A stretch of DNA of 64,000 nt from an uncultured Bacteroidota bacterium. Lineage in GTDB: Bacteria > Bacteroidota > Bacteroidia > AKYH767-A > OLB10. The notes beneath the pieces were generated by a model. That model saw nothing but the letters and a program-made list of their open reading frames with translations. It did not search any database and had not been told where the DNA came from. The position numbers were made by a program, and so were the translations under genes. The stretch covers positions 666,940 through 730,939 of the forward strand of contig CAWFDA010000046.1 of the NCBI GenBank assembly GCA_963814475.1, read 5' to 3'. Positions 1 to 64,000 of the stretch are shown here, one piece after another; within the stretch, counting starts at the first letter, position 1, and each line of letters begins with the position of its first letter.

Positions 1-285
1 ATTTTCGGAGAGGAAACCGTAACCGGGATGAATAGCATCGGCACCGGTAGCTTTTGCAGCTTCAATAATTTTATCGAAAACAAGGTAAGATTGAGAGGAT
101 GGCGGAGGACCAATGCCAACTGCTTCATCGGCATATTTCACGTGGGGAGAAGTACGATCGGCGGTAGAAAAAACTGCCACCGTTTTAATACCCATCTCAC
201 GGGCACTACGCATTACCCGCAAAGCGATTTCGCCTCGGTTGGCAACCAATATCTTTTTTATTTCCCTCTTAACAATTTTGGCCAT
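1..285 (-). CDS. accC: Biotin carboxylase, N-terminal part (acetyl-CoA carboxylase AccC-like). The gene runs off the window start.
   Basis: Reverse translation gives [38 protein letters not shown]...[11 protein letters not shown], the canonical biotin carboxylase N-terminus. The ATG is at 283-285 on the minus strand. Confidence 0.7.
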
Positions 286-364
286 TTTATAGAATTATGA
301 ACCTGCCAAAATTAGTTAATCTGCTCTCCTATTTTCAATTAATTAAATCAAAGTTATCAAACGA

Positions 365-1030
365 TTACCTTAAATTATTGTCGGGAAGATTTTGAGATAG
401 CTCCTTATCACCTGGATGTTTGTGTTTAGGCATGGTGCCAAACAACAAATCCCATAGTGGAAGAGACACGCTAAACGCATAATCATCTGATTTATAATGA
501 TGCAGACTATGGTGTTTCCACAGATATTTTAAAAAGTTACGAGGGGGTTTGTATCGGTGAACGGCATAATGAATGACTAGATATGTGGAGTAGCCGGCCA
601 TAAAACCGGGAAAAAAGAGCCAAACATAGTCGCCGGTCAGCAACCTGAAAAGCAGATAAAATAGCACTGCAATGGCAATAGAAATCAGAGGAGGCATTAC
701 CAAACGGTCTTTATCGCGGGGATACTCGTGATGAACACCATGAATATGATATTGGAGTTGTTTTTCTTTTTCGGATTCGGCATTAAAATGAAAAATAAAA
801 CGGTGAATTAGGTACTCTACAAAGGAAAACACGAACATTCCTGCCGGAACAAAAAAGATCATTTTCCAGTGATCGATGGTGGGAATAGTAAAGGAATACG
901 CTAAAAAAACAACTCCTGCCAAGTAGTAAAAAATGACCGGCACTAAAAAGTGGGTTCTGGTAAGTCGTTCCAGTAACTTATTGTCAAACAAGCGGGTAGT
1001 ACCCTTATTGAAGATTTTGGAATCTTTCAT
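365..1030 (-). CDS. Fatty acid hydroxylase / sterol desaturase superfamily membrane protein.
   Basis: 221 aa ORF with His-box motifs (HGVHHEYP, HHSLHHYKSDD) and several hydrophobic segments. Confidence 0.7.
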   Translation of the reverse strand: MKDSKIFNKGTTRLFDNKLLERLTRTHFLVPVIFYYLAGVVFLAYSFTIPTIDHWKMIFFVPAGMFVFSFVEYLIHRFIFHFNAESEKEKQLQYHIHGVHHEYPRDKDRLVMPPLISIAIAVLFYLLFRLLTGDYVWLFFPGFMAGYSTYLVIHYAVHRYKPPRNFLKYLWKHHSLHHYKSDDYAFSVSLPLWDLLFGTMPKHKHPGDKELSQNLPDNNLR

Positions 1031-1189
1031 GGTGGTTACCTTTTGTAGCTGTAAATTTACAAAAAAAAAGAAAATTCAAAAAAAAGGAAGGAATAATTTA
1101 CGCTTCGAATTCGCCGTCATCGCGAAAGCAAAAATGAAATAGAAAATTGTTCGAATATGAGTGCAAAAGGCCATTCTTAAAGTCAAGGT

Positions 1190-2290
1190 ATACACATCCC
1201 TGCAAGCTGCAGGCAGGCTCGTCCCAAGCCACAGGCCTGCGCGACAGACGAGTACGATAAAAAGGAGGTCCATTTAAAATATAAAGTTTACACATACTCG
1301 TCCCACGCCTTATGGCCAGCGCTTCAGACGAGTACGATGAAAGGGTACGATAAAAAGAAGATCCATCTAAAATATAAAGTTTACACATACTCGTCCCACA
1401 CCTTATGGCCAGCGCTTCAGACGAGTACGATGAAAAGAAGATCCATCTAAAATATAAAGTTAACACATACTCGTCCCACGCTTTATGGCCAGCGCTTCAG
1501 ACGAGTACGATGAAAGGGTACGATAAAAAGAAGATCCATCTAAAATATAAAGTTTACACATACTCGTCCCACGCCTTATGGCCAGCGCTTCAGACGAGTA
1601 CGATGAAAGGGTACGATAAAAAGAAGATCCATCTAAAATATAAAGTTTACACATACTCGTCCCACACCTTATGGCCAGCGCTTCAGACGAGTACGATGAA
1701 AAGAAGATCCATCTAAAATATAAAGTTTACACATACTCGTCCCACGCCTTATGGCCAGCGCTTCAGACGAGTACGATGAAAGGGTACGATAAAAAGAAGA
1801 TCCATCTAAAATATAAAGTTTACACATACTCGTCCCACACCTTATGGCCAGCGCTTCAGACGAGTACGATGAAAGGGTACGATAAAAAGAAGATCCATCT
1901 AAAATATAAAGTTTACACATACTCGTCCCACACCTTATGGCCAGCGCTTCAGACGAGTACGATGAAAAGAAGATCCATCTAAAATATAAAGTTTACACAT
2001 ACTCGTCCCACGCCTTATGGCCAGCGCTTCAGACGAGTACGATGAAAGGGTACGATGAAAAGAAGGTCCATTTAAAATATAAAGTTAACACATACTCGTC
2101 CCACGCCTTATGGCCAGCGCTTCAGACGAGTACGATGAAAGGGCTCGTCCCACGCCTTATGGCCAGCGCGTCAGACGAGTACGATAAAAAGGGTCCTTCT
2201 AAAATATAATGTTTAACACATACCTGCCTGCAGCAGGCAGGCTCGTCCCACGCCTTATGGCCGGCGCGTCAGACGAGTACGATAAAAGTG
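1190..2290. repeat. Tandem array of about 13 copies of a 77-94 bp unit. Each unit has a ~40 bp hairpin core (CTCGTCCCACGCCTTATGGCCAGCGCTTCAGACGAGTACGAT) plus an A-rich linker. The array is capped at both ends by a short palindrome (CCTGC..GCAGG).
   Basis: CTCGTCCCA recurs at ~1218, 1298, 1388, 1468, 1562, 1656, 1736, 1827, 1921, 2001, 2097, 2143 and 2241. Long and short unit variants differ by a 14 nt indel. The stem is ACTCGTC/GACGAGT. Confidence 0.9.
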
Positions 2291-2405
2291 TTTTCAATTT
2301 TAACTTCGACCCGATCTAATGCTTCGAACGCCGTCAATCCGAATGGAAAACTTTGTAATTTTCAGTTTTCAATTTTCAATTTTAACTATGACACGCTCTG
2401 ATATT
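2290..2405. repeat. MITE-like element of the TTTTCAGTTTTCAATT family, in inverted orientation (contains CTTCGACCCGAT, the reverse complement of ATCGGGTCGAAG).
   Basis: Shares GTTTTCAATTTT / TTTTCAGTTTTCAATTTTCAATT termini and the GGGTCGAAG core with the copies at 35930-36030 and 37260-37470. Confidence 0.6.
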
Positions 2406-2424
2406 TCGATTTCCGTCGGAAAAA

Positions 2425-3294
2425 TTATTTCGCCGTAATAAATCCAATAATTCTGTAAACCAGTTTTGCCAGGGTAAACTCCGATAAAATTTGTCCTTCA
2501 ACAGGAGCCACTTCAACCACATCAAAACCCACCACATTTTTATTTTCGACCACCATCTTAAGAAATTCCACCGTTTCATTCCAAAACAGACCGTTAGGTT
2601 CTGCAGTACCTACGCAGGGAATTACAGAAGGATCGAAACCATCGGCATCAATGGTGATGTACACATCATCCGTTAAATTTGCCAATGCCTCATTCATCCA
2701 ATTGGGATTTCGACGAATTTGATGTGCATAAAAGGTGTGAATATTAGCAGAAGATTTTATGAGATCGGCTTCTTCTTTACACTGAGCTCTGATACCTATT
2801 TGAACAATATTTAAACCCAGTTCATTTACCCGAGCCATTACGGAAGCATGAGAGTAAATGTTGTCGTGATAAGACGATCTTAAATCGGAATGTGCATCAA
2901 TTTGCAACACTGAAATATTACCATATTTTTTAACATGCGATTTTACAAAACCAAAAGTAACGGTATGTTCGGCACCTAGAGAAATCACAAACTTCCCATC
3001 ATCAATCAATTGATCGGTATGTTTTTCGATAAGATCAATGGCATCGGCATCAAATTTACCGTCAAAATTCATGGGTGACAATGTGGCTATTCCTCCTTTA
3101 CGGAAAGATTCCTGATCGAGTTCTTCATCATAAAATTCCACAAAATGAGAAGCTTCAATAATTGCTCCCGGACCTTTTGCAGAACCTTGTAAATAAGATG
3201 ATGTATGTTCGTAGGGAGCGGATTGAATTACGAAACGTGACGATTCATAGGAACAGAGATTTCATCCTCAATTGCTAAGGAAATTTTCTTCGGC
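2425..3294 (-). CDS. speB: Agmatinase / arginase-family ureohydrolase. The main ORF is 2425-3141 with a GTG start. The N-terminal ~50 codons are split by two apparent frameshifts.
   Basis: Carries ureohydrolase motifs (LGAEHTVT, QIDAHSDLR, TIDADGFDP). Upstream, in other frames, are MKALSAEENFL and ...YEHTSSYLQGSAKGPGAIIEASH. Confidence 0.65.
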
Positions 3295-3312
3295 TGATAA
3301 TGCTTTCATAAG

Positions 3313-4509
3313 TTACTTCTTCAAAACTTCTGCAACCAGATCTGCAGCTTCTTTAAGTTGAATTGCAGAAAACACCTTCAATCCTGATTCATCAATAATT
3401 TTTTTTGCTTCCACTGCATTGGTTCCTTGAAGACGAACAATGATAGGAACATGAATTTCACCAATGCTTTTGTAAGCATCAACAATACCCTGAGCAACAC
3501 GATCGCAACGAACAATTCCACCAAAAATATTCACCAAAATAGCTTTTACATTCGGGTCTTTAAGAATGATACGGAAGGCTTGTTCCACTCTTGCAGCATT
3601 GGCAGTACCACCAACATCTAGAAAGTTAGCAGGTTCACCACCTGCAAGTTTAATAATATCCATGGTAGCCATTGCAAGACCTGCACCATTTACCATACAA
3701 CCAACATTACCATCGAGTTTCACATAATTCAGATTATGTTCACCTGCTTCAACTTCAGTAGGATCTTCTTCGGAAATATCACGCATATCTGCGATAATCA
3801 GTATGACGATAAAGAGCATTTTCATCGAAATTCACTTTTGCATCAACAGCAATAATTTTATCGTCGGAAGTTTTTAGAACAGGATTAATTTCAAACATCG
3901 ATGCATCGATAGAATCGTAGGCTTTATAAAGAGTGGCAACAAATTTTGTCATTTCTTTAAATGCATTGCCACTTAGTCCTAGGTTAAAAGCAATTTTTCT
4001 GGCTTGGAAAGGCATGCAAACCAGAGAGTGGATCGATTTCTTCTTTAAAAATCAAATGAGGTGTTTTTTCAGCCACTTCTTCAATATCCATTCCACCTTC
4101 AGTAGAATACATGATTATATTTCTACCGGTTTGACGATTCAAAAGAACACTCATATAAAATTCAGAAGTTTCGGATAGGACCGGGATAATAAACATCTTG
4201 AGCAATCAGCACTTTATTCACTTTTTTACCTTGTGGGCCAGTTTGAGGAGTAACCAATTGCATACCTATGATATCAGTAGCCTTTGCTTTCACATCATCT
4301 AAACTTTTCGCCAATTTAACTCCACCACCTTTACCTCTACCACCGGCATGAATTTGAGCTTTTACCACCCACCAGGAAGTACCAGTTTGTTTCTGCAATT
4401 CTATAGCTGCTTCAACTGCTTGCTCCGGTGTTTCGGCAACAATTCCTTCTTGTATAGCCAACCCAAAACTTTTCAAAATTGATTTGCCCTGATATTCGTG
4501 AATATTCAT
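3313..4509 (-). pseudogene. sucC: Succinate--CoA ligase beta subunit (SucC), broken into 4 ORF fragments by frameshifts.
   Basis: Four consecutive minus-strand ORFs (4162-4509, 3984-4205, 3779-4015, 3313-3825) together reconstruct SucC: the N-terminal MNIHEYQGK... motif through the CoA-ligase domain ...GGIVRCD.... Confidence 0.8.
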
Positions 4510-4596
4510 AATAGATAGTGCTTAATTAATGAGGCGCAAAAATATTGATTTTTAACCGATACTCACACATGAATTTCAATAAATTATAAACTCCAA

Positions 4597-5391
4597 TTAT
4601 TTTTTGTAATATTTCATTGCTGAGGGCACAAAATCACGGATCGCCTTTATTCTTTTATCATCAGCCGGATGCGTGCTCATAAATTCGGGTGGTTTGGTGC
4701 CGGTATTAAGTTTTATCATCCTAGCCCACACTTCGGGAGCCTGAGAAGGATCATATCCGGCCATAGCCATAAAAATCATCCCTAATTTATCGGCTTCCGA
4801 TTCGTGAGATCTGGAGAATGGCAGAATCACCCCATATTGAGCCCCTGCACCATAGGCATCCATCAATAATTGGTGTGTTTGTGCCGATTGGGAAGAGAGT
4901 GCAACATCTAAAACAATACTCCCTGTTTGGGCTAATAACATCTGACTCATTCGTTCATTTCCATGACGGGCTACGGCATGAGCTATTTCGTGCCCCATTA
5001 CGAAGGCCAGTCCGGTTTCGTCTTTGGTAACGGGCAACAATCCGGAGTAAACCACCACTTTTCCACCGGGCAAACACCAGGCATTTATCTCTTTAGAATC
5101 AACCAGGTTAAATTCCCACTTATAGCCCTTAACTCTGTCGGCGAAACCATTCTGTTTCATGTAATTAATAACCGCAATGGAAATTTTTGTGCCTACATCC
5201 TTAACCATATAAGCGTTCGCATCGGTGGTGTTTAGTGGCGGGTTTTGGCCTAGAAAATCCTTGTAAGAGGTTAATCCCATGGCGATGAGTTCGCTTTCGG
5301 GAAGCAAATTCATCTGTTTCCGGTTGGTAAGTGGTACTTTGGAACAGGAAGCCATTAAAAGGAGGATACAAAGAGTGATTTTAGTTTTCAT
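4597..5391 (-). CDS. M48-family zinc metallopeptidase, lipoprotein.
   Basis: Lipoprotein signal MKTKITLCILLLMASCS and an HEIAHAVARH zincin motif in a 264 aa ORF. Confidence 0.7.
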   Translation of the reverse strand: MKTKITLCILLLMASCSKVPLTNRKQMNLLPESELIAMGLTSYKDFLGQNPPLNTTDANAYMVKDVGTKISIAVINYMKQNGFADRVKGYKWEFNLVDSKEINAWCLPGGKVVVYSGLLPVTKDETGLAFVMGHEIAHAVARHGNERMSQMLLAQTGSIVLDVALSSQSAQTHQLLMDAYGAGAQYGVILPFSRSHESEADKLGMIFMAMAGYDPSQAPEVWARMIKLNTGTKPPEFMSTHPADDKRIKAIRDFVPSAMKYYKK

Positions 5392-5589
5392 TAAGGAAAT
5401 TCGGGAATTTTAGAATTTGTTAAATTTTGGAGGGCTCATACATTTATAGTACAAGTTATTATTAAAATAATCCATTTATGATATCAATTCATGTAGAATT
5501 TCTTCGCAAATTAAATAATTTAGAGAATATTACTTTGAATTTCGTTTTATTTTATTCAATTTTGGTATGGGCAAATTATAATCACTATT

Positions 5590-5940
5590 ATGAATCTACG
5601 TACATTAAATAAGGAGAATTCTATCCATATGTTGGTTTTGGGTTCGATGTTGTTATCTTGGGGAGTTACCAGCTTTTACTTTGAACGTTTGGTACCCAAT
5701 GAAGTTGTGGAGAGTTTGTGTAACTTTTTATTGATGCCGGTGAGTTTAATCGACAACATACTTTCGTTTTTCACCAAAGCAAATATTTCGGGCAATCCTT
5801 TAGGGATGTTTTTTGCACTTTGGATCACCTACATGTTGCCTGCATTTAGGCTCTATCCTGTTTTTATGATCAAAAATCATCAGGTTTCGGATTTGAAAAG
5901 CTGGTATCAATCACGTTACGGAATTTCTTCAGAAGCTTAA
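5590..5940 (+). CDS. Hypothetical small membrane protein.
   Basis: 116 aa ORF with hydrophobic segments and no recognisable family. Confidence 0.35.
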   Translation: MNLRTLNKENSIHMLVLGSMLLSWGVTSFYFERLVPNEVVESLCNFLLMPVSLIDNILSFFTKANISGNPLGMFFALWITYMLPAFRLYPVFMIKNHQVSDLKSWYQSRYGISSEA

Positions 5941-6033
5941 TTTACTGTTAAAGAAACACAAATTTAAATCAATCAACTATTGAGGAAAATTTATTTTCTT
6001 TTATAGGTTAACAGACAATATAAATCTCAAAAT

Positions 6034-6070
6034 AAAAGGGTTTTCCATAATTGGAGAACCCTTTTATTTT
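6034..6070. terminator. Bidirectional rho-independent terminator between convergent genes.
   Basis: AAAAGGGTTTTCC-ATAATT-GGAGAACCCTTTTATTTT: a GC stem with A- and T-runs on either side. Confidence 0.5.
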
Positions 6071-6086
6071 GAGGTTAAAATATAAA

Positions 6087-7628
6087 CTAACGGAACATAC
6101 TATCTGCTTTAACAATTTGTACTCGAGTAACATTTATTTTATACTTTGATACTTCATCATCTTCTTTGAGTAATTCTTGAGGCAAAGTAGCTTTTAATGC
6201 ATCAGAATAAGACATAGGCGATACTTTGTTACTCATCAAACTTTCTTTTAGAGCTTCTGCTTCACTATCATCAGTAACAATAGTAACTTGCATATTTTGA
6301 GTTTGCCAGTATCTTTTCATTACTCTGTTAACATCGGCAGCAGTAACTTTTCCCAATAATTCATCCAGTTCATTAATATAATCATTTCTGCCATAGAATT
6401 TACTATCCATTAAAAAACCTAATTGTTTGGATGGAGTTTGGGTATACAATTTTGTATACGACATTAAAAATTTTCTTGTGAGTTCAAAATCTTCAGAGGA
6501 AATTCCATTATCAATAAATGTTTGCATTTCTTTTAACGCCATCCGCAAAGCAAAATGGGCATGACCAACGGTAATGTCACCTAATTCGGGATATTGTTTA
6601 CGTAGTGCTTCGGCTGTTTGAACAGGACGTAGCCAGATGCTAAAATAATTGGTGCTTCTAGGAACGCCGGGTTGCGGAAGCATATTTTGTCCACCATTTT
6701 CATACCATTCAATATAGGAATAATCACCATAATTCATCGAACGTTGCTCTCTTATTTTCTTGTACAATCTTGAGTACGATTTACGATGTTCACCCAACCA
6801 GGAGTTAGCCACCATTAGTGCTGCAAAATCATCATCCTTGCGAGTCAACGGCAAAGGAAATCCTGTAAAAATAGCAGAGCCAAGAGCATTTTCTTTCGTT
6901 ATAATTTCAACATTTATTCCGGGAACATTTTGAGAAATTCCGAACTCAGGCAGCGGTTTGCTTGTTTCACTAAGTGGTTTGCAAGCTTCTACTATTTGCA
7001 TCAAATACTTTGGAGAATAACTTCCGGCAATACCGATAGTAAGATTGGATTTTGCAAAATAATTTTTGTAATGAGCTTTAACCCTTTCCAAAGTGATTTT
7101 AGTTAAACCATTGGTAGTACCGTCCACCATTGATTGATAAGTGGTGTTACGGAATAATAAATCTTCAAGTCCCATTTTACTAAACTCCTCATCAGAAGAA
7201 GCTCTTATAACCTGATTCACATAATTTTCTTGATTCGATTTTATCCTGTTAAAGTCATTATCACTTAAAGATGGATTGGTAATTAATCCGATCATAATAG
7301 GAATAATTTTTTCAGCATGATCTTTATGAAATTCAAAAGTAAACACGGAAACTTCTTTATCAACACTTACGCACCAACGGGCTGCCCAGGGATAAGTGAG
7401 ATCTTTAATTCCTGTGCTGGAATAGGTTCCTGTACCACCTTCTGCCATCAAAGATGCTGTAAGTGCGGTGATTCCTTTTTCGACAGGACCATCACAAATA
7501 GAACCGTTTCGAAACATAAACTTAACTACAATTTTATCGGACTTAGGCAATGGCAACTCTACGGTTTCGATGGCGTAGGTGGTGAAAGAGTACACAAACA
7601 ATATGGAAATTAGGAGGATATTTTTCAT
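6087..7628 (-). CDS. M16-family peptidase, inactive-type subunit (pitrilysin/insulinase-like partner).
   Basis: 513 aa ORF with a signal peptide and M16 C-terminal-domain-like sequence. It lacks the HxxEH motif and sits adjacent to an active M16 subunit. Confidence 0.65.
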   Translation of the reverse strand: MKNILLISILFVYSFTTYAIETVELPLPKSDKIVVKFMFRNGSICDGPVEKGITALTASLMAEGGTGTYSSTGIKDLTYPWAARWCVSVDKEVSVFTFEFHKDHAEKIIPIMIGLITNPSLSDNDFNRIKSNQENYVNQVIRASSDEEFSKMGLEDLLFRNTTYQSMVDGTTNGLTKITLERVKAHYKNYFAKSNLTIGIAGSYSPKYLMQIVEACKPLSETSKPLPEFGISQNVPGINVEIITKENALGSAIFTGFPLPLTRKDDDFAALMVANSWLGEHRKSYSRLYKKIREQRSMNYGDYSYIEWYENGGQNMLPQPGVPRSTNYFSIWLRPVQTAEALRKQYPELGDITVGHAHFALRMALKEMQTFIDNGISSEDFELTRKFLMSYTKLYTQTPSKQLGFLMDSKFYGRNDYINELDELLGKVTAADVNRVMKRYWQTQNMQVTIVTDDSEAEALKESLMSNKVSPMSYSDALKATLPQELLKEDDEVSKYKINVTRVQIVKADSMFR

Positions 7629-7646
7629 AATAAAATTTTCTGGTTG

Positions 7647-8984
7647 TTAGTCTAATAAAGGTTTTTCAGATGGTGAAATAGTTGCAATAGTGAGGTTCTC
7701 TTTAGTGAGATATTTTATAGCTACTCGTTGAATATCTTCTGCCGTTACACTTTGAAAGAGTTCATACGTTTTATTTATCGCAGTTGGATCGCCTGTGACC
7801 CACACATAAAGTGCAACTGAATTCGCAATTGCATCAGGGCTGTCCATCGACATAGCAAAAGAATATTTCATACGTTCTTTAGTTTCATTAAGAACATCTT
7901 CACCCACCAATTTAGTTTTGGCATTTTCAATCCTATTTTCAATAGCCTTTTTAACATACGGCATATCAGATTCATTTACCAAAGAAGCGCTCCCACTAAA
8001 TAGGTATGGATCACGAGAGGGATATATCCCCCCCGACAACTCTCTTACTTTACTTTCTTCAACAACGAGTTTCTTATAAAGACCGGAACGTTCAGAAAAT
8101 AAAATTTGACCTAGAATATATAACGCTTGATAATCATTATTTTCTAAAGAGAATGCCGGGCCTTTATAATTCAAATCAAGAAAGGGCGGAAATTGAGGAA
8201 CCTGAATATGTGTGTATTTCGTTTCTTTTTGAGCCGGTTCCACAGGTATTTTAGCTTTGTACTTACCTGTTTTCCAATTACCGAAGTATTTTTCCGCGAG
8301 TTGGTTAACATTTTCCTGCTTTATGTCTCCAACAACAATAATGGTGCAATATTCAGGTCTGTAAAATCGATCGAAGAATTCGAGTGAAAAATTATATTGA
8401 TTAGGCATGTCAACAATATCTTCGAAGAAACCCATGGTAGTATGTTTATAGGTATGCTTTTCGAATGCAGTATTGCTGGTAGCTTCATTTAATTGCGCAA
8501 AAGGACTAGCATTATTTTTAGTGTATTCCCCTTTCACTGCTCCGGCTTCAGTTTTAAAATCTTGCACCGAATATTTCAAATTTTGAAAACGATCGGATTC
8601 AAGTTCGAACATTGTCTCCAGTGCAGCCGCATTGCCGGTCATGTGATAAACTGTTCTATCAAGAGAAGTGTTTGCATTTGCCGAAGCTCCTGTTGATTTT
8701 AATATTTCGGCATATTTATCTTTAGGATATTTTTCAGTACCTCTAAACATCATGTGTTCAAAGAAGTGAGCGAAACCTGTTTTACCTTTTTCCACTTCTT
8801 CGCGTGATCCCACACGCACTACCACATAAAAAGATGCCAATCCGGGGCTATCGTACGGGATGGTTACCACTTTTAATCCGTTAGGTAAATCCTTTTGATG
8901 AATAGGATAAGGTAGAATATCACCCGCCCAAACAAATGTGGCGAGAAAAAGACATGTAACAGTAATACTAATTTTTTTAAGCAT
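7647..8984 (-). CDS. M16-family zinc peptidase (insulinase/pitrilysin-like).
   Basis: Signal peptide and the HFFEHMMFRGTEKYP inverted zincin (HxxEH) motif. Confidence 0.8.
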   Translation of the reverse strand: MLKKISITVTCLFLATFVWAGDILPYPIHQKDLPNGLKVVTIPYDSPGLASFYVVVRVGSREEVEKGKTGFAHFFEHMMFRGTEKYPKDKYAEILKSTGASANANTSLDRTVYHMTGNAAALETMFELESDRFQNLKYSVQDFKTEAGAVKGEYTKNNASPFAQLNEATSNTAFEKHTYKHTTMGFFEDIVDMPNQYNFSLEFFDRFYRPEYCTIIVVGDIKQENVNQLAEKYFGNWKTGKYKAKIPVEPAQKETKYTHIQVPQFPPFLDLNYKGPAFSLENNDYQALYILGQILFSERSGLYKKLVVEESKVRELSGGIYPSRDPYLFSGSASLVNESDMPYVKKAIENRIENAKTKLVGEDVLNETKERMKYSFAMSMDSPDAIANSVALYVWVTGDPTAINKTYELFQSVTAEDIQRVAIKYLTKENLTIATISPSEKPLLD

Positions 8985-9029
8985 TTTTTTAGGTTTTTAG
9001 TTTGTTCTTTTTAAGGATTGTTTGAAATA

Positions 9030-9470
9030 GTGGCAAGTGTTAAGTGACATGTGACAAGTGTTTAGTGACATGTGTTTAGTGACAAGTGTTTAGTGACAAG
9101 TGACAAGTGTTTAGTGACAAGTATTCAGTGACCAGTATTCAGTGACCAGTATTTCAGTGACCAGTGTTCAGTGACCAGTGTTTTAGTGACCAGTGTTTTG
9201 GTGACCAGTGTTTTAGTGACCAGTGTTACCAGTGTTTTAGTGACCAGTGTTTTGGTGACCAGTGTTTTAGTGACCAGTGTTTTGGTGACCAGTGATTAGT
9301 AACCAGTGTTCAGTGACCAGTATTTTAGTGACCCGGGTTAGTGAACAGGATTTTAGTGACCAGTGTTCAGTATTTAATATTTAATGACCGGAATATATGA
9401 CTAATGGCTAATCTAATTAATGACCCAATGACTAATGACCCAATGACTAATGTCTAATAACAAATTAACC
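9030..9470. repeat. Minisatellite with a ~16 bp unit (GTGACCAGTGTTTTAG) in about 20 copies, followed by AATGACCCAATGACTAATGAC heptad-type repeats.
   Basis: Direct tandem repetition is visible across 9040-9360. ATGACTA / ATGACCC units span 9400-9465. Confidence 0.85.
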
Positions 9471-9475
9471 CCTTC

Positions 9476-10222
9476 TTACGTCAACATACCGCCATCAACA
9501 TTTATCACCTGGCCGGTGATGTAGGCGGACATATCGGAGGCGAGGAAAACTACCAGATTGGCAACGTCTTCAGGCGTTCCTCCTCTTTTTAGAGGAATCG
9601 CTTCTCTCCATTGTTTTACCACATCAGGATTTAGGACGGCGGTCATTTCGGTTTCGATAAAACCGGGAGCTACTGCGTTGCAGCGGATGTTGCGGGAACC
9701 TAATTCGAGGGCTATTGATTTGGTGAAACCAATGATACCGGCTTTAGAAGCAGCGTAATTTGCTTGACCGGCATTTCCTTTGACTCCAACAACAGAAGAA
9801 ATATTAATAATTGAACCTTTTCTTTCCTTCAACATTGTTTTTTGCACGGCTTTTGTAATATTAAAAACCGATTTGAGGTTAGTTTTGATCACTTCATCAA
9901 AATGTTCTTCAGACATTCTCATGAGGAGGTTATCTCGGGTGATTCCGGCATTATTCACAACTGCATCAATTTTACCAAAATCTGTTAAAACACTAGCAAC
10001 CAATTCTTCTGCAGCTTTATAGTCGGCAGCATCCGATTTGTAGCCTTTAGCTTTTATCCCATAAGTTTCGAGTTCTTTCTCCAATTCGGCCGCTTTATCG
10101 GGTGAAGAAAGAAATGTAAAAGCTACAGAAGAGCCATTTTTTGCCAAAGCAACTGCAATTCCACGACCGATTCCGCGTGAGGCTCCTGTTATCAAAGTCA
10201 CCTTGCCATCTAGTAATTTCAT
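9476..10222 (-). CDS. fabG: 3-oxoacyl-[ACP] reductase (SDR family).
   Basis: TGASRGIGRGIA Rossmann motif, NNAG and the YAASKAG catalytic motif in 248 aa. Confidence 0.85.
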   Translation of the reverse strand: MKLLDGKVTLITGASRGIGRGIAVALAKNGSSVAFTFLSSPDKAAELEKELETYGIKAKGYKSDAADYKAAEELVASVLTDFGKIDAVVNNAGITRDNLLMRMSEEHFDEVIKTNLKSVFNITKAVQKTMLKERKGSIINISSVVGVKGNAGQANYAASKAGIIGFTKSIALELGSRNIRCNAVAPGFIETEMTAVLNPDVVKQWREAIPLKRGGTPEDVANLVVFLASDMSAYITGQVINVDGGMLT

Positions 10223-10328
10223 AATTATCAGCTATTTAAGTCATTTCTAGGAAATTAGAAATCGACGTTCATTATTTGAATTTATTTGTAAATTTGCGAC
10301 CAAATATAACAAACTAAAAACAACCTTT

Positions 10329-11103
10329 ATGAAAAAAGCATTATTAACGATTGCTGTAATTATAGCCGGACTTTCGGTTCAAGCCCAAAATATTCGAGTT
10401 GGACTAACAGGAGGGCTAAATTCTACTTGGCTGATGAACAAAAATGTTTTTGATGCCAATGATGGACTTAGATATTGCAGCCTCTTTTGGTGGACGGTTT
10501 GGTTTTGAAGGGATTTATTCATTCAGCGAAAAAACAGGACTGTCACTTGGATTCAATTTTCTTTCTAGGAATAGTCAGAAATATTCTGGTGATTGAGCAC
10601 TGGGTTAGACGGCGTATTTGACGTAACGACAAATTGAATTATTTTGATATTCCTGTTTTATTTCGTTTAACTTCTTCAGGAGGAACTTATTTTGAAATTG
10701 GCCCTCAATTTGGATTTTTAACAAAAGCTGAGGAAAGATATGAAGGTCTCCGATAATGTTTGGCAGAGATTATTCAGACGTAGATGTCAAAAATGCATTT
10801 GAATCAACCAACATTGCATTGGTATTTGGATTTGGAGTTGATATTGATGTTACTGAGAGCATCTTTATTACTGCAGGATTACGTTTAGGTTATGGATTTA
10901 CTGATGTAACTAAAGAATATGAATCTAACCTTGACTTTTTTCAAGACAATCCTGAGTCAACAACTAATGACGCGATTTACCTTACTACTCAAGCTGCACA
11001 AATCGACGATAACGATGAAAGAAGTTACGAAAAAACCAGCCGTGTATTTGGTGGGTTGAACTTAGGAGTTTCTTACAAATTTGGTGGAACATCTCCCAAA
11101 TAA
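10329..11103 (+). pseudogene. Outer-membrane beta-barrel protein (PorT / OmpA-like porin family) interrupted by at least 3 frameshifts.
   Basis: Signal peptide MKKALLTIAVIIAGLSVQAQ at 10329. Beta-barrel-like segments continue in three different frames, with the last 115 aa in ORF 10756-11103. Confidence 0.55.
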
Positions 11104-11156
11104 TCTAATAAAAAATATTTAAAAAAGCTCTCCAAATATTGGGGGGCTTTTTTTAT

Positions 11157-13484
11157 TTAAAACGGATAACCTATTGCTATATTAAGCAACAAATTATCCT
11201 TTCTCCAACTACCACTACCTAATTTTATATCATCCAAAACCCATGTATCACCCGTGGATATCCAAGGCTTTTTGAAGGGTGTTGCCAGGTCCAGGCGAAG
11301 GACAAAAAAGTTGGCATCTAAACGAAGACCAAATCCACCACCTAAAGCTATTTGATTCAAAAAATCACTACTAATTTTACCTCCTGGAGTGGCAGGATTA
11401 TCTTCAAGTAACCAGATATTTCCACCATCAACAAAAAACGCTCCTCTGAACATTCCAACAATTTTATAACGATATTCTAAATTGGCTTCCATTTTTATGT
11501 CACCACCCTGATCATAGAAAGAAGTTTGTACATCTTCATTTCTGAATGTTCCAGGTCCTAAGGAGCGCACTCTAAATGCTCTTACACTTGAAGAACCACC
11601 ACTAAAAAACTGATTTACGTAAGGCAGGGTAATAGAATTTCCATAAGCAATTCCAATTCCGGAATAAAGTCTGGCGATTAATTGTGTAGTTTCTGATATG
11701 TTGTAATAATTGCGAAAATCAACTTCAAAACGTGCTAATTGCGCATACACCTCTCCAGCCAATCTATAAGGATTATCGGGATCAGGCTTTTCATTTTTAA
11801 TAACTCTATTTATTAATGAAAGAAAATTTCCATACAATTCCATTTTACCTTGAAAAAAAATCTGATTCTTTCTATTTGGTAAAAGCTGTTCATTGTAAGT
11901 AAAAATATAATTTAAGCCGGTAATAAATTGCTCTTCAAAACTTTTCTGAAGCAGCACATTATCTTCAAGCAAGGCATTGAACTCAGGACTTCTATTTGAA
12001 ATTCTTAAATAAGAAAGTACAATAGGATTAAATTCATGATCTTTCAGAAGCGTTTCTTTCCACTTATATCCATAAGTAAAAGCCATTGAATTCAAATTAA
12101 AATATCCGGTACGTTTCATATAATTATAGCCGGCTGCAATTTTTGTTTTTGGCAGAAAATATCCTGAGGGATTTTTAATATTAAAAGGCGTCACAAACCT
12201 TGGTATATACAATTCAACACCGGGTCCAAATTCAAATGAATTTAAACCCTTACTATCTTTTCCAACTTGAGTCTCAAAGGAGGCATGTATATTAGCAACA
12301 AATAATTCGGCACCTCTAAAAGTATTACGGTTCCGATAAGAAACCTTTATTCCAGGTCCTAAAAAGTTATTTGATTTAGATTTAATTTCCAGTTCTAACT
12401 GCGTACTCCTACGGGGTAACGGGGTAAGATTTATATAAGAAGAAAGATATCCAAAATTAGCTGAGTCAACTTCAGCAAAACGGACATTCACGAACTTAAA
12501 AGTCCCCATACCCATCAACTGACCAAGTGTAGCATTATGATCCTTACGGGAATAAATCTCGCCTTTATCGATAAATACAGAGCGCACAATTGGCCGTTTT
12601 CTGAAATCATCATTAATAGAGTAGTAATTAAATGGTCTCCCTGCAATGGTATCTTTCACATAAGGAACCGAATCGACACCAACACTATAGGCAGTATTGA
12701 TATAAACATCGTTAATACGATATACTAACAAAGCTTCATAAGGGGTTATCTCCTTAATTTTTAATCTGAGGTTTACTTTTCTCCGCCCTCCGGTAGTATC
12801 AGCTTCAAAAATTAAATAATCAGGGTTAAAATAATAAAATCCTTTAGTTTTAAGATGCTCATCGATTCGTACTTTTTCTTTTTGAACAGTTACCAAACTA
12901 TACATATCACCCTTATTGAGAAGTGATTTTTCAATTGATTCTCTTATGGCACTTAAAACGACGTGATTGCCTAGTGGAAAAATTACTGAATCAATAAGGT
13001 AAGGCTGAGTGAGAAACAATTTATAATTTACATGAACTTTATTTCCATTGTTTTTTAGATCAAAATTTGAATAAGAACCAAAATACCCATTGTTAAAGAG
13101 GTTTGCATCAATATGGTCTCTCACACCATTTGGATTGACATCAGAAAATAGGACAGGTCTTTCACCTAATTTATTTTTAACAAAATTTCGAAAACCCTTT
13201 TTCTTTTTTGATTCACCTGCAACATTATAAAACCATAATTTAATTTTCAAACCTAAAAACTTTTTATTAGGTTTTGGAAGTATCACATCTTCTGATTTTT
13301 TTACTATGGCTTTCTTACCTTTTACTTTTTTTCCAGATTCTACTTTAACGGAGGCACCGGTATACAAAATTTCACCATCTTTCAAATACTTTGTATTGCT
13401 ACAAGAAGTAAAAAATAAAGCAGCAAACAGCAGTCCAATTATAGACCATTTAAATTGACTGAATATGACTGTAATACTATTCAT
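11157..13484 (-). CDS. tamA: BamA/TamA-family (Omp85) outer membrane protein, the presumed partner of TamB.
   Basis: 775 aa with a signal peptide and a C-terminal beta-barrel ending ...IAIGYPF. It is immediately downstream of TamB on the same strand. Confidence 0.7.
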   Translation of the reverse strand: MNSITVIFSQFKWSIIGLLFAALFFTSCSNTKYLKDGEILYTGASVKVESGKKVKGKKAIVKKSEDVILPKPNKKFLGLKIKLWFYNVAGESKKKKGFRNFVKNKLGERPVLFSDVNPNGVRDHIDANLFNNGYFGSYSNFDLKNNGNKVHVNYKLFLTQPYLIDSVIFPLGNHVVLSAIRESIEKSLLNKGDMYSLVTVQKEKVRIDEHLKTKGFYYFNPDYLIFEADTTGGRRKVNLRLKIKEITPYEALLVYRINDVYINTAYSVGVDSVPYVKDTIAGRPFNYYSINDDFRKRPIVRSVFIDKGEIYSRKDHNATLGQLMGMGTFKFVNVRFAEVDSANFGYLSSYINLTPLPRRSTQLELEIKSKSNNFLGPGIKVSYRNRNTFRGAELFVANIHASFETQVGKDSKGLNSFEFGPGVELYIPRFVTPFNIKNPSGYFLPKTKIAAGYNYMKRTGYFNLNSMAFTYGYKWKETLLKDHEFNPIVLSYLRISNRSPEFNALLEDNVLLQKSFEEQFITGLNYIFTYNEQLLPNRKNQIFFQGKMELYGNFLSLINRVIKNEKPDPDNPYRLAGEVYAQLARFEVDFRNYYNISETTQLIARLYSGIGIAYGNSITLPYVNQFFSGGSSSVRAFRVRSLGPGTFRNEDVQTSFYDQGGDIKMEANLEYRYKIVGMFRGAFFVDGGNIWLLEDNPATPGGKISSDFLNQIALGGGFGLRLDANFFVLRLDLATPFKKPWISTGDTWVLDDIKLGSGSWRKDNLLLNIAIGYPF

Positions 13485-13495
13485 TTACATTAACA

Positions 13496-16400
13496 TTAAT
13501 TGAAGGGTTTTGATTTTTTAGGCTTTCGCATAAGTTGATTCCAGCTATCAAAATCACGAGTATAAACCAAACCTATACCGGCTTCGACAACTTGTCCATC
13601 CAAAATTCCTTCATATTGATCTTTACGAAAAACACTTAACCGGTAACGACCATCTTCGGTTAACAAATACTCCAACACTACATCACCCGCCAGGTTGCTT
13701 GCATCATTTTGTTGTGTTCGTTCACCTTCCACATCCACATTACCTGAAACTTCCACAATTAAACGATTTTTCAAAAACCGTTTCTTAACTCCTACATTCA
13801 CTTCAGTTCTTCCCTCAACACCTTCTGCAGTATATTCTTCATATGACTGAACATCAAAATTTAATTCAACACCTTTAATAAACTGTTCGGCAAAACTATT
13901 TAATTGTTGGCTAAGAAATTTACTAACGCTATTACGAGCAACATATTCCAATCCACCACCTGAAGAGTTATCAAAGGGGTTAGCCTGAACAAACCGATTG
14001 AGAACAAGCAATGCAAAAACCTGTTTATTTAGTTCAGAGGGATCTTGATTTAGGAGGGTAAGCTTTGCATAAACAGTTCCGTTCAATACGCCTTGATCTT
14101 CGGGGGGCAAAGTAATTTCGAAACTAATATCAGGCTTAATTAGTTCCCCTCTCATGTGAAGAATTACCTGAAAAGGAAGCCGTTGTCGATATGCATTAAT
14201 TTGAGCTTCCGACAAACCGGCCACTTGATCAGCAACCAATTCAAGAGGAACTGCATTTACAACGTTCACCGCGTCAATATTAATTTCAGCATCCATGATA
14301 TCACCTCTCCAATTGATGGTGCTTCCTTTAGTAATAGCAAAATTCTTTTTAACCAAATTCTGAAGAGAAACTCTATAACTTCCTTCACTAATTTCAAAAC
14401 CACCTGTCAAGCTAGTTTTTCCACTTGGATCAATTGAGAAACTCATGGTAGCATTGCCTTTAATTACAAGCGAATCACCTGATTCACGGTCAACGAGTAT
14501 ACGAAGAGTAGTTTCTTTACTAATTTCTATGTTTGAAGAAATATCAAAACCTTTAATCTCGGTTTTAAAAGTATCGGCAACAGCATCTCGTTTCATAATA
14601 GAATTAACTCGATTATAAGGATCAGTAAATTGCACATCCTCCTCCCCTCTTTCTGTTGTAGTTGTTTGTTCAGGAACTATAAAAGTAAAGGACGAACCTT
14701 CCATCATTTTAACATTAGAAGTAATTACAGGCATTGCTTTATTACCTCTAATTTTAATGTCGCTACTTATGTAAACAGTTCCAAAAAATAAGTCATTATC
14801 AACTTGATGAGTGTTCATTGCGAGAAATCTGTCAGTTTTTAAATCAATCAAAAATTCAGGATTACTATAGTCCTTCATGCGCACACCACCAGTTAAAATA
14901 GCAGTATGATTAAGAGTATCGGAAATGGTAAAAGATTCAAAATACAAAACCCGATCTTTAAATTTCAAACTCTCCTCCTTCAGTATAAAATAATTATCTA
15001 AATAGGTAACATTAAATCCGGCATTTTTAAAAGCAATATCACCTGACAAATTGGGTTCGCTAATTAAACCATCAATTTTAAACTTTCCGTTAAGTGTGCC
15101 CTTAGATCGTGTAATTTGTCCGCCTGTAAATGGCTCCAAACTTAAAATATTCAATTTTTCTATATCTATATCGGCATCAACTCTTCCACCGGTTGAATCG
15201 GCATCGAAAGAACCTTTCAAAATAAGATTATTCCCATTACCTGACATTTTCAAATCAACCAAATACTTCGATTTCCCCTGAGATTTTGCATCCAACACAA
15301 AATCACCAACAGGTATTCCTTTAAATATAAATTTATCCAATTGAACATTCGCTACTAAACCTTGCCCTTCAGCTTCTCTAATCAAATCAAATTCACCATT
15401 CAGTGTACCGCCAAACAAGGAAGTGTCTCTATCTAAAATATCAGAAATAACATTCAAATTAAAATCATTGAAAACCACCCCTACTCCTTTGTCGGTAGAC
15501 TTTGTAGGTTTGTCAATTCTAATAAATTGATTTTTATTAGATAATGAAATGTTTTTAAATTCCTTATTGGAAGCTCCCAACAAAACGAAATTATCTTCAG
15601 GAACAATCCATTGCTGCCCATTTAAAATTACTTTATTTTGTAAGATAGAAATTTTATAATCTCCAAAATTATTTCCATGAGTTAAAAGTGCTTGCATCTT
15701 CAACTTTTCCAATCCTTCATTAAGAATTAAAACACCTAAAGTGATTTGGTTGTTTGAAGCAGTGGCCACAAAATCAGTTCTTGCCAGCTCAATTTCACCG
15801 ATTGATAGTCTTGTGAAGCTGGTATGGAAATTCAATTTTTCAATATCGGAATCCACTTTCACACTCAAACTATCTACTCTAATTCCATTATAAATAACTT
15901 GTGGAAATTGAATCTGTAAATCAAGCAAAGATTGCGCGCTGTTAAAGGTACCGGTGATAGGTCCGGGAATAAAGGACTCAAGGCCGGGAACAAAGACCTC
16001 AGAAATAACCGGTGCATTTCGAACCTCAATCAAAAAATTAAAATTTTGATTGAGAGTATCTTTAGGAGCCGCAACAGAATCTGTTGAAAAATACTGTCCA
16101 ACAAAATTACTCAACTGCTGAGCTGTTTTATCTATTGAAACTGATCCGTCAAATTTGGCCATCAGCAATGAACTTTCCATCGAGATCGACTTTTTACCAC
16201 CTTCATTGATATTAATAACAGCTAAAGATTCAATAGGATAATTTCGACCTTTTTTCACAATTAAAACATCTTTAATATCAATATTACCTATCAAATTATC
16301 TAAATTATTACCATGCAAATTGATCATACCGGTACCACTAGCTCTTAATTCATCATTGGTGAAACCTAAGGCTTGAAAATCTATACCTTTAAGATTAATT

Positions 16401-18472
16401 TCTGCTTTATAAAACTCCTTTTCTTTTATCAAACCTAATGCGGCTTCCAAAACTAATTGAACATTTTTATCTTCAATTTCACATTTAGTTGTAACAATTC
16501 CATTGTTGAGATTGCCGGTAAAATGGATATTGTTATAGCTATACCCATTAACTGAAATTGAATCCGAATTCAAACTATAAATAGCAGTCATCGTTTTAGA
16601 ATCAAACCCTTCACCGGAAATATTTGCACCAATATTTAAGTTTCCTAGATTTTCATTTTTAAGAATGAAACCTAAATCAAAATCATCAATTTTAGCAGAC
16701 AATTTATAACCCGGATTTTGAGAATCCATGTTATAAAAACTCCCTAGTGCTATAACTCTACCTCTATTAGTACCTGCATAAAGTTTATATTCAAAAGATG
16801 ATGGAGAACCTTTAAAACTTCCTGACAAAGCAATATTTTCAGGAATGGAAATTGTTTCAGGTAAAGTAATAAACGAATTAATATCTGAAGATGTAGTGGT
16901 TATCCGATTTGCAGTTAAATCCAAGAAAAGTTTGTCACTATCCGGAAGTCCAATTACATTTCCTTCAATATTTAAAGAAGTTGAATTGCCGGTTTGCAAA
17001 GTAAAATCTTTTATATTCAAGTTGTCGATAGTTCCATCTGCCATCACATTAATCACATTTTTGCGATAGCGATTTTTACTTATGATTTCTTGATCCAGCA
17101 AATCATTTTTGAACATCACTAAATCATTTAGGCAAAATACAGTATTCGTCAATTGAAGTTTCATTATAGCTTTCCCGGGTTCTTCAATAAATTTTTGAAG
17201 ACTTTGATATCTAACCAACATATTACCATTTACCTCACTGTTTCCGGTTTTCAATTCCAGATTTGTTATTGAAGTTGAGACAGGTGAAATTTTAAAATCA
17301 CCTTTAAACTTCCGGATCGCCAATCCTGATCGATCAGAAACTTTTGTATCAACAATTGATAAACCGGCATTTCCACTATTATGGTAAATTTCGTTAACCT
17401 CAAATTTGGATATGACCAGACTTAAGTTTGCAGGATTAAATTCAGGTTTGGAAAGTGTATCAATACCTGTAACAACAAAAAGTGAATTTATAATATCCAA
17501 TTTTTTAACATCAATTTGAAAAGGAATTTTGATATCGGTAGTTTTAGAGGTATCATTTTCCTTAGCATATTTGTCGAAAATCTGTTTGCGATCGAACATC
17601 ATAAAAGATGATTTATCCAATTTAATTTTATTTGCACTAATTACATTTGTTTTCAAATTACAAAGGACATCAGTAATTTCAAAGTCACCGGATTTCAAAA
17701 ACATACCTGTAGAGTCTACTGTACTCAACATATGAAATGAAGTATTGGAAATAGCCAATTTATTAGCTGTAAATTCGGGTAAATTTCCTGTTGGAACGGA
17801 GGTGTCGGCATCGGATGAAAATAATTGAATGAATTCCATTCGACTGTTATTTATCTTTATATCACCTGCATTAAATCGAAGACTGTCTAAATCCATATCA
17901 TTCACTGGCAATACCACTTCACCAATATAAGTTTTGAGATTCATTCCTGACACATCATCCTTAAAGGAAAACCGAACGTTCACCAACTCAATTTCATCAA
18001 CGGAAATTTTCATTGGATTATTGACAGTGTCAACTGCGACAGTTGTATCTTTTGAAGCAAAAGCCGTAATTAAAAAATTGAAATTAAAAGTTGAGTCTAT
18101 ATTGTTACGATTAAGGTTGGCAGTAACATCTGTTAAATTCACATCACCTAACGAAATATTTCCTCCTATTAAACCCCACAACCCAATTCCTGTTCTTATT
18201 TCTTTGGCATATAAAAGTGTATCTTTATTAAGGTCATCCAAAAATATTTCATTTATAATTACTGTAGAAGGAAATCCGATGTAGATATTTCCAATTGTTA
18301 CTTTGGTTCCTGTTTTATTGGAAACAAATGAAACAACTTTATCTATTGCAAAATTCTGTACTGAAGGCAGTCGAATTAAAAGCAATAATATAATAAAAAT
18401 TGCGAGGACAGAAATCACTACCCAGACAAAAAATTTTAAGATTCTCTTTAAAAGTTGTGAATTTTCAGCCAC
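13496..18472 (-). CDS. tamB: Translocation and assembly module protein TamB (AsmA-like/DUF490 giant envelope protein).
   Basis: 1658 aa with a single N-terminal TM segment, a long beta-rich N/S/T-rich body and a DUF490-like C-terminus. Confidence 0.8.
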   Translation of the reverse strand: MAENSQLLKRILKFFVWVVISVLAIFIILLLLIRLPSVQNFAIDKVVSFVSNKTGTKVTIGNIYIGFPSTVIINEIFLDDLNKDTLLYAKEIRTGIGLWGLIGGNISLGDVNLTDVTANLNRNNIDSTFNFNFLITAFASKDTTVAVDTVNNPMKISVDEIELVNVRFSFKDDVSGMNLKTYIGEVVLPVNDMDLDSLRFNAGDIKINNSRMEFIQLFSSDADTSVPTGNLPEFTANKLAISNTSFHMLSTVDSTGMFLKSGDFEITDVLCNLKTNVISANKIKLDKSSFMMFDRKQIFDKYAKENDTSKTTDIKIPFQIDVKKLDIINSLFVVTGIDTLSKPEFNPANLSLVISKFEVNEIYHNSGNAGLSIVDTKVSDRSGLAIRKFKGDFKISPVSTSITNLELKTGNSEVNGNMLVRYQSLQKFIEEPGKAIMKLQLTNTVFCLNDLVMFKNDLLDQEIISKNRYRKNVINVMADGTIDNLNIKDFTLQTGNSTSLNIEGNVIGLPDSDKLFLDLTANRITTTSSDINSFITLPETISIPENIALSGSFKGSPSSFEYKLYAGTNRGRVIALGSFYNMDSQNPGYKLSAKIDDFDLGFILKNENLGNLNIGANISGEGFDSKTMTAIYSLNSDSISVNGYSYNNIHFTGNLNNGIVTTKCEIEDKNVQLVLEAALGLIKEKEFYKAEINLKGIDFQALGFTNDELRASGTGMINLHGNNLDNLIGNIDIKDVLIVKKGRNYPIESLAVININEGGKKSISMESSLLMAKFDGSVSIDKTAQQLSNFVGQYFSTDSVAAPKDTLNQNFNFLIEVRNAPVISEVFVPGLESFIPGPITGTFNSAQSLLDLQIQFPQVIYNGIRVDSLSVKVDSDIEKLNFHTSFTRLSIGEIELARTDFVATASNNQITLGVLILNEGLEKLKMQALLTHGNNFGDYKISILQNKVILNGQQWIVPEDNFVLLGASNKEFKNISLSNKNQFIRIDKPTKSTDKGVGVVFNDFNLNVISDILDRDTSLFGGTLNGEFDLIREAEGQGLVANVQLDKFIFKGIPVGDFVLDAKSQGKSKYLVDLKMSGNGNNLILKGSFDADSTGGRVDADIDIEKLNILSLEPFTGGQITRSKGTLNGKFKIDGLISEPNLSGDIAFKNAGFNVTYLDNYFILKEESLKFKDRVLYFESFTISDTLNHTAILTGGVRMKDYSNPEFLIDLKTDRFLAMNTHQVDNDLFFGTVYISSDIKIRGNKAMPVITSNVKMMEGSSFTFIVPEQTTTTERGEEDVQFTDPYNRVNSIMKRDAVADTFKTEIKGFDISSNIEISKETTLRILVDRESGDSLVIKGNATMSFSIDPSGKTSLTGGFEISEGSYRVSLQNLVKKNFAITKGSTINWRGDIMDAEINIDAVNVVNAVPLELVADQVAGLSEAQINAYRQRLPFQVILHMRGELIKPDISFEITLPPEDQGVLNGTVYAKLTLLNQDPSELNKQVFALLVLNRFVQANPFDNSSGGGLEYVARNSVSKFLSQQLNSFAEQFIKGVELNFDVQSYEEYTAEGVEGRTEVNVGVKKRFLKNRLIVEVSGNVDVEGERTQQNDASNLAGDVVLEYLLTEDGRYRLSVFRKDQYEGILDGQVVEAGIGLVYTRDFDSWNQLMRKPKKSKPFN

Positions 18473-18817
18473 TCCCGGTTATTGCATGTTTTTATTACTA
18501 AATTTGAATTTAATAACAGAATTTGAATTTAAACATTTCACTGTAAAAGAATAAAGTTAGATTTGACCTTAACATCAAATCAATTCCAATAATTTAGAAA
18601 CTTAATATTCTCACAATCATTCATGTAATCAATCAAACGATTCAACTATGATGCCAATAAAAGCTTCCATCTACTTTTAAGTTAGTTAGTTTTATGAAAT
18701 CAAAAATCATTCATATGGATCTCATCACAAAGGTGGCATATTGTTTGACAATATTCATTGAATGACGACAAAAATTGTCGATTTACAAATTACATCATTA
18801 AATCTATAAAAGTTATG

Positions 18818-19171
18818 AAATCACAAAAGATAGGAATCCTCATATTATCAGTAGTTATGATTGGATTAATGGGTATTTCAACAAAATCGCTAAGTCAAAA
18901 CGACTTATTATCAGAGTATGAACAGAAATTAACCTCCATAGAAAAGCAATTTGCTACCTTTAAGCAACAAATTGACCCTACTAAAATGTCGACCATGGAT
19001 GTTAAGATGAAAGTAGGTAATTTTGAAAACAATAGGAATAGTTTAAAGGCCAAATTAAAGGAACTTAGAAAATCTTCAGCTACGTTATCTGAAACAGATA
19101 AAGGCGATTTGGATAAGAGATTTGATGACCTAACGACCGAATTTGAGCAATTGAAAAAATTTACGGATTAA
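18818..19171 (+). CDS. Hypothetical secreted coiled-coil protein.
   Basis: Signal peptide (MKSQKIGILILSVVMIGLMG), then K/E-rich heptad-like sequence. An alternative upstream start is at 18758. Confidence 0.45.
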   Translation, partial: KSQKIGILILSVVMIGLMGISTKSLSQNDLLSEYEQKLTSIEKQFATFKQQIDPTKMSTMDVKMKVGNFENNRNSLKAKLKELRKSSATLSETDKGDLDKRFDDLTTEFEQLKKFTD

Positions 19172-19280
19172 GGAAATAATTCCCCAATGTGGGTAAAGTA
19201 ATCTCAAAAGAAAACTTTTCATTTATAAAAAATTAAAAGAGATATATCTCCCATTAAAAAAAACAAATTTGCTCCAACAA

Positions 19281-19312
19281 AAAAGTCTCGGAAAAACCGA
19301 GACTTTTTTGTA
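19281..19312. terminator. Bidirectional rho-independent terminator.
   Basis: AAAAAGTCTCGG-AAAAACC-GAGACTTTTTT, a perfect 8 bp stem flanked by A- and T-runs between convergent genes. Confidence 0.75.
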
Positions 19313-19327
19313 TACAATATAATTTAT

Positions 19328-20212
19328 CTATGAAACAGAAACTTTTCCAAGCACCTTTGCCATAGTTTGACCAATGATTGCCGGAGAATCCACTACAGTA
19401 ATTCCACATTCACGCATAATTTGCATTTTAGCTGCTGCAGTATCTTCCACACCACCAACAATAGCACCGGCATGGCCCATACGACGTCCGGGAGGAGCAG
19501 TTTGTCCTGCGATAAAACCAACAACAGGTTTACGATTATTATCTTTAATCCATCGTGCAGCATCCGCTTCCAAGCTTCCACCAATTTCACCAATCATGAT
19601 GATACCTTCTGTCTCGGGATCATCCATAAAAAGCTGAACGGCTTCGAGAGTGGTTGTTCCAATGATGGGATCACCACCAATTCCTATGGCGGTAGATACT
19701 CCAAGTCCTGCTTTCACAACTTGATCGGCAGCTTCATAAGTTAAAGTTCCCGACTTAGAAACGATTCCAATTTTTCCTTTTTTGAAAACAAAACCGGGCA
19801 TGATACCTACTTTTGCTTCATTAGGAGTAATTACACCGGGACAATTAGGGCCAATTAAGCGTGTTTTACGACTTTTCAGATACTCCTTCACCATAATCAT
19901 GTCTTTGGTAGGAATTCCTTCAGTAATACACACAACAAGACCTATTCCGGCCTCTGCAGCTTCCATAATCGCATCAGCAGCGAACGGAGGAGGAACAAAG
20001 ATAATAGAAACATTGGCGCCTGCTTTTTGAACGGCTTCGGAAACGGTATTAAAAACAGGTTTATCGAGATGGGTTGTACCACCTTTTCCGGGAGTCACCC
20101 CTCCTATTACATTGGTTCCATACTCAATCATTTGAGTAGCGTGAAAGGTACCTTCGTTTCCGGTAAAACCTTGGACAACGATTTTAGAATTTTTGTTGAC
20201 TAATACGCTCAT
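19328..20212 (-). CDS. sucD: Succinate--CoA ligase alpha subunit.
   Basis: 294 aa with the CoA-binding N-terminus and the phospho-His loop ...GHAGAIV.... Confidence 0.9.
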
Positions 20213-20440
20213 AGCGGGATTTTAGACTTTTGAATGATAGATGATGCAATTTGAAAGCTTGTTGAACCAAGCTTTAGTTGTTGTATTTTATTGGATTAAG
20301 TAATTGATATTTAATCATTTACTTATTTTCACACATTAACTTGCGGCAAAGTTAGGATATTTGATGAAAAAGAAGCGATAAAAATGTAATTGCTTTGATT
20401 TTCGGGATATTGGGTGGGATGCGGTAACTTTGCGGATCAC

Positions 20441-21778
20441 ATGCAAAGAGCAAAACAAGGAACCACCATTACTGCCATCGCAACACCTCCCGGGATGGGC
20501 GCAATTGCGGTGATACGAATTTCCGGTCCGGAAGCATTTAGAATTATTGATTTAGTTTTTCATTCCAAAGGGAAAAAGCCAAGCGAAAGTTTAACTCATT
20601 CTGCCTTGTTTGGAATTATTAAAGATGAACAGAAAGTAATTGATGAAGTACTAATCACAATTTTTCGCGGACCAAAGTCGTTCACCGGTGAAGATACCAT
20701 TGAAATTTCCTGTCATGGTTCCACTTTTATACAAAAAGAAATTCTTCAACTTCTAATCAAAAGTGGTGCTACACCGGCCCAACCCGGTGAATTTACCATG
20801 CGTGCATTTTTAAATAGAAAAATGGATCTTGTTCAAGCAGAAGCAGTAGGTGATTTAATAGCTGCTGATTCGGCATCATCACACCGAGTGGCGTTGAAAC
20901 AAATGCGAGGAGGATTCTCTAAGGAAATTCAGCTATTGAGAGAACGGTTAATTCACTTTGCATCATTGTTGGAGTTGGAACTCGATTTCTCGGAAGAAGA
21001 CGTAGAATTTGCCGATCGTTCACAATTGATTTCATTAATAAAAGAAACCATTGAACACACAAAAAAATTATCGGCTTCGTTTGAAACGGGAAATGTGATA
21101 AAGAGGGGAATTCCTGTTGCTATTGCAGGCAAACCAAATGTTGGCAAATCAACTTTGTTGAATTTAATTTTGAATGAAGACAGAGCTATTGTGAGTGACA
21201 TTGCCGGCACCACACGCGATACCATTGAGGAAGAGATAAACCTTGGCGGGATGAAGTTCCGGTTTATTGATACCGCGGGAATACGAAAGTCAGATGATTT
21301 AGTGGAACAAATTGGTGTTGAAAAAACATTGGAGAAAATAAAAGAAGCTTCAGTAATAATTTACTTATTCGATCCAGGTGAAACGGGTCCCGATGATTTA
21401 CAGGAAATACTGAATAAAATTATTGAATCACGTTCGGGTGAAAAATATGTTTTGATACCGGTTGCAAATAAATCGGATCGTTATAACGGATCCTATTTGC
21501 AGGATCTTTTTTCCACAGTTCCTGATGTTGTTTTCATATCGGCAAAAGAACATTCGGGAATCAACGAACTTTTTACGAGAATCACCTCCGTCATCACCGA
21601 AAGTAAAATCGATTCGGGAGACATCATCTTAACCAATGCACGCCACAAAGTATCTATTGATAAAACAACCACTGCATTGGAAAATTCTCTCGATGGTTTA
21701 TCGTCGGGGTTAGCAACAGATTTAATTGCAATTGAAATACGTTCTTCGCTAATGTACTTGGTGAAATCACTGGACTGA
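20441..21778 (+). CDS. mnmE: tRNA modification GTPase MnmE (TrmE).
   Basis: [18 protein letters not shown]-terminal domain and the [13 protein letters not shown]1 motif. The ORF may start at a GTG at 20414. Confidence 0.85.
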
Positions 21779-22256
21779 TTACAACGGATGATTTGTTGGA
21801 GAATATATTTAGTAAGTTTTGTATTGGAAAGTAATTCTTCAGAAGTTCATCAATCTGATCATTCAAGGTATTCATTTCCGGTAAGAGAAATAAAGGGAGT
21901 ACGATCATTTCCTGTTTCAACACAAGACTTTTCATCAATAAAAACACATCAAATCATTATTAATCATCAATTTACCCTAAATACTTGGTAAAGCTATAAC
22001 TTTACTTTATGGGCAAGAAATCACTTCAATTGCAACAGCTCAACAGCAAAATTTTAAGCTATGCCACGGAAAAGCATACCTCAAAGCCGTTAAAATGCCG
22101 TCAATAATTTTAATGTGGAATATAATATTTAGTTAACTTTTATTTATATTTAAATACACTAAATTAATTGGTATTTTCGTTGTGATAAACTAATTGAGCT
22201 GAAAAAGGTGATAATAATCATTGCTTCCATAACAATTGAATTAAATATTACCAAGC

Positions 22257-22913
22257 ATGAATTTTAAAATCACTGATTTAAATTCTAAAATATTAAAGGT
22301 GAAATTGACATTAATAGTTCTATTTTTGACTATATCCTACCAAGGAATCAGTCAATCTGCATCTATGGGGTGTTCCAAACATACTTATTTGGGATCCACA
22401 GGGACAGTAATACATTATCCACTTCCAAATGGTAACGACAGCATAAAAACCATAGCATTTCCATGGGATATTGTGACTATACATGCATATATTGATCCAT
22501 CATGTGGAGAAAACACAATTTATTTACACAAAAATGGAGTTGTAATAGATACTGCAGTTTATCCTACTACATTTACTCTAACAAGTAGTGGCAGGTATAT
22601 GATTTGGGATAGTTCAGTGCCAATTTTTCCTCCATGCATTGTAGAATTTGTTAACCCAACTGACTTAAGTGAAAACAGTTCATTAGAATATCGATATTAT
22701 CCTAATCCCGTTTCCGACTTTTTAAACTTCGAACTACCAATAAATGGATTGTATCAAATTCAAATTTCGAATAGTTTGAATAAAGTTTTAAATACATACA
22801 TAACAAAAGAAAATTCAAACATTGATCTTCGTAATTTACCGCAAGGAATGTTTTATTTTCAACTTTTTAAAGATGAAAAATATGTAGGGGGTGGTAAATT
22901 TATCAAAATTTAA
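22257..22913 (+). CDS. Secreted protein with a T9SS C-terminal sorting domain (Por_Secre_tail).
   Basis: Signal peptide and a C-terminal ~80 aa domain (YPNPVSDFLNFEL...LRNLPQGMFYFQL). Confidence 0.6.
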   Translation: MNFKITDLNSKILKVKLTLIVLFLTISYQGISQSASMGCSKHTYLGSTGTVIHYPLPNGNDSIKTIAFPWDIVTIHAYIDPSCGENTIYLHKNGVVIDTAVYPTTFTLTSSGRYMIWDSSVPIFPPCIVEFVNPTDLSENSSLEYRYYPNPVSDFLNFELPINGLYQIQISNSLNKVLNTYITKENSNIDLRNLPQGMFYFQLFKDEKYVGGGKFIKI

Positions 22914-23184
22914 TAAACACGTCCTCCACGTTTTAGCTCATACTAACATACCACTTAAAAAATAGTACAGAAATAATAATAACAAAAACCTCCTGCGGTC
23001 AGTTATCTGAAGCTTGCTACTTTCGCAGATGATCGGATTTTGAAACCTAAAATATTTCAACTGAAACAAGCTTTCCAAAGATATCCAAAAGTAAAGAAAC
23101 CACAAAAACATCCTAATGTAATAGTTGCTGCTAGCTCAGTACTGGATATCAAATAAGAGTTAGCACACCTTTCAAATTTTTTAT

Positions 23185-24027
23185 TTACATTTTAATAGCT
23201 GATAAGGATTTTATATTCATTGTTATCATATTGTAGAAAACAAATATATACTTTCCTCTCAGCCACGTTTTGGTTGAAATAACTGAATCATCAAATCCTG
23301 AATTTAACTCTTCACTAAAAACTAACTTTTCGGCAATGTCGAAAACTTCCAGGTAAATTTTATCGTGGAGATTATTTGCACTTGAAATTGCAACTAAATC
23401 CGTAAACGGATTTGGTGACAAACTAAATTTTTTTGGAAAATCGGTATCCTACTTATCACTTAAAATGTGCTCCGAAAAATCGTCAATAAGTAATGACGCA
23501 AGACTTGTGGGAAATTCTAAAGGATCGATCTGAGAAAATGCTTGAATCTGAACTTGAATACTGTCAAATACAACCAATGGAGATAAGAGGATATTGATAG
23601 GGGTGTATGCAGAAAATGATGAGAGTGTTACCCAACTACCAATCTTCAGAATCGATGATCCGTTATAATCAAAAACCACAATTCTTCCTTCGCCGGTTCC
23701 ACTAATACTATCGCATTTAACAAATCCGGAAAGTGAATAAATTATACCAGGACTCGAAAAGGTAGTTCTTGCATAACCGGGAAGTGGACCTTCAAAAGAA
23801 GGACCATTATTTATCACTTTAAGTGCAAAATTTCCACTATGACTATCAGTACTCTTTGAAATTGAAATGCTGTTTACAGAATTATTTGTAATCCAAAATT
23901 CCGGTTCTTCTGTTGAGCCCGGAGTTATCCAATTTTCAAATCCTTGATTCGGAATATTTTGACAATTTGAATCCGCTGCAACAAGAAAAATTAAAATTAA
24001 TACTATACCGGCAAAGTGAAATTTCAT
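23185..24027 (-). pseudogene. Secreted T9SS-cargo protein, with the body in 23449-24027 and the CTD in 23185-23421, separated by an apparent frameshift.
   Basis: The upstream ORF has a signal peptide. The downstream 78 aa ORF (SPNPFTD...LEVFDIAEKLVFSEEL...GKYIFVF) is a typical T9SS CTD. Confidence 0.5.
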
Positions 24028-24152
24028 ATTAACTGAATTTGATCGGAATACTATATAATTATAGTAAAGTTAATCAAAAACTTGAAATTACTCATTTTTT
24101 TCTATTTTTGTAATGCAATTTTTTCATTTTCATTTTTTTATCAATTTTTCAC

Positions 24153-24676
24153 ATGCAATTACAACACATTACCACAAAAATTCACGAAATCAGAGGCATG
24201 AAGGTCATGCTCGATCATGATTTGGCAATTCTTTATGAAGTAGAAACAAGGTCGCTTAAGCAGGCTGTGAGAAGAAATTCAGATCGCTTTCCTGAAGATA
24301 TTATGTTTCAACTAACTGAACTAGAAATCGATAGAATGGTATCACAAAATGTGATACCATCTAAAAGCTATTTTGGAGGAGCCAAACCATTTGCTTTCAC
24401 TCAAGAAGGAATTTCAATGCTTTCGAGTGTTTTAAGAAGCAAAAAAGCTATACTCACAAACATTTCTATCATGCGCCTGCCTGCAGCATGGCAGGTGCAT
24501 TTGTAATGATGCGCCAATTTGCACTTTCACATCGCGAATTAACTGAAAAACTCAAGGAAATGGAAACCAAATACGATCAGCATTTTCATACTATCTACGA
24601 AGCTAATGGCTATCTTATGAAAAACGATGAGGAGGACAAGAAACAAAAGAACCGCCGAAGGATTGGGTATAAATGA
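24153..24676 (+). pseudogene. ORF6N-domain protein, copy 1, disrupted by a 20 bp palindromic insertion at 24476-24495.
   Basis: The N-terminus ([13 protein letters not shown]...[11 protein letters not shown]) is 80-90% identical to copy 2. The frame breaks at SIMR|, and the tail ([35 protein letters not shown]) resumes in another frame. Confidence 0.8.
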
Positions 24677-24714
24677 CCAAAATAAAATAATTTAACTTTT
24701 AAAACATTTTTCAC

Positions 24715-25188
24715 ATGCAATTACAACACATCACCACCAAAATTCACGAAATCAGGGGCATGAAGGTCATGCTGGACTATGATCTGGCTGAAATGTATCA
24801 AGTCCCAACAAAAAGTCTCAATCTTAGTGTTAAACGGAATCTAAATCGATTTCCGGATGATTTTATGTTCCAACTTTCTCAAACTGAATGGCAAAGTTTG
24901 AGGTTTCAAAATGAAACCTCAAACAAACGGGGAGGTTCGAGGTATGTGCCATATGCATTTACAGAACAGGGTTTAGCCATGCTTAGTGGGATATTAAATT
25001 CTCCCATTGCTATCGAAGTAAATATCTCCATCATGCGGGCTTTTGTATTCATGCGACAATTTGCTCTTTCTCATCGTGAGTTAACGGAAAAACTCAAGGA
25101 AATGGAAACCAAATACGATCAGCATTTTCATACTATCTACGAAGCTATTGACTATCTTATAAAAAACGATGAGATGGACAAGAAATAA
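24715..25188 (+). CDS. ORF6N-domain protein, copy 2, intact tandem paralog.
   Basis: 157 aa with the full ORF6N N-domain and a conserved C-terminal helix region. Confidence 0.8.
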   Translation: MQLQHITTKIHEIRGMKVMLDYDLAEMYQVPTKSLNLSVKRNLNRFPDDFMFQLSQTEWQSLRFQNETSNKRGGSRYVPYAFTEQGLAMLSGILNSPIAIEVNISIMRAFVFMRQFALSHRELTEKLKEMETKYDQHFHTIYEAIDYLIKNDEMDKK

Positions 25189-25403
25189 AAGAAACGTCGG
25201 AGGATTGGGTTCAAATGACCAATAAATGTGATGGATAAATTACTCCAAAGACGTATTAAAAACCAATATTCAAAACGAAAAATACTTTAAAACTTTTTTT
25301 ACAAAATACAGAACTGAAAATTTAGGATATTTATTCGAGTTACCTGAAAATGCACTGACCAACACTTTAGAAGTTTTCCTAATAATTATGCATAACTAAT
25401 GTG

Positions 25404-26135
25404 CTATTTTGTGACTGCAGGAGCGTATCCAAAAAGGTAAGACACATTAATAGTAACACCTAAATTTTTTCCATCGGAAGCAGCTACGGCATACCCATTA
25501 TTGTAATGATCCACATAGTTTGGAGGTGTTTCTTCATAGTTGTTCACGAGTCCTTGGTTAATGATTAAATCGAGACCAATTCCGTTCTTAAATTGAACTC
25601 CCGCACCAATTATAAATCCCATATCTATTGGACTAAGATCATCTTTAATATCAGTTTTAAACTTCTCGGGGCTATTATATGAATCAATAACCAAATCTGC
25701 ATCCAGTAAAACACCTAATTGAAAGCCTGTTTGTAAATTAAAAATTCCTGCAACTTTAAATTTTACAGGAATGTAAAAGTCCAAGTAAGTCAATTTTTGA
25801 TTGAACGAAATGATATTATCATCGTCCCAGAATCCAAATTCCCATAGATAAAACCCTTTTCTTGCAATAGAGACAGAAGGATTAAGTGCTAGTTGTTCAG
25901 TCAAAGGCACCTGAACAATTATACCACCATGATAACCGGGACCAATATCAAATTCTTCGTTACCGGTAATCATTCTAACCCCTTGTCCCCAAAAAGGTCC
26001 GGCCTGAACTTTAGATTGTGCTAAAACTGTATTATCAGCCAAAAAGAATCCAACTCCCAACAAAACAATAGCAATTCTTAACGTTTTCGTTTTCATAGTA
26101 ACAATTATTAAGACAATATTCAGCAAAAAATTCAA
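25404..26135 (-). CDS. Outer membrane beta-barrel protein (porin-family).
   Basis: Signal peptide, alternating hydrophobic beta-strand pattern and a C-terminal aromatic-rich end. Confidence 0.5.
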   Translation of the reverse strand: MNFLLNIVLIIVTMKTKTLRIAIVLLGVGFFLADNTVLAQSKVQAGPFWGQGVRMITGNEEFDIGPGYHGGIIVQVPLTEQLALNPSVSIARKGFYLWEFGFWDDDNIISFNQKLTYLDFYIPVKFKVAGIFNLQTGFQLGVLLDADLVIDSYNSPEKFKTDIKDDLSPIDMGFIIGAGVQFKNGIGLDLIINQGLVNNYEETPPNYVDHYNNGYAVAASDGKNLGVTINVSYLFGYAPAVTK

Positions 26136-26186
26136 TTCAGCAATTCAAAAGTACAATAAATTATCAAATAAAGGTCAAAAACCAAA

Positions 26187-27533
26187 TTAGAACTTTCCAC
26201 CTGCCCCTCCGCCGCCAAAATCACCGCCACCAAATTCGGTTCCGGGTGCTTCGCCTGCATTTGAAAACCCAGTTGTTTGAGACACAATAAAAGCTTCTGC
26301 GTTAAGTAAACCTTGATTCTCGCCATCCTCATCAAAAGTAAATACCTTGTTGTTTTTCTTCAGATATCGAATCGCAAACCAAGAAACTAACAACATAATT
26401 AGCCCACCTAGAGTGATGGTATTCTCATAGGGAAAATCAGGATTGTAGAACTGGTAGGTGGCCACTGTTCCAACCAGGATGATTAATCCGGTGAGGAGAA
26501 ACAATCGGTCTTTCGTACGTAACCCCTGAATGATAAAAATAATTGGAAATAGGATCGTGCAAATAATAAAAATAAATGCCATGGGCAATCCTTTTCCTCT
26601 TACAGCAGACAATTCATACCTTTCAAGGTCATACTTTTTAGAATATAAAATTTCATTTTCAGCACTCAATTGGGACAATTCTTCATCACTCAAAGAGTTA
26701 AGAGTGTCTGAATACGAACTATTGATGATCTCGTGATTTGCATTTATAGACTTTTCAATAGCCACATACTCTGCGTTTTCGGACATATCAACAGAAGTTT
26801 CACTCAATAAAATATTTCCTTCTCGAACAACAAAATAATTCATACTTAAATAAATCATTAGTAAAGAAACCACTTTTAAAACTTTAAGAATATTTTTCCA
26901 ATACACGAAACGATCGTTTTGAAGCATTTTGTGTGAGAAAATTGCAATGCAACCAGAAGTAAAAAGAAAAATGAAAGGCATCAATAACTTCCCCAAATTA
27001 AAGTCAGCAGCGATAATGAATATCCAAACATAGAGACAAACAAGAGCCAAAAACGCGAGAAAAGAATCCATATAACGATAGGAAACATAAGCCAGCAAAG
27101 GGATACAAAGAAACATGATTAGAGTAGTGCTTGAAAAATCGGTGAATAATAAAATTCCGAAAACTACTAATGACATTGCTAAATATAAAAGGCAATCGTC
27201 AATTCCGGAACAGTAATGAAATTTGGTTTTAATAAAAAATTGAAGTGCAAAAAATAAAATTGCGGAACCAATCAAACATAAAACTCCAAAAACAATTTCA
27301 TTACTGAAAGGCACAGCAACCATAGCTCCCAAAATTCCAAGCGCAGAAGTAGCTAGAACAAAAGTAAAAATAAACAGTCCAATTCTGACAAATAAATTCG
27401 GAGAATAGAAATCTGGTTTGTAAGTTTCATTTATCTGCTTTAATTGATCTTCAGAAATAAGATTATTGTTCTTGAGTTGCAAAGATTTTGCCTTTATGTT
27501 TAAGGCGTCAATCCAATTTTTGTTGTAGCTCAT
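26187..27533 (-). CDS. Polytopic membrane protein with a Gly-rich C-terminus (possibly DUF4401-like).
   Basis: 448 aa with many TM segments and a C-terminal GGGDFGGGGAGGKF. It overlaps the start of the upstream gene in an operon arrangement. Confidence 0.5.
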   Translation of the reverse strand: MSYNKNWIDALNIKAKSLQLKNNNLISEDQLKQINETYKPDFYSPNLFVRIGLFIFTFVLATSALGILGAMVAVPFSNEIVFGVLCLIGSAILFFALQFFIKTKFHYCSGIDDCLLYLAMSLVVFGILLFTDFSSTTLIMFLCIPLLAYVSYRYMDSFLAFLALVCLYVWIFIIAADFNLGKLLMPFIFLFTSGCIAIFSHKMLQNDRFVYWKNILKVLKVVSLLMIYLSMNYFVVREGNILLSETSVDMSENAEYVAIEKSINANHEIINSSYSDTLNSLSDEELSQLSAENEILYSKKYDLERYELSAVRGKGLPMAFIFIICTILFPIIFIIQGLRTKDRLFLLTGLIILVGTVATYQFYNPDFPYENTITLGGLIMLLVSWFAIRYLKKNNKVFTFDEDGENQGLLNAEAFIVSQTTGFSNAGEAPGTEFGGGDFGGGGAGGKF

Positions 27534-27534
27534 A

Positions 27535-28485
27535 TTATTTAATCTTCAGGATTTTTTTATAATTGATAAAGAAATATATGATTCCCGCACATGAAAACAC
27601 AAAATAATAAAGACCTAAAAAGTTAAAGCCACCTATTTGAAATACCGCCCAAGTAATTCCTACATAACAGTAAATTACAGACATTAAAAGAAAATAAAAT
27701 GATTTTTCTTTAATGGCAAAACGAGTAAGTAGGAAACCTGCCAGTAATAACACAACAAAGTATGCAATTGGAAAACTAAGAGTAAAACAACCGGCCAATA
27801 AGCAAAGAAAAAGCATATTAAATCCGAAATTATACCATGTAAAAGTAAAGTGGCGCTTTATATTTTTAAGTTTAAAATAGAAAGCAGCACTGATGAGCAA
27901 AACTGACAATGCAAATCCGGTGTAAATAAGCGGAAATTCAGAAAATTGGTTATTTAACAACATTCCCGGTGATGCTGAAATACCTGCGAAGGAAGCTAGC
28001 GCAGTTATTGCAAGCGATAACACACCGGCATGATCAAAGATATAGGCTAGAGAAAAAAATAAAAGTGCCGGAATTAATGTTGCAAGTCCGTATCGCGTTC
28101 CAAAAAGTTGATATTGAAATTGAAGATACCCTTCCAATGCCAAAAACAATAAACATCCTAACAATAAAATATAATCGAACCAAGGTGAATCATGCTTAAC
28201 TTGCAAATTGTTGTAAGGTAACCGGTGTTTAAAGCAATAATAAAAACAAGTGGCGCATGCCAAACCAATTAAGGCAATTATTGCAGTGTGTCCAATTGTA
28301 TCAATATTCTGATAAATTATGATTCCTAATCCGCCGGTCACCAACAGAATTCCTAAATATAAAATCGTCCGTAATTCCCAATGCAGGGAAAAGGGCTTTT
28401 CATTTAGAGAAGTTTGAATGGCAAGTGACTCTTGTTCTGAAATGATTCCGGTATCGTGGAGCATTTTCAGGTATTTCTTCCTCAT
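27535..28485 (-). CDS. Polytopic membrane protein (possibly DUF2157-like), first gene of a two-gene membrane operon.
   Basis: 316 aa with an N-terminal soluble helix followed by about 8 TM segments. Confidence 0.5.
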   Translation of the reverse strand: MRKKYLKMLHDTGIISEQESLAIQTSLNEKPFSLHWELRTILYLGILLVTGGLGIIIYQNIDTIGHTAIIALIGLACATCFYYCFKHRLPYNNLQVKHDSPWFDYILLLGCLLFLALEGYLQFQYQLFGTRYGLATLIPALLFFSLAYIFDHAGVLSLAITALASFAGISASPGMLLNNQFSEFPLIYTGFALSVLLISAAFYFKLKNIKRHFTFTWYNFGFNMLFLCLLAGCFTLSFPIAYFVVLLLAGFLLTRFAIKEKSFYFLLMSVIYCYVGITWAVFQIGGFNFLGLYYFVFSCAGIIYFFINYKKILKIK

Positions 28486-28539
28486 GGTTCTGAATTTTAT
28501 GTAAATGAAGGAGAAAATCAGTAAAAAACAATGAGAAAG

Positions 28540-28725
28540 TTAGAAAAATACATAAAAAAAGGGTCATTGGTCGTTGTCGGTGCGGAAGGGTCATTGAGTC
28601 ATTGGTCATTAGTCTTTGTCGGTGCGGAAGGGTCATTGAGTCATTGGTCGTTAAGTTTGGCGGAAGAGTCATTGGGTCGTTTTAATTGGCGGAAGGGTCA
28701 TTGAGTCATTGCTCTGATAAAAAAA
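28540..28725. repeat. Tandem ~57 bp repeats built from GGGTCATTGAGTCATTGGTC-type units (AGTCATT heptad family).
   Basis: GTCGGTGCGGAAGGGTCATTGAGTCATTGGTC occurs twice, followed by degenerate copies. The same heptad is seen at 9400-9465 in reverse complement and at 35820-35870. Confidence 0.8.
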
Positions 28726-29161
28726 ACCTTCTGGTGTTAGATAATCCACCTGAAGCAGACATTTTAAATTAGACATTGGACATTTTACATTCCCGCAAAG
28801 TATTATTTAAAATAAAAATTGCATGATTTAGAAAAATTTCCCTGTTGCAAATAAAGGGTTCATTTGCCATGGAAAATTTCTCAATGTGCATGAAACAGGT
28901 TGGTTCAAATGGCTAATGACAAAAAATGCAAAAGGAAGCAGCCGGATCATCAATTACAATTCATCATTTCCGACTGTTCCCTTCACAACTCACTTACCAG
29001 GAAAGTACCTAACGTAACGCTTGCCCGACTGACTAGGCGAGAATTACGAATTTGCTTCGCAATACGAATTTACGAATTACGAATGTCCGCCTTGATAGGC
29101 GGGGATTATGTCTGTGCGCCTTGATAGGCACGTGTGTGACCGGATAATCGCGCACACGTTG

Positions 29162-30313
29162 TTACAATGTCCCTCGGCGGGCTTGTTCTGCTTCGATGGA
29201 TTCAAACAAAGCTTTAAAGTTTCCTTTCCCGAAGGACTTTGCTCCTTTGCGTTGAATAATTTCAAAGAATAATGTGGGACGATCTTCAACCGGTTTAGTA
29301 AATATTTGTAATAGGTATCCTTCTTCATCACGGTCTACCATAATTCCGAGTTTTTTCAACACTTCCATATCTTCTTCAATGATTCCTACTCTTTCAGCAA
29401 CGGTATCATAGTAGGAACCGGGAACGTAGAGAAATTCTACCCCTCGTTTGCGCATTTCAGCAATAGTTAAAACAATATTATTAGTTGCAACAGCTATATG
29501 TTGACAACCGGGTCCCTTATAAAAATCCAGATATTCTTCGATCTGAGATTTCTTTTTGCCATAGGCAGGTTCATTTATTGGAAATTTGATTCGTCCGTTA
29601 CCATTCGACATCACCTTACTCATAAGCGCAGTGTATTCAGTGGAAATATCTTTGTCATCAAAGGTAACCAAGTTGGCGAATCCCATTATTTCTTCATAGA
29701 ATTTTGCCCATTTGTTCATTCCTCCAAGTTCAACATTACCCACCATGTGATCAACATATTCGAGTCCGGCCGAAACGGGATTATATTCTGATTCCCACTT
29801 AACAAACCCGGGAAGAAAAACTCCATTGTAAGCTTAACGCTCTACAAAAATGTGAAGTGTTTCGCCATAGGTATGAATTCCCGACATCACCACTTTCCCA
29901 TTGTCATCTTCAATGGTTTTTGGTTCCATAAAAGGCTTTGCTCCTCTTTTAACTGTTTCATTAAAAGACTTAGTTGCATCATCCACCCACAAAGCAATAA
30001 CTTTAACACCATCGCCATGCAAACGAATGTGATGAGAAATTTCACTATCAGGATCCATTGGTGTAGTGAGAACAAGTCGAATTTTTCCTTGTTGCAGAAC
30101 ATATGAAGTACGATCACGACTACCGGTTTCTAATCCCCGATAAGCAAGTGATTGAAACCCAAAAGCTGTTTTGTAATAATGAGCTGCTTGCTTCGCATTG
30201 CCTACATACAATTCCACATAGTCGGTACCATTGATAGGCAAAAAATCTTGTGCTTTTTCAAACACTTTATCTCCGGAGTAGGAGTAATTTTGTACTGTTT
30301 TAAGATTGTCCAT
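29162..30313 (-). pseudogene. hppD: 4-hydroxyphenylpyruvate dioxygenase split into two ORFs by a frameshift near 29746-29834.
   Basis: The N-terminal half (29834-30313) and C-terminal half (29162-29746) are both typical VOC-fold HPPD sequences ending ...[16 protein letters not shown]. Confidence 0.75.
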
Positions 30314-30342
30314 TTAATTAAGATTTTCAGTTACACAAATTA

Positions 30343-31527
30343 TCATCCTTCAACCGCGATGTTATCAGGTTCAAACAACCATGACTTGTAATAATCTTTC
30401 ACCTCAAGTGCCAAAGCTGCATTAGTAATTTTTACAGGATGAAATGGATCAATCATAACGGCAAGTTCATTCGTTTCTTTTTTACCGATACTTCTTTCGA
30501 TTGCCCCCGGATGAGGCCCATGTGGTACACCGGCAGGATGTAAAGTAATTTGTCCTTTTTTGATATTGTTACGGCTCATAAAGTCACCATCAACATAATA
30601 TAACAACTCATCAGAATCGATATTACTGTGGTGGTAAGGAGCTGGGATTGCATCAGGATGGTAATCGTACAGTCTGGGAACAAAGGAACATATTACGAAA
30701 TTATGTCCCTGAAAATTCTGATGTATCGGAGGTGGCATGTGAATGCGACCAGTGAGAGGTTCGAAGTTAAAAATAGAAAATGCATAAGGATAATGATATC
30801 CATCCCATCCTACAACATCAAATGGATGAGTTCCATAAATATAAGGATAGATTAGCCCTTTTTTCTTAATCAATATTTTAAAATCACCTCTTTCATCGTG
30901 TGTTTCGAGTCCTTCAGGAAGTCTGAAATCACGTTCACAAAATGGTGAATGCTCCAGCATTTGCCCATATTCATTTCTGTACCTTGGAGGTGTTACCACA
31001 GGACTGAATGATTCAATAATCAGCAGCCGATTTTCACTAGTTTCAAAATCAATTTTATAGACAGTACCTCTTGGAATAACAAGATAATCACCATAACCAA
31101 AATCCAGATTCCCAAAGCAGGTATGTAACGTGCCATTTCCCTGATGAACAAAAATTAATTCATCGGCATCGGCATTTTTAAAGAAATAGTTACCGGTACC
31201 TTTTTTTGAAGCCGATAAACCAATATGCATATCATCATTGACAAAAAGCGTTGTTCTGCTTTCAAGATAATCATCCTTCAAAGGCATTTCAAATCCCTGA
31301 AAACTGAAAGCTCTCAAATTATCTTCAATGGCTATTTCCGGCCTAACGGAATAGGACTTGCCTGCTTCTTTAACGATTGTTGGAGGATAAAGATGATAAA
31401 CAAGTGAAGATACACCGGAAAACCCTTCGGTTCCACAAAGTTCTTCATGGTATAAAGACCCATCCGGCTTACGAAAAACCACGTGTCTTTTTTGGGGAAT
31501 TTTCCCAAGTCGATGATAAACAGACAT
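30343..31527 (-). CDS. hmgA: Homogentisate 1,2-dioxygenase.
   Basis: 394 aa cupin-fold dioxygenase with His/Glu metal ligands, adjacent to hppD. Confidence 0.8.
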   Translation of the reverse strand: MSVYHRLGKIPQKRHVVFRKPDGSLYHEELCGTEGFSGVSSLVYHLYPPTIVKEAGKSYSVRPEIAIEDNLRAFSFQGFEMPLKDDYLESRTTLFVNDDMHIGLSASKKGTGNYFFKNADADELIFVHQGNGTLHTCFGNLDFGYGDYLVIPRGTVYKIDFETSENRLLIIESFSPVVTPPRYRNEYGQMLEHSPFCERDFRLPEGLETHDERGDFKILIKKKGLIYPYIYGTHPFDVVGWDGYHYPYAFSIFNFEPLTGRIHMPPPIHQNFQGHNFVICSFVPRLYDYHPDAIPAPYHHSNIDSDELLYYVDGDFMSRNNIKKGQITLHPAGVPHGPHPGAIERSIGKKETNELAVMIDPFHPVKITNAALALEVKDYYKSWLFEPDNIAVEG

Positions 31528-31640
31528 GACATATAAATTTTATGCAAATAACCCCATGAATTGGGTATATTCTTATGATTTCTGTCATCTTTCATTAACT
31601 TTACGGACAATAAAAAAGTGATTTCAGTCATATAAAAGCT

Positions 31641-32318
31641 ATGTGTGGAAGATTCTCCTTAACCAAAGAGGAACTCGAGATTGAGAAGCGATTCAATGCG
31701 AAGTTTTATTCCAATGATTTGGTAAAACGATACAACGTTGCGCCCAGTCAGTTAGCTTTGGTGATGACCGACGAAAAGCCTCATGAACTGCAACACTACA
31801 AATGGGGATTAATTCCATCATGGGCTAAGGAGGCTTCAATTGGGTACAAAATGATTAATGCAAAATCGGAAACCATTTTTGAAAAGCCCTCTTTTCGCAA
31901 CTTGATAAAAAACAAAAGGTGTTTGGTAATTGCTGATGGATTTTACGAATGGAAGCCATTAACCAAAAAGCAGAAACAACCTTATCGTATTGGATTAAAA
32001 GGTGATGATTTGTTTGCTTTTGCAGGGTTATGGGATTCGTGGACCGACAAGGGTACCGGAGAAATAATAAACTCTTTCACGATTATTACAACAAATGCTA
32101 ATGATCTAGTTTCTCCAATTCATGATCGAATGCCGGTAATTCTTGAGCGGGAGGATGAAAAAAAATGGATTGGACACAACATTTCTCACGATGAAATTAT
32201 TAAGATGCTTACCTCCTATCCAAAAGAAAAAATGAAAGCTTACCCGGTTTCAGATAAGGTAAATTCACCACGCAATGATTCAGATGAAATGATTGTTGAA
32301 AAAATAATAACAACTTAA
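31641..32318 (+). CDS. yedK: SOS-response-associated peptidase (SRAP/YedK), an abasic-site DNA-protein crosslinking protein.
   Basis: Begins MCGRF, with the catalytic Cys2 of the SRAP family. The ORF is 225 aa, typical for the family. Confidence 0.8.
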   Translation: MCGRFSLTKEELEIEKRFNAKFYSNDLVKRYNVAPSQLALVMTDEKPHELQHYKWGLIPSWAKEASIGYKMINAKSETIFEKPSFRNLIKNKRCLVIADGFYEWKPLTKKQKQPYRIGLKGDDLFAFAGLWDSWTDKGTGEIINSFTIITTNANDLVSPIHDRMPVILEREDEKKWIGHNISHDEIIKMLTSYPKEKMKAYPVSDKVNSPRNDSDEMIVEKIITT

Positions 32319-32340
32319 CTAAGAAAATCAAACTACACTA

Positions 32341-33918
32341 ATGAAAATATTTAAAATCAAATTAATCGCATTCACTTTTATTCAATTAGTTTTAAGTTCC
32401 GTTTCATACGGTCAGCTTTCGAAAACATGGTTCAATGAAGATCCTTCCGAAGATAAATTTGCAGGAGTAAGTGCTGATTTAACTTATGATAAATTGTTAA
32501 AAAACAAAACTTCTAAAACTGTTATCGTAGCAGTTATAGATGGTGGCACAGAGGTTGATCATCCTGATTTGCAAGCTAATATTTGGATTAATCCGGGTGA
32601 GATTGCAGGTAATGGAATTGATGATGATAAAAATGGTTATGTTGATGATGTGAATGGATGGAATTTTATTGGTGGAAAAGATGGTGATGTGAGCGGTGAT
32701 AATTTGGAAGCAACACGCATCTACAAGAAATACAAATCGAAGTTTGAAGGTAAAAGTGCAGCTGATTTTTCAGGCGATGAAAAGAACCAATTTGAAGTAT
32801 ATCAGAAAGCAAAATCTTCAATGGAGGATGATTTAAAATATGCTAAACAGGGATTGAAATCGTATGAATCCTACAAAATGTTACTTGACTCTATCAAAAT
32901 TCTAACGGGAAAAGAAGAATTTACCGGCGAAGATGTTGAAAAAATACAGACCGAAAATAAAAGATTGGATGCCTTAAAAACTTCTGTAGCATCAGCAATG
33001 AAAAGTGGTACTTCCTTTGATGAAATTTACAAACCTTTTAACGACGGATACAAACAATTTTACAGCCAGGTAAATTATCATTTGAACCCAGAGTTTGAAT
33101 CGAGACAAATTGTAGGTGATAATTATGATGATATCACAGAAAAATATTATGGCAATAATAATGTTGAAGGTCCTGATGGTGATCATGGCACTCATGTGGC
33201 AGGAATCATTGCTGCTATTCGTAATAATGATTTAGGTATGAATGGTGTTGCCGAAAATGTAAAAATAATGGTGGTGAGAGTTGTTCCTGATGGAGATGAA
33301 CGCGATAAAGATGTCGCTAATGCTATTCGTTATGCCACAGACAATGGTGCAAAGGTGATAAATATGAGTTTCGGAAAATCATTTTCTCCCAATGAAAAAT
33401 ATGTAAAAGAGGCCATTCAATATGCTTCATCAAAGGATGTAGTAATGGTGCATGGTGCAGGTAATGATGGTGCAAACCTTGATAAGGGTGGGAATTATCC
33501 TAATCCACAGTATAAACAAACTAAATCACGGGAATTAGCATGGATAGAAGTTGGTGCAATTTCCTCTTCGGGAGATGTGGCAAAATTTTCAAATTACGGT
33601 GCTAAGACTGTGGATGTACTTGCTCCCGGTGTGAAAATTTATTCAACTGTACCTGATGGCAAATATGAATATTTTGATGGTACAAGTATGGCCTCTCCCG
33701 TGGTGGCAGGAGTTGCGGCAATGTTACGCTCTTATTACCCTTCGCTCACTGCGCCACAAATTAGACAAGTGATTATGGATTCGGTTATTAAGATTCCGGG
33801 GAAAACCATTTTGCCGGGATCTAAAAAGAAAAAAGTTAAATACACCAAGCTATGTGTTTCGGGTGGAATTGTGAGTGCATACAAGGCGGTGGTACTGGCT
33901 GAGATAATGGCTCAGTAA
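32341..33918 (+). CDS. Subtilisin-like S8 serine peptidase, secreted.
   Basis: Signal peptide and the Asp (VAVIDGG), His (HGTHVAGIIAA) and Ser (GTSMASPVVAG) catalytic motifs. Confidence 0.85.
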   Translation: MKIFKIKLIAFTFIQLVLSSVSYGQLSKTWFNEDPSEDKFAGVSADLTYDKLLKNKTSKTVIVAVIDGGTEVDHPDLQANIWINPGEIAGNGIDDDKNGYVDDVNGWNFIGGKDGDVSGDNLEATRIYKKYKSKFEGKSAADFSGDEKNQFEVYQKAKSSMEDDLKYAKQGLKSYESYKMLLDSIKILTGKEEFTGEDVEKIQTENKRLDALKTSVASAMKSGTSFDEIYKPFNDGYKQFYSQVNYHLNPEFESRQIVGDNYDDITEKYYGNNNVEGPDGDHGTHVAGIIAAIRNNDLGMNGVAENVKIMVVRVVPDGDERDKDVANAIRYATDNGAKVINMSFGKSFSPNEKYVKEAIQYASSKDVVMVHGAGNDGANLDKGGNYPNPQYKQTKSRELAWIEVGAISSSGDVAKFSNYGAKTVDVLAPGVKIYSTVPDGKYEYFDGTSMASPVVAGVAAMLRSYYPSLTAPQIRQVIMDSVIKIPGKTILPGSKKKKVKYTKLCVSGGIVSAYKAVVLAEIMAQ

Positions 33919-34019
33919 GTTTAGGAGTGATCATTGAAAAATAACAACATTCCCCGTAAATATGGGCTCTTGGTTTTTTTAATATCGAACTTTGGAAGAA
34001 TAGTGGTCTGAATTTTTTC

Positions 34020-34090
34020 TACATAATTGTTTAATCGTACTCGTCTGACGCGCCGGCCCGTGGCATGGGACGAGTATGCAGGAATTTTAC
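34020..34090. repeat. Dispersed copy, in inverted orientation, of the hairpin core from the 1190-2290 array.
   Basis: CGTACTCGTCTGACGCGCCGGCCCGTGGCATGGGACGAGTATG is approximately the reverse complement of CTCGTCCCACGCC..GGCC.GCGC.TCAGACGAGTACG. Confidence 0.75.
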
Positions 34091-34604
34091 TTTGAAGAAG
34101 GAACCAGAGGATCATCCATTTAAACAAGTAATTTCATTAAAATCAAAAAAAAATCTTTTATCTCGTCTGAAGTCTGCCTACCGTATCATAAAATTTAACA
34201 TTAAACTCCAATGAAAATTTCAGATTTCTAAAGTTATTTTGAATATTGTACAGCAGGCAGTTGATGCCCGATGGGCGTGGTTCCGATATTTATCGGACGA
34301 GTATGGGAGGATTTTTTTATTTTAGAAGTACCTTCTGCGAGAAATATGAAGGTTGGGTTGAAGCAACTAAATTAATCAGGCTTTTATTACTTCACCACAT
34401 ATTTATATTCCTGTCGAATAAAAACATCCAGTCAGTTAAATATCTATGACCTGACATAGAAAAATTAATTTTGAAAATGTTAAAAATAATTCCTGAAAGT
34501 GTATAAATAATAATTAATTTTGAATAAACATCTTTACATTTGAATAGTTTCATCACAACTATCAGAATTTATGAATTTGTATTCCTGCAAGGCATATTTT
34601 AAGC

Positions 34605-34800
34605 CAAAAAGCTACCCGGCAACCTTTGGGCATGGTTATTCCTCAGGCGTGATGTTTCTCACATCCTCGTCCCAAACCACAGGCCAGCGCGTCAGAGGAC
34701 GAGAGTATGGGGCATGGTTATTCCTCAGGCGTGATGTTTCTCACATCCTCGTCCCAAACCACAGGCCAGCGCGTCAGACGAGGACGAGAGTATGGGGAAA
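34605..34800. repeat. Two tandem ~62 bp copies of a variant hairpin element (CTCGTCCCAAACCACAGGCCAGCGCGTCAGACGAG).
   Basis: The direct repeat GGCATGGTTATTCCTCAGGCGTGATGTTTCTCACATCCTCGTCCCAAACCACAGGCCAGCGCGTCAGA(C)GAGGACGAGAGTATGGGG occurs twice. Confidence 0.8.
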
Positions 34801-34899
34801 ATTTAAAGAGAAGTCTTAAAATTTATATGATTGATATTTAATCAATTACATCATAATGTAGAGAGATTATTGACAAATGACTAAAAAAATACGACATTT

Positions 34900-35352
34900 G
34901 TGTTAAATAAATTTGTGATGAAAAAGCATGAAAATATTTTTAACGAAAGTGTAGTTGCTTACGGCACTCATTCCAACAATTCTATTTATTCAATTATGGA
35001 TACCATCCGCAGTGGTATTGTTTTTTCAAAATTCAATAAAGTACTTAACAGCTTTCCTTTCAGTTTATCCGATTGGTCTTGGTTTTTAGGAATGTCGGAA
35101 CGCACTATGCAACGCTACCGCAAAGAGAAAAAAACCTTTGATAAACTGCAGTCTGAAAAAATTTTAAACATTTACATACTTTACAACCGCGGTGTGGAGG
35201 TATTTGGAGGTGCTGAAAATTTCAACACATGGCTCGATACTCCCAACACAGCTCTTGGAGGTGAAGTGCCCAAAAAACTTTTGGATAACAATTTCGGTAT
35301 AGAGTTTCTCAACGATACGTTAACGCGTATTGAGCATGGCGTTTCTGCATGA
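34900..35352 (+). CDS. Xre/MbcA/ParS-type antitoxin (DUF2384 toxin-binding domain).
   Basis: C-terminal WLDTPNTALGGEVPKKLL...LTRIEHGVSA signature. It overlaps the RES gene by 4 nt (ATGA). Confidence 0.7.
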   Translation: MLNKFVMKKHENIFNESVVAYGTHSNNSIYSIMDTIRSGIVFSKFNKVLNSFPFSLSDWSWFLGMSERTMQRYRKEKKTFDKLQSEKILNIYILYNRGVEVFGGAENFNTWLDTPNTALGGEVPKKLLDNNFGIEFLNDTLTRIEHGVSA

Positions 35353-35828
35353 TTGTATTCAGGTTATGTCGTGAAGTTTATAGCAGTGACCTGAATGGAA
35401 AAGGTGCTGAAAAAAGTGGAGGACGGTGGAACAGCAAGGGCATTCCTATGCTTTACACTTCTGAAACAAGAGCCTTGTGTCTGGCTGAAATGATGGTAAA
35501 TCTTCCATTAAATTTGATTCCTAAGGATTTCTCAATGGTTTCAATTTTGGTGCCGGATGAACTGCAGACACACACAATAAAAATCGAACAATTACCATCC
35601 GATTGGAAAATGTTTCCTCACTCCTATTCTACCCAGAAATTAGGAGATGATTTTATTAATGAAGGAAAATTTATTGCTCTCAAAGTACCCTCAGTAGTTG
35701 TGCCCTTAGAGTATAATGTCATAATCAACCCAAGACATACAGATATGGGAAAGGTGAAAATTATTGAAGTGAAAAAATTTTCAATTGATGAGCGACTAAT
35801 TGCGAAGAGTGGGGAAAAAAGTCATTGA
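35349..35828 (+). CDS. RES-domain toxin (MbcT/ParT-like NAD+-targeting toxin).
   Basis: GGRWNSKGIPMLYTSETRALCLAEMMV matches the RES N-terminal motif. The 159 aa ORF is translationally coupled to the antitoxin. Confidence 0.75.
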   Translation: MIVFRLCREVYSSDLNGKGAEKSGGRWNSKGIPMLYTSETRALCLAEMMVNLPLNLIPKDFSMVSILVPDELQTHTIKIEQLPSDWKMFPHSYSTQKLGDDFINEGKFIALKVPSVVVPLEYNVIINPRHTDMGKVKIIEVKKFSIDERLIAKSGEKSH

Positions 35829-35872
35829 GTCATTAAGTCATTGAGTCATTAAGTCATTGAACTTTGGTTAGG
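35820..35872. repeat. AGTCATTGAGTCATTAAGTCATT heptad repeat.
   Basis: The tandem (A/G)GTCATT units are visible directly. Confidence 0.8.
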
Positions 35873-35929
35873 TTGAAAAGAATGAAGATTGATCGGGACG
35901 AGGAAAAAAATTGAAGATAGTAGATGTAC

Positions 35930-36135
35930 TTTTATACTTTCAATTTTCAGTTTTCAATTCGCGTTGACAGCGGTAGAAGCATTATATTCGGGTCGAAGGG
36001 AAAACTGAAATTTGAAAACTGAAATTTGAAAAGTTTTGGTAGGTTGGGACAAAGTTAAAACTGAAAAGCAGGCCCGAATCTATAGAGGCGGGCCTGTCCG
36101 AATCTATAGAGGCGGGCTTGCCCGATAAAGAAGAC
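35930..36135. repeat. MITE-like element with TTTTCAGTTTTCAATT / AATTGAAAACTGAAA inverted termini, followed by a 2x direct repeat GCCCGAATCTATAGAGGCGGGC.
   Basis: TTCAATTTTCAGTTTTCAATTCGCG...GGGTCGAAGGGAAAACTGAAATTTGAAAACTGAAA. Related copies lie at 2290-2405 and 37260-37500. Confidence 0.7.
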
Positions 36136-36168
36136 AAGTCAGAAGTAATGAAAAGATTTTTTTTCTAA

Positions 36169-37220
36169 TTACAGCCCCTCTTTTACAGCAGGAATCACTT
36201 TCGAACCAATTAAATTTATAGACTCCTTCAACTGATCATGAGATAATCCAGCATTTTCCATTTGAAAAGTAAGTCTAGAAATTCCACCCAGTGCTTTACT
36301 ATGACGAAGTATTTTTTCCGCCACTTCATCAGGATCACCCACTATTAAAGCACCTCTAGCACCGGTTTGTGAATCAAAATGAGGACGTGTTACAGGCGGC
36401 CATCCCCGTTCTTTGCCAATTCGTGTAAATGTTTCGGCATAACCCGGGATAATAATTTTCAACAGCTTCTTTAGAATTTGCAGCAACGTACCCAAGAGAA
36501 TGGAATCCCACTTTGAGTTTGTCTGGGGAGTGACCGGCTAATTGCCGGCTTGTCTGTATACATCAACCAGCGGACCGAAAACGATGTGTTTCTCCACCAA
36601 TAATTGCAATCATTAAAGGTAGTCCCAATATTCCAGCTCTGACAAATGATGCCGGTGTACCTCCTACTCCAAGCCAAATTGGCAATGGATCTTGCAGTGG
36701 TCGTGGATAAATATTGTTGTTTTACAAGGCAGCACGAAATTTACCTGACCAGGTAACGATTCATTATCTCTTATTTTCAACAAGGAGCTCTAATTTTTCA
36801 GCAAAATAGTTCATCGTAGTCTTTAGTATTCAAAGCCAAACAAGTGGAAATGCTTCAATAAATGAACCACTTCCAACCACCATTTCAGCACGACCCTGAG
36901 AAATAAGATCGAGTGTTGCAAAATTTTGAAAGACTCTTACCGGATCGGCCGCACTCAATACTGTAACCGCGCTAGTTAGTCTGATTTCGTCTTTGTTCTG
37001 GCTGCTGCAGCTGCAAGAATAATGGTTGGTGCCGAATCAAGAAATTCCTTTCGGTGATGTTCACCAATACCAAACACATCTAGGCCGACCTGATCAGCAC
37101 ATTCAATCCGTTCTAATAAGTGAGCTAGTGCATCACTTTGCTCCGGTTTTTAGCCGTCAGCTTGAATCGACGGTGACTTGCAGAAGCAAAACTATCTATT
37201 CCTATTTCCATTTTAATTAA
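36169..37220 (-). pseudogene. LLM-class flavin-dependent oxidoreductase (luciferase-like monooxygenase), heavily frameshifted.
   Basis: The C-terminal 108 aa ORF (...GALIVGDPDEVAEKILRHSKALGGISRLTFQ...) is typical LLM. Upstream fragments are scattered across frames to about 37220. Confidence 0.6.
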
Positions 37221-37259
37221 GCGAATGTGGGAGCAGTTTCCCGGTTAAAGGACGAAATA

Positions 37260-37500
37260 ACTTCAGTTTTAAAATTTTCAGCTTTATATTTGGGTCGAAG
37301 GGAAAACTGAAGAGTTAAAATTGAAAAGTTAAAAGTACGAATTATCTTCAATTTTATTTTTTCAGTTTTCAATTTTCAATTCGCGATGAGGGCGAATTGA
37401 AGCATAAATTCAGATCAAAGCGAAAATTGAAAAGCCTGCCCGACCCCCGATAGCCTTTGCGATGATTTGGGCGGGTTAAAATTGAAAAGTACAAATAAAC
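37260..37500. repeat. Two adjacent MITE-like elements of the same TTTTCAGTTTTCAATT family.
   Basis: TTGGGTCGAAGGGAAAACTGAAG... and TTTTTTCAGTTTTCAATTTTCAATTCGCGATGAGGGCG...AAAATTGAAAAG. Confidence 0.7.
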
Positions 37501-37514
37501 TTACTTTCAAATTT

Positions 37515-38645
37515 TCATTCACTCACAGAAACCGGTTCCTTCACAGAAACCTTAAGTGATCCAACAAATTCATCAAAAAGGTATCTTGAATCATCGGGTC
37601 CGGGAGCTGACTCGGGATGGTACTGAACGGAAAAAGCTTTTTTGTTTTTCACTCTTATTCCCTCAATAGAATGATCGTTCAGATTCACATGTGTTACTTC
37701 AATCACATCAGATTTTTCCACATCTTCACGACTAATAGCAAATCCATGGTTTTGAGAGGTAACTTCGGAATGACCGATAATCATATTTTTTACCGGATGA
37801 TTAATTCCTCTATGACCGTTGAACATTTTATAAGTTGAAATCCCACAGGCTTCGGCGAGTAATTGATGGCCTAGGCAAATGCCAAAAACAGGTTTATCGG
37901 CAGCCAGAATATCTTTCACCGTTTGAACAACATCCGGCATAACCGCAGGATCACCAGGGCCATTAGAAATTAAGAAACCATCGGGCTCCCAGGCATTCAT
38001 CACCTTGAAGGATGCGTTGTAAGGAAATACCTGAACATAGCATCCTCTATCTGAAAGGCAACGGAGGGTATTAGTTTTGACACCTTCATCCATCACAGCA
38101 ACTTTTAGAGGAGCCGATGGATCGCCAAAGAAATACGGTTTGGCAGTAGAAACAGTCGATGAAAGCTCGAGTCCGGCCATAGAAGGCACTTTTGCGAGTA
38201 TTTCCTTCAGTTTATCTGTATTTAATTCATCGGAAGAAATGATTGCATTCATTACGCCTTTATCTCTGATATGGCGCACTAACGCTCTGGTGTCGATATC
38301 TGAGATGGCAACCATATTTTGCTCAATAAAATAGTCGTTTAAAGAGCTATCGGCGCTTTTGCGGGAATAGTGCTGACTAAAGTTCCGACAAATGAAACCG
38401 GCAATTTTAATAGAACTTGATTCCGACTCATCAAATTTAATTCCGTAGTTGCCGATGTGCACGTTGGTGGCGATGAGCAACTGACCTTCGTAAGAGGGGT
38501 CGGTAAAGACTTCCTGGTAGCCGGTCATTCCGGTATTAAAACATATTTCGCCTGTAGCGGTTCCTACTTTTCCAGCTGATTTACCGTAAAAAATAGTTCC
38601 ATCCTGGAGTAAGAGTATTGCCGGGAATTTAGGGGTATATTTCAT
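37515..38645 (-). CDS. carA: Carbamoyl-phosphate synthase small (glutamine amidotransferase) subunit.
   Basis: 376 aa with the CarA N-domain and class-I GATase motifs (GICLGHQ, ...HPE). Confidence 0.85.
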   Translation of the reverse strand: MKYTPKFPAILLLQDGTIFYGKSAGKVGTATGEICFNTGMTGYQEVFTDPSYEGQLLIATNVHIGNYGIKFDESESSSIKIAGFICRNFSQHYSRKSADSSLNDYFIEQNMVAISDIDTRALVRHIRDKGVMNAIISSDELNTDKLKEILAKVPSMAGLELSSTVSTAKPYFFGDPSAPLKVAVMDEGVKTNTLRCLSDRGCYVQVFPYNASFKVMNAWEPDGFLISNGPGDPAVMPDVVQTVKDILAADKPVFGICLGHQLLAEACGISTYKMFNGHRGINHPVKNMIIGHSEVTSQNHGFAISREDVEKSDVIEVTHVNLNDHSIEGIRVKNKKAFSVQYHPESAPGPDDSRYLFDEFVGSLKVSVKEPVSVSE

Positions 38646-38741
38646 TTTTATGATTGCGGTTTCTCAAATGCAAAATAACATAAAAAAAGGATAAAGCTGA
38701 AGCTTTACCCTTTTTATCATTTTAACAATAGTTTCATTTTT

Positions 38742-39258
38742 TTATTCGCCCGTTTCTTCTTCAGTATCAGCCTTTTTAGCTTTCGCCTTTTTAGCAACCG
38801 GAGCTTCAGCAGCACCATCGCCATCGGCTTTCTTAGTTTTACCACGACGCGTAGTCTTCGCTTTCTTAGCAGGAGCAGAAGTTTCCTTCACCATCAACGT
38901 GTTATAATCAACCAACTCCATCATGCACATTTCAGCAGCATCACCAAACGATTACCTGTTTTAATGATACGGGTATATCCACCCGGACGCTCGCCGATTG
39001 TACTGGCAACATCTTTGAACAATTCTGAAACAGCTTCCTTATTTTGAAGGAAACTAAAGACAGTACGACGAGAGTGCGTAGAATCCGTTTTCGATTTAGT
39101 GATTAATGGTTCTACATACTTTGCGCAAGTGCTTTAGCTTTTGCAACCGTAGTGTTGATTCTTTTATGCAGAATCAATGAAGAAGCCATATTCGAGAGCA
39201 TCGCATCTCTGTGACTGGACGTTCTTCCTAAATGATTTACTTTTTTACCGTGACGCAT
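38742..39258 (-). pseudogene. rplQ: 50S ribosomal protein L17 with two apparent frameshifts and an A/K-rich C-terminal extension.
   Basis: [21 protein letters not shown]... from the ATG at 39258. The frame breaks near KALAQ (39150) and near GNRL (38940). The C-terminus is ORF 38742-38930. Confidence 0.7.
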
Positions 39259-39309
39259 TTTATTTAATCTTTTCTATCCTATTTGGATTTACAGGCATTC
39301 GTTTAATTA

Positions 39310-40305
39310 TCAGTCTTTTTCAAGTTTGTATTTGGAAACATTCATTCCAAAATTCAGGTTCTTACTTCTCACTAGTTCTTCCAATTCAGTAAGTGATTTT
39401 TTACCGAAATTTCTGAATTTAAGAAGGTCATTTTTAGAATAAGAAACCAGGTCTCCAAGAGTTTCAACATCAGCAGCTTTAAGGCAGTTAAGAGCTCGAA
39501 CAGAAAGATCCATATCAACCAATTTAGTTTTCAGCAACTGACGCATGTGAAGTGATGACTCATCGAACTCTTCAGTTGGAGTTTTAGGTTTGCTTTCGAG
39601 AGTGATTTTCTCATCAGAGAACAACATGAAGTGATGAATCAGAATTTCAGCTGCTTCTTTCAAGGGCATCTTTTGGATGAATAGATCCATCGGTAGCGAT
39701 TTCAAGAACCAGTTTTTCATAATCGGTCTTTCTGTTCAACCCTGTAGTTTTCTACGTTGTAACGAACGTTTCTGATTGGGGTGAAAATAGAATCGATAGC
39801 AATTGTTCCGATAGGATAGCTATTCGATTTATTCTCTTCAGCAGGAACATAACCACGACCTTTATCGATAGTGATATCAATTTGAATTTTAACACTCGTT
39901 TCCATGTTACAGATAACCAAATCAGGATTCAGAACCTGGAAAGCAGAGGTATGCTTAGCGATATCACCGGCAGTAAATTGATTTTTGCCGTTGATAGTTA
40001 CCTGAACTTTTTCAGAGTCGGTTGATTCAATTTGCTTTTTAAAGCGAACCTGCTTCAGGTTCAGAATGATTTCAGTAACGTCTTCAACAACACCCTTGAT
40101 AGTAGAAAACTCATGATCAACACCTGAAATTTTCACGGTGGTGATAGCATGACCTTCAAGAGATGAAAGGAGAATTCTCCTTAGCGCATTTCCGATAGTG
40201 ATTCCATAACCGGGTTCAAGTGGACGGAACTCAAATGTACCAAGATGTTCAGTTGGACTGAAGCATGATCACTTTATCCGGTCTTTGAAACGCTAATATT
40301 GCCAT
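39310..40305 (-). pseudogene. rpoA: DNA-directed RNA polymerase alpha subunit, split by at least 3 frameshifts.
   Basis: [17 protein letters not shown] at 40305 is followed by a frame break. ORFs 39717-40136 and 39310-39720 carry the rest (...[25 protein letters not shown]...). Confidence 0.8.
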
Positions 40306-40379
40306 TTTTATATCCTTCTTTTTTTAGTTTTTTCTTAATAATTAATCACTTCCTTCCGGGGAAGGGCACTTACAACTGA

Positions 40380-40985
40380 TTACTTAGAGTACAACTCGAC
40401 AATCAGTTGTTCTTTAATATTTTCGGTAATGTCGGCACGGGCAGGAGCACTTACGAACTTACCTTCCATTTTGCTGTCATCCCACTCTAACCAAGAATAA
40501 CGGGTGGTTCTAGATCTCAAAGATATCACCAATAACTTGTGAAGATTTTGATTTTTCTCTAACACCAACCTGATCACCTGCTTTCAGAGTATAAGAAGGA
40601 ATATTTACCACTTTACCATTCACAATAATGTGACGGTGAGAAACCAGCTGACGGGCAGCTGAACGGGTTGGAGCGATACCTAAACGATAAACCACATTAT
40701 CTAAACGTGATTCAATTAACTGAAGCAAGTTTTCACCGGTGATACCTTCTTTTCTAGAAGCACGGTCGAAAGTTTTCGCAAACTGACGCTCGAGGATTCC
40801 ATAGGTGTATTTCACCTTTTGTTTTTCCTTCAGCTGAGTAGCATATTCAGAAAGCTTTGAACGCTTCTTAGATTGTCCGTGCTGTCCCGGAGGATAGTTT
40901 CTCTTCTCGTAGTTCTTATCAGGTCCGTAAATCGGCTCTCTGAACTTTCTTGCAATCTTGGTCTTTGGTCCTATATACCTGGCCA
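40380..40985 (-). CDS. rpsD: 30S ribosomal protein S4, with an apparent frameshift near the C-terminus (~40520-40570).
   Basis: [15 protein letters not shown]... The C-terminal 40 aa (...[17 protein letters not shown]...) lie in an overlapping ORF in another frame. Confidence 0.75.
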
Positions 40986-41039
40986 TGAAATCTTGTTTTA
41001 TTAAACTTAAATAAATGCTTTGATATACTATTAAATTCT

Positions 41040-41425
41040 TCTGCGTTTTGGAGGGCGGCAACCGTTGTGTGGAATCGGAGTGATATCCACAATTTCGCTT
41101 ACTTCAAGACCTGCAGTTGTGCAAGTGTTCTGATTGCAGATTCACGTCCTGAACCTGGTCCTTTCACAAACACTTTCACTTTTCTCATACCTGCATCAAA
41201 GGCAACTTTAGAGCAATCCTGAGCAGCCAACTGAGCAGCATAAGGAGTGTTTTTCTTAGATCCTTTGAATCCCATTTTACCTGCAGAAGCCCAGGATACT
41301 ACCTGTCCGGTAGTATTGGTGATGCTAATGATGATATTGTTAAATGTAGCGTTGATATGAGCTTCGCCAACAGACTCCACTTTTACCACTCTTTTTTTAA
41401 CGGTAACTTTTGCTGTTTTTGCCAT
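41040..41425 (-). CDS. rpsK: 30S ribosomal protein S11, with an apparent frameshift about 20 codons before the end.
   Basis: 108 aa ORF. The conserved tail ...[16 protein letters not shown] is present downstream in a different frame (41040-41100). Confidence 0.75.
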
Positions 41426-41472
41426 TATCGTTATTTGTTCCCGAGTTACAATTAAGTCCCCGGATGATTATT

Positions 41473-41850
41473 TTACTTAGTTACTTTTTTCTTGTTAGCA
41501 ACAGTTTTTCTCTTACCTTTACGGGTACGACAGTTGTTTTTCGTTCTTTGTCCGCGAACAGGTAAACCAATACGGTGACGAACACCGCGGTAGCAACCGA
41601 TATCCATCAAACGTTTGATGTTTAATTGAACTTCAGAACGAAGTCCACCTTCAACTTTGATGTTATCGTTGATATACGTTCTGATTTTTGTCAGTTCATC
41701 ATCATTCCATTCCTGAACTTTTTTGCTAAAGTCGATATTACTATCGGTAAGAATTTTCTGCGCTGTTGAACGGCCTATTCCGAAGATATAGGTGAGGCCT
41801 ATTTCACCTCTTTTGTTTTTTGGTAAGTCAATACCAGCAATACGAGCCAT
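41473..41850 (-). CDS. rpsM: 30S ribosomal protein S13.
   Basis: [10 protein letters not shown]... in a 125 aa ORF. Confidence 0.9.
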
Positions 41851-41881
41851 TTATATTCCTTTAGTTATTATAATTATAGTA

Positions 41882-41998
41882 TTAACCCTGACGCATCTTA
41901 AAGCGAGGATTCTTTTTGTTGATCACATAGAGACGACCTTTACGTCTAACGATTTTGCAATCAACACTTCTTTTCTTTAATGAGGGTTTTACTTTCAT
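41882..41998 (-). CDS. rpmJ: 50S ribosomal protein L36.
   Basis: Reverse translation gives [38 protein letters not shown]. Confidence 0.85.
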
Positions 41999-42009
41999 TT
42001 GGTAATATA

Positions 42010-42228
42010 TTATTTGTACCTGTATGTAATTCTTCCTTTTGTTAAATCATAGGGTGACATTTCCACCTTTACTTTATCGCCGGGAAGAATTTTGATGTAA
42101 TTCATCCTCATTTTTCCGGAAATATGGGCTATGATCTCGTGCCCGTTTTCCAGTTCCAATCGGAACATTGCATTCGACAATGCTTCTACAATTGTTCCGT
42201 CTTGTTCGATGACTCCTTGTTTAGCCAT
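42010..42228 (-). CDS. infA: Translation initiation factor IF-1.
   Basis: 72 aa with [41 protein letters not shown].... Confidence 0.9.
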
Positions 42229-42247
42229 TCAATTTTTTGACTGTTAC

Positions 42248-43140
42248 TTATATTCTTTGCTCAGGTTTATATTTTGAGTCTTCAGCTTTTTCAATTTTTT
42301 CAAATGATGAGAGTACATCTGCTTTATTTTCTCCTATTGCAACGGTGTGTTCGAAGTGTGCGGAAGGTTTCAAATCTGTCGGTGTAACGATTGTCCATCC
42401 ATCATTCAGTTGTTTGACCTGCCTTTTTCCGGCGTTGATCATAGGTTCAATGGCTATTACCATTCCTGTTTTCAGGAGCATGCCAGTACCTTTTTTTCCG
42501 TAATTAGGAACTTCAGGTTTTTCGTGCAAGCTTCATTCCCAACTCCATGTCCAACCAATTCTCTCACTACTCCAAAGCCATTTGCTTCGGCATGATCCTG
42601 AACGGCTGCACTGATATCTCCAATCCTGCAACCTGACACTGAGCCTTTTCGATACCTATGTAAAAGGCATTCTTTGGTAACACGAATTAGATTTCGACGT
42701 TTCGGTGTTCACCTCTCCCACCGTGAATGTATACGCTGAATCTCCGAAGAAACCATCTTTTATCACACCACAATCGATAGAAACCACATCACCATCCTTT
42801 AGTTCGCGATTGCCCGGTATACCGTGTACCACTTCAGCATTGACTGAAATGCACAACGATCCGGGAAAACCACCATAGCCTTTAAAGGCAGGGATAGCTT
42901 TTTGATCTCTTATGAAGGTTTCCGCCAATGCATCAAGCTCGATGGTTTTCACACCGGGCTTAAGAATTGCGGCCACTTCCGCTAATGTATCTCCAACAAG
43001 TAAAGAACTAACTCTTATTAACTCTATTTCTTCGGGAGTTTTGTAGATAATCTGCAATTTGACTCCTTTGTTTTTATATTTTAATAATAGCAATAACCTA
43101 CTACCGGTGCCTTAAACTGCGGCTCCGACAGCAGATGCTC
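42248..43140 (-). pseudogene. map: Methionine aminopeptidase, type I, frameshifted.
   Basis: The N-terminal part (42656-43093) and C-terminal part (42248-42529) lie in different frames with a gap between them. Confidence 0.75.
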
Positions 43141-43151
43141 TGCCTTTGATT

Positions 43152-44460
43152 CTACCTGTTTTCATAAGATCCATCGTAATGACGCATCAGCAAATGACTT
43201 TCAATTTGCTGAAGCGTATCTAACACAACACCTACCAAAATCAGTAGTGAGGTTCCACCATAAAACTGTGCAAAGTTACTATTTACTCCGAAAAGTTTCG
43301 CAAATGTGGGTAAAATTGCCACAAACGCAAGGAATAATGAACCCGGTAAAGTAATTTTAGACATCACATCATCAATAAACTCAGCTGTTTTCTTACCGGG
43401 TTTAACACCGGGAATAAAACCTCCATTTTTCTTCATATCTTCAGCCATTTGATTAGGATTCACCGAAATAGCAGTATAGAAATAAGTAAAGAGGATAATC
43501 AATATTGCGAATGTAATGTTGTACCCAAAAGAGGTGAAATCAGTAAATGCACCTGCAAAACCTTGCCATGAAGCAGATTCAGGGAAAAACTGAGCGATGG
43601 TTGCCGGAATAAACATAATTGCCTGAGCAAAGATGATTGGCATTACACCTGCAGCATTAACTTTAAGAGGAATGTACTGACGAACGCCACCATATTGTTT
43701 ATTACCAACAATTTTTTTAGCAAACTGAACCGGTATTCTTCGGGTACCCTGAACCAAGAGAATTACAGCAGCCAACCACAGCAAAGAGGGCAACAATTTC
43801 AACCAGGAATACAACCAATCCACCACCTTCGTTCAAACGTGACAAGAACTCATCTCGTCAATGATTGAAGGAAGTCTGGCAATGATACCAATCATGATAA
43901 TGAAGTGATATACCATTTCCGATTCCTTTTTCAGTAATCCTCTCCCCTAACCACATTACAAATAATGTTCCTGCGGTAAGGATAAGAATGGAAGTAATCC
44001 AGAAACATGGTGCCATCCATGATGATTGCATTCAGGAGACTGTGAACGTAAATTCACAATATATCCGGGAGCCTGACCAAGAGTTACAAAACCGTAAGCC
44101 AACGGGTGATTTGATTCATTTTCTTACGACCACTTTCTCCTTCTTTCTGGAGTTTCTGGAAATAAGGAACAGCAATACCTAATAACTGCACCACAATGGA
44201 GGCAGAAATGTAAGGCATAATACCTAATGCAAAAATGGAAGCCTGCGAGAAGGCTCCTCCTGCAAACATATCAATCAATCCAAGAATTCCGCCTTCAGAC
44301 TGAGCTTGTAAATTAGCCAGTCCTGCAGGATCACACTCCGGGAAGCACAATATGTGCTCCGAGTCTGTAGATAACAATAAATCCCAAAGTGTTCAGGATT
44401 CTTGACTTTCAGATCTTCGATCTTAAAAATATTCCGAATTGTAGTTATTAGGTTCTTCAT
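43152..44460 (-). pseudogene. secY: Preprotein translocase SecY, fragmented by several frameshifts.
   Basis: ORFs 44275-44460, 44084-44377 and 43152-43826 carry SecY segments. The 43826-44084 stretch contains further out-of-frame pieces. Confidence 0.8.
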
Positions 44461-44910
44461 TTACCTGTAGCTGTAATTGTTCCACCCAGAGATTCAATAG
44501 CTGATTTTGCTGATTCTGAAAATGCATGAGCAGTGATATTCACTTTAGTTTTTAATTCACCTCTTCCAAGAATTTTAACTCTGTCGCGTCTAGAAGCAAG
44601 ACCCATTTCTACAAACACTTCGTGATTGAATATCAGTGATATTGTGTTTGTCAACCAAACCTTGAATCATATCAAGATTGACGCCGTTATATTCGATTCT
44701 GTTGAGGCTTTTGAAACCAAATTTTGGAAGTCTTCTTTGAAGTGGCATCTGACCACCTTCAAATCCAACTTTAGAGCTGTAACCAGATCTTGACTGGGCA
44801 CCTTTATGACCTCTTGTTGAAGTTCCACCACGACCGGATCCTTGTCCGCGACCGATTCTCTTTCTCGATTTTACCGAGCCTTTGGCAGGTGTTAAATTGC
44901 TAAGATTCAT
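44457..44910 (-). pseudogene. rplO: 50S ribosomal protein L15, frameshifted at ~44600-44650.
   Basis: [26 protein letters not shown]... (44590-44910). The C-terminus is in the overlapping ORF 44457-44654. Confidence 0.8.
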
Positions 44911-44944
44911 TTTAAAGAATGTCTTAAATATTGTTAATTACTGA

Positions 44945-45128
44945 TTATGCTACTTTTTCAACAGAAACGAGATGCTGAACAGATCTCAACCATTCCCAGA
45001 ATTTGTGGGGTGGCTTCTTTCTCAACCGAGTGATTCATTTTACGAATCCCGAGAGCTTTGAGCGTACGCTTTTGAACTGCGGGGCGATCGATGCCGCTTC
45101 TGATTTGTTTGATAATAACTTTTCCCAT
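44945..45128 (-). CDS. rpmD: 50S ribosomal protein L30, with a likely frameshift near the C-terminus.
   Basis: MGKVIIKQIRSGIDRPAVQKRTLKALGIRKMNHSVEKEATPQILGMVE, then ...VQHLVSVEKVA in the +1 frame. Confidence 0.7.
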
Positions 45129-45196
45129 TTTATTTCCGGAGCAAGTCCGAGATTTTATTTAAATTGATACTTAAAATAAATTCCGTAAGATATTGA

Positions 45197-45715
45197 TTAC
45201 CCTTCAAATATTCTTTGCATAGCAACTCCTCTTTGTTGAGAAACGCCAATTGCATCACGCATTTGAACGAGCGCATCGATAGTAGCTTTCACTACGTTGT
45301 GAGGGTTAGAAGAACCTTTAGATTTGGCAAGTACATCGGTAATACCAACGCTCTCCAAAACGGCACGCATGGCACCACCGGCAATTACACCGGTACCGGG
45401 AGCGGCTGGTTTCAGGAGCACAAGAGCACCACCGAATTTTCCAATTTGCTCATGAGGAACAGTGCCTTTAGCCACAGAAACCTTAACCAGGTTTTTCTTA
45501 GCATCATCAACACCTTTGCTCACTGCATCAGTAACTTCTTTTGCTTTACCAAGACCATAACCAACCACACCTTTTTCATCACCTACCACAACGATAGCTG
45601 AGAATGTAAATGCGCGACCACCTTTAGTAACTTTTGTTACCCTGTTAATTGCAACGAGCCTGTCTTTTAGCTCAATTTCACTGGTTTTAACCTTTTTTAC
45701 ATTTGATCCTAACAT
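45197..45715 (-). CDS. rpsE: 30S ribosomal protein S5.
   Basis: Intact 172 aa ORF ending with the ...AMQRIFEG-type tail. Confidence 0.9.
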
Positions 45716-45722
45716 AGTAGTC

Positions 45723-46081
45723 TTAGAATTTTAATCCTGCGTTTCTTGCACCTTCAGCAAGTGATTTAACACGTCCGTGATAAAGGTAGCCTCCACGGTC
45801 AAAAATTACATCGGTTAGTCCGGCAGCCATGGCTCTTTCGCCAAGCAACTTTACCAACTACAGATGCTTCTTCAATTTTACTTTTGTTCCACTTCAGCGA
45901 TTTCTTCTTCGCGTGAGGAAGCTGCTAACAGCGTTTTACCGGCTTCATCATCGATTAGCTGGGCATAAATCTGCTTATTGCTTCTAAACACCGACAAACG
46001 AGGGCGAGTAGAGGTTCCGGTTACAATCCTACGGATTCTTTTACGGATGCTTTTTCTTCTTATTACTTTTCTGGATTCCAT
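45723..46081 (-). pseudogene. rplR: 50S ribosomal protein L18, frameshifted after ~67 codons.
   Basis: The N-terminus is ORF 45878-46081. The C-terminus ...[28 protein letters not shown] lies in another frame and ends at 45723. Confidence 0.8.
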
Positions 46082-46089
46082 TGAATCAA

Positions 46090-46646
46090 TTATTTTTTAG
46101 CAGCTGACTTACCAGCTTTACGTCTTAATGTTTCACCTACGAATTTAATACCTTTTCCTTTGTAAGGCTCAGGCACTCTTAAAGAGCGGATTTTAGCGGC
46201 AACCTGCCCGAGAAGTTGTTTATCGTAACTTTCGAGGGTAATGATTGGGTTCGAACCTCTTTCCTGACGGGTAGCAACTTTGATTTCGGTAGGCAATTCA
46301 AAAACCACATGGTGAGAATAACCTAAAACGAGATCCAGCAATTGCCCTTGATTGGTAGCACGGTAACCCACACCTACTAATTCCTGCTCCACTTTATAAC
46401 CGGTAGTAACACCTGTATCATGTTGGCAATAAGAGAACGGTAAAGACCGTGCAATGCCTTATGTCTTTTTTGTTCGGTAGCTCTTTCAACAAGCAATGTC
46501 AGAACCTTCAACTTTCACTGATACTCCATCTTCCAGCTTTTGGTCGAGTGTACCTTTTGGTACCTTTAACGGTAACATCAGATCCTTTAAGATCGATGGT
46601 CACCCCTGCAGGGACAGGTATCGGGTAATTTTCCTATACGGGACAT
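46090..46646 (-). pseudogene. rplF: 50S ribosomal protein L6, with a frameshift near the N-terminus.
   Basis: MSRIGKLP at 46646, then a frame break. The remaining 100 aa are in ORF 46090-46392, and the intervening segment is out of frame. Confidence 0.8.
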
Positions 46647-46667
46647 ATTCTAAAACTTATTATTTGA

Positions 46668-47066
46668 TTAATAAACTAAACATAAAACTTCACCACCAAT
46701 ATTATTACGACGGGCTTCTTTATCGGTCATCATACCTTGAGAGGTAGAAACGATTGCAATTCCAAGACCGTTCAATACTCTTGGTATTTCTTCAGCTCCG
46801 GAATATTTTCTAAGACCGGGCTTACTCACTCTTTCAATTTTCTTAATTGCAGAAAGCTTAGTAACCGGATTGTACTTAAGGGCAATTTTAATATTTCCCT
46901 GATGGTTTTCAGTTTCTTCAAACTTGTAATTGAGGATATAACCTTTATCGTAAAGGATTTTGGTTATTTCTTTTTTAATGTTGGATGCAGGAACCTCCAC
47001 AATTCTATGGTTTGCCTTCAGTGCGTTGCGCAATCTGGTCAGGTAATCTGCTATCGGATCTGTCAT
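46668..47066 (-). CDS. rpsH: 30S ribosomal protein S8.
   Basis: Intact 132 aa ORF with MTDPIADYLTRLRNA.... Confidence 0.9.
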   Translation of the reverse strand: MTDPIADYLTRLRNALKANHRIVEVPASNIKKEITKILYDKGYILNYKFEETENHQGNIKIALKYNPVTKLSAIKKIERVSKPGLRKYSGAEEIPRVLNGLGIAIVSTSQGMMTDKEARRNNIGGEVLCLVY

Positions 47067-47104
47067 GGTATGATGTATCTTATATTAATTCTGAATGTTA
47101 TGAA

Positions 47105-47374
47105 TTACCAGCTGGCTTTAGTAACACCTGCAATTTTACCTTCAAGTGCCATTTTGCGGAACAGCACGCGAGAAATTCCAAATTGTCTCATATAACCACG
47201 TGGTCGACCTGTGAGGAGGCAACGGTTATGAAGACGAACAGGAGAAGCGTTCTTAGGAAGTCTGCTTAATCCTTCATAGTCGTTAGCTGCTTTAAGGGCT
47301 GCACGTTTATCTGCATATTTTGCTACTGCTCTGGCGCGTTTGCGTTCCCTGGCTTTTACTGATTCTTTTGCCAT
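47105..47374 (-). CDS. rpsN: 30S ribosomal protein S14.
   Basis: 89 aa ORF with [13 protein letters not shown].... Confidence 0.9.
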
Positions 47375-47379
47375 TTATA

Positions 47380-47932
47380 TTAATTTGTTTTAAACGGAAT
47401 ACCAAATTCTTTCAAGAGGTGAAAAGCCTCATCATCGGTTTTAGCGGAGGTCACGAAAGTGATATCCATACCTGTAATTTTGTTCACTTTATCGATATCG
47501 ATTTCAGGGAAAATAATTTGCTCGGTAACACCAAGGGTATAATTTCCTTGTCCGTCGAAGCCTTTGTTATTAACACCTTTGAAATCACGAATCCTAGGCA
47601 AAGCAACAGCGATAAGACGATCGAGGAATTCATACATTACTTCATCACGCAAAGTAACTCTAACACCCACATTCACATCTTTACGTAATTTGAAGTTCGA
47701 AATATCTTTTTTCGATTTAGTAGGAACAGCTTTTTGTCCGGTTATATTCGACATTTCATTGATAGCATATTCTATCAATTTCTTATCGGTAACAGCATCA
47801 CCAACACCCTGATTCATACAAATTTTCAACAAACGTGGAACTTGCATCGGGCTTTTGTAGGAGAACCTGTCTTTCAGGTTTTTAACGATCTCCTTCTTAT
47901 ATTTTTCTTTAAGTCTAGGTGCTGTGAGACAT
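47380..47932 (-). CDS. rplE: 50S ribosomal protein L5, with an apparent frameshift within the first ~5 codons.
   Basis: ORF 47380-47847 begins at MQVPRL. Upstream, in frame, is [24 protein letters not shown], and the ATG at 47932 is out of frame. Confidence 0.75.
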
Positions 47933-48270
47933 TACTTGATTACCTCCTTTGATTTTTTAGCGTATCTAACCAATTTACCATCGACTGCTTTACGGCCAAC
48001 TCTTGTAGTTTTTCCTGATGAAGGATCTACGAGCATCACATTTGAGACATGAATAGCAGCTTCTTGCTTCACTATACCACCTTGGGTATTTTTAGCATTA
48101 GGTTTCGTGTGTTTAGAAACGAGATTAACTCTTTCAACAATCACTTTACGATCGCTCAAATTTACTTCGAGCACTTTACCTTGCTGACCTTTACTTTCGC
48201 CTGCTATCACTTTTACGGTATCGCCTTTTCTGATCTTCAGTTTAGGCTGTTCATTACTTTTTCTTTCCAT
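47932..48270 (-). CDS. rplX: 50S ribosomal protein L24.
   Basis: 112 aa with the KOW motif [13 protein letters not shown]. Confidence 0.9.
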
Positions 48271-48638
48271 TATAACACCTCCGGAGCTAAGGATACAATT
48301 TTCATATACTGTTTTTCACGAAGCTCTCTTGCTACAGGCCCGAAGATACGAGTACCTCTGAGTTCATCGTTGGCATTAAGCAACACCACAGCATTATCAT
48401 CAAAACGGATATAAGAACCGTCATTTCTTCTTACTTCTTTGCTTACCCTAACCACAACGGCTTTAGAAACGGTACCTTTTTTAATATTACCTGCGGGGAT
48501 TGCGTGCTTCACAGTCACAACAATTTTATCGCCCAGGCTGGCATATCTTTTTCTGGTACCTCCCAGTACGCGAATACACAACACCTCTTTGGCGCCACTA
48601 TTATCCGCTACGGTAAGTCTGGATTCCTGCTGAATCAT
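48270..48638 (-). CDS. rplN: 50S ribosomal protein L14.
   Basis: [18 protein letters not shown]... Confidence 0.9.
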
Positions 48639-48667
48639 TTTCTTATGAGTTCTTTATGAGTAACTTA

Positions 48668-48940
48668 TTATTTAGCTTTTTCAAGAATTTCAACCAATCT
48701 CCAGCGCTTATTTTTGCTGATAGGACGGGTTTCCATGATACGAACTTTATCACCAATTCCGCAGGTATTATCCTGGTCGTGGGCCATAAACTTCACAGAT
48801 TGACTGATGAACTTCCCATAAATGGCGTGTTTCACCTTACGTTCCACCATCACCACAATAGACTGTTGCATCTTATTGCTGGTAACGATTCCTATTTTCT
48901 CTTTGCGGAGAGGTCTTTGTAATTCTACAGACATGGTCAA
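48668..48940 (-). CDS. rpsQ: 30S ribosomal protein S17.
   Basis: 90 aa placed between L29 and L14 in S10-operon order. Confidence 0.85.
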
Positions 48941-49153
48941 TTATTTCTTTGTTTCGGATTGAGAAGCCATTTGACGCTTCTTGAATTCAGTTTCTAACCG
49001 AGCAATCAAACGACGTGATGCTCTAATTTTAAGAGGGTTCTCGATAGGAGAAACCGCATGGCTCATTTTCAATTTGGCGTAGATCCCACGTTCTTCAGCA
49101 ATCCGATCGCGGACTTCATCTGTGGTAAGATCTTTAACTATATCCTGTTTCAT
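48941..49153 (-). CDS. rpmC: 50S ribosomal protein L29.
   Basis: 70 aa with MKQDIVKDLTTDEVRDRIAEE.... Confidence 0.85.
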   Translation of the reverse strand: MKQDIVKDLTTDEVRDRIAEERGIYAKLKMSHAVSPIENPLKIRASRRLIARLETEFKKRQMASQSETKK

Positions 49154-49190
49154 TTTATCAGTATTCTCTGTTATAAATTAAATTGAACGA

Positions 49191-49613
49191 CTATTGTCCG
49201 TCGTAATCTCTACGAACAATGAAGCGGGTAATGACCGGCAATTTTTGAGCGGCCAAACGGAGGGCTTCTTTAGCGGTAGCTAAAGGCACACCATCGGCTT
49301 CGAACAAGATTCTACCCGGTTTTACTACAGCCACCCAATATTCAGGGGCACCTTTTCCTTTACCCATACGAACCTCTGCAGGTTTTCTGGTAATAGGTTT
49401 ATCGGGAAATACGCGGATCCAGATCTGCCCTTCACGTTTCATGAAGCGGGTCACTGCAACACGAGCTGCTTCCAATTGACGGGAAGTTAGCCATGCTGTA
49501 TCCAATGATTTCAATCCGAAAGATCCGAAAGCCACTTCAGCACCACGGGTAGCATTCCCCTTGGCTTTCATTTTGTGCATCTTCCGGAATTTCGTCTTCT
49601 TCGGCTGTAACAT
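49191..49613 (-). CDS. rplP: 50S ribosomal protein L16.
   Basis: [19 protein letters not shown]... Confidence 0.9.
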
Positions 49614-49658
49614 CTTTATTCAGTTATTATTAAAATTCTTGAAACTAAAAACTACTTA

Positions 49659-50411
49659 TTATCTATTTCTTTTTTCTCTTTTATTGTCTCTGCGATCACC
49701 ACCTTTACGATCGGAAGGACCACCTTGAGGACCGCCCTTGGTTTTAGTTTGACTGTTCATTCCGATATTCGGAGAAAGGTCACGTTTTCCAAAAACTTCA
49801 CCTTTACAGATCCACACTTTCACTCCAATTTTACCGTAAGTAGTTTGAGCTTCGGCGATAGCGAAATCGATATCTGCGCGGAACGTATGCAAAGGAGTAC
49901 GTCCTTCTTTATATTGTTCAGTACGTGCCATTTCAGCACCACCTAAACGACCGGCAACCATAACTTTGATCCCTTCAGCACCCATTCTCATGGTAGAGGC
50001 AACAGAAGTTTTAACAGCACGACGGAAAGAAATCCTTGCTTCCAGCTGACGAGCGATACTTTCTGCTACCAACTGAGCATCTAATTCCGGTCTTTTTATT
50101 TCGTAGATGTTAATTTGAACATCTTTTTTGGTAAGTTTTTTTAATTCTTCTTTGATACGGTCTACTTCAGTTCCACCTTTTCCGATAACGATACCGGGAC
50201 GAGCAGTATTAATAGTAACAGTGATCAGCTTTAAGGTACGCTCAATGATGATTTTTGACACCCCACCTTTAGCGAGACGTGCCATCAGGTAATTCCTGAT
50301 TTTCTCATCTTCAACCAGTTTTTCAGCATAGTTTTTCCCACCATACCAGTTGGAGTCCCATCCTCTGATGATTCCTAAACGATTACCTATCGGATTAGCC
50401 TTTTGTCCCAT
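49659..50411 (-). CDS. rpsC: 30S ribosomal protein S3 with an R/G-rich C-terminal tail.
   Basis: [18 protein letters not shown]... with KH and S3-C domains. Confidence 0.9.
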
Positions 50412-50432
50412 TCTATAGTTGACTATTAATAA

Positions 50433-50858
50433 TTAATTAGCTGTTGTAGTTTCTACCTGAACAGCGGTTTTACTGTCGAGGATTAAAGTAATATGATTTG
50501 AACGTTTGCGAACGCGGTGACCTCGTCCTTGCGGAGCTGTTCTAAGACGTTTCAACTGACGACCACTATCGATAAAAACATCTTTCACAAACAAGTCGTG
50601 TTCTTCGATACGCTGACCATCATTTTTTGCTTGCCAGTTGGCTATTGCAGAAAGCAGAACTTTTTCAAGTCGGCCGGCAGCTTCTTTCGTGCTAAACTTC
50701 AAAGAATTCAACGCGGTTTCTACTTGCTTACCACGGATCATATCGGCTACCAGACGCATTTTGCGTGGTGAGGTAGGACAATTGCTGAGACGTGCCAATG
50801 AAGTTTCCTTCATAACCTCTTTTCTCGCATTTGCGGATGTACGTTTCCTTGCTCCCAT
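50433..50858 (-). CDS. rplV: 50S ribosomal protein L22 (Bacteroidota-type N-terminal extension).
   Basis: [14 protein letters not shown]...[15 protein letters not shown]... Confidence 0.9.
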
Positions 50859-50860
50859 TA

Positions 50861-51139
50861 TTATTTCGATGCTTTATCTTTATTACCTGAGTGACCTCTG
50901 AAAGTACGGGTAGGTGAAAATTCTCCCAATTTATGACCAACCATATTTTCGGTTACATACACAGGGATAAATTTATTTCCATTATGAACAGCCATAGTAT
51001 GTCCTACAAATTCAGGAGCAATCATTGATCTTCTAGACCAAGTTTTGATCACAGTTTTCTTTTTGGCATCATTCATTGTACTTACCTTCTTATCCAACTT
51101 ATAGTCGATAAACGGACCTTTTTTCAGTGAGCGACTCAT
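50861..51139 (-). CDS. rpsS: 30S ribosomal protein S19.
   Basis: [15 protein letters not shown]... Confidence 0.9.
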
Positions 51140-51184
51140 TATAACTTAATAGATTATGTCTTTTTATTTAAAGTCTTTATTTAA

Positions 51185-52009
51185 TTACTTTTTACGACGT
51201 TCAACAATGTAACGATCGGAAGGATGGTTTTTCACCCGTGTTTTAAGTCCTTTCGTGTACAACCCTTTTCTTGATCTTGGGTGACCTCCGGAAGCTCTAC
51301 CTTCACCTCCACCCATTGGGTGATCAACAGGATTCATGGCAACACCACGAACACGTGGGCGACGGCCCATCCAACGAACGCGACCTGCTTTACCATGACT
51401 TTCCTTATTATGGTCGGAATTAGAAACAGAACCGATAGTTGCCAAACAAGTCACCAGAATTAATCTAGTTTCGCCTGAAGGCATTTTAATGGTAGCATAT
51501 TTTCCATCACGGGCAGCAAGCTGCGCGTATGCACCGGCACTTCTCGACATTTTACCACCTTGACCCGGGCGCAATTCCAAATTGTGGATTAATGTTCCAA
51601 GTGGAACATCTTTCAAGAAAAGAGCATTTCCTACATCAGGGGTTGCACCTTCACCGGCAAGAACAGTCATTCCTGTTTTGAGGCCATTAGGAGCAATAAT
51701 ATATCTTTTCTCTCCATCAGCATAATGAATCAATGCGATGTTTGCTGTTCTGTTTGGATCGTACTCAATAGTAGCTACTGTTCCGGGAATACCTTGCTTA
51801 TCTCTTTTAAAGTCGATGATCCTCAGTTTTTTCCTGTGGCCACCACCAATATAACGCATGGTCATTTTACCTGAGTGGTTACGACCACCTGAACGGGATT
51901 TAGTAACCACTAAAGATTTTTCGGGACGTGACGCAGTAATTTCGTCATTATCGATCACGACTTTATGTCGCTGACCCGGTGTCATTGGGCGTAATTTTTT
52001 GATAGCCAT
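51185..52009 (-). CDS. rplB: 50S ribosomal protein L2.
   Basis: 274 aa with [17 protein letters not shown].... Confidence 0.95.
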
Positions 52010-52027
52010 CTCTTTACTTATTCTATA

Positions 52028-52318
52028 TTAAATATTGCTATAAAAATCAATTGTTTCACCTGCTTTCAAAGTCACGAATGCCTTTTTAAATGCAGAAGTT
52101 TTCCCTTTAGTAAATCCGGTATTGGTACCTCTGGTTCTAACTTTACCCGTGTAGTTCATGGTGTTTACATCCACTACCACAACATTGTACATGTCTTGAA
52201 CAGCTTTTTTAATTTGGATTTTATTAGCCCTTGGATTTACGATGAAACCATAGCGACCAAATTTCTCGGTCGAACGGGTCATTTTTTCAGTTATTATAGG
52301 CTTTTGCAGGATATTCAT
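52028..52318 (-). CDS. rplW: 50S ribosomal protein L23.
   Basis: 96 aa placed between L4 and L2. Confidence 0.85.
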
Positions 52319-52944
52319 TTCGCTAATGTTTTTTCAATTACAGTCAATGAGCCTTCAACCAATACGAGGTTCTGAGCATTCAAAATATCGTAAGTATTTA
52401 GATCTGAAGCATTTACAACTTTACTGTGTCCTAAATTTCGGGACGACAAATATACGTTTTTGTTTGATTCAGAAAGCACAAATAGTGTTTTTTTATCGTT
52501 AAGCTCCAAACCTTTCAGCACGTTCACATAATCTTTAGTCTTAACAGCGTTCATATCGAGGTTTTCGATAACAGTAATTCCGTTAGCTTTTGCTTTATGG
52601 CTGAGGGCAGAAATTCTTGCCAAGCGCTTCACTTTTTTGTTCAATTTGAAAGAGTAGTCTCTTGGTTCAGGACCAAAGACACGACCACCGCCCACATAAA
52701 GAGGCGATTTTCTGCTACCTGAACGAGCACCACCGGTACCTTTTTGACGTTTGAACTTCTTGGTAGTACCATGAACTTCATTACGTTGTTTAGATTTATG
52801 AGTACCTTGACGTTGGTTCGCAAGAAATTGCTTTACATCGAGATAGATCGCATGATCATTTGGTTCAACTCCAAAAATTTCCGCATTCAGCGTAATTTTT
52901 CTGCCGGTATCTTTACCTGAAGATTGTTTTACGTTCAGTTCCAT
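52315..52944 (-). CDS. rplD: 50S ribosomal protein L4.
   Basis: 209 aa placed after L3, with the typical G/R-rich loop. Confidence 0.9.
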
Positions 52945-52945
52945 T

Positions 52946-53563
52946 TTAAATCTCTATTGTAATGTAAGATCCTTTTGCTCCTGGGATTGCACCTTTTAGC
53001 AGAACGATATTTTGTTCAGGAATTATTTTAACTATCTGAAGGTTCACCAATTTAACATTATCGCCACCCATACGACCGGCCATGCGCATTCCTTTGAATA
53101 CACGTGAAGGCCAAGAGGATGCTCCCAAAGAACCGGGGGCACGAAGTCTGTTATGCTGACCGTGAGTTTGTCCACCAACACCGGAGAATCCATGACGTTT
53201 AACAACGCCTTGAAATCCTTTTCCTTTGGAAACACCAACCACATCACAATACATTCCTTCTTCTAATATTTCAACGGAAACTTGATCACCGATTGCATAT
53301 TCTTTTTGGAACCCTTTGAACTCGATCACTTTCCTTTTTGGGGTAGTGTTCGCTTTGGCAAAGTGACCTTTCAATGCAGCGGGAGTATTTTTCTCCTTGC
53401 GTTCACCGTATGCCAATTGGATAGCTGAATAGCCATCCTTATCGCTGGTCCTTACTTGTGTCACTACACAAGGGCCTGCTTCGACAACGGTGCACGGGAT
53501 GTTTTTTCCTTCAGCATCGAATATGCTGGTCATCCCTATTTTTTTACCGATTAAACCTGACAT
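52946..53563 (-). CDS. rplC: 50S ribosomal protein L3.
   Basis: [16 protein letters not shown]... Confidence 0.9.
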
Positions 53564-53613
53564 TTTAATCTATTTTATACTTTATTTAAATTCAATTAAT
53601 TAGCAACAACTAC

Positions 53614-53919
53614 CTAAACTTTAATTTCAACCTCTACTCCACTTGGTAGTTCGAGTTTCATGAGTGCATCTACGGTCTTAGCGGTTGAGCTGTAGATATC
53701 CAGAAGTCTTTTGTAAGAGCATAACTGGAATTGTTCACGTGCTTTTTTGTTCACGTGTGGTGAACGCAGCACGGTATAAATTTTCTTCTCGGTAGGAAGA
53801 GGAATAGGTCCATTCACTACCGCTCCTGTGGTTTTCACAGTTTTCACGATTTTTTCGGCTGACTTATCAACCAAGTTGAAATCGTAAGATTTTAATTTAA
53901 TTCTGATTCTCTGACTCAT
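53614..53919 (-). CDS. rpsJ: 30S ribosomal protein S10.
   Basis: [13 protein letters not shown]... Confidence 0.9.
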
Positions 53920-53957
53920 GATTTTATAAAGAACGATTGTTTATTTATCCTGATGAA

Positions 53958-56096
53958 TTAAACTGATGCAGTTTTACCTTTTCCTTTTACTTTAGCAATC
54001 ACCTCTTCTGAGAGATTCTTAGGAACCTCAGCATAATGAGAAAACTCCATAGTAGAAGAGGCACGACCTGAAGTGATGGTACGCAACTGAGTCACATAAC
54101 CAAACATTTCAGAAAGTGGCACTTTAGCTTTCACCACTTGAGCACCGCCTTTAGAGTCCATACCTTCTACTTGTCCACGGCGACGGTTAAGATCACCAAC
54201 CACATCACCCATGTTTTGATCAGGGGTAATTACTTCCAGCTTCATGATTGGCTCAAGAAGAACAGGGCGGCAATGAGGTAACGCTTCGCGATAAGCAGTA
54301 CGAGCACAAATTTCGAATGATAATGAATCGGAATCGACTGCGTGGTAAGAACCATCGATCAATCGAACCTTTAAAGTTTGGATTGGATATCCTGCAAGTA
54401 CACCATTTACCATGGCAGCTTTAAATCCTTTTTCAACAGAAGGAATAAATTCGCGAGGAATGTTACCACCGGTAATTTCATTTTCGAACTGCAAGCCACC
54501 ATTTTTATCGGTTGGTTCAAAATCGGCATCTACAGGAGAGGCAACAAATTTAATATCGGCAAACTTACCACGACCACCTGTTTGTTTCTTGTAAACTTCA
54601 CGGTGTTCGTAAGTACCATTAATAGCTTCTTTGTAATTCACCTGAGGGGCACCTTGATTCACTTCCACTTTAAACTCGCGACGCATACGATCCACGATAA
54701 TTTCAAGGTGAAGTTCGCCCATTCCACTAATGATAGTCTGACCTGTTTCCTCATCAGTTCTAACGCGGAAAGTAGGATCTTCTTCAGAAAGTTTACCTAA
54801 GGCAACGCCCATTTTATCCATGTCTACCTGAGTTTTGGCTTCGATGGCGAGACCGATAACGGGCTCAGGGAAATTCATGGCTTCGAGAACGATAGGTGCA
54901 TTTTCAGCACACATAGTATCTCCGGTTTTAATATCTTTAAATCCTACAGCTGCACCAATATCACCGGCTTCAATAAAAGGAATCTGGTTTTGTTTATTGG
55001 CATGCATTTGGAAGATACGAGAGATACGTTCTTTGTTTCCGGAACGGGTATTTAAAATGTAAGAACCTGACTCCAATTTACCTGCATAGCAACGGAAGTA
55101 AGCTAAGCGACCCACAAAAGGATCGGTAGCAATTTTAAAAGCTAGAGCGGTAAAAGGCTCTGTATTGCTTGGCTTGCGTGTTACAGCTTCACCGGTATCA
55201 GGATTTGTTCCGATAATATGTTCTTTATCCATTGGTGAAGGCATTAATTCCATCACCAAATCAAGCATTGTTTGAACACCTTTATTTTTAAATGCAGAAC
55301 CACAAAGCATTGGGACCACTTTATTAGCGATACAAGCTTTACGGAGGGCATTAAGAATTTCACTCTCAGTGATTGATTCAGAGTCGGCGAAATATTTCTC
55401 CATAAGAGACTCGTCAAATTCAGCAATAGCTTCCAATAACTTCTCACGCCATTCTTTCACTTCTTCCTTCATATCATCAGGAATGGGAACCTCGGTGAAG
55501 GTCATTCCCTGATCAGCTTCATTCCAAATGATACCACGGTTATTGATAAGATCAACAACACCTTTAAAATGCTCTTCAGCACCAATAGGCAATTGCAAAG
55601 GAAGTGGGTTACCACCTAACACTTCACGAACCTGCTTAACAACGTTTAAGAAGTCAGCACCGGCACGATCCATTTTATTAACAAAACCCAAGCGGGTAAC
55701 ATTATAATTATTTGCAAGGCGCCAGTTAGTTTCAGACTGAGGTTCAACACCATCCACTGAAGAGAAAAGAAAAACTAACCCATCAAGTACACGCAAAGAA
55801 CGATTTACTTCAACAGTAAAATCAACGTGACCAGGGGTATCAATAATATTAATTTTATAATTCTCGTCGCGATATTTCCAAAAACAGGTAGTAGCAGCCG
55901 AAGTAATTGTAATACCTCTTTCCTGCTCCTGAACCATCCAGTCCATAGTAGCAGCACCATCGTGAACCTCACCAATTTTATGAGTTACGCCTGTATAATA
56001 AAGAATACGCTCGGTAGTGGTAGTCTTACCCGCATCAATGTGGGCAGCAATACCAATATTTCGTACGTAATTTAAGTTTTTAATGTCTAGTGCCAT
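53958..56096 (-). CDS. fusA: Elongation factor G.
   Basis: 712 aa with [15 protein letters not shown] and DTPGHVDF motifs. Confidence 0.95.
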
Positions 56097-56151
56097 TGGT
56101 CAATACTCTATTCTTGATTTTCGGTTGCCTGTTTCTGATATAATTAATTTA

Positions 56152-56619
56152 CTAAACTCTGAAGTGAGAGAAAGCTTTATTTGCTTCAGCCATTCTGTGA
56201 GTATCATCTTTCTTTTTCACTGCAGCACCTTCGCCTTTAGCAGCGGCGATGATTTCACCTGCGAGTTTATCCTTCATTGACTTTTCATTACGTTTTCTTG
56301 CATACATAATAAGCCATTTCATACCCAAAGCAGCTTTGCGGTCTGTTCTGATCTCACTTGGGATCTGAAAAGTGGCACCACCTACTCTACGGCTTTTCAC
56401 CTCAACAGCCGGCATAACGTTTCCGAGTGCCTTTTTGAAGGCTTCAAGACCATTTTCCTTGGTACGATTTTCCACTACTTCAATAGCATCGTAGAAGGTT
56501 GCAAAAGCAGTACTTTTTTTACCATCATACATAAGACTATTTACAAACCGGGTAACGGTTGTGTCGTTAAACTTCGGGTCAGGAAGCAGCAGACGTTTTT
56601 TAGGTTTTGACTTTCTCAT
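56152..56619 (-). CDS. rpsG: 30S ribosomal protein S7.
   Basis: [20 protein letters not shown]... Confidence 0.9.
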
Positions 56620-56680
56620 TTATATATACTGTAATGAACTATCTAATTTTGTTTATTGGTACTTTATATAAGGTGAAAAA

Positions 56681-57088
56681 TTATTTCTTTCCTTTTGCAG
56701 CTGCTGCCGGAGCGCCAGCCTTAGGTTTTTTAGTTCCGTATTTAGAACGACGTTGGTTACGACCGTCAACTCCTGAAGTATCCAAAGAACCACGTATAAT
56801 ATGGTAACGAACACCGGGAAGATCTTTCACTCTGCCACCTCTGATCAATACAATAGAGTGTTCCTGGAGGTTATGACCTTCTCCCGGAATATATGCAGTT
56901 ACTTCAAATTTGTTGGTTAGACGAACCCTCGCCACTTTACGCATCGCCGAATTTGGCTTTTTTGGTGTAGTGGTATAAACACGCGTACAAACACCACGAC
57001 GTTGTGGACAAGATGTTAAAGCGGGAGACTTACTTTTGTCTTCGAGCTTGGAGCGGCCTTTGCGAACCAATTGCTGAATAGTAGGCAT
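56681..57088 (-). CDS. rpsL: 30S ribosomal protein S12.
   Basis: [24 protein letters not shown]... Confidence 0.9.
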
Positions 57089-57124
57089 ATTCTTGTTTTA
57101 GTTATTTTTCAGATTGATAAAACC

Positions 57125-57160
57125 CCAATTTTTTTGGAAGGGCAAAGGTACATTATGTTT
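57125..57160 (-). promoter_or_regulatory. Putative Bacteroidota sigma-A promoter (-7 element TAccTTTG) for the rpsL-rpsG-fusA operon.
   Basis: The minus strand reads ...CATAATGTACCTTTGCCCTTCC..., a TAnnTTTG-type motif about 50-60 nt upstream of the rpsL ATG. Confidence 0.35.
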
Positions 57161-57398
57161 TTGAATTTTCAATCAGCACTTTAAAAAAAAAACCTAACAG
57201 TGGTTAACAATTTCCAAATTAGTGTTAATTTATTGTTAATCAATCATATATTTATGTAAAAATAATTCTTTCAACACCTATGTTTATAATTCTTTCAGAC
57301 ATAAAAGTAAATATTCTTCCCAAAATATGTTTTTAACTTGGAGAACCGCATCAGATTTTAGAATAAATTAGCCCGATCAAATAGAAACCAGAAATAGT

Positions 57399-59021
57399 AT
57401 GTCAAGAACAATGCTTGTAGTTGATGATGAGTCGGATATGGAACTGCTAATTCGTCAAAAATTTCGCAGACAAATTAGCTCCGGAGATTTAAAAATTCAT
57501 TTTGCGGGAAACGGTGAACAGGCTCTTGAAGTGCTTCAAAATGAACCTGCAATTGAGTTAGTCATGACCGATATTAACATGCCGGTAATGAGTGGGTTGG
57601 CGCTTTTGGAAAAGATTGGAGAACTAGGATATCCTGTAAAATGTTTGGTTGTATCGGCCTATACCGACATTCAAAACATCAGGTCGGCGATGAATCGTGG
57701 CGCATTTGACTTCGTTACAAAACCAATTGATTTTCAAGATCTTGAAACTACAATAACTAAAACCTTCAAAGCTATCGACGAATCAAGTGAGGCATTGATA
57801 GCGGTAAAAGAACGAGATTTGGCAGTTCAAGAAAAGGACAAAGCGATGTCATCGGAACGATTCAAACAACAATTTCTGGCCAATATGAGCCATGAAATTC
57901 GGACTCCCATGAACTCGGTTATCGGTATCACTCACCTCCTTCTGCGATCGGAAATGAACGATCAGCAACGGAAATATCTTTCGATGATTCAGGCAGCATC
58001 GGAGCAATTGATGTCGATTATTAATGATATTTTGGATATTTCGAAAATCGAGGCCGGCAAAATGGTTTTTGAAAAAATCGGGTTTAACATTAGTCAGGTT
58101 GTTGGGAATGTTCGGGATATTTTGATGATGAAGGCTGAGGAGAAGAAACTGGATATGAAACTCAAATTCAGCGATGATTTGCCTTCAAACATTTTGGGAG
58201 ACCCTTCCAGGCTGGCACAAGTGCTCATTAATCTAGCCGGTAATTCTATAAAGTTTACTGAATCGGGTTTTGTAGAGATGAGTGCCAAACTTTTGTCGAA
58301 AAGTGGAGATACATGCGACATTGAATTTAGTGTAACTGACACAGGAATTGGAATCTCTCCGGATAAGCTAGGATCTATTTTTGAAAGTTTCACACAAGCC
58401 AATAGCGCCATAAACCGCAAATATGGTGGTACCGGTTTGGGATTAACTATTTCTAAACAACTTGTGGAAATGCAAAACGGAAAAATTAGTCTAGAAAGCA
58501 AACCGGGAGTTGGGACACGATTTTTCTTTAACCTACCTTTTCAAATTGAAACTACAAATGCTATTCAACAAACAGATGAAAAGCAAGGTGAGACTTATCT
58601 GGAGGTTTTAAATGGGATCAGAATTTTGTTAGTAGAAGACAACGACTTTAACCGCATAGTTGCTGAAGACACCTTGAATGATTATTTAAAAGATTTGACC
58701 ATTGACCAGGCTTTGAATGGATTGGAAGCAGTTGAATTGGTCAAAACTAATAAATACGACATTGTTTTAATGGATATACAAATGCCGGAGATGGATGGAT
58801 ACGAGGCTACCAAAAATATCCGTGCTTTCGACAGCGACCGCAAAAACACCCGCATCATGGCAATGACAGCCAACGCCACACCGGAAGAGATCAACAAATG
58901 CTTTGAATCGGGTGTAGATGAGTACATTTCAAAACCTTTTATTCCTGACGAACTTTTTAGGAAAATGGCAGCGGTGGTGACCAGCCTGCCTGCCGCGGCG
59001 AAGCAGGCAAGTGGAAAGTGA
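57399..59021 (+). CDS. Cytoplasmic hybrid two-component protein with REC-HisKA-HATPase_c-REC architecture.
   Basis: N-terminal REC (VMTDINMP), H-box (MSHEIRTPMNSV), ATPase G-boxes (GTGLGLTISK) and a C-terminal REC (VLMDIQMPEMDG). No TM or sensor domain is present. Confidence 0.8.
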   Translation: MSRTMLVVDDESDMELLIRQKFRRQISSGDLKIHFAGNGEQALEVLQNEPAIELVMTDINMPVMSGLALLEKIGELGYPVKCLVVSAYTDIQNIRSAMNRGAFDFVTKPIDFQDLETTITKTFKAIDESSEALIAVKERDLAVQEKDKAMSSERFKQQFLANMSHEIRTPMNSVIGITHLLLRSEMNDQQRKYLSMIQAASEQLMSIINDILDISKIEAGKMVFEKIGFNISQVVGNVRDILMMKAEEKKLDMKLKFSDDLPSNILGDPSRLAQVLINLAGNSIKFTESGFVEMSAKLLSKSGDTCDIEFSVTDTGIGISPDKLGSIFESFTQANSAINRKYGGTGLGLTISKQLVEMQNGKISLESKPGVGTRFFFNLPFQIETTNAIQQTDEKQGETYLEVLNGIRILLVEDNDFNRIVAEDTLNDYLKDLTIDQALNGLEAVELVKTNKYDIVLMDIQMPEMDGYEATKNIRAFDSDRKNTRIMAMTANATPEEINKCFESGVDEYISKPFIPDELFRKMAAVVTSLPAAAKQASGK

Positions 59022-59061
59022 TCTACCTGTAGAAATGGTGAATTAGTAAATAAATGTAACT

Positions 59062-59637
59062 TTGACAATTATGGAACTATTAGAAAGTTTAGACCCTTTA
59101 TTAAAATCTTTTTGGTTTGTTGCCATACCTGCAACTCTAATCTTCATTATTCAGACAATCATGACTTTTGTAGGGGCAGATTCTACAGATGGCCTTGAAG
59201 CTGATTTTGACGGGAATTTTGATGGTGCTGATGCTCCATTTCAACTTTTTTCGTTACGCAATCTTATTAACTTTTTACTTGGCTTTAGCTGGACCGGGAT
59301 TTCATTTTACACTCTAATTGAAAACAGATTGTTTTTAATACTTCTATCTGTAGCTGTTGGTATTTTGTTTGTGTATTTGTTTTTCGTAATCATAAAACAA
59401 GTTCAAAAATTAGCTGAAGACAATTCATTTAAAATATCGAACACCCTTAACAAAACAGCAGAAGTTTATCTTCCAATACCAAAAAACAAATCAGGAAAAG
59501 GAAAAATCATGATAAGTGTAAACGGAGCATTTCATGAATTAGATGCAATGACAGAGCACGATAAAATACCATCCAATACAATAGTTAAAGTAGTGAGAAT
59601 CGAAAGTAACAATATCTTAATAGTAGAAAAAATATAA
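59062..59637 (+). CDS. NfeD-like / YqiJ-like membrane protein, the usual flotillin partner.
   Basis: N-terminal TM helices and a C-terminal OB-fold-like soluble domain. It sits directly upstream of the flotillin-like gene. Confidence 0.5.
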   Translation: MTIMELLESLDPLLKSFWFVAIPATLIFIIQTIMTFVGADSTDGLEADFDGNFDGADAPFQLFSLRNLINFLLGFSWTGISFYTLIENRLFLILLSVAVGILFVYLFFVIIKQVQKLAEDNSFKISNTLNKTAEVYLPIPKNKSGKGKIMISVNGAFHELDAMTEHDKIPSNTIVKVVRIESNNILIVEKI

Positions 59638-59645
59638 AATAAAAT

Positions 59646-60818
59646 ATGTCACCAATTATCATCATTGTTGTCGCAGTAGTAGTAATTTTTGTTTCTATTT
59701 CTGCATTAGTATCGAGGTATAAACGATGCCCTTCTGACAAAATACTAGTTATTTATGGGCGAACGGGTGGAACATCTGCAAAATGTGTTCACGGAGGAGG
59801 AGCTTTTATTTGGCCTGTAATTCAGGACTACGCATTTCTGGATTTAAAACCTTTATCAATTGAGGCGAATTTAACAAATGCACTGAGTCGTCAAAACATA
59901 CGGGTCGATGTTCCTTGCCGGTTCACCATTGCTATTTCAACTGAAATTCCTACAAATGCTGTTAGTGGAAATGTTTATGTAGAAGTAAGCGAAGTTGCGA
60001 GCAATACTCTTTACTTCAAAGTTCTTTCCGAAGCACCAATAATTGACCGCATTGAACCATCATCAGCATTGCCCGGAAATTATATCCGCTTATATGGCGT
60101 TTGGAAACCTACTAGCACCACTCCTCCAAATACATACTTGAGAATAGGCGGTATTGATTATCCCATTGATCCTAATTTAAACTGGAATGCATATAGTTAC
60201 TTAAAATTACTACTGCCAGAAGGCGTTCCAACGGGGATGCAGGAAGTATATCTTATCTATGACGGACAAGTGTCAAATAAAACTAATTTGTATGTTGGAA
60301 TACCCCTGGACTTTATTCTGGCTAACTCCAGTACACTTGCTGCCTTTTCACAAATTTATGTTGAATTACTTAAACCCGATCAAACAACTACTAGTACCGC
60401 GATTGAAATATATACTGAACCTATGAGCGTGCAATGGGATGTAAGAAATTTTAGTTCAAGTTACACTTTAACAAACTATTACACTGAGGATTTTAGCGGC
60501 AAGATCAGTGATGACGGTATGTCAATTACTGAATTTAGTGTTCACAAAAAATCTTTAACTAATTCAGACGATATTATTTTTACTCTCAAAGAGAATGAAA
60601 GCATTAACCTAGACAGTATCTATTATTCTTATTATACAACCAATTTACTTCAAAATATTTATAGAGGACCGGAGTACCTGGCTGATCAGGAAGATATTTT
60701 ATCCAAATTTAATATTACAGGCACTATTGAAATTACAACCGGACAGGTATGCACTATTCAATCTTTAATCCCAAAAGTAGGTGAAACTTCTTACAACCTG
60801 TACTTAACTTTTAAATAA
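59646..60818 (+). CDS. Chimeric ORF in which a flotillin (YqiK/FloA) N-terminal TM and start of the SPFH domain (~100 aa) is fused to an unrelated S/T/N/Y-rich ~290 aa C-terminal region.
   Basis: The N-terminus (MSPIIIIVVAVVVIFVSISALVSRYKRCPSDKILVIYGRTGG...AKCVHGGGAFIWPVIQDYAFLDLKPLSIEANLTNALSRQNIRVDVPCRFTIAIST) is canonical flotillin. After about 59950 there is no SPFH or coiled-coil sequence. Confidence 0.6.
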   Translation: MSPIIIIVVAVVVIFVSISALVSRYKRCPSDKILVIYGRTGGTSAKCVHGGGAFIWPVIQDYAFLDLKPLSIEANLTNALSRQNIRVDVPCRFTIAISTEIPTNAVSGNVYVEVSEVASNTLYFKVLSEAPIIDRIEPSSALPGNYIRLYGVWKPTSTTPPNTYLRIGGIDYPIDPNLNWNAYSYLKLLLPEGVPTGMQEVYLIYDGQVSNKTNLYVGIPLDFILANSSTLAAFSQIYVELLKPDQTTTSTAIEIYTEPMSVQWDVRNFSSSYTLTNYYTEDFSGKISDDGMSITEFSVHKKSLTNSDDIIFTLKENESINLDSIYYSYYTTNLLQNIYRGPEYLADQEDILSKFNITGTIEITTGQVCTIQSLIPKVGETSYNLYLTFK

Positions 60819-61163
60819 AACTTGTGGATCGGAGTTTTGTCTTTGATAGAATGGAATAATTGTTAATTCCTTTAAAATAAAAGAGGTTGTCTCATAAGTC
60901 GAAATTTGTCAGTCTGTCCGCCTCGGGGGATTGTCGAAGACTGAAATTATGTAGTAAATCCACACTTCGACAGGCTCAGTGTGACAGTAAAAATCACTTA
61001 AAGGGTATCTTGTAGATCTCATCATTTGAAACCGCATCCAAATCCATTTCTGAATTAGTAAAAGATTTTAAATCAAACGACAAGTATTACTTAAGCGCAT
61101 GTTATTTTGAAGCTACGGAAGAAGAAACAAAAGTCGTGGAGAAAGCTACTACATAATGATTAA

Positions 61164-62080
61164 CTACTCTGACCCAATCTCATCAAATAGAAATTGATTT
61201 GGACTTTCCCAAGTCGTTTTTGAATATTGATTATTATAACCAATAAGTGAAGTAATAATTCTATCATTCAATCTATGTAAATGGTTGGGAGCACAAAATG
61301 AAAAATGACTTTGCCCAGAGGTTGGCATTCCACCATCCCAAAGAGTTTCATGATACAATTCCCTTCTTAACTTTGCAATGTTTTCAAGTGTGGAAACTTT
61401 AAACTGGATTTTGTAGTAATCACAAATTGTTTTTAACCTTTGAGGATGGAATTTACTTTTGGGACAATCATTATATTTAGATATTGTGAGTTTATATAAA
61501 GCATCAAAAACCATGTATTCCATGGTAAACTTTTCCCAATCCCATTCGTAACACTTAGCTTTTAGGTGCATAAAGAGTACATTAGTAAAAATTCTTTTAA
61601 GAGATTCATCAAGAGTAAGCCAGAATTTATAAGCTACATCAAGTACCTGATTAGCAATCTTAGGAGCTGGATAAAACCCAGTGATGTTCATCAAATGGAA
61701 CCTTGCCCTCAAAGTACCAATCATGAAAATTGTAGTCTCGTTCCATATAAGAATCCCAAAAAATGAATAATAAAGCCAGCATGACTATTCCTTAGGAATT
61801 CAATACTTTCTTCACTTTTTATTTTAATGATATGTGAAGCAGGGAGTCGGTATAGTTCAGCGGGTCTTTCGGTATTTGGAATAATCTTCCCTTTTGAAAA
61901 ATCATTTATGGGATATTCAATATGATGAATATTCGGTGGGTAAAAAAATCCATCTTTGTTAACAATACTTTTAAGTTTTTTTGCAGTCTCTTCGAAATCA
62001 TCTTTAGGATGTATTTCAACATTTTCAAAACCGAATGAAAGATTTTGATTTAAAAATCCGAATGAATCTTTGTAGTTCAT
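61164..62080 (-). CDS. Hypothetical protein(s): two ORFs (61721-62080 and 61164-61724) overlapping by ATGA. This may be one gene with a frameshift.
   Basis: 119 aa and 186 aa ORFs in an AT-rich region with no recognisable family. Confidence 0.35.
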
Positions 62081-62329
62081 ATTTATAAGATTGATTTTTA
62101 TTAAATCAACATAAAATTATTTGATTAATGTTACGACAAATTATCTTATTTAGCCAAAAACATTTTAAACCAATTTAAATAAACTCAAAGAATTTAAACA
62201 TACTGGAGTAAATCTGTCCTCATAAACAAAAAAACCTTTATAACTTGTTGTTTTATAAAGGTTTATCTTTTTCCCTAGTAGCGGGGGCAGTTCGCCGCGG
62301 CGAATGGAGACTCAGCATCTTCATAATGA

Positions 62330-64000
62330 TTATTTATCTTTATATAACAGTATATTTCTATAAGTGGGGATTTCACCTCGAAAATCTAACACCTCTCCAT
62401 TTGAAGCATAAAACAAGTTTGGTATGTATTCTTCTAAACAAAATAAATCAAAATATAAACATCCATTTTCTATTTGAATATTGTGTTTCGATGTAAAGGA
62501 TTCATATACTTTAAATGAATAAGAGCCAATGTATTTTTTCCAATTAGATATATTCCCGGAATCAATTTTAACCTGATTTTCGTTAAAATAAAGTATTACT
62601 CTATCGATTTTATTAATTAGGTATAATGGCTTCTGCGTTATCTCGTCTATAACTAGTCTATATTCTCCGTCAATCTCTGGTCCGAATCCCTCAACAAACA
62701 GCTCTCCATTTTTATTCAAAAAATTAAATGGAATAAATACTTCATTACTCTGGGCTCCAAACACTGAATCTTTTAATAATAGTTGAAATTCTTGGCCACC
62801 ATCGGCCATTATATAAGAACCTGAGTATTTAGAATATTCACTTTCACCAAAAGAGATAGGCATTTTATTTTTGCGATTTTCTATAGGCTTGTTCTGTCAT
62901 AATAGTTTTATCAATTGATACAAGTTTATTTACAACACTATCAGCGATTAACTTATGAATATTATTATGATCGGTTGAATTTGTTAATACAACAATTCCA
63001 AGATCTAAGCTTGGAATCCATCTTATATGAGTCTGAAATCCAAATCCCCCACCTCCATGGCTATATACATATTCTCCATTATGATCTGCGACTTCAACAC
63101 ACAATGCATATCCTATTTCAGAGTCAGTAAATGGAATTTCATACATTTCATCAAAATATTTTGATTCTAAAATATTTTTGTCATTATGTTTACCCCGGTT
63201 AAGATGAAATTGCAGAAACTTAGACATATCAATGACATTTGTATAACAAGCGCCTGCAGGAATCATTGCAAACTCAAGTGGTGTGCTATTAAATTTCTTA
63301 CTATGTCCTATCGCCCTGTTTTTTTCATTTCGTATTTGTTCCCAATCAAATGAACTATTATACATTTCTAACGGAATAAATAGATGCTTTTTTATATATT
63401 CTTCAAATTTCATTCCTGATCTAACTTGGATTATATAGCCGGCAAGGTCTATTCCCAAATTTGAATACGAATACAAATCTCCCACAGGAAATTTTAACCA
63501 GGTGTTTGATATGCTGCTTATATGTTGTTCAAATGAATCAAACTTAGTTGAAAATTATTACCTGCTGGGGCCTCGTGAGTGAAGCCGGCTCTATGGCTGA
63601 GTAAATGTCTTAAGGTAATTTTCTTTTCAGGATTTTTTTCAAATTTACTATTAACGGTAAATTCCTTAATGTAGGATACTATGGGAGTATCAAGAGAAAC
63701 CAAACCTTCCTGGACTGCTAACATCACCCCAGTTGCAGTAATAGTCTTAGATATTGATTGAAGGCTAAAAACAGTTTTTATGTCTATACTATCATTTGTA
63801 TTTTTTTGCTTGATTCCAAAAGCATTAGCCATGAAATGGAATCTTTATTAACGACACCAATTGATAAACCAGGAATATCATTCGCCTTCATTAAATCAAC
63901 AATCTGATCGGAAACTTCATTAAAAAGTTCACCTTTACTTGCCGGGATATGATTAACTAAATTTGACTTTGTGCTATTGGTTTGGGCTACGATTGTTATT
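62330..64000 (-). pseudogene. Beta-lactamase-family serine hydrolase (SxxK) with an extra C-terminal domain, split into at least 3 ORFs by frameshifts. The N-terminus runs off the window end.
   Basis: 63518-63832 carries the SISKTITA (S-x-x-K) motif. 62865-63485 carries YSNLGIDLAGYII.... 62330-62863 is the downstream domain. Reverse translation of 63833-64000 continues the N-terminus. Confidence 0.6.

What the first reader, a model, noticed from the sequence alone, without database searches (positions are those of the whole stretch)
1190..2290. A 1.1 kb tandem array of hairpin-containing units that belongs to a dispersed repeat family
About 13 near-identical tandem units fill a 1.4 kb intergenic gap. 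Each unit is a ~40 bp imperfect palindrome (ACTCGTCCCACGCCTTATGGCCAGCGCTTCAGACGAGT) plus an A-rich linker (gaaagggtacgataaaaagaagatccatctaaaatataaagtttacacat). Long units (91-94 bp) and short units (77-80 bp) alternate irregularly, and the 14 nt difference between them rules out protein coding. The array is capped on both sides by the short palindrome CCTGCCTGCAGCAGGCAGG. Variant copies of the hairpin core occur at 34020-34090 in inverted orientation and twice in tandem at 34605-34800. This is not a CRISPR array, because the linkers between hairpins are identical rather than unique spacers. It looks like a REP/BIME-like element or a structured small-RNA family that has amplified locally.
Basis: seen in the sequence. 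Interest (0 to 1): 0.75.

Follow-up and report, generated by a model that had tools for sequence, protein, structure and literature searches.

The report
Tandem array of REP transposase-target hairpins
The 1.1 kb array is 13 head-to-tail copies of a REP element, the small hairpin DNA repeat handled by a RAYT-type transposase, and a decayed copy of that transposase locus sits 32 kb away in the same window, so this is an ordinary though unusually arranged member of a known class of selfish bacterial DNA.

Summary
Window 1199-2290 holds 13 copies of a 35-36 nt imperfect palindrome, all in one orientation. Units are 93 or 80 nt and form a 266-nt higher-order repeat. The array fills the gap between an arginase-family (agmatinase-like) gene and a fatty-acid hydroxylase gene.

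The hairpin is a REP (repetitive extragenic palindrome). In seven related Bacteroidota contigs, model-detected copies lie next to a 184-aa gene. In six of them (L088, L090, L091, L093, L094, L095) they flank it on both sides in inverted orientation. That gene passes NCBIfam's "REP-associated tyrosine transposase" model and fits the published Bacteroidetes subclass 2.6 (RAYT Group 5).

The other three copies in the window (34.0-34.8 kb) flank a dead copy of that gene, which has stop codons and an internal deletion of about 425 nt.

The "cap" palindrome is an optional REP module that also appears in other contigs.

Structure is better on the window's minus strand, where G·T wobbles pair. Rfam gave no match, and CRISPR is excluded.

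The array most likely grew by unequal recombination or slippage, because its central units are homogenised and its edge units diverged.

It differs from classical BIMEs, where REPs alternate in orientation. New member of a known kind; low to moderate interest.

The parts
1199..2290 (-). The whole array: 13 head-to-tail REP elements. Each has a foot (ATCGTA), a hairpin and a tail of about 45 nt. The strand given is the one on which the hairpin pairs best.
   Evidence: TRF finds period 93 (10 copies) and period 266 (3.4 copies, 98% identity).
1289..2138 (-). Homogenised core of the array: 10 near-identical REPs. Model matches are at 1289-1340, 1382-1433, 1462-1513, 1555-1606, 1648-1699, 1728-1779, 1821-1872, 1914-1965, 1994-2045 and 2087-2138.
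   Evidence: Covariance model R1 scores 68-74 bits on the minus strand and 12-13 bits on the plus strand. The units are listed.
1210..1260 (-). Diverged REP copy at the left edge. The palindromic module is inserted after its stem.
   Evidence: R1 scores 64.9 bits. Sequence shown.
2139..2187 (-). REP copy joined directly to its neighbour through the 13-nt TACGATGAAAGGG segment (49-nt unit).
   Evidence: R1 scores 56.3 bits. TRF period 49. Unit listed.
2234..2285 (-). REP copy at the right edge, carrying the palindromic module.
   Evidence: R1 scores 69 bits. Sequence shown.
1199..1217 (.). 19-nt palindromic module (CCTGCAAGCTGCAGGCAGG), inserted between the REP stem (GACGAG) and its KATG foot.
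   Evidence: The same module occupies the same position in REPs of L094 (twice) and L095.
2223..2241 (.). 19-nt palindromic module (CCTGCCTGCAGCAGGCAGG), in the same position relative to its REP.
34032..34082 (+). REP copy on the downstream side of the RAYT pseudogene.
   Evidence: R1 scores 68.4 bits. blastn matches REPs of L094.
34162..34392 (+). Degenerate second downstream REP plus its tail. The two stem halves, ATCTCGTCTGAAG and GGACGAGTATGGG, are separated by about 110 nt of inserted sequence. Reading it as a REP with insertions is my own interpretation.
   Evidence: Sequence read. Window 34291-34392 aligns to L094 1636-1534 at 83% identity, E 3e-26.
34375..34588 (-). RAYT pseudogene remnant with its upstream region. 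Codons about 23-37 read N*LDVFIRQEYKYVV. It has in-frame stops, an internal deletion of about 425 nt and a 46-nt N-terminal deletion.
   Evidence: tblastn E 0.002 against all held DNA, and 1.5e-6 within the region. blastn to L094: window 34439-34588 matches L094 862-711 (80%, E 7e-34), and 34397-34437 matches 950-910 (97.6%).
34658..34790 (-). Two tandem REP copies (34658-34711 and 34740-34790, 82-nt period) on the upstream side of the RAYT pseudogene.
   Evidence: R1 scores 57.2 and 74.5 bits. TRF period 82, two copies, 96% identity.

Best explanation
The array is a local, head-to-tail amplification of one REP element. This REP family is the DNA substrate of a Bacteroidota RAYT (TnpA_REP subclass 2.6, also called RAYT Group 5), which is a single-strand-DNA HUH/Y1 transposase.

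**The element.** Each element is about 80 nt long. Reading the window's minus strand, it has these parts:
- a foot, ATCGT[A/C];
- a 10-11 bp stem that includes G·T wobbles;
- a conserved internal loop, TGA-GCGC-GGCC;
- a 3-bp inner stem with a variable loop;
- an optional 19-nt palindrome;
- a conserved tail of about 45 nt.

**Proposed history (inferred).**
1. One or two elements were deposited between the arginase-family gene and the hydroxylase gene. The agent was a RAYT acting on the hairpin in single-stranded DNA, and the REPtron at 34.0-34.8 kb is the likely source.
2. Host processes (unequal homologous recombination or replication slippage between adjacent direct copies) then expanded the pair into 93- and 80-nt units, and later into a 266-nt higher-order repeat.
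3. The local RAYT gene has since decayed, so recent growth need not involve it.

**Possible effect (inferred).** Because the stable-hairpin strand is the sense strand of both flanking genes, any read-through transcript would carry 13 hairpins. These could act as an RNA-decay or transcription barrier, as described for REPs in enterobacteria.

**Shown here:** identity as a REP, the RAYT association, strand asymmetry, the RAYT relic, and the array's anatomy. Everything else above is inference.

**Confidence.** The 0.8 applies to the identity (a tandemly amplified REP of a subclass 2.6 RAYT). For host recombination or slippage as the amplifying process, my confidence is about 0.6.
For: **RAYT association**
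- In L088, two copies of the element in inverted orientation flank a 184-aa ORF.
- That ORF scores 87 bits against NCBIfam NF047646, 'REP-associated tyrosine transposase' (cutoff 80, E 1e-24). It scores 29.2 bits against Pfam Y1_Tnp (cutoff 23).
- Its motifs are SHLHLV, VWQE and YIHNNP; it is 184 aa, and the distance from the HuH motif to the catalytic Tyr is about 84 aa. These fit subclass 2.6 of Quentin et al. 2018 (PMC6006769).
- A profile of 22 homologues hits IS200/IS605 transposase and TnpA_REP structures: 2EC2 at E 0.0022 and 4ER8 at E 0.0027.
- Model-detected REPs sit beside RAYT homologues of 64-88% identity in six more contigs. L094, L095, L091, L090 and L093 have them on both sides in inverted orientation; L065 has one copy beside the gene.

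**RAYT relic in the window**
-. The best blastn match to L094 has E 7e-34.

**The 'linker' and 'cap' belong to the REP family**
- The tail aligns across contigs at 66% mean column identity.
- The palindrome sits at the same position in REPs of L094 and L095.

**Strand asymmetry**
- The model scores 56-74 bits on one strand and 10-18 bits on the other.
- DNA folding gives -9.1, -9.1 and -12.8 kcal/mol on that strand, against -7.7, -6.2 and -9.2 on the other.
- Three pair positions are G·U/G·T wobbles, and one pair switches between C-G (10 sequences) and A-U (7 sequences).

**Amplification by recombination**
- The 266-nt higher-order period is 98% identical. The central units are identical, while both edge units share older variants (GGTCCATTT against GATCCATCT).
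- Direct tandem REPs recur in this family: two copies at window 34628-34797, and four copies with a roughly 60-nt period in L090.
- Tandem reiteration of single REPs together with flanking DNA is described for other REP families (PMC3733652).
Against: - Copy number looks low. A strict pattern scan of 185,579 species-representative genomes gave only 4 true hits in 3 Bacteroidota MAGs, and 3 metagenome contigs. Classical REPs exceed 100 copies per genome.
- No intact RAYT lies in the window, and the rest of the source genome could not be searched.
- The foot is CGT[C/A], not the canonical GT[AG]G.
- All copies share one orientation, unlike BIMEs and REPINs.
- No experiment shows that any subclass 2.6 RAYT cleaves these hairpins.
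- The copy number in the array rests on a single error-prone assembly.
- Covariation support is thin: only one pair changes on both sides.
Confidence: 0.8

Rival explanations
1. The RAYT itself makes the head-to-tail copies. For example, an excised single-stranded unit could reinsert next to an existing foot sequence, in the way IS608 always inserts 3' of its target tetranucleotide. On this view the tandem direct arrangement is the signature of this RAYT lineage's mechanism, not of host recombination.
For: - Direct tandem REPs recur independently in this family: 13 copies here, two copies at 34628-34797, four copies in L090, and two downstream copies in L094.
- Units abut precisely, tail to foot.
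- Published models allow complex REP arrays to arise from RAYT processing of circular intermediates (PMC3733652).
Against: - The 266-nt higher-order repeat and the homogenised centre with diverged edges are what unequal crossing-over produces.
- The only RAYT copy seen in the window is dead.
- L092 has REPs in mixed orientation, so direct orientation is not obligatory in this family.
Confidence: 0.15
2. The units are genes for a small structured RNA, or a processed multi-unit transcript, and the association with RAYT is secondary.
For: - The hairpin is better on one strand, with G·U pairs, and that strand is the sense strand of both neighbouring genes at the array.
- Internal-loop nucleotides are almost invariant.
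Against: - Rfam gave no match at gathering thresholds over the window, nor at E<=10 over 1100-2400.
- No sigma-70-type promoter or intrinsic terminator lies in the array. That scan does not cover Bacteroidota promoters.
- In L006, and at window 34658-34790, the favoured strand is opposite to the neighbouring genes.
- G·T wobbles also stabilise single-stranded DNA hairpins.
- The consistent inverted flanking of a transposase gene is explained by the REP model, not by an RNA gene.
Confidence: 0.05
3. The array's length or internal pattern is an assembly artefact, that is, an expansion or collapse of a shorter or longer repeat in a long-read assembly.
For: - The window shows frameshift-like breaks in sucC, rpoA and other genes, which suggests an error-prone assembly.
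- No second assembly spanning the array could be retrieved.
Against: - Units carry consistent substitutions (A/G in the core, 13-nt indel) arranged in a regular 266-nt pattern. Random error would not produce that.
- Short-read contigs from two other samples that encode the identical hydroxylase end about 274 nt upstream of the gene. That is window position ~1304, at the first canonical repeat unit, as expected when a repeat breaks an assembly. This evidence is weak, because contigs of that collection are short in general.
Confidence: 0.1
4. It is a CRISPR-like array of 36-nt repeats.
For: The repeat is 35-36 nt, partly palindromic and regularly spaced.
Against: - The 'spacers' are identical, and they are homologous to sequence that follows single copies elsewhere.
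- Single copies flank transposase genes.
- The 30 window ORFs scanned against Pfam returned no CRISPR-associated family.
Confidence: 0.01

Closest known systems
REP sequences and REPtrons of RAYT/TnpA_REP subclass 2.6 (Bertels RAYT Group 5), Bacteroidetes (Quentin et al. 2018, PMC6006769; Bertels et al. 2017, PMC5581495)
   Same: - The hairpins flank a gene of about 180 aa in inverted orientation, with further copies elsewhere in the genome.
- The gene carries the xH[LIV]H, WQ and YIH[QN]NP motifs.
- There is no GT[AG]G foot, and the secondary structure is 'atypical'.
   Different: [quoted passage not shown]
- The roughly 80-nt modular architecture, the CGT[C/A] foot, the optional 19-nt palindrome and a 13-copy direct array are spelled out here. 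They were not in the passages I read.
BIMEs of E. coli and relatives (REP clusters; Nunvar et al. 2010, PMC2817692; Ton-Hoang et al. 2012, PMC3333891)
   Same: - Regularly spaced REPs with conserved linkers, found as consecutive tandem copies in intergenic DNA.
- They are associated with a RAYT.
   Different: - BIMEs alternate REP and inverted REP; here all 13 copies point the same way.
- The E. coli REP has a GTAG foot, and its RAYT belongs to a different subclass (2.2).
CGTC-tagged REP superfamily (Di Nocera et al. 2013, PMC3733652)
   Same: - Short palindromic repeats with a CGTC-like tetranucleotide at one end.
- That superfamily was reported in Bacteroidetes among five phyla.
   Different: - The published CGTC families have 8-9 bp stems that start with A/T pairs, 4-5 nt loops, a CCA tail and an unpaired tag. 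They were reported to lack any dedicated transposase and to form head-to-tail dimers only negligibly.
- Here the foot can pair with KATG, the stem is CTCGTC.., the loop is large and structured, a RAYT is associated, and head-to-tail is the rule.
REPINs of Pseudomonas (Bertels & Rainey 2011, PMC3116915)
   Same: Non-autonomous elements built from REPs and tied to a single-copy RAYT.
   Different: REPINs are inverted REP doublets. No inverted doublet is present in this array.

Membership tests
REP (repetitive extragenic palindrome) cognate to a RAYT | Short imperfect palindrome able to form a stem-loop | tested here: met
   The core is 35-36 nt. The stem is 10-11 bp on the minus strand. Folding z-scores are -2.3 to -3.6 as DNA and -2.8 as RNA.
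REP (repetitive extragenic palindrome) cognate to a RAYT | Copies flank a RAYT gene in inverted orientation (REPtron) | tested here: met
   L088, L094, L095, L091, L090 and L093 have copies on both sides in inverted orientation. The window's own copies at 34.0-34.8 kb flank a RAYT pseudogene.
REP (repetitive extragenic palindrome) cognate to a RAYT | Extragenic location | tested here: met
   All 16 window copies lie in two intergenic regions. The copies in L006 and L017 are also intergenic.
REP (repetitive extragenic palindrome) cognate to a RAYT | High copy number in the genome (typically >100) | not testable with these tools
   The source genome could not be retrieved. Strict-pattern scans suggest only 1-2 copies per related representative genome.
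REP (repetitive extragenic palindrome) cognate to a RAYT | Conserved GT[AG]G tetranucleotide at the foot (canonical REPs) | tested here: not met
   The foot is (A)TCGT[C/A]. This agrees with the published note that subclass 2.6 REPs lack GT[AG]G.
RAYT / TnpA_REP subclass 2.6 (protein in related contigs) | Passes the curated REP-associated tyrosine transposase model; HuH, WQ and YIH[QN]NP motifs; about 179 aa | tested here: met
   NF047646 scores 87 bits (cutoff 80) and PF01797 scores 29.2 bits (cutoff 23). Motifs were read from the sequence. H61, H63, W124, Y147, H149, N151 and P152 are invariant in 22 homologues.
RAYT / TnpA_REP subclass 2.6 (protein in related contigs) | An intact copy in the genome that carries the array | tested here: inconclusive
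   Only a pseudogene lies in the 64 kb window. The rest of the genome was not available.
BIME | REPs regularly spaced in alternating orientation | tested here: not met
   All 13 copies are on the same strand.
CGTC-tagged REP superfamily | Terminal CGTC-like tag, unpaired; 8-9 bp stem starting with A/T pairs; 4-5 nt loop; CCA tail | tested here: not met
   A tag is present (CGTC or CGTA), but it can pair with KATG. The stem starts with C-G, the loop region is 21-23 nt with an inner stem, and there is no CCA tail (definition).
CRISPR array | Unique spacers between repeats, with cas genes nearby | tested here: not met
   The inter-repeat segments are identical. None of the 30 window ORFs scanned against Pfam matched a CRISPR-associated family.
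Any curated RNA family (Rfam 15) | Match to a covariance model | tested here: not met
   There were 0 matches at gathering thresholds over the window, and 0 at E<=10 over 1100-2400.

The most novel reading that the evidence does not exclude
Bacteroidota subclass 2.6 RAYTs may use a CGT[C/A]-footed, roughly 80-nt modular REP and multiply it as head-to-tail tandem units, through a transposase-driven route that differs from the inverted-doublet (REPIN) and alternating (BIME) modes. If so, this would give a CGTC-like REP class its first dedicated transposase, which the 2013 survey could not find. It would also point to a different insertion geometry for a domesticated HUH transposase.
Probability: 0.15. 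Interest if true: 0.5.

Novelty: new member of a known kind. Interest (0 to 1): 0.27.

Why it matters
The finding turns an odd-looking array into an explained one: a REP element of the poorly described Bacteroidetes RAYT lineage, amplified in place.

- **Practical value.** It supplies a concrete consensus and a working covariance model for these 'atypical' REPs, which earlier surveys could only find by eye. It also flags a repeat that breaks short-read assemblies of these activated-sludge-type Bacteroidota.
- **Biological value.** It is a natural case of orphaned REPs that may be expanding without their transposase. Such a case is useful for separating host-driven from transposase-driven REP dynamics.
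- **What it does not do.** It does not reveal a new kind of system.

Tried and rejected
- **Rfam.** Scans at gathering thresholds over the window and at E<=10 over 1100-2400 found nothing.
- **Viral contigs.** The scan gave one hit, a chance match in a 64% GC contig.
- **Genome scan.** 81 of the 85 hits were chance matches in high-GC genomes, because the first pattern was too loose.
- **Metagenome scan.** Only 3 contigs were found, but one of them (L088) gave the key RAYT association.
- **Source genome and parallel assemblies.** Exact-protein look-ups failed to retrieve them. The long contig was not readable, the Logan contigs had no DNA, and the M48 peptidase was not on record.
- **Promoter and terminator scan.** None was found in the array. 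That scan does not cover Bacteroidota promoters.
- **Kink-turn, hammerhead and attC readings.** I considered these by eye and dropped them, because the conserved motifs do not fit.
- **GCGC/GCGU inner helix.** ViennaRNA proposed it. I dropped it because it is not conserved in the GGTT-type copies, and kept the 3-bp GCC/GGY stem.
- **tblastn extension of the RAYT relic to residues 11-22.** I judged it spurious once blastn showed a 46-nt deletion there.
- **Protein-coding reading.** ORFs of 90-103 aa run through the 93-nt units on the + strand. They are broken at every 80-nt unit and are explained by the repeat.

Full report
**1. The observation**

Window 1199-2290 contains 13 copies of a 35-36 nt imperfect palindrome (CTCGTCCCAnnCC..GGCCnGCGCnnCAGACGAG), all in the same orientation. 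Shuffled sequence gives none.

- Six units are 93 nt and three are 80 nt. The long units carry an extra TACGATGAAAGGG, so the difference is 13 nt.
- The four edge units are 79, 49, 98 and 49 nt.
- Tandem Repeats Finder also reports a 266-nt period (93+93+80) at 98% identity.
- The central units are identical to each other. The units at both edges share older variants such as GGTCCATTT where the centre has GATCCATCT.
- The array fills the 1394-bp gap between two minus-strand genes: an arginase-family (agmatinase-like) gene at 2425-3141 and a fatty-acid hydroxylase gene at 365-1030.
- The three further copies at 34040-34074, 34666-34703 and 34748-34782 are real.
- A covariance model run with filters off found no other copy in the 64 kb.

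**2. Which strand carries the structure**

- The window's minus strand forms a 10-11 bp stem (CGTACTCGTCT/GGACGAGTATG) with G·U or G·T wobbles, plus a 3-bp inner stem (GCC/GGY) with a variable 3-5 nt loop.
- On the plus strand those wobbles become A·C mismatches.
- The model scores 56-74 bits on that strand and 10-18 bits on the other.
- Folding as DNA gives -9.1, -9.1 and -12.8 kcal/mol, against -7.7, -6.2 and -9.2 on the other strand. Folding as RNA gives the same ranking.
- Across 24 distinct copies, 93.6% of cells pair. One pair switches between C-G (10 sequences) and A-U (7 sequences). Three pair positions carry wobbles.
- Covariation is therefore modest. The strand asymmetry is clear.

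**3. What the element is**

A pattern scan of one genome per species gave true hits only in three low-GC Bacteroidota MAGs (L006 and L017 from JADKJB01, L052, L065). The remaining hits were chance matches in high-GC genomes. The metagenome scan gave three contigs.

In one of them, L088, two copies in inverted orientation flank a 184-aa ORF.

- The ORF passes NCBIfam NF047646, 'REP-associated tyrosine transposase', at 87 bits (cutoff 80). It passes Pfam Y1_Tnp at 29.2 bits (cutoff 23).
- Its motifs (SHLHLV, VWQE, YIHNNP), its length, and its roughly 84-aa HuH-to-Tyr spacing fit TnpA_REP subclass 2.6 (RAYT Group 5). [quoted passage not shown]
- A profile of 22 homologues reaches the IS200/IS605 transposase and TnpA_REP structures: 2EC2 at E 0.0022 and 4ER8 at E 0.0027.
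- The protein family is large, with 1346 hits at E<=1e-10. Several sources name members RayT or REP-associated tyrosine transposase.

I fetched six more homologue loci of 64-88% identity. In every one, the model or the inverted-repeat finder locates related hairpins on both sides of the gene in inverted orientation.

- L094: 561-611(+); 1482-1533(-) and 1618-1669(-).
- L095: 101-152(+) and 320-369(+); 1135-1185(-).
- L091: 3902-3954(+); 4561-4611(-).
- L093: 1585-1615(+); 2250-2280(-).
- L090: 846-876(+); four direct copies at 1506-1727(-).
- L092: at least 11 copies in mixed orientation.
- L065 and L087 carry a 77%-identical gene with the hairpin just downstream.

This is the defining REPtron arrangement.

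**4. The window holds a dead REPtron**

- Between the inverted copies at 34.0 and 34.7 kb, the minus strand reads N*LDVFIRQEYKYVV, against RAYT NWLDVFIRQEYKYII.
- blastn aligns 34439-34588 to the L094 upstream region and first codons (80%, E 7e-34).
- It aligns 34397-34437 to codons 23-36 (97.6%).
- It aligns 34291-34397 to the L094 3' end and downstream REP tail (83%).
- The gene has therefore lost about 425 nt internally and 46 nt near the N-terminus, and it carries stop codons.
- No intact RAYT lies elsewhere in the window.

**5. Re-reading the 'linker' and the 'caps'**

- The roughly 45 nt that follow each hairpin on the minus strand (TATGTGTAAACTTTATATTTTAGATGGATC..) align with the sequence that follows single REPs in L094, L095, L065 and the window's REPtron, at 66% mean column identity. 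The 'linker' is thus the tail of the element, and the array is a string of whole elements joined tail to foot.
- The palindrome CCTGCCTGCAGCAGGCAGG sits exactly between GACGAG and KATG in two REPs of L094 and one REP of L095, as it does at window 1199-1217 and 2223-2241. It is an optional module of the family, not a cap of the array.

**6. How the array most likely arose**

- *Shown.* It consists of REP elements of a RAYT lineage. It has a higher-order period. Its centre is homogenised and its edges are diverged. The local RAYT is dead.
- *Inferred.* A RAYT placed one or two elements here by acting on the hairpin in single-stranded DNA. Unequal recombination or slippage between direct neighbours then did the rest.
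- *Precedent.* Direct tandem copies recur in the family (two copies at 34628-34797; four in L090). Tandem reiteration of single REPs with flanking DNA has been reported for other families (PMC3733652).
- *Alternative.* A transposase-driven tandem mechanism cannot be excluded, and I rate it at about 0.15.
- *Possible function.* The stable-hairpin strand is the sense strand of both flanking genes. An RNA-level barrier role is therefore conceivable but untested. No sigma-70-type promoter or intrinsic terminator is present.

**7. Comparison with known families**

- *REP/REPtron.* It meets the criteria except the canonical GTAG foot and, as far as can be told, high copy number.
- *BIME.* It fails the criterion of alternating orientation (Nunvar et al. 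abstract).
- *CGTC-tagged REPs.* It resembles the class of Di Nocera et al. only in its foot. Stem, loop and tail all differ. That class was reported to lack a transposase and to avoid head-to-tail pairs.
- *Others.* CRISPR and Rfam families are excluded.

**8. Caveats**

- The assembly has frameshift-like breaks in sucC, rpoA and other genes, so the exact unit count needs confirmation.
- Short-read contigs from two other samples that encode the identical hydroxylase stop at about window 1304, at the first canonical unit. That fits a repeat breaking the assembly, but contigs of that collection are short in general.
- The source genome could not be fetched, so the genome-wide copy number and the presence of an intact RAYT remain unknown.

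**Verdict**

This is a real and now explained feature: a head-to-tail array of Bacteroidota REP elements next to housekeeping genes, with its decayed transposase locus in the same window. It is a new member of a known kind, of low to moderate interest.

Noticed in passing
window 3313-4509 (-), 39310-40136 (-), 29162-30313 (-): Several housekeeping genes are split into adjacent or overlapping ORFs. sucC is in four pieces. rpoA is in two (N-terminal domain and CTD). A hydroxyphenylpyruvate-dioxygenase-like gene is in two glyoxalase-fold pieces. This looks like indel errors of a long-read assembly rather than real pseudogenes.
   Followed up: partly
window 9028-9452: About 420 bp of short tandem repeats lie between an M16 peptidase gene and a short-chain dehydrogenase (FabG-like) gene. 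AGTGACCAGTGTTTT occurs roughly 22 times, followed by TAATGACCCAATGAC. A short-read contig from another sample ends close to this block.
   Followed up: partly
window 28562-28711, 35819-35860, 9419-9448: A second dispersed micro-repeat, (A/G)GTCATTGAGTCATT, occurs in short tandem runs at three intergenic sites. There are 9 matches where 0.02 are expected by chance.
   Followed up: partly
window 2291-2399, 35925-36035, 37240-37440; L017 7340-7400: A third intergenic repeat family is built on TTTTCAGTTTTCAATTTTCAATT and its complement (GGGTCGAAGGGAAAACTGAAA..). One copy directly follows the REP array, and a similar stretch follows the REP in the related MAG. Its nature is unknown.
   Followed up: partly
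window 34900-35828 (+): An Xre-family antitoxin and RES-domain toxin pair sits immediately beside the decayed REPtron.
   Followed up: partly
window 36072-36125: A 24-nt unit, GCCCGAATCTATAGAGGCGGGCCT, is repeated 2.2 times. Each copy is a GC-clamped hairpin. Not examined further.
   Followed up: no
window 36160-37200: By eye, this stretch reads like a gene on the minus strand. No ORF of 120 aa or more is listed between 35828 and 37515. Not annotated.
   Followed up: no
L092 3440-5300: In this metagenome contig the RAYT, with at least 11 short REPs in mixed orientation, sits right after the S12-S7-EF-G-S10 ribosomal gene block. It shows how densely these REPs can cluster around their transposase.
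   Followed up: partly
L090 1506-1727: Four direct tandem copies of a short REP (ATCGTCCTCGCCTGTGGCGAGGATG, roughly 60-nt period) lie downstream of a RAYT. This is an independent example of head-to-tail REP reiteration in this lineage.
   Followed up: partly
L017 7440-7790: Next to the solo REP of the related MAG is what reads as a RadC/JAB-like gene (..SHNHPS..) with an in-frame stop. I recognised it by eye only.
   Followed up: no
window 24715-25188 (+): An ORF6N (KilA-N-like) domain protein lies among genes of unknown function. It may be a remnant of a mobile element.
   Followed up: no

Follow-up and report, generated by a model that had tools for sequence, protein, structure and literature searches.

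In the present study, we found that a 20-nt palindromic block interrupts the first of two tandem ORF6N genes in the window (the whole 64,000-nt stretch of DNA from an uncultured Bacteroidota bacterium that was analysed). The block is a copy of a 19-nt unit, here called P, whose sequence is the same in hosts as different as Gammaproteobacteria, Bacteroidota, Chloroflexota and members of candidate phyla. Mobile DNA normally encodes its own transposase or is a deletion derivative of an element that does. P is a bare 19-base hairpin; as a discrete insertion unit that breaks genes, its behaviour is that of a mobile DNA element, among the smallest yet observed. The best reading of the data, which we consider probable, is that P is a non-autonomous palindromic micro-element of 19 nt, which was inserted in ORF6N copy 1 and would be moved in trans by an unlinked enzyme.

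The interrupted ORF6N gene and the copies in the window

Direct reading of the window gave CCTGCCTGCAGCATGGCAGG at positions 24476-24495, a 20-nt block within ORF6N copy 1. The nucleotide alignment of copy 1 with its tandem paralog, copy 2 (24715-25188, plus strand), was collinear with a single 20-column gap at 24476-24495, which bore out the claim of the first-pass annotation that the two genes differ in layout only by the insert. The block lies between the second and third base of the Arg codon in the conserved SIMR|AFV motif, and the resulting frame shift falls inside this motif. As that annotation had also described, copy 1 is split into two fragments. The N-terminal fragment of 117 aa (24153-24506, plus strand) keeps an intact ORF6N domain and ends in a P-encoded tail, LPAAWQVHL, followed by a stop; the C-terminal fragment of 62 aa (24488-24676, plus strand) is in the original frame and overlaps the upstream ORF by 19 nt. 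Removal of the 20 nt restored an uninterrupted protein of 167 aa in copy 1, with a complete ORF6N domain (PF10543, 1.1e-29, residues 9-93). Copy 2 is continuous, with its empty site at about 25037/25038 (PF10543, 3.2e-34). The two copies scored 103 and 117.5 bits for PF10543, for which the gathering cut-off is 27.8. It was observed that copy 2 has TAA where copy 1 and the ortholog on contig L001 have CAA, so that its last 10 codons are missing. Since copy 1 is split and copy 2 lacks these codons, neither ORF6N paralog is intact.

The first-pass annotation had described the insert as a 20-bp palindrome of a repeat family. The family assignment held, but the family unit is 19 nt long, and the ORF6N copy consists of P with an extra T (CCTGCCTGCAGCA-T-GGCAGG). 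The extra T creates the ATG that starts the 62-aa ORF, which may be expressed separately. Many single-base frameshifts were observed in housekeeping genes of this assembly: sucC is broken into four ORFs, secY and an HPPD-like gene into two each. The exact length of the insert (20 or 19 nt) is therefore uncertain, and the extra T may be an error; it would represent either decay by point mutation or a base-calling error. The 20-nt block itself, being identical to a widespread unit, cannot be an error. An error-prone assembly of this kind might also suggest that the whole block is an assembly or sequencing artefact and that the 20 nt are not in the DNA of the organism; exact matches to proteins of the window were also absent from the public collections searched. 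We consider this extremely improbable, because the errors seen are single-base indels and not 20-nt blocks, the same unit is present in assemblies from different assemblers and in cultured isolates, and elsewhere P interrupts continuous sequence rather than joining unrelated pieces. An adaptor or vector origin of P was likewise rejected, since P interrupts continuous sequence and, to our knowledge, no familiar sequencing adaptor or cloning-site sequence matches it.

The site entered by the block is itself a small quasi-palindrome, ATGCG^TGCAT (24471-24475 and 24496-24500), with the insertion at its exact centre; together with the insert, 24471-24500 forms a 30-nt quasi-palindrome. The symmetric arms of the target are 4 bp long, a level reached by 2% of random sites. 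In a single-stranded DNA fold, the insert alone formed a 6-bp stem, and with its flanks the stem reached 11 bp (-11.3 kcal/mol). A check for target-site duplication had been proposed in the first-pass annotation; relative to the ortholog on L001, none was found. The boundary of the insertion is ambiguous by one base because a G stands on either side.

To find homologs, the repaired copy 1 protein was used as a query; thousands of ORF6N proteins were returned, of which the best 120 were considered. The best homolog (P0001) was 95% identical, 167 aa long and uninterrupted. All homologs that were read, drawn from the best 120 hits, carried an uninterrupted ...N(I/V)(S/A)(I/V)M(R/K)AFV... motif, and 119 of the 120 were full-length (about 150-190 aa). 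No 117-aa truncated protein was found among these best 120 hits, indicating that the filled allele is absent from that protein collection. The gene of the best homolog lies on Logan contig L001, which shares with the window the neighbourhood order trmE, T9SS-tail protein, ORF6N. Its site reads ATCATGC|GTGCATTTG in an intact 167-aa gene, and the window reads ATCATGCG[CCTGCCTGCAGCATGGCAGG]TGCATTTG. No target bases are duplicated relative to the empty site ATCATGCG^TGCATTTG. The ORF6N gene of L001 is 95.4% identical to that of the window and the flanking sucD-trmE stretch only 80%, so L001 belongs to a fairly distant relative; it is the single empty ortholog (n = 1) for this site. In a metagenome scan, neither filled nor empty alleles of the ORF6N site gave any hits.

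These results supported the view that the 20 nt are an insertion and not ancestral sequence, as the first-pass annotation had proposed: the block is absent from the paralog, from the syntenic ortholog and from the homologs read. That annotation had also advised a search for the empty site in relatives, and the syntenic ortholog on L001 carries one. The annotation had named a longer in-frame variant in relatives as the observation that would speak against an insertion; this objection fails, since L001 shows an empty site in an uninterrupted 167-aa gene. It might still be argued that P was ancestral in copy 1 and in its host repeats and was precisely lost in L001 and elsewhere, since filled/empty comparisons alone give no direction. 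This is very improbable. The paralog, the ortholog and all homologs read are uninterrupted at the conserved motif, nearly all of the best hits are full-length, and a frameshifting segment of 19-20 nt cannot be the original state of a conserved coding motif.

Further copies of P were found at the two ends of a tandem array in the same window. The host array (1218-2290, plus strand) is built of units of two lengths, 80 and 93 nt, that all contain the hairpin CTCGTCCCA...GACGAG, and has a 266-nt super-period with 98% identity; this hairpin gave no hits in a second metagenome scan. An exact P (CCTGCCTGCAGCAGGCAGG) occupies 2223-2241 in the last array unit, between 'acacata' and 'ctcgtccc', and has an empty counterpart at window position 2080. 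A diverged P (CCTGCAAGCTGCAGGCAGG; 2-3 mismatches) lies at 1199-1217 in the first array unit, at the same junction. Thus, the array palindromes are kin to the ORF6N insert, as the first-pass annotation had claimed; its class assignment and the position 1199 were right, and the start it gave for the other copy, 2221, is actually 2223. Only these two 19-mers with at most 3 mismatches were present in the window, where none was expected. Only the two outermost units of the array, which are also its most diverged ones, contain P: at the junction acacata|ctcgtccc, P is present in two cases and missing in about ten, the inner units being uninterrupted. The copy at 2223 forms a hairpin (8-bp stem, 3-nt loop) that adjoins the array hairpin. 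With the looser pattern CCTGCC-N5-10-GGCAGG, two matches were found in the window against 0.01 expected, and none of 100 shuffles contained two or more.

Spread of P and its gain and loss as an exact unit

The family unit P is CCTGCCTGC-W-GCAGGCAGG, 19 nt in length, and as single-stranded DNA it forms a stem of 8 bp with a 3-nt loop (-8 kcal/mol). P contains a PstI site (CTGCAG), and the GC content of the window is 37%. The peptides LPAAGR, CLQQAG and PACSRQA, encoded by P, recur in spurious ORFs.

A scan of one genome per species with the pattern CCTGCCTGCAGC-N1-2-GGCAGG yielded at least 120 stretches. Nearly all stretches listed hold exact CCTGCCTGCAGCAGGCAGG, or its complement with a central T. 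According to the record titles of the matches listed, P is present in at least about 75 assemblies from at least 16 phyla. These are Pseudomonadota, Bacteroidota, Ignavibacteriota, Chlorobiota, Calditrichota, Latescibacterota, Desulfobacterota/Thermodesulfobacteriota, Planctomycetota (Brocadiaceae), Acidobacteriota, Nitrospirota, Chloroflexota, Armatimonadota, Elusimicrobiota, Bipolaricaulota, Thermotogota and Peribacteria; no cyanobacterial record was among the matches listed. For comparison, about 4 hits would be expected by chance for one 19-mer in 596 Gb (uniform-composition estimate). The contig names of the P-bearing assemblies were of SPAdes, MEGAHIT and long-read style, that is, from different assemblers. 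At least eight cultured isolates carry P: Robertkochia flava, R. marina, Algoriphagus taiwanensis, A. kandeliae, Belliella marina, Pedobacter vanadiisoli, Perlabentimonas gracilis and Rosettibacter primus. As several of these isolates carry the exact unit, the question of mobility is directly testable.

P was also detected in viral DNA. In the viral collection, 7 phage contigs contained P, compared with 0, 0 and 0 for three composition-matched control palindromes. One phage contig, confirmed by portal and terminase genes, carried 2 exact P and 13 P-like palindromes (CCTGYCTG-loop-CAGRCAGG) in 11.9 kb. The presence of P and P-like palindromes in phages suggested that phages are a plausible vehicle between hosts. 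A BLAST search of P against plasmids was uninformative, as it mostly returned imperfect chance matches in GC-rich Alphaproteobacteria. Near-copies with uncompensated point changes, mostly in the loop, numbered at least 53, which suggested that copies decay after insertion; the many exact copies pointed to a recent spread of P.

The filled and empty states of sites were compared by rejoining 14 + 14 flanking bases without P and searching for the joined sequence, with at most 3 mismatches, in the same or a related genome. Of the 123 copies listed, 21 have a paralogous empty site, several of them with zero mismatches, and no bases were duplicated. Since the flanks rejoin exactly, P is an exact 19-nt insertion or deletion without target-site duplication. 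The clearest case was a repeat of the gammaproteobacterial chromosome OZ251218.1 (3.7 Mb), in whose sampled parts at least 20 copies of P were found. Six copies of this repeat carry P in varying combinations at three sites (GGATTTC^TCAG, CACCTT^GCTTC and GGCAC(R)^TCCCTG), and both orientations of P occur at GGATTTC^TCAG. Host repeats that already bear P can themselves multiply, so copy counts exceed the number of independent insertion events.

Clustering of the 200-nt flanks of P at the listed loci grouped them only within a genome or among close relatives, and no larger element common to different phyla was found. Judged by these flanks, P alone is the shared unit, and the whole element is apparently P. 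The filled/empty comparisons showed that gain of P, and possibly also its loss, involves the exact unit and leaves no target-site duplication. The first-pass annotation had proposed that the palindrome is mobile; taken as a discrete unit of gain and loss, this proposal agrees with the 21 filled/empty pairs, the three-site mosaic and the unrelated flanks across at least 16 phyla. Three other identities of P were considered and rejected. The footprint of an excised transposon was ruled out by a sequence that is constant and not derived from the flanks; a dif, attC or inversion-type recombinase site has the wrong length and architecture; and the resemblance to a 16S rRNA fragment is limited to 7 nt.

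Insertion sites and the candidate mover

We analyzed the surroundings of P in 120 listed copies. The base before P was T in just 8 of them, and the base after P was C or T in 103; no conserved bases were found at -8 to -2 or at +2 to +8. A host stem of at least 6 bp within 8 nt of P accompanied 22% of the listed copies, compared with 2.5% of random positions, and P lay precisely midway between palindrome arms of at least 6 bp in 6.7% of them, compared with 0.16% of controls. After deletion of P in silico, the sites folded more stably than random ones (-7.4 versus -5.7 kcal/mol, p = 2e-5). Insertion points fell in loops, at stem edges, inside stems and outside them no differently from random positions. 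Hairpins abutted P on 7 of 238 sides, barely more often than the 1.3% per side in controls, and showed no polarity. The association of P with hairpins is thus a tendency, not a rule, and holds for only about a quarter of sites. In Robertkochia (contig L005), P is nested in an array of GGTACGA heptamers. The orientation of 20 copies in OZ251218.1 followed no replichore or GC-skew pattern.

The first-pass annotation had advised asking whether the palindrome lies at repeat ends or inside coding sequences. In the stretches from the scan of many genomes, P was depleted from long ORFs. Only 9 of 91 listed copies (10%) lay in a long ORF, defined as a stop-free stretch of at least 60 codons on both sides of P, compared with 60% of random positions. 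Deletion of P restored IS transposase ORFs of four types, and these, together with ORF6N, are the resolved genic hits: a DDE_3 transposase (IS630 type) that was hit twice (L002), a DDE_Tnp_1_4 transposase with 8.8e-136 across the junction after deletion (L054), a Transposase_mut transposase (L055) and a DDE_Tnp_1_6 transposase (L068). The earlier suggestion that the palindrome can inactivate genes is in line with the ORF6N frameshift and with these interrupted transposase genes, which come from other phyla. The depletion in ORFs, together with hits in IS genes and in the accessory, multi-copy ORF6N, is in keeping with a P that inserts almost at random and is later purged from essential genes.

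The same data bear on whether ORF6N copy 1 is still made whole, a mini-intron or a programmed frameshift serving to take the block out of the RNA or to skip it in translation. The block forms a strong hairpin with its flanks, and the overlap of the two ORF fragments makes coupled expression conceivable. Even so, such a bypass is hardly credible given the six-fold depletion of P from long ORFs and the location of the resolved genic copies in dispensable IS genes; moreover, no Rfam family was matched in the window.

To search for a mover, 3,075 ORFs from 120 listed P loci, each of at most 8 kb, were clustered all against all. No protein family was common to more than 8 of the 120 loci, and the most-shared families were generic (ABC ATPases, T9SS-tail proteins, kinases, FeoB, RND pumps and IF-2). 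No gene flanked by P copies and no transposase-like cassette between paired P was found at the listed loci, nor was a RAYT gene found in any of these 120 loci. At multi-copy loci, the spacings between P ranged from about 74 to 4,600 nt, with mixed orientations.

It was considered whether P needs a dedicated enzyme at all. Template switching or short-patch gene conversion could copy P, and polymerase bypass of the hairpin could delete it; copying by template switching had been an alternative in the first-pass annotation. P would then be a recombinogenic palindrome and not a transposon. This explanation would account for the lack of a linked or shared protein at the listed loci, for the enrichment of P sites in hairpin-prone repeats and for the mosaic of presence and absence within one repeat family of OZ251218.1. 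In addition, the ORF6N paralogs hardly differ in their 3' halves, which shows that conversion is active at this locus. However, the filled/empty sites share with P no microhomology that could guide a switch, and unrelated sites show boundaries with single-base precision. Moreover, the identical 19 nt lie in unrelated flanks in at least 16 phyla, a spread that copying within a genome cannot start. We therefore regard template switching as an unlikely but serious rival explanation.

We return to the preferred reading of P as a micro-element moved in trans. P would be non-autonomous and would move as a hairpin or short duplex by an enzyme encoded elsewhere; our best guess is a single-strand DNA transposase that recognises hairpins. 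Insertion would prefer a purine^pyrimidine step in hairpin-prone DNA. Copies would persist only at harmless sites, namely within other repeats, transposase genes of IS elements and multi-copy accessory genes (ORF6N being one), and would then decay by point mutation. In ORF6N copy 1, P would have landed at the centre of the small target palindrome, shifted the frame and split the gene.

A bolder reading, which is possible but doubtful, is that P represents a new class of mobile DNA, a bare 19-nt hairpin without coding capacity, terminal repeats or target duplication. In that case it might have spread within genomes and also from phylum to phylum, perhaps carried by phages, a part of the proposal that we hold only tentatively. 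With similar reserve, its movement could be attributed to a very widespread hairpin-handling enzyme or to the universal replication and repair machinery. If mobility is true, P would lower the known minimum size of elements that spread horizontally; if the new class is real, P would be the smallest horizontally spreading genetic element known. It would also imply a widespread hairpin-inserting activity without target duplication, which could serve as a tool, and would account for one kind of small 'indel' that shifts the reading frame in metagenome-assembled genomes, as well as for contig breaks in them.

Comparison with known systems

Neither P nor degenerate forms of it were found in the literature searched, and a phrase search for tiny mobile elements returned nothing relevant. 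P was therefore compared with known families by their features. Elements of the IS200/IS605 type cause no target-site duplication and are recognised through hairpins; their left and right ends differ, and the insertion point lies 3' of a tetra- or pentanucleotide that is fixed. P shares with them the absence of target-site duplication and the hairpin nature. However, the composition at -5 to -2 of P is flat and only an R^Y bias is present, and in P the hairpin is the entire element. Rickettsia palindromic elements (RPEs) and MITEs such as Correia elements are 100-150 nt or longer; MITEs, typically longer than 50 nt, carry terminal inverted repeats and cause target duplications. Like P, both are palindromic non-coding repeats able to land in genes. 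RPEs stay in frame within proteins, whereas P is 19 nt long, always frame-shifting and purged from genes. The features of MITEs are also missing from P, with its 19 nt and its 21 filled/empty pairs without duplicated bases.

REPs and REPINs are short, GC-rich, non-autonomous palindromes, mostly intergenic, that are thought to move as single-stranded DNA hairpins, and the RAYT gene is a single-copy gene located elsewhere (PMC3337134). According to published abstracts, REPINs are inverted doublets with a spacer, lineage-specific and mostly vertically inherited. P resembles them as a short imperfect palindrome of high copy number and mostly extragenic location. In contrast, P has no REP tag (such as GTAG) at the foot of its hairpin and is biased only at -1 (not T) and +1 (C/T); close pairs of P are separate sites within a host repeat and not regular inverted doublets; and identical P in at least 16 phyla with unrelated flanks does not agree with lineage-specific, vertical inheritance. 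A cognate RAYT gene usually has its REPs on both sides, and at the 120 listed P loci no RAYT was found. Yeast mitochondria contain GC clusters, GC hairpins in AT-rich DNA that are sporadic between strains and sometimes merged or nested; one of them, GC42, is 42 nt long with flanking direct repeats, and its mover is unknown (PMC4478555). These clusters and the Neurospora PstI palindromes are, like P, GC-rich hairpins scattered in AT-rich DNA. Unlike GC42, P has no flanking direct repeats, and GC clusters are organellar whereas P is bacterial and found across phyla. As the defining features of each are not found in P, it would lie outside the REP, MITE and IS200-type families.

A closer likeness was found in cyanobacteria. 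The SDR4-6 repeats of Nostocaceae were reportedly described by Elhai et al. in 2008 as 'very small mobile repeated elements'. SDR units are about 20-27 nt long and non-coding; they occur between genes, in genes and nested in repeats, including tandem heptamers, and their mover is unknown. SDRs are thus similar to P, which is also a tiny non-coding unit nested in repeats, heptamer arrays, genes and palindromic targets. In PMC5861425, SDR5 is described as inserting into the HIP1 palindrome, and SDRs are reported only in Nostocaceae, whereas identical P is present in at least 16 phyla. Compared by description only, P differs further in being a near-perfect palindrome and, with 19 nt, slightly shorter. 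The breadth of P across phyla appears to be previously undescribed. Collectively, the nearest behavioural analogue of P would be the SDRs of Nostocaceae, and by this analogy P may be placed with the very small mobile repeats.

Copies of P in transposase genes, host repeats and a phage

The IS transposase genes that carried the palindromic unit P were located on four of the P-bearing loci, L002 (positions 6490 and 6964), L054 (690), L055 (1869, 2252 and 2382) and L068 (6465). The interrupted elements were of the IS630/DDE_3, DDE_Tnp_1_4, Mutator-type and DDE_Tnp_1_6 types and belonged to Gammaproteobacteria, Latescibacterota and Bacteroidota, and some of the genes had been struck several times. 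In L002, one copy of P replaced the first catalytic Asp codon of the transposase, and the frame stayed open because 19 nt were gained and one G was lost.

P was also observed within repeats of the gammaproteobacterial chromosome OZ251218.1. One of these, a MITE-like host repeat that is ~170 nt long and contains three internal hairpins, was mosaic for P at three sites (L013, L057, L069, L107 and L110; alignment A3). The same genome contained Neisseria dRS3-like repeats (ATTCCC-N-GGGAAT), in which P likewise landed. In addition, L126, an IMG/VR contig of 11.9 kb, was found to be a phage encoding an SU10-type portal and a large terminase; it contained 15 palindromes of the form CCTGYCTG-loop-CAGRCAGG, two of which were exact copies of P. 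Phages may thus carry and spread this palindrome family.

Possible exchange between ORF6N genes

The tandem ORF6N paralogs of the window (copy 1, 24153-24676; copy 2, 24715-25188) were near-identical over the 3' ~130 nt (24540-24680 region), whereas their 5' parts were only ~65% identical. At the sequence level, this pattern suggests gene conversion between the two copies. Copy 2 contained a TAA codon at the position where copy 1 and L001, the Logan contig with the syntenic, P-free ortholog, read CAA, and this premature stop cost copy 2 its conserved C-terminal ...RRRIGYK. When the window was compared with L001 (19482-21836; 24085-24766), the ORF6N gene was 95% identical, whereas the neighbouring sucD-trmE stretch was 80% identical, and the gene between sucD-trmE and ORF6N was not the same in both. 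This comparison points to a possible horizontal exchange of the ORF6N cassette.

Assembly quality and gene content of the window

Single-base frameshifts divided sucC (3313-4509, minus strand) into four ORF pieces of 115, 73, 78 and 170 aa. Two further genes, one HPPD-like and the other secY (29162-30313 and 42656-43826), were each split in two in the same way. These frameshifted housekeeping genes look like the product of an error-prone (long-read) assembly rather than true pseudogenes. A large ribosomal-protein operon occupied ~40.5-57 kb, and no tRNA gene or Rfam family scored above threshold across 1-64000. Two overlapping small ORFs of 144 and 159 aa (34918-35828), flanked by repeat families of the window, look by eye like a putative Xre-type antitoxin/RES-toxin pair.

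Other repeat families of the window

The host-specific hairpin repeat CTCGTCCCA-N-GACGAG formed a tandem array of ~1.1 kb at 1218-2290, with a super-period of 266 nt and 98% identity. Beyond the array, it occurred as a single copy and a two-unit 82-nt tandem (34055, minus strand; 34628-34797), and a search of JGI metagenomes returned 0 matches to it. A dispersed inverted structure with arms ttttcaattttcag and gaaaactgaaatttgaaaa lay at 2290-2400 and 35930-36035, and a 24-nt tandem (GCCCGAATCTATAGAGGCGGGCCT x2) at 36072-36125. Intergenic tandem arrays of heptamer- or octamer-like units (AGTGACC/AGTGTTT; GGTCATTGAGTCATT) were located at 9029-9452, 28562-28711 and 35819-35860, and these arrays recall the short tandem repeats of cyanobacteria in which small dispersed repeats reside.

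Follow-up and report, generated by a model that had tools for sequence, protein, structure and literature searches.

Here, we describe a gene pair in a window of 64,000 nucleotides from an uncultured Bacteroidota bacterium (GCA_963814475.1, CAWFDA010000046.1:666940-730939) that, judged by its sequence, is an intact and ordinary RES-Xre toxin-antitoxin (TA) module and that likely constitutes a functional, chromosomally resident type II RES-Xre TA operon (Table 1). The pair is most likely an old, vertically inherited neighbour of carA and the ribosomal-protein gene cluster in this Bacteroidia clade, and the repeats and the decaying luciferase-like monooxygenase (LLM) gene most likely represent later events in the spacers flanking it. 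An initial annotation of this DNA had proposed an intact RES-Xre module of the ParT/ParS or MbcT/MbcA type, on which HMM scores, catalytic residues, predicted fold and signs of purifying selection now agree. It had further regarded the module as an addiction cassette that stabilises a mobile or variable island, a proposal that did not hold: the TA genes are constant at carA, while the flanks are variable, mobility genes are lacking between the S8 peptidase gene and carA, and the GC content is normal.

Table 1. Features in and around the RES-Xre gene pair; positions are counted from the first nucleotide of the window.
Feature	Position	Strand	Evidence
Repeat-filled spacer, ~880 bp, from the S8 peptidase gene to the TA promoter region	33919..34797	.	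Repeat searches, gaps in relatives
Conserved upstream block ATTGACAAATGAC-N11-CGACATTTGTGT, candidate promoter/operator	34869..34903	+	Conservation in five lineages
Xre-family antitoxin, 144 aa	34918..35352	+	PF20432, PF09722, NF049845, 8GUG_B, dN/dS
RES-domain toxin, 159 aa	35349..35828	+	PF08808, NF049844, PDB matches, AF2 model, dN/dS
Octamer array AGTCATTG/A x5, start of the repeat element	35820..35860	+	TRF period 8, 5.1 copies
Left copy of AT-rich hairpin (MITE-like) repeat, followed by 24-nt GC-rich tandem (36072-36125)	35861..36140	.	Repeat searches
LLM gene, apparent pseudogene	36169..37211	-	Orthologous to the intact 343-aa gene of L001
Right copies of AT-rich hairpin repeat, abutting the carA stop codon	37225..37514	.	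Direct repeat of the left copy

ORF calling on the window yielded two ORFs of 150 and 159 aa on the same strand between positions 34900 and 35828, with the antitoxin gene preceding the toxin gene. The two overlap by 4 nt in an ATGA at 35349-35352, which combines the TGA stop codon of the antitoxin gene (35350-35352) with the ATG of the toxin gene (35349-35351), as the initial annotation had noted for this antitoxin and a RES-domain toxin of 159 aa, and all relatives have an identical architecture. The proteins had been assigned to the Pfam RES and DUF2384 families, and in a HMMER comparison PF08808 and PF09722 both scored above their cut-offs. The toxin reaches 83.5 bits with PF08808 (RES; cut-off 23.2), whereas the antitoxin combines an N-terminal Xre-like HTH (PF20432, 32.6 bits, cut-off 25.8) with a C-terminal toxin-binding domain (PF09722, 47.6 bits, cut-off 24.5). 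The NCBIfam models dedicated to the RES/Xre system gave 116 bits for the antitoxin (NF049845, cut-off 90) and 181.1 bits for the toxin (NF049844, cut-off 110); all cut-offs are curated, those of Pfam being the gathering scores, and matches this strong are well outside what chance would produce. Close homologues of the toxin bear the automatic NCBI name 'RES family NAD+ phosphorylase', and an identical toxin is recorded in the protein collection from one 731-kb contig. Neither protein matches any of the PADLOC defence-system models at E<=0.01.

In the annotation of the source genome, the antitoxin starts at GTG 34900 and is 150 aa long, and the same length was given in the initial annotation. 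While the assignment to the DUF2384 Xre-like antitoxins stands, the length probably does not. GTG 34900 falls within a non-coding block conserved in five lineages, its equivalent in L001 is directly followed by a TAA stop codon, the clustered antitoxin homologues are all 144 aa long, and tblastn alignments of the antitoxin start at 34918. Together, these observations indicate that the antitoxin is most likely encoded at 34918-35352, with ATG 34918 as its true start.

Residues R26 (in GGRWN), E47, S115 (in VPS), R5 and Y36 of the toxin do not vary among 52 homologues with identities down to 50%, and an alignment with VPA0770, ParT and Pseudomonas putida Res shows no variation at R26, E47, S115 or Y36; N123 and N127 are likewise listed as conserved. 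Based on motif and spacing, the triad and the Arg/Tyr of the NAD pocket would correspond to R47/E69/S126 and R27/Y58 of MbcT, which requires R27, R47 and Y58 for its toxicity (PMC6436930). The alignment of the 52 sequences served to build a confident AlphaFold2 model (pLDDT 91.9, pTM 0.85), which was compared with the PDB using Foldseek. The top ten matches were all RES toxins, followed by ADP-ribosyltransferases of the diphtheria-toxin type, and the best match was ParT (TM 0.86, rmsd 2.1 Å), as compared with TM values of 0.79-0.87 for P. putida Res, 0.79-0.81 for VPA0770, 0.72/0.64 for MbcT and 0.51 for NatT. Identity to the three solved RES toxins amounts to 34-37% in MAFFT alignments and 28-36% in the Foldseek structural alignments, with phmmer E-values of 1e-14 to 1e-22 against the PDB. 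The first strand of the model begins at residue 2, without an N-terminal flap, and its PDB matches place the toxin among the short RES toxins that lack a flap. At the other end of the protein, the octamer array (35820-35860) contributes the final three codons along with the stop codon, so that the toxin is 5 residues longer than its 154-aa relatives, which end before the array. The same junction between toxin gene and array is present in L013, and the 5-residue tail has a low pLDDT (59) and lies outside the folded domain. The idea that the repeat-derived tail marks a decaying toxin gene was rejected in view of the conservation of residues and the dN/dS values.

Pairwise Nei-Gojobori estimates of dN/dS, covering dS values of 0.3-1.5 for the two TA genes, are 0.06-0.11 for xre and 0.11-0.16 for res, with 0.01-0.11 for the flanking housekeeping genes. 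Between the two lineages that have the repeat-derived tail in common, the value for the toxin is 0.11. These values indicate that purifying selection has kept both genes functional across the whole divergence. As a separate observation, divergence within the operon is greater for the toxin half than for the antitoxin half, at synonymous and non-synonymous sites alike. In addition, the flanking genes pair L005 with L013, while the toxin pairs the window with L013, and the sliding identity profile of the operon is a mosaic. We mention as a side observation that this pattern can be read as recombination within the operon.

Upstream of the antitoxin gene lies a block of 35 bp with the consensus ATTGACAAATG[A/T]C-N11-CGACATTTGTGT, in which 23 of the 24 specified positions are invariant among the five lineages; the variable one is the 12th position of the left half (A in four lineages, T in L001). 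The block is conserved even though the sequence further upstream differs, as do the upstream genes, which are others in two of the lineages. It contains the inverted repeat ACAAATG (34873-34879) and CATTTGT (34895-34901), with 15 nt between the arms, which reach 9 nt in L001. A scan for sigma-70 promoters and terminators found no more sites than in shuffled sequences and none at the block, but the promoters of Bacteroidota are of a different type (-33/-7) that departs from the sigma-70 consensus. The right half of the block presumably resembles the Bacteroidota -7 element TAnnTTTG, and we infer that the block could match the -33/-7 type. The Xre-RES complex of P. putida represses its own promoter via an imperfect inverted repeat (PMC12204516), and by analogy the 35-bp block is likely the promoter/operator of the operon.

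The relatives fall, together with the window, into five lineages, which were compiled from exact look-ups of near homologues and from cluster members. The window itself has hgmA pointing left and the SRAP and S8 peptidase genes pointing right, then 1000 bp before xre, and 1687 bp with repeats and the frameshifted LLM gene between res and carA. L013/L014 (toxin 91% identical) have 130 bp before xre and a single repeat element in the 209 bp between res and carA, and L005-L012 (toxin 69%) have 140 bp and 79 bp at the same places; the left flank is as in the window in L013 and, where the contigs reach it, in L005-L012. In L095 (toxin 62-64%), the left flank consists of the genes for an H+-PPase and a Por_Secre_tail protein, both pointing right, and res and carA are 30 bp apart. 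The same left flank is present in L001 and L002, which belong with L003 and L004 to a lineage with a 78% identical toxin, an intact LLM gene (343 aa), DoxX and HxlR between res and carA, and only the start of carA at the contig end (92% over 66 aa). Hence, rightward xre and res followed by leftward carA and the leftward ribosomal/rpoA cluster are constant in all five lineages, and the window, L013/L014 and L005-L012 have the entire order from hgmA to carA in common. The variable parts are the left flank (S8 peptidase versus H+-PPase/Por_Secre_tail) and the spacer between res and carA. Flanking proteins are 78-97% identical among the window, L013 and L005 lineages, with dS of about 1, so that these represent distinct species-level lineages rather than strains. 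Searches of the spacers of the window for remnants of a DoxX, HxlR or Por_Secre_tail gene gave no match at E<=1e-3.

The initial annotation had named conservation of the pair in all relatives, together with a lack of toxicity, as an argument against its own proposal, and this conservation was found in five of the five recovered lineages, which keep the pair at carA but were mostly reached via the TA proteins and hence contain TA genes by construction. Sampling independent of the TA genes came only from the JADKJB01 metagenome-assembled genome (MAG), found via its S8 peptidase, and from the 90% carA cluster. L095 is contig JADKJB010000032 of this MAG, the S8 gene of which lies on another contig and is followed by unrelated genes. 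A GTDB synteny search seeded with the S8 peptidase recovered only three loci with the HgmA-SRAP-S8 block, and TA genes follow S8 in none of the three; in the closest of these MAGs, the TA genes adjoin carA on another contig. From these HgmA-SRAP-S8 loci without TA genes after S8, it follows that rearrangement has affected the left flank. Every member of the 90% carA cluster with enough flanking sequence has the TA genes. Two contigs are too short to judge, one of which ends inside the same repeat family as found in the window. More distant homologues (52-58% identity) are located in another context, parC-Xre-RES-ribH.

With regard to the 'repeat island' of the initial annotation, the repeats do exist, but they are not confined to this locus, as members of the same families are found elsewhere in the window, at 1159-2420, 9419-9448 and 28562-28710. 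The spacer at 33919-34797 contains a hairpin unit (34030-34079) and an 82-nt tandem (34628-34797), whereas the gap between S8 and the TA genes is only 130-140 bp in the relatives; these GC-rich units belong to the same family as a tandem array of about 13 copies at 1159-2290. Downstream, what had been described as AGTCATT heptads has a period of 8 according to TRF, with 5 copies of the octamers AGTCATTG/AGTCATTA at 35820-35860. Octamers of the GTCATTGA type recur at 9419-9448 and 28562-28710, and the TTTCAATTTTCAG family, kin of the left hairpin repeat, recurs at 2347-2417. The left and right hairpin copies are direct repeats with 82% identity (35978-36034 versus 37280-37336). The RNA fold of the left region (35861-36140) has a z-score of -3.8, and this repeat may serve the operon as a downstream terminator or insulator. 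An Rfam scan of the whole window returned no family at the gathering score; the repeats thus do not represent a described RNA. In terms of sequence, the setting is that of a repeat-rich genome and not of a repeat island.

The LLM gene had been called dead, and it does look so. Compared with the intact LLM gene of L001, the product of which matches PF00296, it has 81-82.5% nucleotide identity, and the protein identity is very high where the two are in frame; there are 18 indel events and about 8-13 lasting frame changes, but no stop codons due to substitution. When genes of the window were checked against L005, nine 1-nt indels, eight of them insertions, were found in rplQ, rpoA, rpsD and rpsK, which lie 1.2-3.6 kb away, with three frameshifts in rpoA, and an in-frame TAA was found in hppD. 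As a cell cannot survive three frameshifts in rpoA, the assembly must contain indel errors. The frameshift density is 13-17 per kb in the LLM gene, about 3.6 per kb in rplQ, rpoA, rpsD and rpsK, and 0 in hgmA, SRAP, S8, xre, res and carA (about 5.5 kb). The LLM gene is probably a real pseudogene, although part of its 'death' may be assembly error, as in the nearby essential genes. A functional linkage between the TA genes and LLM was rejected: LLM homologues (67-78% identity) were located at 80 metagenome loci, none of which has RES, Xre or carA nearby. Several of these loci have HxlR or DoxX nearby, and since LLM homologues associate with HxlR and DoxX and never with RES-Xre, LLM is part of an independent HxlR-DoxX-LLM module that lies between res and carA by chance. 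When aligned, the single repeat element of L013 proves to be a hybrid between the window's left copy and its right copy. This is consistent with deletion of the LLM gene by recombination between the direct repeat copies, which would have led from a window-like state to that of L013.

How the pair came to be at this site and what it does can be explained in ways other than as an ordinary resident TA operon. That it serves as an addiction cassette, which by post-segregational killing stabilises a mobile or variable island at about 34.0-37.5 kb, is a reading with some precedent, as the RES-Xre modules KnaAT (PMC10896132) and SlvTA (PMC7301842) are reported to stabilise plasmids. The spacers on both sides of the pair and its left neighbour, an S8 peptidase or the H+-PPase/Por_Secre_tail genes, do vary between relatives, and the distant homologues in the parC-Xre-RES-ribH context also count in favour of this reading. 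However, across the five lineages it is the TA genes that are constant and the supposed island that varies. The ORFs between the S8 peptidase gene and carA include no integrase, transposase or other mobility gene, the GC content is unremarkable without a compositional shift, and the flanking repeats belong to genome-wide families. The sole remaining cargo is an apparently dead gene, and this gene stems from a separate HxlR-DoxX-LLM module, which lacks RES-Xre at all 80 other loci. We therefore regard the island reading as very unlikely and already largely refuted. It is harder still to believe that the module is an inactive relic, in which the genes look intact and yet encode no active toxin. 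It is true that a repeat insertion has taken the place of the toxin gene's original 3' end and that the neighbourhood shows gene decay, but all catalytic and NAD-pocket residues are kept, the dN/dS of 0.11 was obtained from precisely the two lineages with the repeat-derived tail, the added tail is outside the folded domain, and the promoter block is intact, making this reading extremely improbable.

The most probable of these alternatives, although we consider it unlikely, is that the pair has been domesticated as a regulatory RES-Xre system akin to NatRT or GndRX, which would tune NAD pools, persistence or the response to stress and would have a toxin with little or no toxicity when expressed alone. 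Precedents are NatRT in the core genome of Pseudomonas aeruginosa (PMC11535050) and the non-toxic GndRX (PMC12457610), and the pair has long kept a single chromosomal site next to core genes while both of its genes were under strong purifying selection, although a selfish chromosomal TA system would show stable vertical inheritance as well. The hppD, hgmA and SRAP neighbours in three lineages recall the link of GndRX to homogentisate output and genotoxic stress, but this adjacency is missing in L095 and L001, that is in two of the five lineages, and is therefore probably a coincidence. Furthermore, the toxin of 159 aa lacks the flap that defines NatT and GndR and is, by TM value (0.51 versus 0.86), closer to ParT than to NatT. 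One might go further and speculate that in this Bacteroidia clade the pair acts as a long-term, near-core chromosomal regulator. It would correspond to NatRT/GndRX but without a flap, would adjust growth to NAD+ status or genotoxic stress and might be linked to SRAP, hppD and hgmA, with a toxin half diversified by recombination and an antitoxin and operator that are nearly fixed; we would assign this elaborated version a low probability.

For the functional type II TA operon that we favour, we propose the following mechanism. A promoter some 25-50 bp before ATG 34918 would drive co-transcription of both genes, and translation of the antitoxin and the toxin would be coupled through the ATGA. 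As expected from other members of the family, a helix of the C-terminal domain of the 144-aa antitoxin would bind the toxin and block its NAD+ pocket, while the HTH of the antitoxin, probably within the TA complex, would repress the operon at ACAAATG-N15-CATTTGT. Once freed, the 159-aa toxin would, again by what is known for the family, consume NAD+ and thereby cause growth arrest. Neutralisation and NAD+ chemistry in the family are described in PMC6436930, PMC11535050 and PMC12457610, and autorepression at a palindrome in PMC12204516. The chemistry could consist either of NAD+ degradation by an NADase or phosphorylase activity, as for MbcT and P. putida Res, or of the ADP-ribosylation of a target, as for ParT and Prs. 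The reaction of the toxin cannot be read from its sequence, as its identity to the nearest characterised relatives is no higher than 32-37% and these do not all have the same chemistry; as a rough estimate, we would give NAD+ degradation a slightly better than even chance and ADP-ribosylation a smaller but substantial one. Some RES-Xre pairs are not classically toxic, such as GndRX (PMC12457610) and NatT, which needs NatR (PMC11535050).

Beyond annotation, the pair itself is of little importance, since an uncharacterised member joins a well-described TA family. It does provide a new representative from the Bacteroidota, whereas the characterised RES-Xre systems cited here all come from other phyla, and the upstream block offers a candidate operator for Xre-RES autoregulation outside the Proteobacteria. 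The series of loci, from an intact LLM-DoxX-HxlR set through a broken LLM gene between repeats and a single repeat to nothing at all, illustrates how the region around a stable TA system is reshaped by gene decay and by repeats between the genes. Lastly, the frameshifts in rpoA and the ribosomal-protein genes are a warning that pseudogene calls in the window need read-level confirmation.

Among the known systems, ParST from Sphingobium sp. YBL2 (PDB 6D0H/6D0I) is the closest in structure. The toxin matches ParT with a phmmer E-value of 5.7e-22 and 36% identity in the MAFFT alignment (32-36% overall), and both systems combine a short, flap-less RES toxin of about 160 aa with an Xre-type antitoxin encoded upstream. 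ParT ADP-ribosylates Prs, the phosphoribosyl pyrophosphate synthetase, and its host belongs to the Alphaproteobacteria, in contrast to the Bacteroidota host studied here. In sequence, both proteins are most similar to VPA0770/VPA0769 from Vibrio parahaemolyticus (PDB 8GUG), with an E-value of 9.6e-23 and 37% identity for VPA0770 and the toxin and of 1.6e-5 for VPA0769 (8GUG_B) and the antitoxin; the sizes are also alike (156 and 150 aa). VPA0770 has been described as NAD+-depleting (PMC12204516), but elsewhere as a predicted ADP-ribosyltransferase (PMC12457610). P. putida Res (PDB 6GW6/9R35), a predicted NADase, has the same RES fold and matches the toxin at an E-value of about 1e-14 with 34% identity. 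[quoted passage not shown] The NAD+ phosphorylases MbcT, of MbcT/MbcA from Mycobacterium tuberculosis, and NatT, of NatT/NatR from P. aeruginosa, belong to the same superfamily, with an R-E-S triad and an Arg/Tyr pocket (PMC6436930, PMC11535050). MbcT is 17% identical to the toxin and is not matched by phmmer at E<=0.01, and the N-terminal flap of NatT (250-aa target) and GndR, a segment of about 45 aa that contacts the antitoxin, is absent from the toxin. In its location, the pair resembles NatRT, as NatRT is a resident of the P. aeruginosa core genome (PMC11535050) and the pair in the window is likewise resident.

The two halves of the RES-Xre toxin-antitoxin operon have diverged to very different degrees. 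When the operon of the window was compared with the related loci L005, L013, L001 and L095, the toxin half was far more diverged than the antitoxin half: in those lineages where the antitoxin was called intact, amino acid identities were 60-91% for the toxin versus 86-92% for the antitoxin. The dS values were likewise higher in the toxin half, and the toxin tree was in conflict with the flanking genes. Across these loci the identity profile of the operon is a mosaic, which suggests that recombination has taken place within it. Between the toxin gene and carA, L013 contains a single repeat element (L013 5511-5718), and this is a hybrid of the two copies that flank the frameshifted luciferase-like monooxygenase (LLM) gene in the window. 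Such a hybrid is consistent with a deletion of the LLM gene mediated by the repeats.

Compared with close relatives, the essential genes rplQ, rpoA, rpsD and rpsK of the window are broken by single-nucleotide indels, mostly insertions, and hppD contains an in-frame stop codon. These lesions point to an assembly with indel errors, probably a long-read MAG, and any pseudogene call in the window is thereby weakened. In the JADKJB01 MAG, a Por_Secre_tail gene, the Xre gene and, downstream, several ribosomal protein genes are also fragmented (L095 3708-5319, 5571-6001 and beyond), which looks like long-read indel error and not biology.

Features of the window (positions in nt)
Feature	Position	Description
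Hairpin tandem array	1159-2290	~13 units, periods alternating between 80 and 93 nt
14-15-nt tandem units	9028-9450	~400 bp, intergenic; variants of AGTGACCAGTGTTTT / AGTGACAAGTGTTT
Octamers following these units	9419-9448	GGTCATTG-type
Direct-repeat pair 1	within 24135-25222	217 nt, 71% identity, spacing ~550 nt
Direct-repeat pair 2	within 24135-25222	184 nt, 89% identity, spacing ~550 nt
42-nt tandem units	28562-28710	each with a GGTCATTGAGTCATT end
hppD, hgmA, SRAP	29165-32318	
hppD	29165-30313	TAA at codon 160
Hairpin repeats upstream of operon	34030-34079, 34628-34797	
Xre-RES operon	34918-35828	
Segments compared with L013 element	35818-36030, 37470-37518	
LLM gene	36169-37211 (-)	
rplQ	within 38748-41425	3 indels
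rpoA	40252, 39732, 39663	3 indels
rpsD	within 38748-41425	1 indel
rpsK	within 38748-41425	2 indels

Every unit of the hairpin tandem array carries a hairpin (ACTCGTCCCAC..GGCCAGCGCTTCAGACGAGTACGA), and the array forms one family with the hairpin repeats upstream of the operon. It had no match in Rfam, and a reading as a CRISPR array was rejected because the 'spacers' are themselves repeated. Other repeats occur elsewhere in the window: the 42-nt units are akin to the array of octamers that supplies the stop codon of the RES toxin gene, and the two direct-repeat pairs, which lie around an ORF (24715-25188), look like a local duplication.

In three lineages, hppD and hgmA, both in the opposite orientation to the operon, and SRAP, in the orientation of the operon, are located directly upstream of the S8 peptidase, Xre and RES genes (L005 4997-8265 and the window). 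As this adjacency is missing from L095 and L001, it is probably coincidental; among known RES-Xre pairs, GndRX of Legionella modulates homogentisate output during genotoxic stress (PMC12457610).

Follow-up and report, generated by a model that had tools for sequence, protein, structure and literature searches.

Results

Genes and repeat units at the two loci

The window analyzed here is a 64,000-nucleotide stretch of a Bacteroidota contig. In one part of it, a gene for an LLM-class flavin-dependent oxidoreductase (Bac_luciferase family) is located downstream of carA and beside the RES and Xre genes. About 34 kb away, an arginase-family gene and a fatty-acid hydroxylase gene lie on either side of a tandem array. 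Both loci carry copies of a small repeat unit, in both orientations, and five to six are found within the 64 kb if fragments are counted (Table 1). An initial annotation had placed elements at 35930–36030, 37260–37330, and 37350–37470; they are present and are designated A, B, and C. Its fourth copy at 2290–2405, in the opposite orientation and next to the tandem array, is likewise present and is designated D. The list was incomplete, as the partial copy E and the fragment A′ have to be added.

Table 1 Repeat units and neighboring features in the window
Feature	Position	Strand	Basis or remark
Element E, partial (5′ half of the core and T-rich arm)	1090–1151	−	84% identical to C over 45 nt; nhmmer E = 5e-5
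Tandem array between E and D	1218–2290		Units of 80/93 nt; super-period 266, 3.4 copies, 98%
Element D	2289–2386	−	82% identical to A over 62 nt; nhmmer E = 8e-17; fold z +0.36
Octamer run AGTCATTG/AGTCATTA, 5 units	35819–35860		TRF period 8, 5.1 copies; starts within the RES toxin stop codon
Element A, full copy	35926–36037	+	nhmmer E = 1e-18
A, 5′ arm	35926–35959	+	GTAC and TTTCAAT/TTTCAGT heptamers
A, core	35958–36000	+	
A, 3′ arm	36000–36037	+	GAAAACT/GAAATTT heptamers
A′ (TTGGGACAAAGTTAAAACTGAAAAG), fragment like the 3′ core end and the arm	36043–36067	+	Runs directly into the GC-rich hairpin
GC-rich hairpin from two 24-nt GCCCGAATCTATAGAGGCGGGC copies	36068–36124		TRF period 24, 90% matches
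LLM-class oxidoreductase gene	36169–37211	−	Ortholog, syntenic with the intact L006 gene
doxX remnant (last ~32 nt)	37217–37248	−	Local alignment with L006 1146–1182; adjacent to B
Element B, deletion derivative	37261–37338	+	82% identical to A over 57 nt; nhmmer E = 0.02; fold z −3.4
Element C	37347–37492	+	84% identity; nhmmer E = 5e-15; fold z −3.8
C, 5′ arm	37347–37381	+	
C, core	37380–37421	+	
C, 3′ arm	37422–37433 and 37476–37492	+	
Stub of a third tandem unit (GTACAAATAAACTTACTTTCAAATTTTCA)	37489–37517	+	Overlaps the carA stop codon

A: The arms of this full copy are complementary over 24 nt (88%) and over 20 nt (95%). The z scores of its plus-strand and minus-strand folds are −2.9 and −4.6.

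A′ and the GC-rich hairpin: A′ matches positions 37416–37443 of C over 28 nt with 82% identity. The twofold direct repeat previously seen at 36070–36130 is confirmed as GCCCGAATCTATAGAGGCGGGC with a period of 24 (36072–36125). The hairpin formed by these copies has −39.5 kcal mol−1 (z −5.0), and −33.1 kcal mol−1 (z −3.2) on the minus strand. On that strand, the U-rich tract CUUUUCAGUUUU comes next, some 45 nt past the LLM stop codon. Judged from shape only, hairpin and tract are plausible as a putative LLM terminator.

B: The 5′ hairpin half of the core is gone, while TATATTTGGGTCGAAGGG and the 3′ arm are kept. The element ends in GTAC.

C and the stub: A nested 42-nt GC hairpin (37434–37475) splits the 3′ arm of C, and once it is taken out, the arm is colinear with that of B. 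The stub belongs to a repeat series at 37239, 37324, and 37478 with 66–71% identity.

D: The core (2306–2347) is bordered by short arms, and an additional heptamer run occupies 2357–2386. D is situated about 40 nt downstream of the stop codon of the arginase-family gene and abuts the array.

E and the array: At the array end opposite to D lies E, some 60 nt upstream of the hydroxylase gene. Each array unit contains a GC-rich CTCGTC...GACGAG hairpin with a 6-bp stem and an interior of about 24 nt. A CRISPR was ruled out for the 93-nt array, as the “spacers” are themselves repeated. The whole block from 1082 to 2419 is missing in the relative L023.

Anatomy of the repeat unit

Each unit consists of a core of about 45 nt (TTCGCG-TGA-GCG...GAAGCAT...GGGTCGAAGG) flanked by opposed runs of the heptamer TTTTCAR. 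The polarity is fixed: T-rich heptamers (TTTTCAA/TTTTCAG) lead into the unique core, which is followed by complementary A-rich heptamers. When the unit folds, the heptamer runs pair to a long AT-rich stem, and the core makes up the loop. The conserved core, as first described, has to be corrected for two copies: B is devoid of the CGCG..TGA..GCG half, and C has CAGATCAAAGCG for TTCGGGTCGAAGGG. Half of the core is missing in E as well.

The units measure 62–146 nt, and the ORFs that overlap them are spurious (at most 51 aa). In A, B, and C, the inverted arms are 20–34 nt long with 79–95% complementarity and are built of heptamer runs of variable number. The folds of these three elements are better than those of shuffled sequences (z −2.9 to −4.6), and the hairpins of D and E show no gain over shuffles (z about +0.3). 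TRF reports period 7 at 2357–2383 and 37347–37381 and period 14 at 36000–36032 and 37303–37334, all within the arms and not in the unique core. Other heptamer and octamer tracts are also found by TRF in the window.

Units occur singly or head-to-tail, the latter in the series of B, C, and the stub. All are strictly intergenic, within about 20–100 nt of gene ends, and form mosaics with other motifs: A, A′, and the GC hairpins; B, C, and the stub; and the block of D, array, and E. In A and C, TGAAAAG is followed immediately by a GC-rich hairpin module; in D, such a module follows TTGAAAAC. The junction of TGAAAAG with C.(G/T)GCCCGA is common to A and C. The tetranucleotide GTAC was considered as a special junction or target site and was ruled out, since it is not under-represented (142 observed vs. 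about 158 expected).

The alignment of the copies was made manually and with nhmmer, since MAFFT misplaced D among the five. Pairwise identity between copies is 74–84% over 45–82 nt. The core pattern TTCGNNWTGASNGCGN{3,5}GAAGCRTWANWT occurs four times in the window and in none of 100 shuffles, and TTTTCAGTTTTCAATT with up to three mismatches is found 22 times, against 5.6 ± 2.6 expected. With nhmmer, five copies are detected in the window (E 1e-18 to 0.02) and none in about 150 kb of the relatives’ loci.

These numbers bear on the idea that there is no family, but rather independent local expansions of a common heptamer SSR that are alike by chance. Intergenic heptameric repeats are over-represented in some bacteria, with slippage as the proposed cause (PMC4692102). 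An exact 23-mer heptamer run, with the core absent, is present in four unrelated IMG/VR contigs, and the further tracts in the window point the same way. Against this, a non-repetitive 30-nt core is common to four copies at two loci, with zero expected by chance, and the five nhmmer matches have to be accounted for. We regard this explanation as extremely improbable, and at the sequence level, the shared unique core has effectively refuted it already.

Distribution beyond the window

Rfam 15 gave no match at the gathering score over the whole window, and a search at E ≤ 10 on 35800–37600 returned noise only (14–25 bits vs. thresholds of 36–211). The elements thus do not correspond to a known riboswitch or sRNA family in Rfam. 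Core patterns with matching flanks were found nowhere in 185,579 species genomes (GTDB), JGI metagenomes, IMG/VR, plasmids, and phages. The core pattern itself had a single chance match among the species genomes, in a Burkholderiales MAG, and none in JGI metagenome contigs or viral contigs. A second metagenome pattern, YGGGTCGAAGKKAAAAYTGAA, had six matches, none with similar flanks. By blastn, plasmids gave nothing and phages only AT-rich noise at E = 7e-3. Searches for identical proteins had no match for CarA, S13, or RES of the window, and for IF-1 they yielded only short contigs of the ribosomal operon.

At both loci, the elements are missing from the orthologous intergenic regions of relatives (77–83% identical), and no comparable tandem repeats are present in the relatives’ loci. 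The LLM–RES spacing is 110 nt in L006 vs. about 340 nt in the window, the carA–RES spacing in L002 is 30 nt, and the distance from the arginase-family gene to the hydroxylase gene is 53 nt in L023 vs. 1394 nt in the window. As the relatives are 77–83% identical and the intergenic DNA does not align, gain in the window lineage and loss in the relatives are indistinguishable. Exact insertion points are likewise not definable because the intergenic regions of L006 and L023 fail to align. Judging from the sequences compared, the elements are a lineage-restricted, MITE/BIME-like palindromic repeat family.

Transposable element or functional RNA

A non-autonomous transposable element family had been suggested at the outset. 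Dispersed non-coding repeats, inverted symmetry, and absence in relatives fit this view; target-site duplications, defined termini, and a transposase did not turn up in the 64 kb. As true MITEs, the units would be non-autonomous derivatives of an IS elsewhere in the genome, mobilized in trans via heptamer-rich TIRs, and the copies flanking LLM would be independent insertions. The size of 80–150 bp, the inverted arms of A, B, and C, and the intergenic copies in both orientations at two distant loci, missing at the orthologous sites of relatives, speak for this, as does the recurrence of GTAC at the unit boundaries 35926, 37335, and 37489. However, no target-site duplication was detected at any homology boundary of A–E, the arm length differs by whole heptamers, D and E have no significant hairpin, and B, C, and the stub form a tandem series with common junctions. 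Among the ORFs of 120 aa or longer in the 64 kb, with the ribosomal-protein block set aside, none codes for a transposase, integrase, or RAYT. Moreover, unrelated viral contigs contain the heptamer run but not the core, so the “termini” are not specific to the element. We consider a true MITE family rather doubtful.

The hairpins could instead be kept to end or stabilize the carA, LLM, RES, and arginase-family transcripts, or they could encode an sRNA. The proximity of the copies to gene ends is consistent with this, and so are the minus-strand U-rich heptamer tract after a GC hairpin downstream of both LLM and carA and the minus-strand stability of the LLM hairpin. A box similar to TAnnTT(T/C)G (in B, TATATTTG) also lies in the core and resembles the Bacteroidota −7 promoter element. 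On the other hand, Rfam offers no match beyond noise even at E ≤ 10, the orientation is inconsistent (B and C antisense to carA and LLM, D and E sense), and the copies are too few for covariation (three to four informative). The stem downstream of carA equals shuffles (z +0.17), and scanning for promoters and terminators gave background levels. The putative terminator sites were not called by the consensus scan because their loops are too long for its rule. From these sequence features, an RNA function as the reason for the family seems unlikely. A sigma-70 promoter in the core (TTGACA...TATATT) was ruled out, given a spacer of about 13 nt and a scan at background.

The LLM gene and its frameshifts

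In L006, the gene order is carA-hxlR-doxX-LLM-RES-Xre, with an intact LLM of 343 aa. The LLM gene of the window has the same place and orientation, downstream of carA with RES/Xre on its other side. In L006, LLM directly follows doxX, and the doxX remnant in the window marks the right edge of a loss of about 940 nt that took hxlR and doxX. L002 has no LLM at all. The synteny with L006 and its intact LLM therefore indicate that LLM was ancestrally present at the locus and is not cargo. An integron reading with attC-like sites and LLM as a cassette is ruled out by the synteny.

Compared with the intact homologue, LLM has ten frameshifts, mostly +1/+2 insertions, plus one in-frame stop (36722). 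The gene had been described as shattered by frameshifts, and the sequence does contain them. LLM is not alone in this, however: the same insertion type, at a comparable density, breaks secY (9), map (6), rplF (4), rpoA (3), sucC (3), and rpsD. The right-hand limit of the CDS is 37211 instead of 37220. Altogether, 31 frameshifts fall in the ribosomal-protein, secY, map, and rpoA genes, three in sucC, and two in the arginase-family gene, predominantly +1/+2 insertions. Relative to the 90%-identical L008, the window shows 22 insertions and four deletions, mostly of one T or A outside homopolymers. With its frame corrected, LLM shares 83% identity with the intact orthologue P0121. The outgroups P0122 and P0124 are 80.0% and 78.8% identical to the frame-corrected LLM vs. 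78.4% and 76.6% to P0121, so that this relative-rate comparison gives no accelerated divergence.

Alternatively, LLM might be a genuine, recently inactivated pseudogene: the loss of hxlR and doxX, tied to the elements, would have removed the operon context, and indels would be accumulating. LLM has the top frameshift density in the window (9.7 per kb, ten in 1.03 kb) and the sole in-frame stop, with none alongside 36 housekeeping-gene frameshifts. The doxX remnant testifies to a destroyed upstream operon, and the absence of LLM from L002 means that it is dispensable in the lineage. Yet indels of the same type reach 6.7–7.3 per kb in secY, map, and rplF, none of which can be a pseudogene, and there is no surplus amino-acid divergence. 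Highly conserved genes in general (sucC, rpoA, secY) are hit by frameshifts in the window, as a consensus artefact predicts. We judge a pseudogene to be improbable; most likely, the frameshifts are assembly or consensus indel errors of a long-read-type source contig and not biological decay. As to the proposal that LLM was degraded as a consequence of the elements or as their cargo, the cargo part is contradicted by the intact gene at the same place in L006 and by the doxX remnant; the degradation part is not supported, given the same type of indel in essential genes and the lack of rate acceleration.

Discussion

We think it probable that the TTTTCAR elements are lineage-restricted, small hairpin-forming intergenic repeats that are remodeled by slippage, with LLM as a resident gene whose frameshifts are artefactual. 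The units may have been gained in this lineage and would now be remodeled mainly via replication slippage and illegitimate recombination between short repeats. Signs of slippage or nesting are the internal-deletion derivatives B and E, the B–C–stub series, and the colinearity of the C arm with B. Such remodeling would have enlarged two intergenic regions and, at the carA–LLM junction, would have accompanied the loss of hxlR and doxX. By its shape, the GC hairpin with TTTTCARTTTT on the minus strand is probably the LLM terminator and perhaps that of carA, too.

A different view would be that of modular, tiny mobile hairpin elements which nest in or target heptamer-repeat palindromes; the GC hairpins that follow TGAAAAG and the TTTTCAR palindrome with the 45-nt core in its loop would be instances. 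They would spread in a hairpin- or ssDNA-directed manner, without a classical TIR/TSD transposase, reshaping intergenic DNA and deleting neighboring genes such as hxlR and doxX. By analogy, this would correspond, in Bacteroidota, to the STRR/small-dispersed-repeat phenomenon of cyanobacteria. We give it little credence.

If lineage-restricted repeats remodeled by slippage are the right explanation, they add one further lineage-specific family of small palindromic intergenic repeats, from an activated-sludge-type Bacteroidota MAG lineage. They would also be a concrete case of repeats coinciding with a two-gene loss (hxlR, doxX) and with kilobase-scale intergenic expansion. For this contig, frameshifted genes are no evidence of decay, as secY, rpoA, map, sucC, and ribosomal-protein genes carry the same insertions. 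Calls of pseudogenes or “degraded cargo” from this assembly need read-level confirmation.

Comparison with known systems

Intrinsic terminators: Downstream of LLM and carA, the transcribed strand has a GC-rich hairpin with a U-rich tract behind it, as in Rho-independent terminators. Unlike in these, the loops are long, the U tract consists of heptamer repeats with C, A, or G interruptions, and the arrangement is missing from some copies.

MITEs: Bacterial examples are the Correia elements of Neisseria, the pneumococcal RUP, and the cyanobacterial Nezha, and MITEs can supply terminators or promoters to adjacent genes. The window elements share with them a size of 80–150 bp, the non-coding and intergenic nature, both orientations, lineage restriction, and, in A, B, and C, internal or terminal inverted repeats that fold into long hairpins. 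They differ in that there is no TSD and no sharp terminus, the tandem-heptamer arms are variable, the units are partly head-to-tail, and five to six copies are visible in 64 kb.

REPs: REPs are 20–40 bp long and carry GTAG or CGTC as a tag at one end; their GC-rich stems of 8–9 bp or more enclose short loops (PMC3733652). CGTC-type REPs without a dedicated transposase have been reported from Bacteroidetes (Di Nocera et al. 2013, PMC3733652). As in REP/BIME/REPIN systems (PMC3733652; Bertels and Rainey 2011, PMC3116915), the window elements are extragenic palindromes, form mosaics with short motifs, often lie at gene 3′ ends, and differ sharply in abundance between related genomes. Unlike REPs, they are about 100 nt long and AT-rich, with a 45-nt core in the loop and no GTAG/CGTC tag, and no RAYT/Y1 transposase domain was found in the window ORFs scanned. 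The array hairpins bear only a superficial likeness to CGTC REPs because of their short stem and long interior.

Heptameric repeats: Intergenic heptameric SSRs are known as STRR in cyanobacteria (Calothrix/Nostoc) and as GGGAATC in Xanthomonas, with slippage as the proposed cause (PMC4692102). The window shares with these the intergenic tandem heptamers, the inverted pairs able to form stem-loops, and a length that varies widely between relatives. In 2008, Elhai et al. reportedly described small dispersed repeats nested in heptameric repeats of Nostoc. The small hairpin modules inside or right after the heptamer runs of the window are similar to those. Unlike STRR, the present repeats belong to the phylum Bacteroidota, use the heptamer TTTTCAR, and carry in addition a conserved, non-repetitive 45-nt core of fixed polarity.

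Frameshifts in the LLM gene and in conserved genes

Frameshifts were counted by a frameshift-aware dynamic programme in which protein is aligned to DNA. Against its intact orthologue P0121, the luciferase-like (LLM) oxidoreductase gene carries 10 frameshifts (eight insertions of 1-2 nt and two deletions) and one in-frame stop over 1.03 kb; the frame-corrected product is 83% identical to P0121. The ribosomal/secY/map/rpoA block was scored against intact proteins of the relative L005. This gave nine frameshifts in secY, six in map, four in rplF, three in rpoA, two each in rplQ, rpsK and rplR, and one each in rpsD, rplO and rpmD, a total of 31 across 38.8-46.65 kb, almost all +1. Scored against proteins of a second relative, L023, sucC has three and the arginase-family gene two. 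In a nucleotide alignment with L008, in which the genes are intact, the window shows 22 insertions and four deletions, most of them one T or A outside homopolymer runs.

As essential genes cannot be pseudogenes, their frameshifts are errors of the consensus sequence. The frameshifts concentrate in the most conserved genes; no breaks were found in the hydroxylase gene or in the neighbouring, less conserved carA, TamB, M16 and M48 peptidase genes. This distribution is consistent with an artefact of metagenome consensus or of polishing. The +1/+2 insertions that break housekeeping genes at 38800-46650, 3260-4200 and 29160-30320, regions in which an HPPD-like gene is also split into two ORFs, look like consensus error that affects a long-read metagenome contig in patches.

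A real and very recent inactivation of LLM would agree with the in-frame stop, the loss of the upstream operon and a frameshift density that is the highest in the window (9.7 per kb vs 6.7-7.3 per kb in secY, map and rplF). Parsimony does not favour this reading. Comparison with the outgroup proteins P0122 and P0124 gave no sign of relaxed selection on LLM (80.0% and 78.8% identity for the frame-corrected product vs 78.4% and 76.6% for P0121). Hence, the frameshifts for which the initial annotation called the gene decayed are present in the sequence, but decay is not demonstrable from them. In practical terms, the main result is that a frameshift in this assembly cannot be relied on as evidence for gene decay.

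Anatomy of the repeat unit

Reading of 35700-37700 and 2000-2700 confirmed the recurring elements with inverted termini and a core. The unit has three parts: a T-rich heptamer run (TTTCAAT/TTTCAGT), a non-repetitive core (TTCGCGTTGACAGCGGTAGAAGCATTATATTCGGGTCGAAGG in copy A) and a complementary A-rich heptamer run (GAAAACT/GAAATTT). Its recurrence in the window exceeds chance, as a 16-mer at ≤3 mismatches occurs 22 times (5.6 expected), a degenerate 30-nt core pattern has four matches (none in shuffles) and nhmmer finds five copies (E 1e-18 to 0.02). Compared with dinucleotide shuffles, folding is better for A, B and C (z -2.9 to -4.6) and no better for D and E.

Repeat copies and related features
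Feature	Position	Strand	Remark
Copy A	35926-36037	+	full copy
Copy B	37261-37338	+	without 5' half of core
Copy C	37347-37492	+	full copy with nested GC hairpin
Copy D	2289-2386	-	adjoins tandem array
Copy E	1090-1151	-	partial; opposite end of array from D
A'	36043-36067	+	fragment, 3' half
CTCGTC(C/T)...GGCC(A/G)GCGC...GACGAG hairpins	1218-2290, 34039-34080, 34628-34797		GC-rich family
Small GC hairpins	29085-29135, 36068-36124, 37434-37475		each directly after a heptamer run
Further short tandem repeats	9028-9458, 28562-28711, 29045-29095, 35819-35860		intergenic
23-mer TTTTCAGTTTTCAATTTTCAATT	L019 228-250, L020 6897-6919, L021 487-509, L022 820-842		viral contigs, GC 22-51%

B resembles A without the 5' hairpin of the core; E retains this hairpin but lacks the stretch flanked by two GAAG/AAAG direct repeats. 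From their sequences, both look like slippage deletions. B, C and the stub of a third unit (37489-37517) form a head-to-tail series with the common linker G(G/T)AC + AAWTAWMC. When the 42-nt GC hairpin in C (37434-37475) is taken out, the 3' arms of C and B become colinear. The junction at which the GC hairpin starts is identical in A and C (AAAAYTGAAAAG followed by C.(G/T)GCCCGA), and the tandem array at D starts after TTGAAAAC. Thus, GC-rich hairpin modules lie in or directly after heptamer arms. The direct repeat noted near A is real (2x24 nt, GC, 36072-36125) and forms one strong hairpin. The small GC hairpins have common ..GCCCGA../..GATAG..GGCGGG-like motifs and may be a separate nested repeat family.

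The CTCGTC...GACGAG hairpins are found in three arrangements, namely a tandem array (80/93-nt units; super-period 266, 98% matches), a single copy and a 2x82-nt repeat. Other intergenic tandem units are AGTGACC/AGTGTTT, spanning about 340 nt, AATGACY, GGTCATT/GTCATTG, GAATTAC and AGTCATTG. The GGTCATT/GTCATTG run is interspersed with the motif GCGGAAGG, which recalls CGAAGGG of the element core; GGTCATT is the heptamer of the cyanobacterial STRR TTGGTCA. An ORF6N-domain protein (24715-25188) lies among several Pfam-less ORFs (23449-24027, 26187-27533); this domain is often found in antirepressor-like proteins of phages or mobile elements, and the region 22257-27533 may be an island.

Comparison with relatives

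Proteins of uncultured Bacteroidota/Bacteroidia MAGs share 84-96% identity with CarA (37515-38645, minus). The relatives compared were L002 (GCA_016722525.1), L003, L005, L006 (ENA ERZ27240680), L008 (Logan, 90% nucleotide identity) and L023 (Logan). The gene order in L006 is carA, hxlR (opposite strand), doxX and an intact LLM (343 aa), then convergent RES and Xre. By blastn, L006 1-200, 1146-2204 and 2350-3278 match window 37723-37524, 37248-36179 and 35788-34860. The alignment extends beyond the LLM start by 37 nt on the upstream side, and window 37217-37248 is the final ~32 nt of doxX. The ancestral locus therefore contained hxlR-doxX-LLM, and LLM is a resident gene and not cargo of the elements, which was one of the options first proposed. 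The window lineage lacks ~940 nt, comprising hxlR and most of doxX, and has ~270 nt of B, C and the stub instead; the LLM-RES spacer, made up of the octamer run, A, A' and GC hairpins, measures about 340 nt vs 110 nt in L006.

In L002, hxlR, doxX and LLM are all absent and 30 nt separate the stop codons of carA and RES. L003 and L005 have lpd directly after carA, and the carA-lpd segment (window 29-37.5 kb) is empty. This segment holds RES/Xre, Por-tail proteins and H+-PPase in L002, to which L006 adds hxlR-doxX-LLM and an amino-acid permease. Given these differences, the region downstream of carA is a variable spot in the lineage, with or without elements. Next to it, a pair of an Xre-family antitoxin and a RES-domain toxin is conserved in three relatives (window 34900-35828, L002 11152-11789, L006 2325-3220); the window RES ORF is five codons longer because its end runs into the AGTCATTG repeat.

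At the second locus, the arginase-family and hydroxylase genes are 53 nt apart in L023 vs 1394 nt in the window. Window 1082-2419, which consists of E, the hairpin array and D, has no counterpart in L023. Thus, the elements at both loci lie in DNA absent from relatives. TRF on L002, L003, L005 and L006 found no tandem repeats comparable to those of the window, and none of the AGTGACC, GGTCATT or other short types occurs at the relatives' loci.

Nature of the elements

The units form a real dispersed family and are MITE-like in being small, non-coding, intergenic, lineage-restricted, with inverted arms and in both orientations. The MITE status proposed initially is only partly borne out, in form; the defining tests do not favour it. 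At no element boundary was a target-site duplication found; as the intergenic DNA of the relatives cannot be aligned there, an empty site is undefinable. Each terminus consists of heptamers in varying number (3 vs 5 even within A), the series of B, C and the stub runs head-to-tail, and GTAC at unit boundaries is statistically not unusual. The window ORFs scanned hold no transposase, integrase or RAYT domain. Two core patterns with matching flanks were absent from 185,579 species-representative genomes, JGI metagenomes, IMG/VR, plasmids and phages. The exact 23-mer occurs without the core in four unrelated IMG/VR contigs, so heptamer runs of this type have independent origins; this agrees with a report that heptameric repeats are over-represented between genes and with the slippage hypothesised for them (PMC4692102). 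In L019, the 23-mer is followed after ~25 nt by a gene start bearing a Shine-Dalgarno sequence.

A dedicated RNA gene is unlikely, since the elements are not oriented consistently to neighbouring transcription and none of them, whether as riboswitch or sRNA, matches Rfam. On the minus strand, the LLM stop precedes a hairpin of -33 kcal/mol (z -3.2), after which comes CUUUUCAGUUUU; downstream of carA, a weaker stem precedes CUUUUCAAUUUUC. Co-option of these hairpins as terminators is plausible, we infer.

The elements belong to a known kind, the small palindromic intergenic repeats. The CTCGTC...GACGAG hairpin starts with a tag like that of CGTC REPs (PMC3733652), but does not match their published geometry. 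The nesting of GC hairpin modules in or after heptamer arms is reminiscent of BIME mosaics. It also recalls the small dispersed repeats of cyanobacteria, which lie inside heptamer tracts.

Follow-up and report, generated by a model that had tools for sequence, protein, structure and literature searches.

The window, the whole 64-kb stretch of DNA analysed here, is part of a contig of 730,939 bp and carries the spc and alpha ribosomal operons on its minus strand. We located frame breaks by frameshift-aware protein-to-DNA alignment, using as reference the intact proteins of L081, a MEGAHIT contig with 91% nucleotide identity over window positions 58603-38741. Between 38742 and 47932, 11 of the 18 genes of these operons needed frame repair: rplE, rplF, rplR, rpmD, rplO, secY, map, rpsK, rpsD, rpoA and rplQ. 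The features of the stretch and of the adjoining control block are given below, where +1 denotes a single extra base.

38742..39258, minus strand, rplQ (L17): +1 at about 39129 and about 39116, -1 at about 38947.
39310..40305, minus strand, rpoA: three +1 events, at about 40251, about 39731 and about 39664.
40380..40986, minus strand, rpsD (S4): +1 at about 40524.
41031..41425, minus strand, rpsK (S11): +1 at about 41125 and about 41115; the truncated ORF of 108 aa is publicly deposited.
41473..42228, minus strand, rpsM, rpmJ and infA: intact, inside the affected stretch.
42244..43057, minus strand, map (methionine aminopeptidase): at least 4 events, with +1 at 42697, 42534, 42530 and 42280; further lesions are an out-of-frame garbled segment at 42634-42661 and an extra in-frame triplet at 42379-42386.
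43112..44460, minus strand, secY: 10 events, nine +1 (44409, 44333, 44030, 44005, 43902, 43865, 43858, 43773 and 43169) and one -1 (44089).
44457..44910, minus strand, rplO (L15): +1 at about 44628.
44945..45128, minus strand, rpmD (L30): +1 at about 44987.
45197..45715, minus strand, rpsE (S5): intact.
45723..46081, minus strand, rplR (L18): +1 at about 45892 and about 45846.
46090..46646, minus strand, rplF (L6): +1 at 46625, 46561 and 46497, -1 at 46415.
46668..47374, minus strand, rpsH and rpsN: intact.
47380..47932, minus strand, rplE (L5): +1 in codon 4, at about 47923, the final error before the clean block.
47932..57088, minus strand, clean control block of 16 genes from rplX to rpsL (S10): 0 frameshifts, with a similar range of dN/dS.

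The alignment yielded 32 frameshift events, 28 of which were a single extra base (P = 2e-5 vs 1:1), with four -1 events amid the +1 majority. Counted as stray single extra bases, those in the ribosomal-protein, SecY and RpoA genes came to about 40 in total. The frame switches were also visible with tblastn when the proteins of three relatives were used as queries. The first-pass annotation of this DNA had named the same eleven genes as frameshifted, and tblastn and the frameshift-aware alignment agree with it on genes and places; its break points at 39150, 38940, 40250, 44620, 44990, 45880 and 46620 all match located events. Its statement that almost every gene was hit is too broad for a stretch in which rpsN, rpsH, rpsE, infA, rpmJ and rpsM are intact, and its figure of one to four corrections per gene is too low for secY and map. 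The four genes it had described as undamaged, fusA (712 aa), tamB (1658 aa), rplB and rpsC, are indeed intact.

The breaks were clustered. All 32 events fell in 8.66 kb of reference-checked coding sequence vs 0 in the adjoining 8.76 kb (P about 2e-10), and the index of dispersion across the 64-kb window was 4.7 (P about 6e-17). Lesions were patchy at the 10-kb and the sub-kb scale alike, with sharp cluster edges and patches of 1-10 kb beside error-free sequence. Even within the patch, about 7 events were expected in the six unbroken genes and 0 were observed (P about 9e-4). A reference-free frame caller, a Viterbi procedure based on codon usage that is too crude for event counts, marked the same patches. 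We rejected GC content as a cause because the patch and the clean block both have a GC content of 0.39-0.42, and gene conservation because the S10 block is equally conserved yet clean. Rfam and tRNA scans gave no match, and therefore no RNA feature accounts for the region.

Lesions were also found elsewhere in the window.

2425..3309, minus strand, speB (agmatinase): a +1/-1 pair close to the N-terminus, at about 3279 and about 3263 respectively.
3313..4509, minus strand, sucC: four pieces, with three +1 events at about 4176, about 4010 and about 3793.
10329..11103, plus strand, OMP beta-barrel gene: four ORF pieces, in frames 0, 1, 2 and 1.
29162..30313, minus strand, hppD: no frameshift; a single in-frame TAA at 29834-29836.
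36169..37300, minus strand, LLM-class (luciferase-like) oxidoreductase: three events in the C-terminal half (36580, +1; 36543, -1; 36448, +1).

The N-terminal half of the LLM oxidoreductase gene is fragmented too, and the last piece of the OMP gene (115 aa) is identical to P0121 in a public collection. Pfam searches on the short fragments gave one Bac_luciferase match and weak OMP_b-brl_2 matches. Breaks in sucC, speB and the OMP gene had been called correctly from the sequence, the first of them in four pieces, but the frameshift claimed for hppD is not present. The TAA of hppD aligns with residue T or K of solved HppD structures. Separately, an ORF6N gene carries a -1 event at about 24486. 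The hppD stop codon and the ORF6N event are other lesion types and may be genuine.

For comparison at base level we used contigs 89-94% identical to the window, obtained by an exact-RplN look-up; GTDB representatives, with at most 86% amino acid identity on SecY, are too distant for this and served for tblastn only. A search for an independent conspecific assembly found none, the nearest relatives being 89-94% identical. Every gene was of canonical length in L081 and in seven related contigs (L081-L088), and none of the frame-break sites was shared with relatives at this identity. In a three-way alignment of the window with L081 and L082 over 39223-47932, the window had 47 private inserted bases in 38 events, compared with 0 private inserted bases in L081 and 2 in L082; over 47933-51328 the window had 0.

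Once the extra bases were removed, amino acid identity to L081 was 0.94-1.00 and the corrected frames had no stop codons. The dN/dS in corrected frames was 0.01-0.13 vs 0.00-0.15 in the intact S10 block. There was no non-synonymous excess, and the private-substitution ratio of the window relative to L081 was 1.69 in clean sequence and 1.78 in the patch. Because amino acid identity and dN were unchanged, the patch's surplus of window-private substitutions must be mostly synonymous; this surplus is thus a matter of biological divergence rather than of random error. On these grounds we rejected substitution errors accompanying the insertions.

These results bear on the hypothesis that the insertions are real and that the operon is a recently inactivated, degenerate duplicate, with an intact copy elsewhere supplying the essential functions. 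The frameshifts are truly in the deposited sequence, and the comparison covered only the 64-kb window of the genome, which is compatible with a second copy. As in the pseudogene decay of, for example, host-restricted bacteria, there are several frameshifts per gene. However, the broken genes lie in their canonical place, continuous with the intact S10 operon, and in corrected frames their dN/dS (at most 0.13, not near 1) and amino acid identity equal those of the intact neighbours. We found neither relaxed selection nor nonsense codons, nor any deletion beyond a few bases, and the roughly 40 indels came without the several hundred random substitutions expected from true decay. Bacterial pseudogenes reportedly show a deletion bias, whereas 28/32 events here are insertions. 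The genes hit in the operon are essential and single-copy, and the unrelated single-copy sucC, speB, OMP and LLM oxidoreductase genes carry the same type of lesion. We consider a degenerate duplicate highly improbable.

The inserted bases had a distinct sequence character. Outside any base run were 24/33, and the longest run including the inserted base was 3, therefore slippage is excluded. Tests for a concentration of indels in homopolymers, the typical residual profile of ONT, HiFi or 454 data, and for long A/T homopolymers at the frameshifts, as in rescue by transcriptional slippage, were both negative, with runs of only 1 to 3. We also looked for a motif common to the insertion sites and found none. 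Without a change of frame, translation would meet its first stop 0-44 codons past the event (median 8) and not at the shift site, unlike at prfB-type sites; the prfB-type programmed +1 signature (a slippery or hungry-codon motif, a stop at the shift, retention in relatives) was absent when tested for.

These properties count against a second hypothesis, that the DNA truly carries the extra bases and that the cell gets past them by massive programmed +1 frameshifting, transcriptional slippage or nucleotide-deleting RNA editing. The nearly uniform +1 sign would suit one decoding mechanism, if the bases are real, and a +1 frame change is needed to make the protein in prfB-type frameshifting and in the poly(A/T) slippage of endosymbionts as well. 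In contrast to those systems, there is here no slippery or stop motif and no homopolymer, the sites are unconserved among relatives, genes carry up to 10 of them, and four -1 events are intermixed; secY alone would require 10 consecutive recoding events. We regard such a bypass as barely conceivable, and consider it just as improbable that a free-living Bacteroidota bacterium would still make SecY, RpoA and ribosomal proteins by deletional RNA editing or pervasive +1 recoding of lone extra nucleotides at dozens of places with no common motif.

The lesions are insertion-rich, non-homopolymer, motif-less, private and clustered, a combination at odds with pseudogene decay, programmed frameshifting and slippage. 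Judging from the sequence comparisons, the frame breaks are very probably errors of the deposited assembly (roughly 90%), and the genes themselves would be normal, functional Bacteroidota chromosome genes. The first-pass annotation had likewise favored assembly error over biology, and this stands: relatives are intact, purifying selection persists, and the lesions are private, insertion-biased, motif-less and patchy. Its description of an indel-rich stretch holds for a local error patch, but the patch is rich in insertions and is not homopolymer-linked.

Several fragment ORFs exactly match singleton entries that come from one NCBI/ENA contig of 730,939 bp, namely those of S11, L15, L5 and L18, as well as the RpoA C-terminus, the SucC N-terminus, and pieces of the OMP and LLM oxidoreductase. 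As the truncated ORFs stand verbatim in public collections, the errors already belong to the assembly as deposited and did not arise at a later step. The contig would contain patches of uncorrected consensus errors, nearly all of them single extra bases, and these probably originated in a consensus built from noisy long reads where coverage or polishing was poor. Gene-fragmenting indels of long-read assemblies (PMC12007338, Kastor; PMC8812927, Polypolish; PMC8103633) are alike in that conserved genes are cut by single-base indels into neighbouring ORFs, the relatives have unbroken copies, errors survive failed polishing, and truncated ORFs enter databases. The literature cases are mainly homopolymer-length errors with ONT deletions dominant; here 28/32 events are insertions, 24/33 inserted bases are outside runs, and patches of 1-10 kb lie beside error-free sequence. 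The usual residual errors of ONT and HiFi assemblies are homopolymer indels, mostly deletions (PMC12007338, PMC8812927). The sequencing platform and the error mechanism behind the insertions are a guess, because non-homopolymer insertions differ from this profile.

Within the assembly-error reading, we weighed two origins of the extra bases. In the first, they would be random insertions left uncorrected where noisy long reads from a single pass gave thin coverage, with no strain polymorphism involved; the source would be PacBio-CLR-like reads or long reads bridging a hybrid assembly, and we give this origin about even odds. Single-pass PacBio errors are insertion-rich. The insertion-dominated, homopolymer-independent spectrum with little surplus substitution is consistent with such an origin, as are the sharp block edges, which match read-span or bridge boundaries. 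A contig of 731 kb implies long reads, and the initial single-pass PacBio error rate is about 13% (PMC12007338). Moreover, the two relatives compared, L081 and L082, show no variation at the majority of insertion sites.

Random insertion does not predict several other observations, which suggest instead that a substantial share of the insertions could be stacked alleles, where strains carrying X or Y were co-assembled and the consensus wrote XY. Among 32 isolated insertions, 5 formed a tandem of the exact L081 and L082 bases for one site, compared with 1.26 expected (P = 0.008). For 14/20 insertions, two alternative deletions give the same peptide, so that the site is synonymous-adjacent, vs 43.5% in simulations (P = 0.015). 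The inserted base was unlike both neighbours in 24/33 cases vs about 0.53-0.55 expected (P about 0.02). These three statistics are modest (P 0.008-0.02) and mutually non-independent. Insertion density also correlated with the density of window-private substitutions (rho 0.57, P = 0.001), whose surplus in the patch is mostly synonymous, and this is unexpected if errors fell at random. We hold stacked alleles to be a tentative explanation, somewhat short of even odds. If it is true, non-homopolymer +1 insertions beside synonymous sites are a signature of a mixed-strain consensus.

Phylogenomics and completeness estimates use ribosomal proteins, SecY and RpoA as standard markers, and 11 such genes here would be annotated as pseudogenes or as split ORFs; split ORFs are already in public protein collections as singleton clusters. 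Annotating the 730,939-bp contig requires frameshift-aware gene calling or re-polishing. We conclude that the frame breaks are almost certainly an artefact without biological significance and that their relevance is to annotation quality alone.

The window is a segment of a Bacteroidota chromosome whose nearest GTDB representatives, 'Sphingobacteriales' and Bacteroidota MAGs, reach at most 86% amino acid identity in SecY. It carries the following locus:

57088 down to 38742, minus strand: str-S10-spc-alpha ribosomal super-operon, then carA
37515-38645: carA, intact, between a gene for an LLM-class oxidoreductase and rplQ

In tblastn searches with proteins from three relatives, matches from rpsJ (S10) to rplX (53.9 to 47.9 kb) stayed in a single frame throughout, whereas frame switches were found in rplQ, rpoA, rpsD, rpsK, map, secY, rplO, rpmD, rplR and rplF, and in the first codons of rplE. 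Several related metagenome contigs were found by exact look-up of the window RplN. One of these, L081, is a 38-kb short-read contig with 91.0% nucleotide identity across window 58603-38741 and canonical length for all 33 genes. The gap list of the L081-window alignment shows that coding-region gaps from 47924 to 38947 are nearly all single extra window bases; from 48 to 57 kb, the coding gaps comprise only one in-frame 3-nt difference and a compensated pair in fusA.

We placed the events by frameshift-aware protein-to-DNA alignment with L081 proteins as reference and obtained 32 across 11 genes, 28 of them +1 (an extra window base) and four -1 (a missing base):

rplE: 1 event
rplF: 4 events
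rplR: 2 events
rpmD: 1 event
rplO: 1 event
secY: 10 events
map: 4 events and a garbled stretch
rpsK: 2 events
rpsD: 1 event
rpoA: 3 events
rplQ: 3 events

The same alignment placed no event in rpsN, rpsH, rpsE, infA, rpmJ or rpsM within this patch, nor in any of the 16 genes of the adjoining clean block. Over the checked coding sequence, this amounts to 32 events per 8.66 kb of patch versus 0 per 8.76 kb of its neighbour (P about 2e-10). The six spared patch genes had 0 events versus about 7 expected (P about 9e-4), and the window-wide index of dispersion in 2-kb bins was 4.7 (P about 6e-17). These counts bear out the cluster of frameshifts in ribosomal-operon genes reported by the first-pass annotation.

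Elsewhere in the window, further lesions and an intact cassette were found:

3313-4509: sucC, three +1 insertions
speB: a +1 and a -1 event separated by 16 nt, close to the N-terminus
10329-11103: OMP gene, four pieces
36169-37300, minus strand: LLM-class (luciferase-like) flavin oxidoreductase, at least three frameshifts
29834-29836, minus strand: TAA in hppD (4-hydroxyphenylpyruvate dioxygenase), a single in-frame stop in an otherwise full-length gene with no frameshift
24153-24676 and 24715-25188: tandem ORF6N-domain paralogues
34900-35828, plus strand: intact two-gene toxin-antitoxin cassette

The first-pass annotation had listed sucC, speB, the OMP gene and hppD as frameshifted and had omitted the LLM-class gene. 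The first three calls were confirmed, but hppD carries only the TAA, at a position that aligns with T or K in solved HppD structures. Unlike the insertions elsewhere in the window, this is a substitution-type lesion, and it could be a true nonsense mutation or a substitution error. Measured against the second copy, which is intact, the first ORF6N paralogue carries a -1 frameshift near 24486 and may be a true pseudogene rather than an assembly error. The antitoxin is of the Xre/MbcA/ParS type (PF20432 and PF09722) and overlaps the RES-domain toxin (PF08808) by 4 nt. Long genes between the patches are unbroken, including fusA and tamB (1658 aa), both correctly described earlier as uninterrupted, an Omp85-domain protein (775 aa), carA and others.

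Repeats make up a further part of the window:

1218-2189: tandem repeat, about ten copies of an 80/93-nt unit
34628-34797: two copies of a related 82-nt unit
9028-9371: intergenic array, about 22 copies of the 15-nt unit GTGACCAGTGTTTTA, flanked by a peptidase-like gene and an SDR gene

The first repeat has a 266-nt super-unit (98% identity) and a core palindrome, CTCGTCCCACGCCTTATGGCCAGCGCTTCAGACGAG, and it drew spurious ORF calls on both strands. We rejected a CRISPR array because the entire unit repeats without unique spacers; the repeat looks REP- or MITE-like. The 15-nt array also shows 29-nt and 49-nt periods.

Had true pseudogene decay produced some 40 indels, substitutions in the hundreds, most of them non-synonymous, would be expected alongside them, together with nonsense codons and a bias towards deletion. 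The patch showed no mass of non-synonymous substitutions, no nonsense codons and no deletion bias. Gene decay is very unlikely: removal of the extra columns left window proteins 94-100% identical to those of L081, with no stop codon. The dN/dS of the corrected patch genes against L081 (0.01-0.13) was indistinguishable from that of the intact S10 block (0.00-0.15). When the window was aligned jointly with L081 and a second related contig, L082, private inserted bases in the patch numbered 47 in the window, 0 in L081 and 2 in L082, and the ratio of window-private to L081-private substitutions was the same in both blocks (1.69 in the clean block, 1.78 in the patch). Decoding of the extra bases by recoding is also very unlikely: the sites have no common motif. 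Such a reading would need ten events in secY alone. No insertion site is common to the window and its relatives, 24 of 33 single inserted bases lie outside any base run (longest run, 3), and in the unshifted frame the next stop comes 0-44 codons past the event (median 8).

Residual long-read errors are chiefly homopolymer-length indels, mostly deletions for ONT (PMC12007338, PMC8812927), whereas the window shows insertions outside homopolymers, limited to patches. At 47924, 47100, 46498, 44631 and 43170, the window has a tandem of exactly the L081 and L082 bases for that one site (5 of 32 observed versus 1.26 expected; P = 0.008), and the flanks of 46498 switch from L082-like to L081-like alleles. 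Two alternative deletions give the same peptide at 14 of 20 isolated insertions, compared with 43.5% in simulation (P = 0.015). An inserted base unlike both neighbours is commoner than expected, and insertion density tracks window-private substitution density (rho 0.57), the private-substitution excess in the patch being mostly synonymous. These tests, modest and overlapping, hint that some insertions are both alleles of a polymorphic site placed next to each other. Most insertion sites are invariant in both relatives. An equally plausible source is random insertion error carried over from noisy reads, either where the stretch was thinly covered or left unpolished, or where a long read bridged a hybrid assembly.

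L082-like alleles (B/n) made up 3.0% in the patch (39223-47932) versus 2.0% in the clean block (47933-51328), and window-private alleles (W/n), mostly synonymous, 5.3% versus 3.4% over the same intervals; L081-like sites did not rise in the patch over the clean block. Sequence comparison suggests that patch and clean block come from slightly different haplotypes, via recombination or a chimeric consensus.

Exact matches in a public collection were found for truncated ORFs of S11 (108 aa), L15 (106 aa), L5 (155 aa) and L18 (67 aa), the RpoA C-terminus (136 aa), the SucC N-terminus (115 aa), the last OMP piece and an LLM fragment. Every one of these truncated ORFs is on a single 730,939-bp NCBI/ENA contig, and no ORF carries a name; the errors are already present in the public record.

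To the extent that sequence by itself can show, these results support the earlier proposal of an error-rich assembly stretch; the error profile is refined to mostly insertions outside homopolymers. We conclude that the frameshift cluster is not a biological feature, and that the errors may be linked to strain polymorphism.
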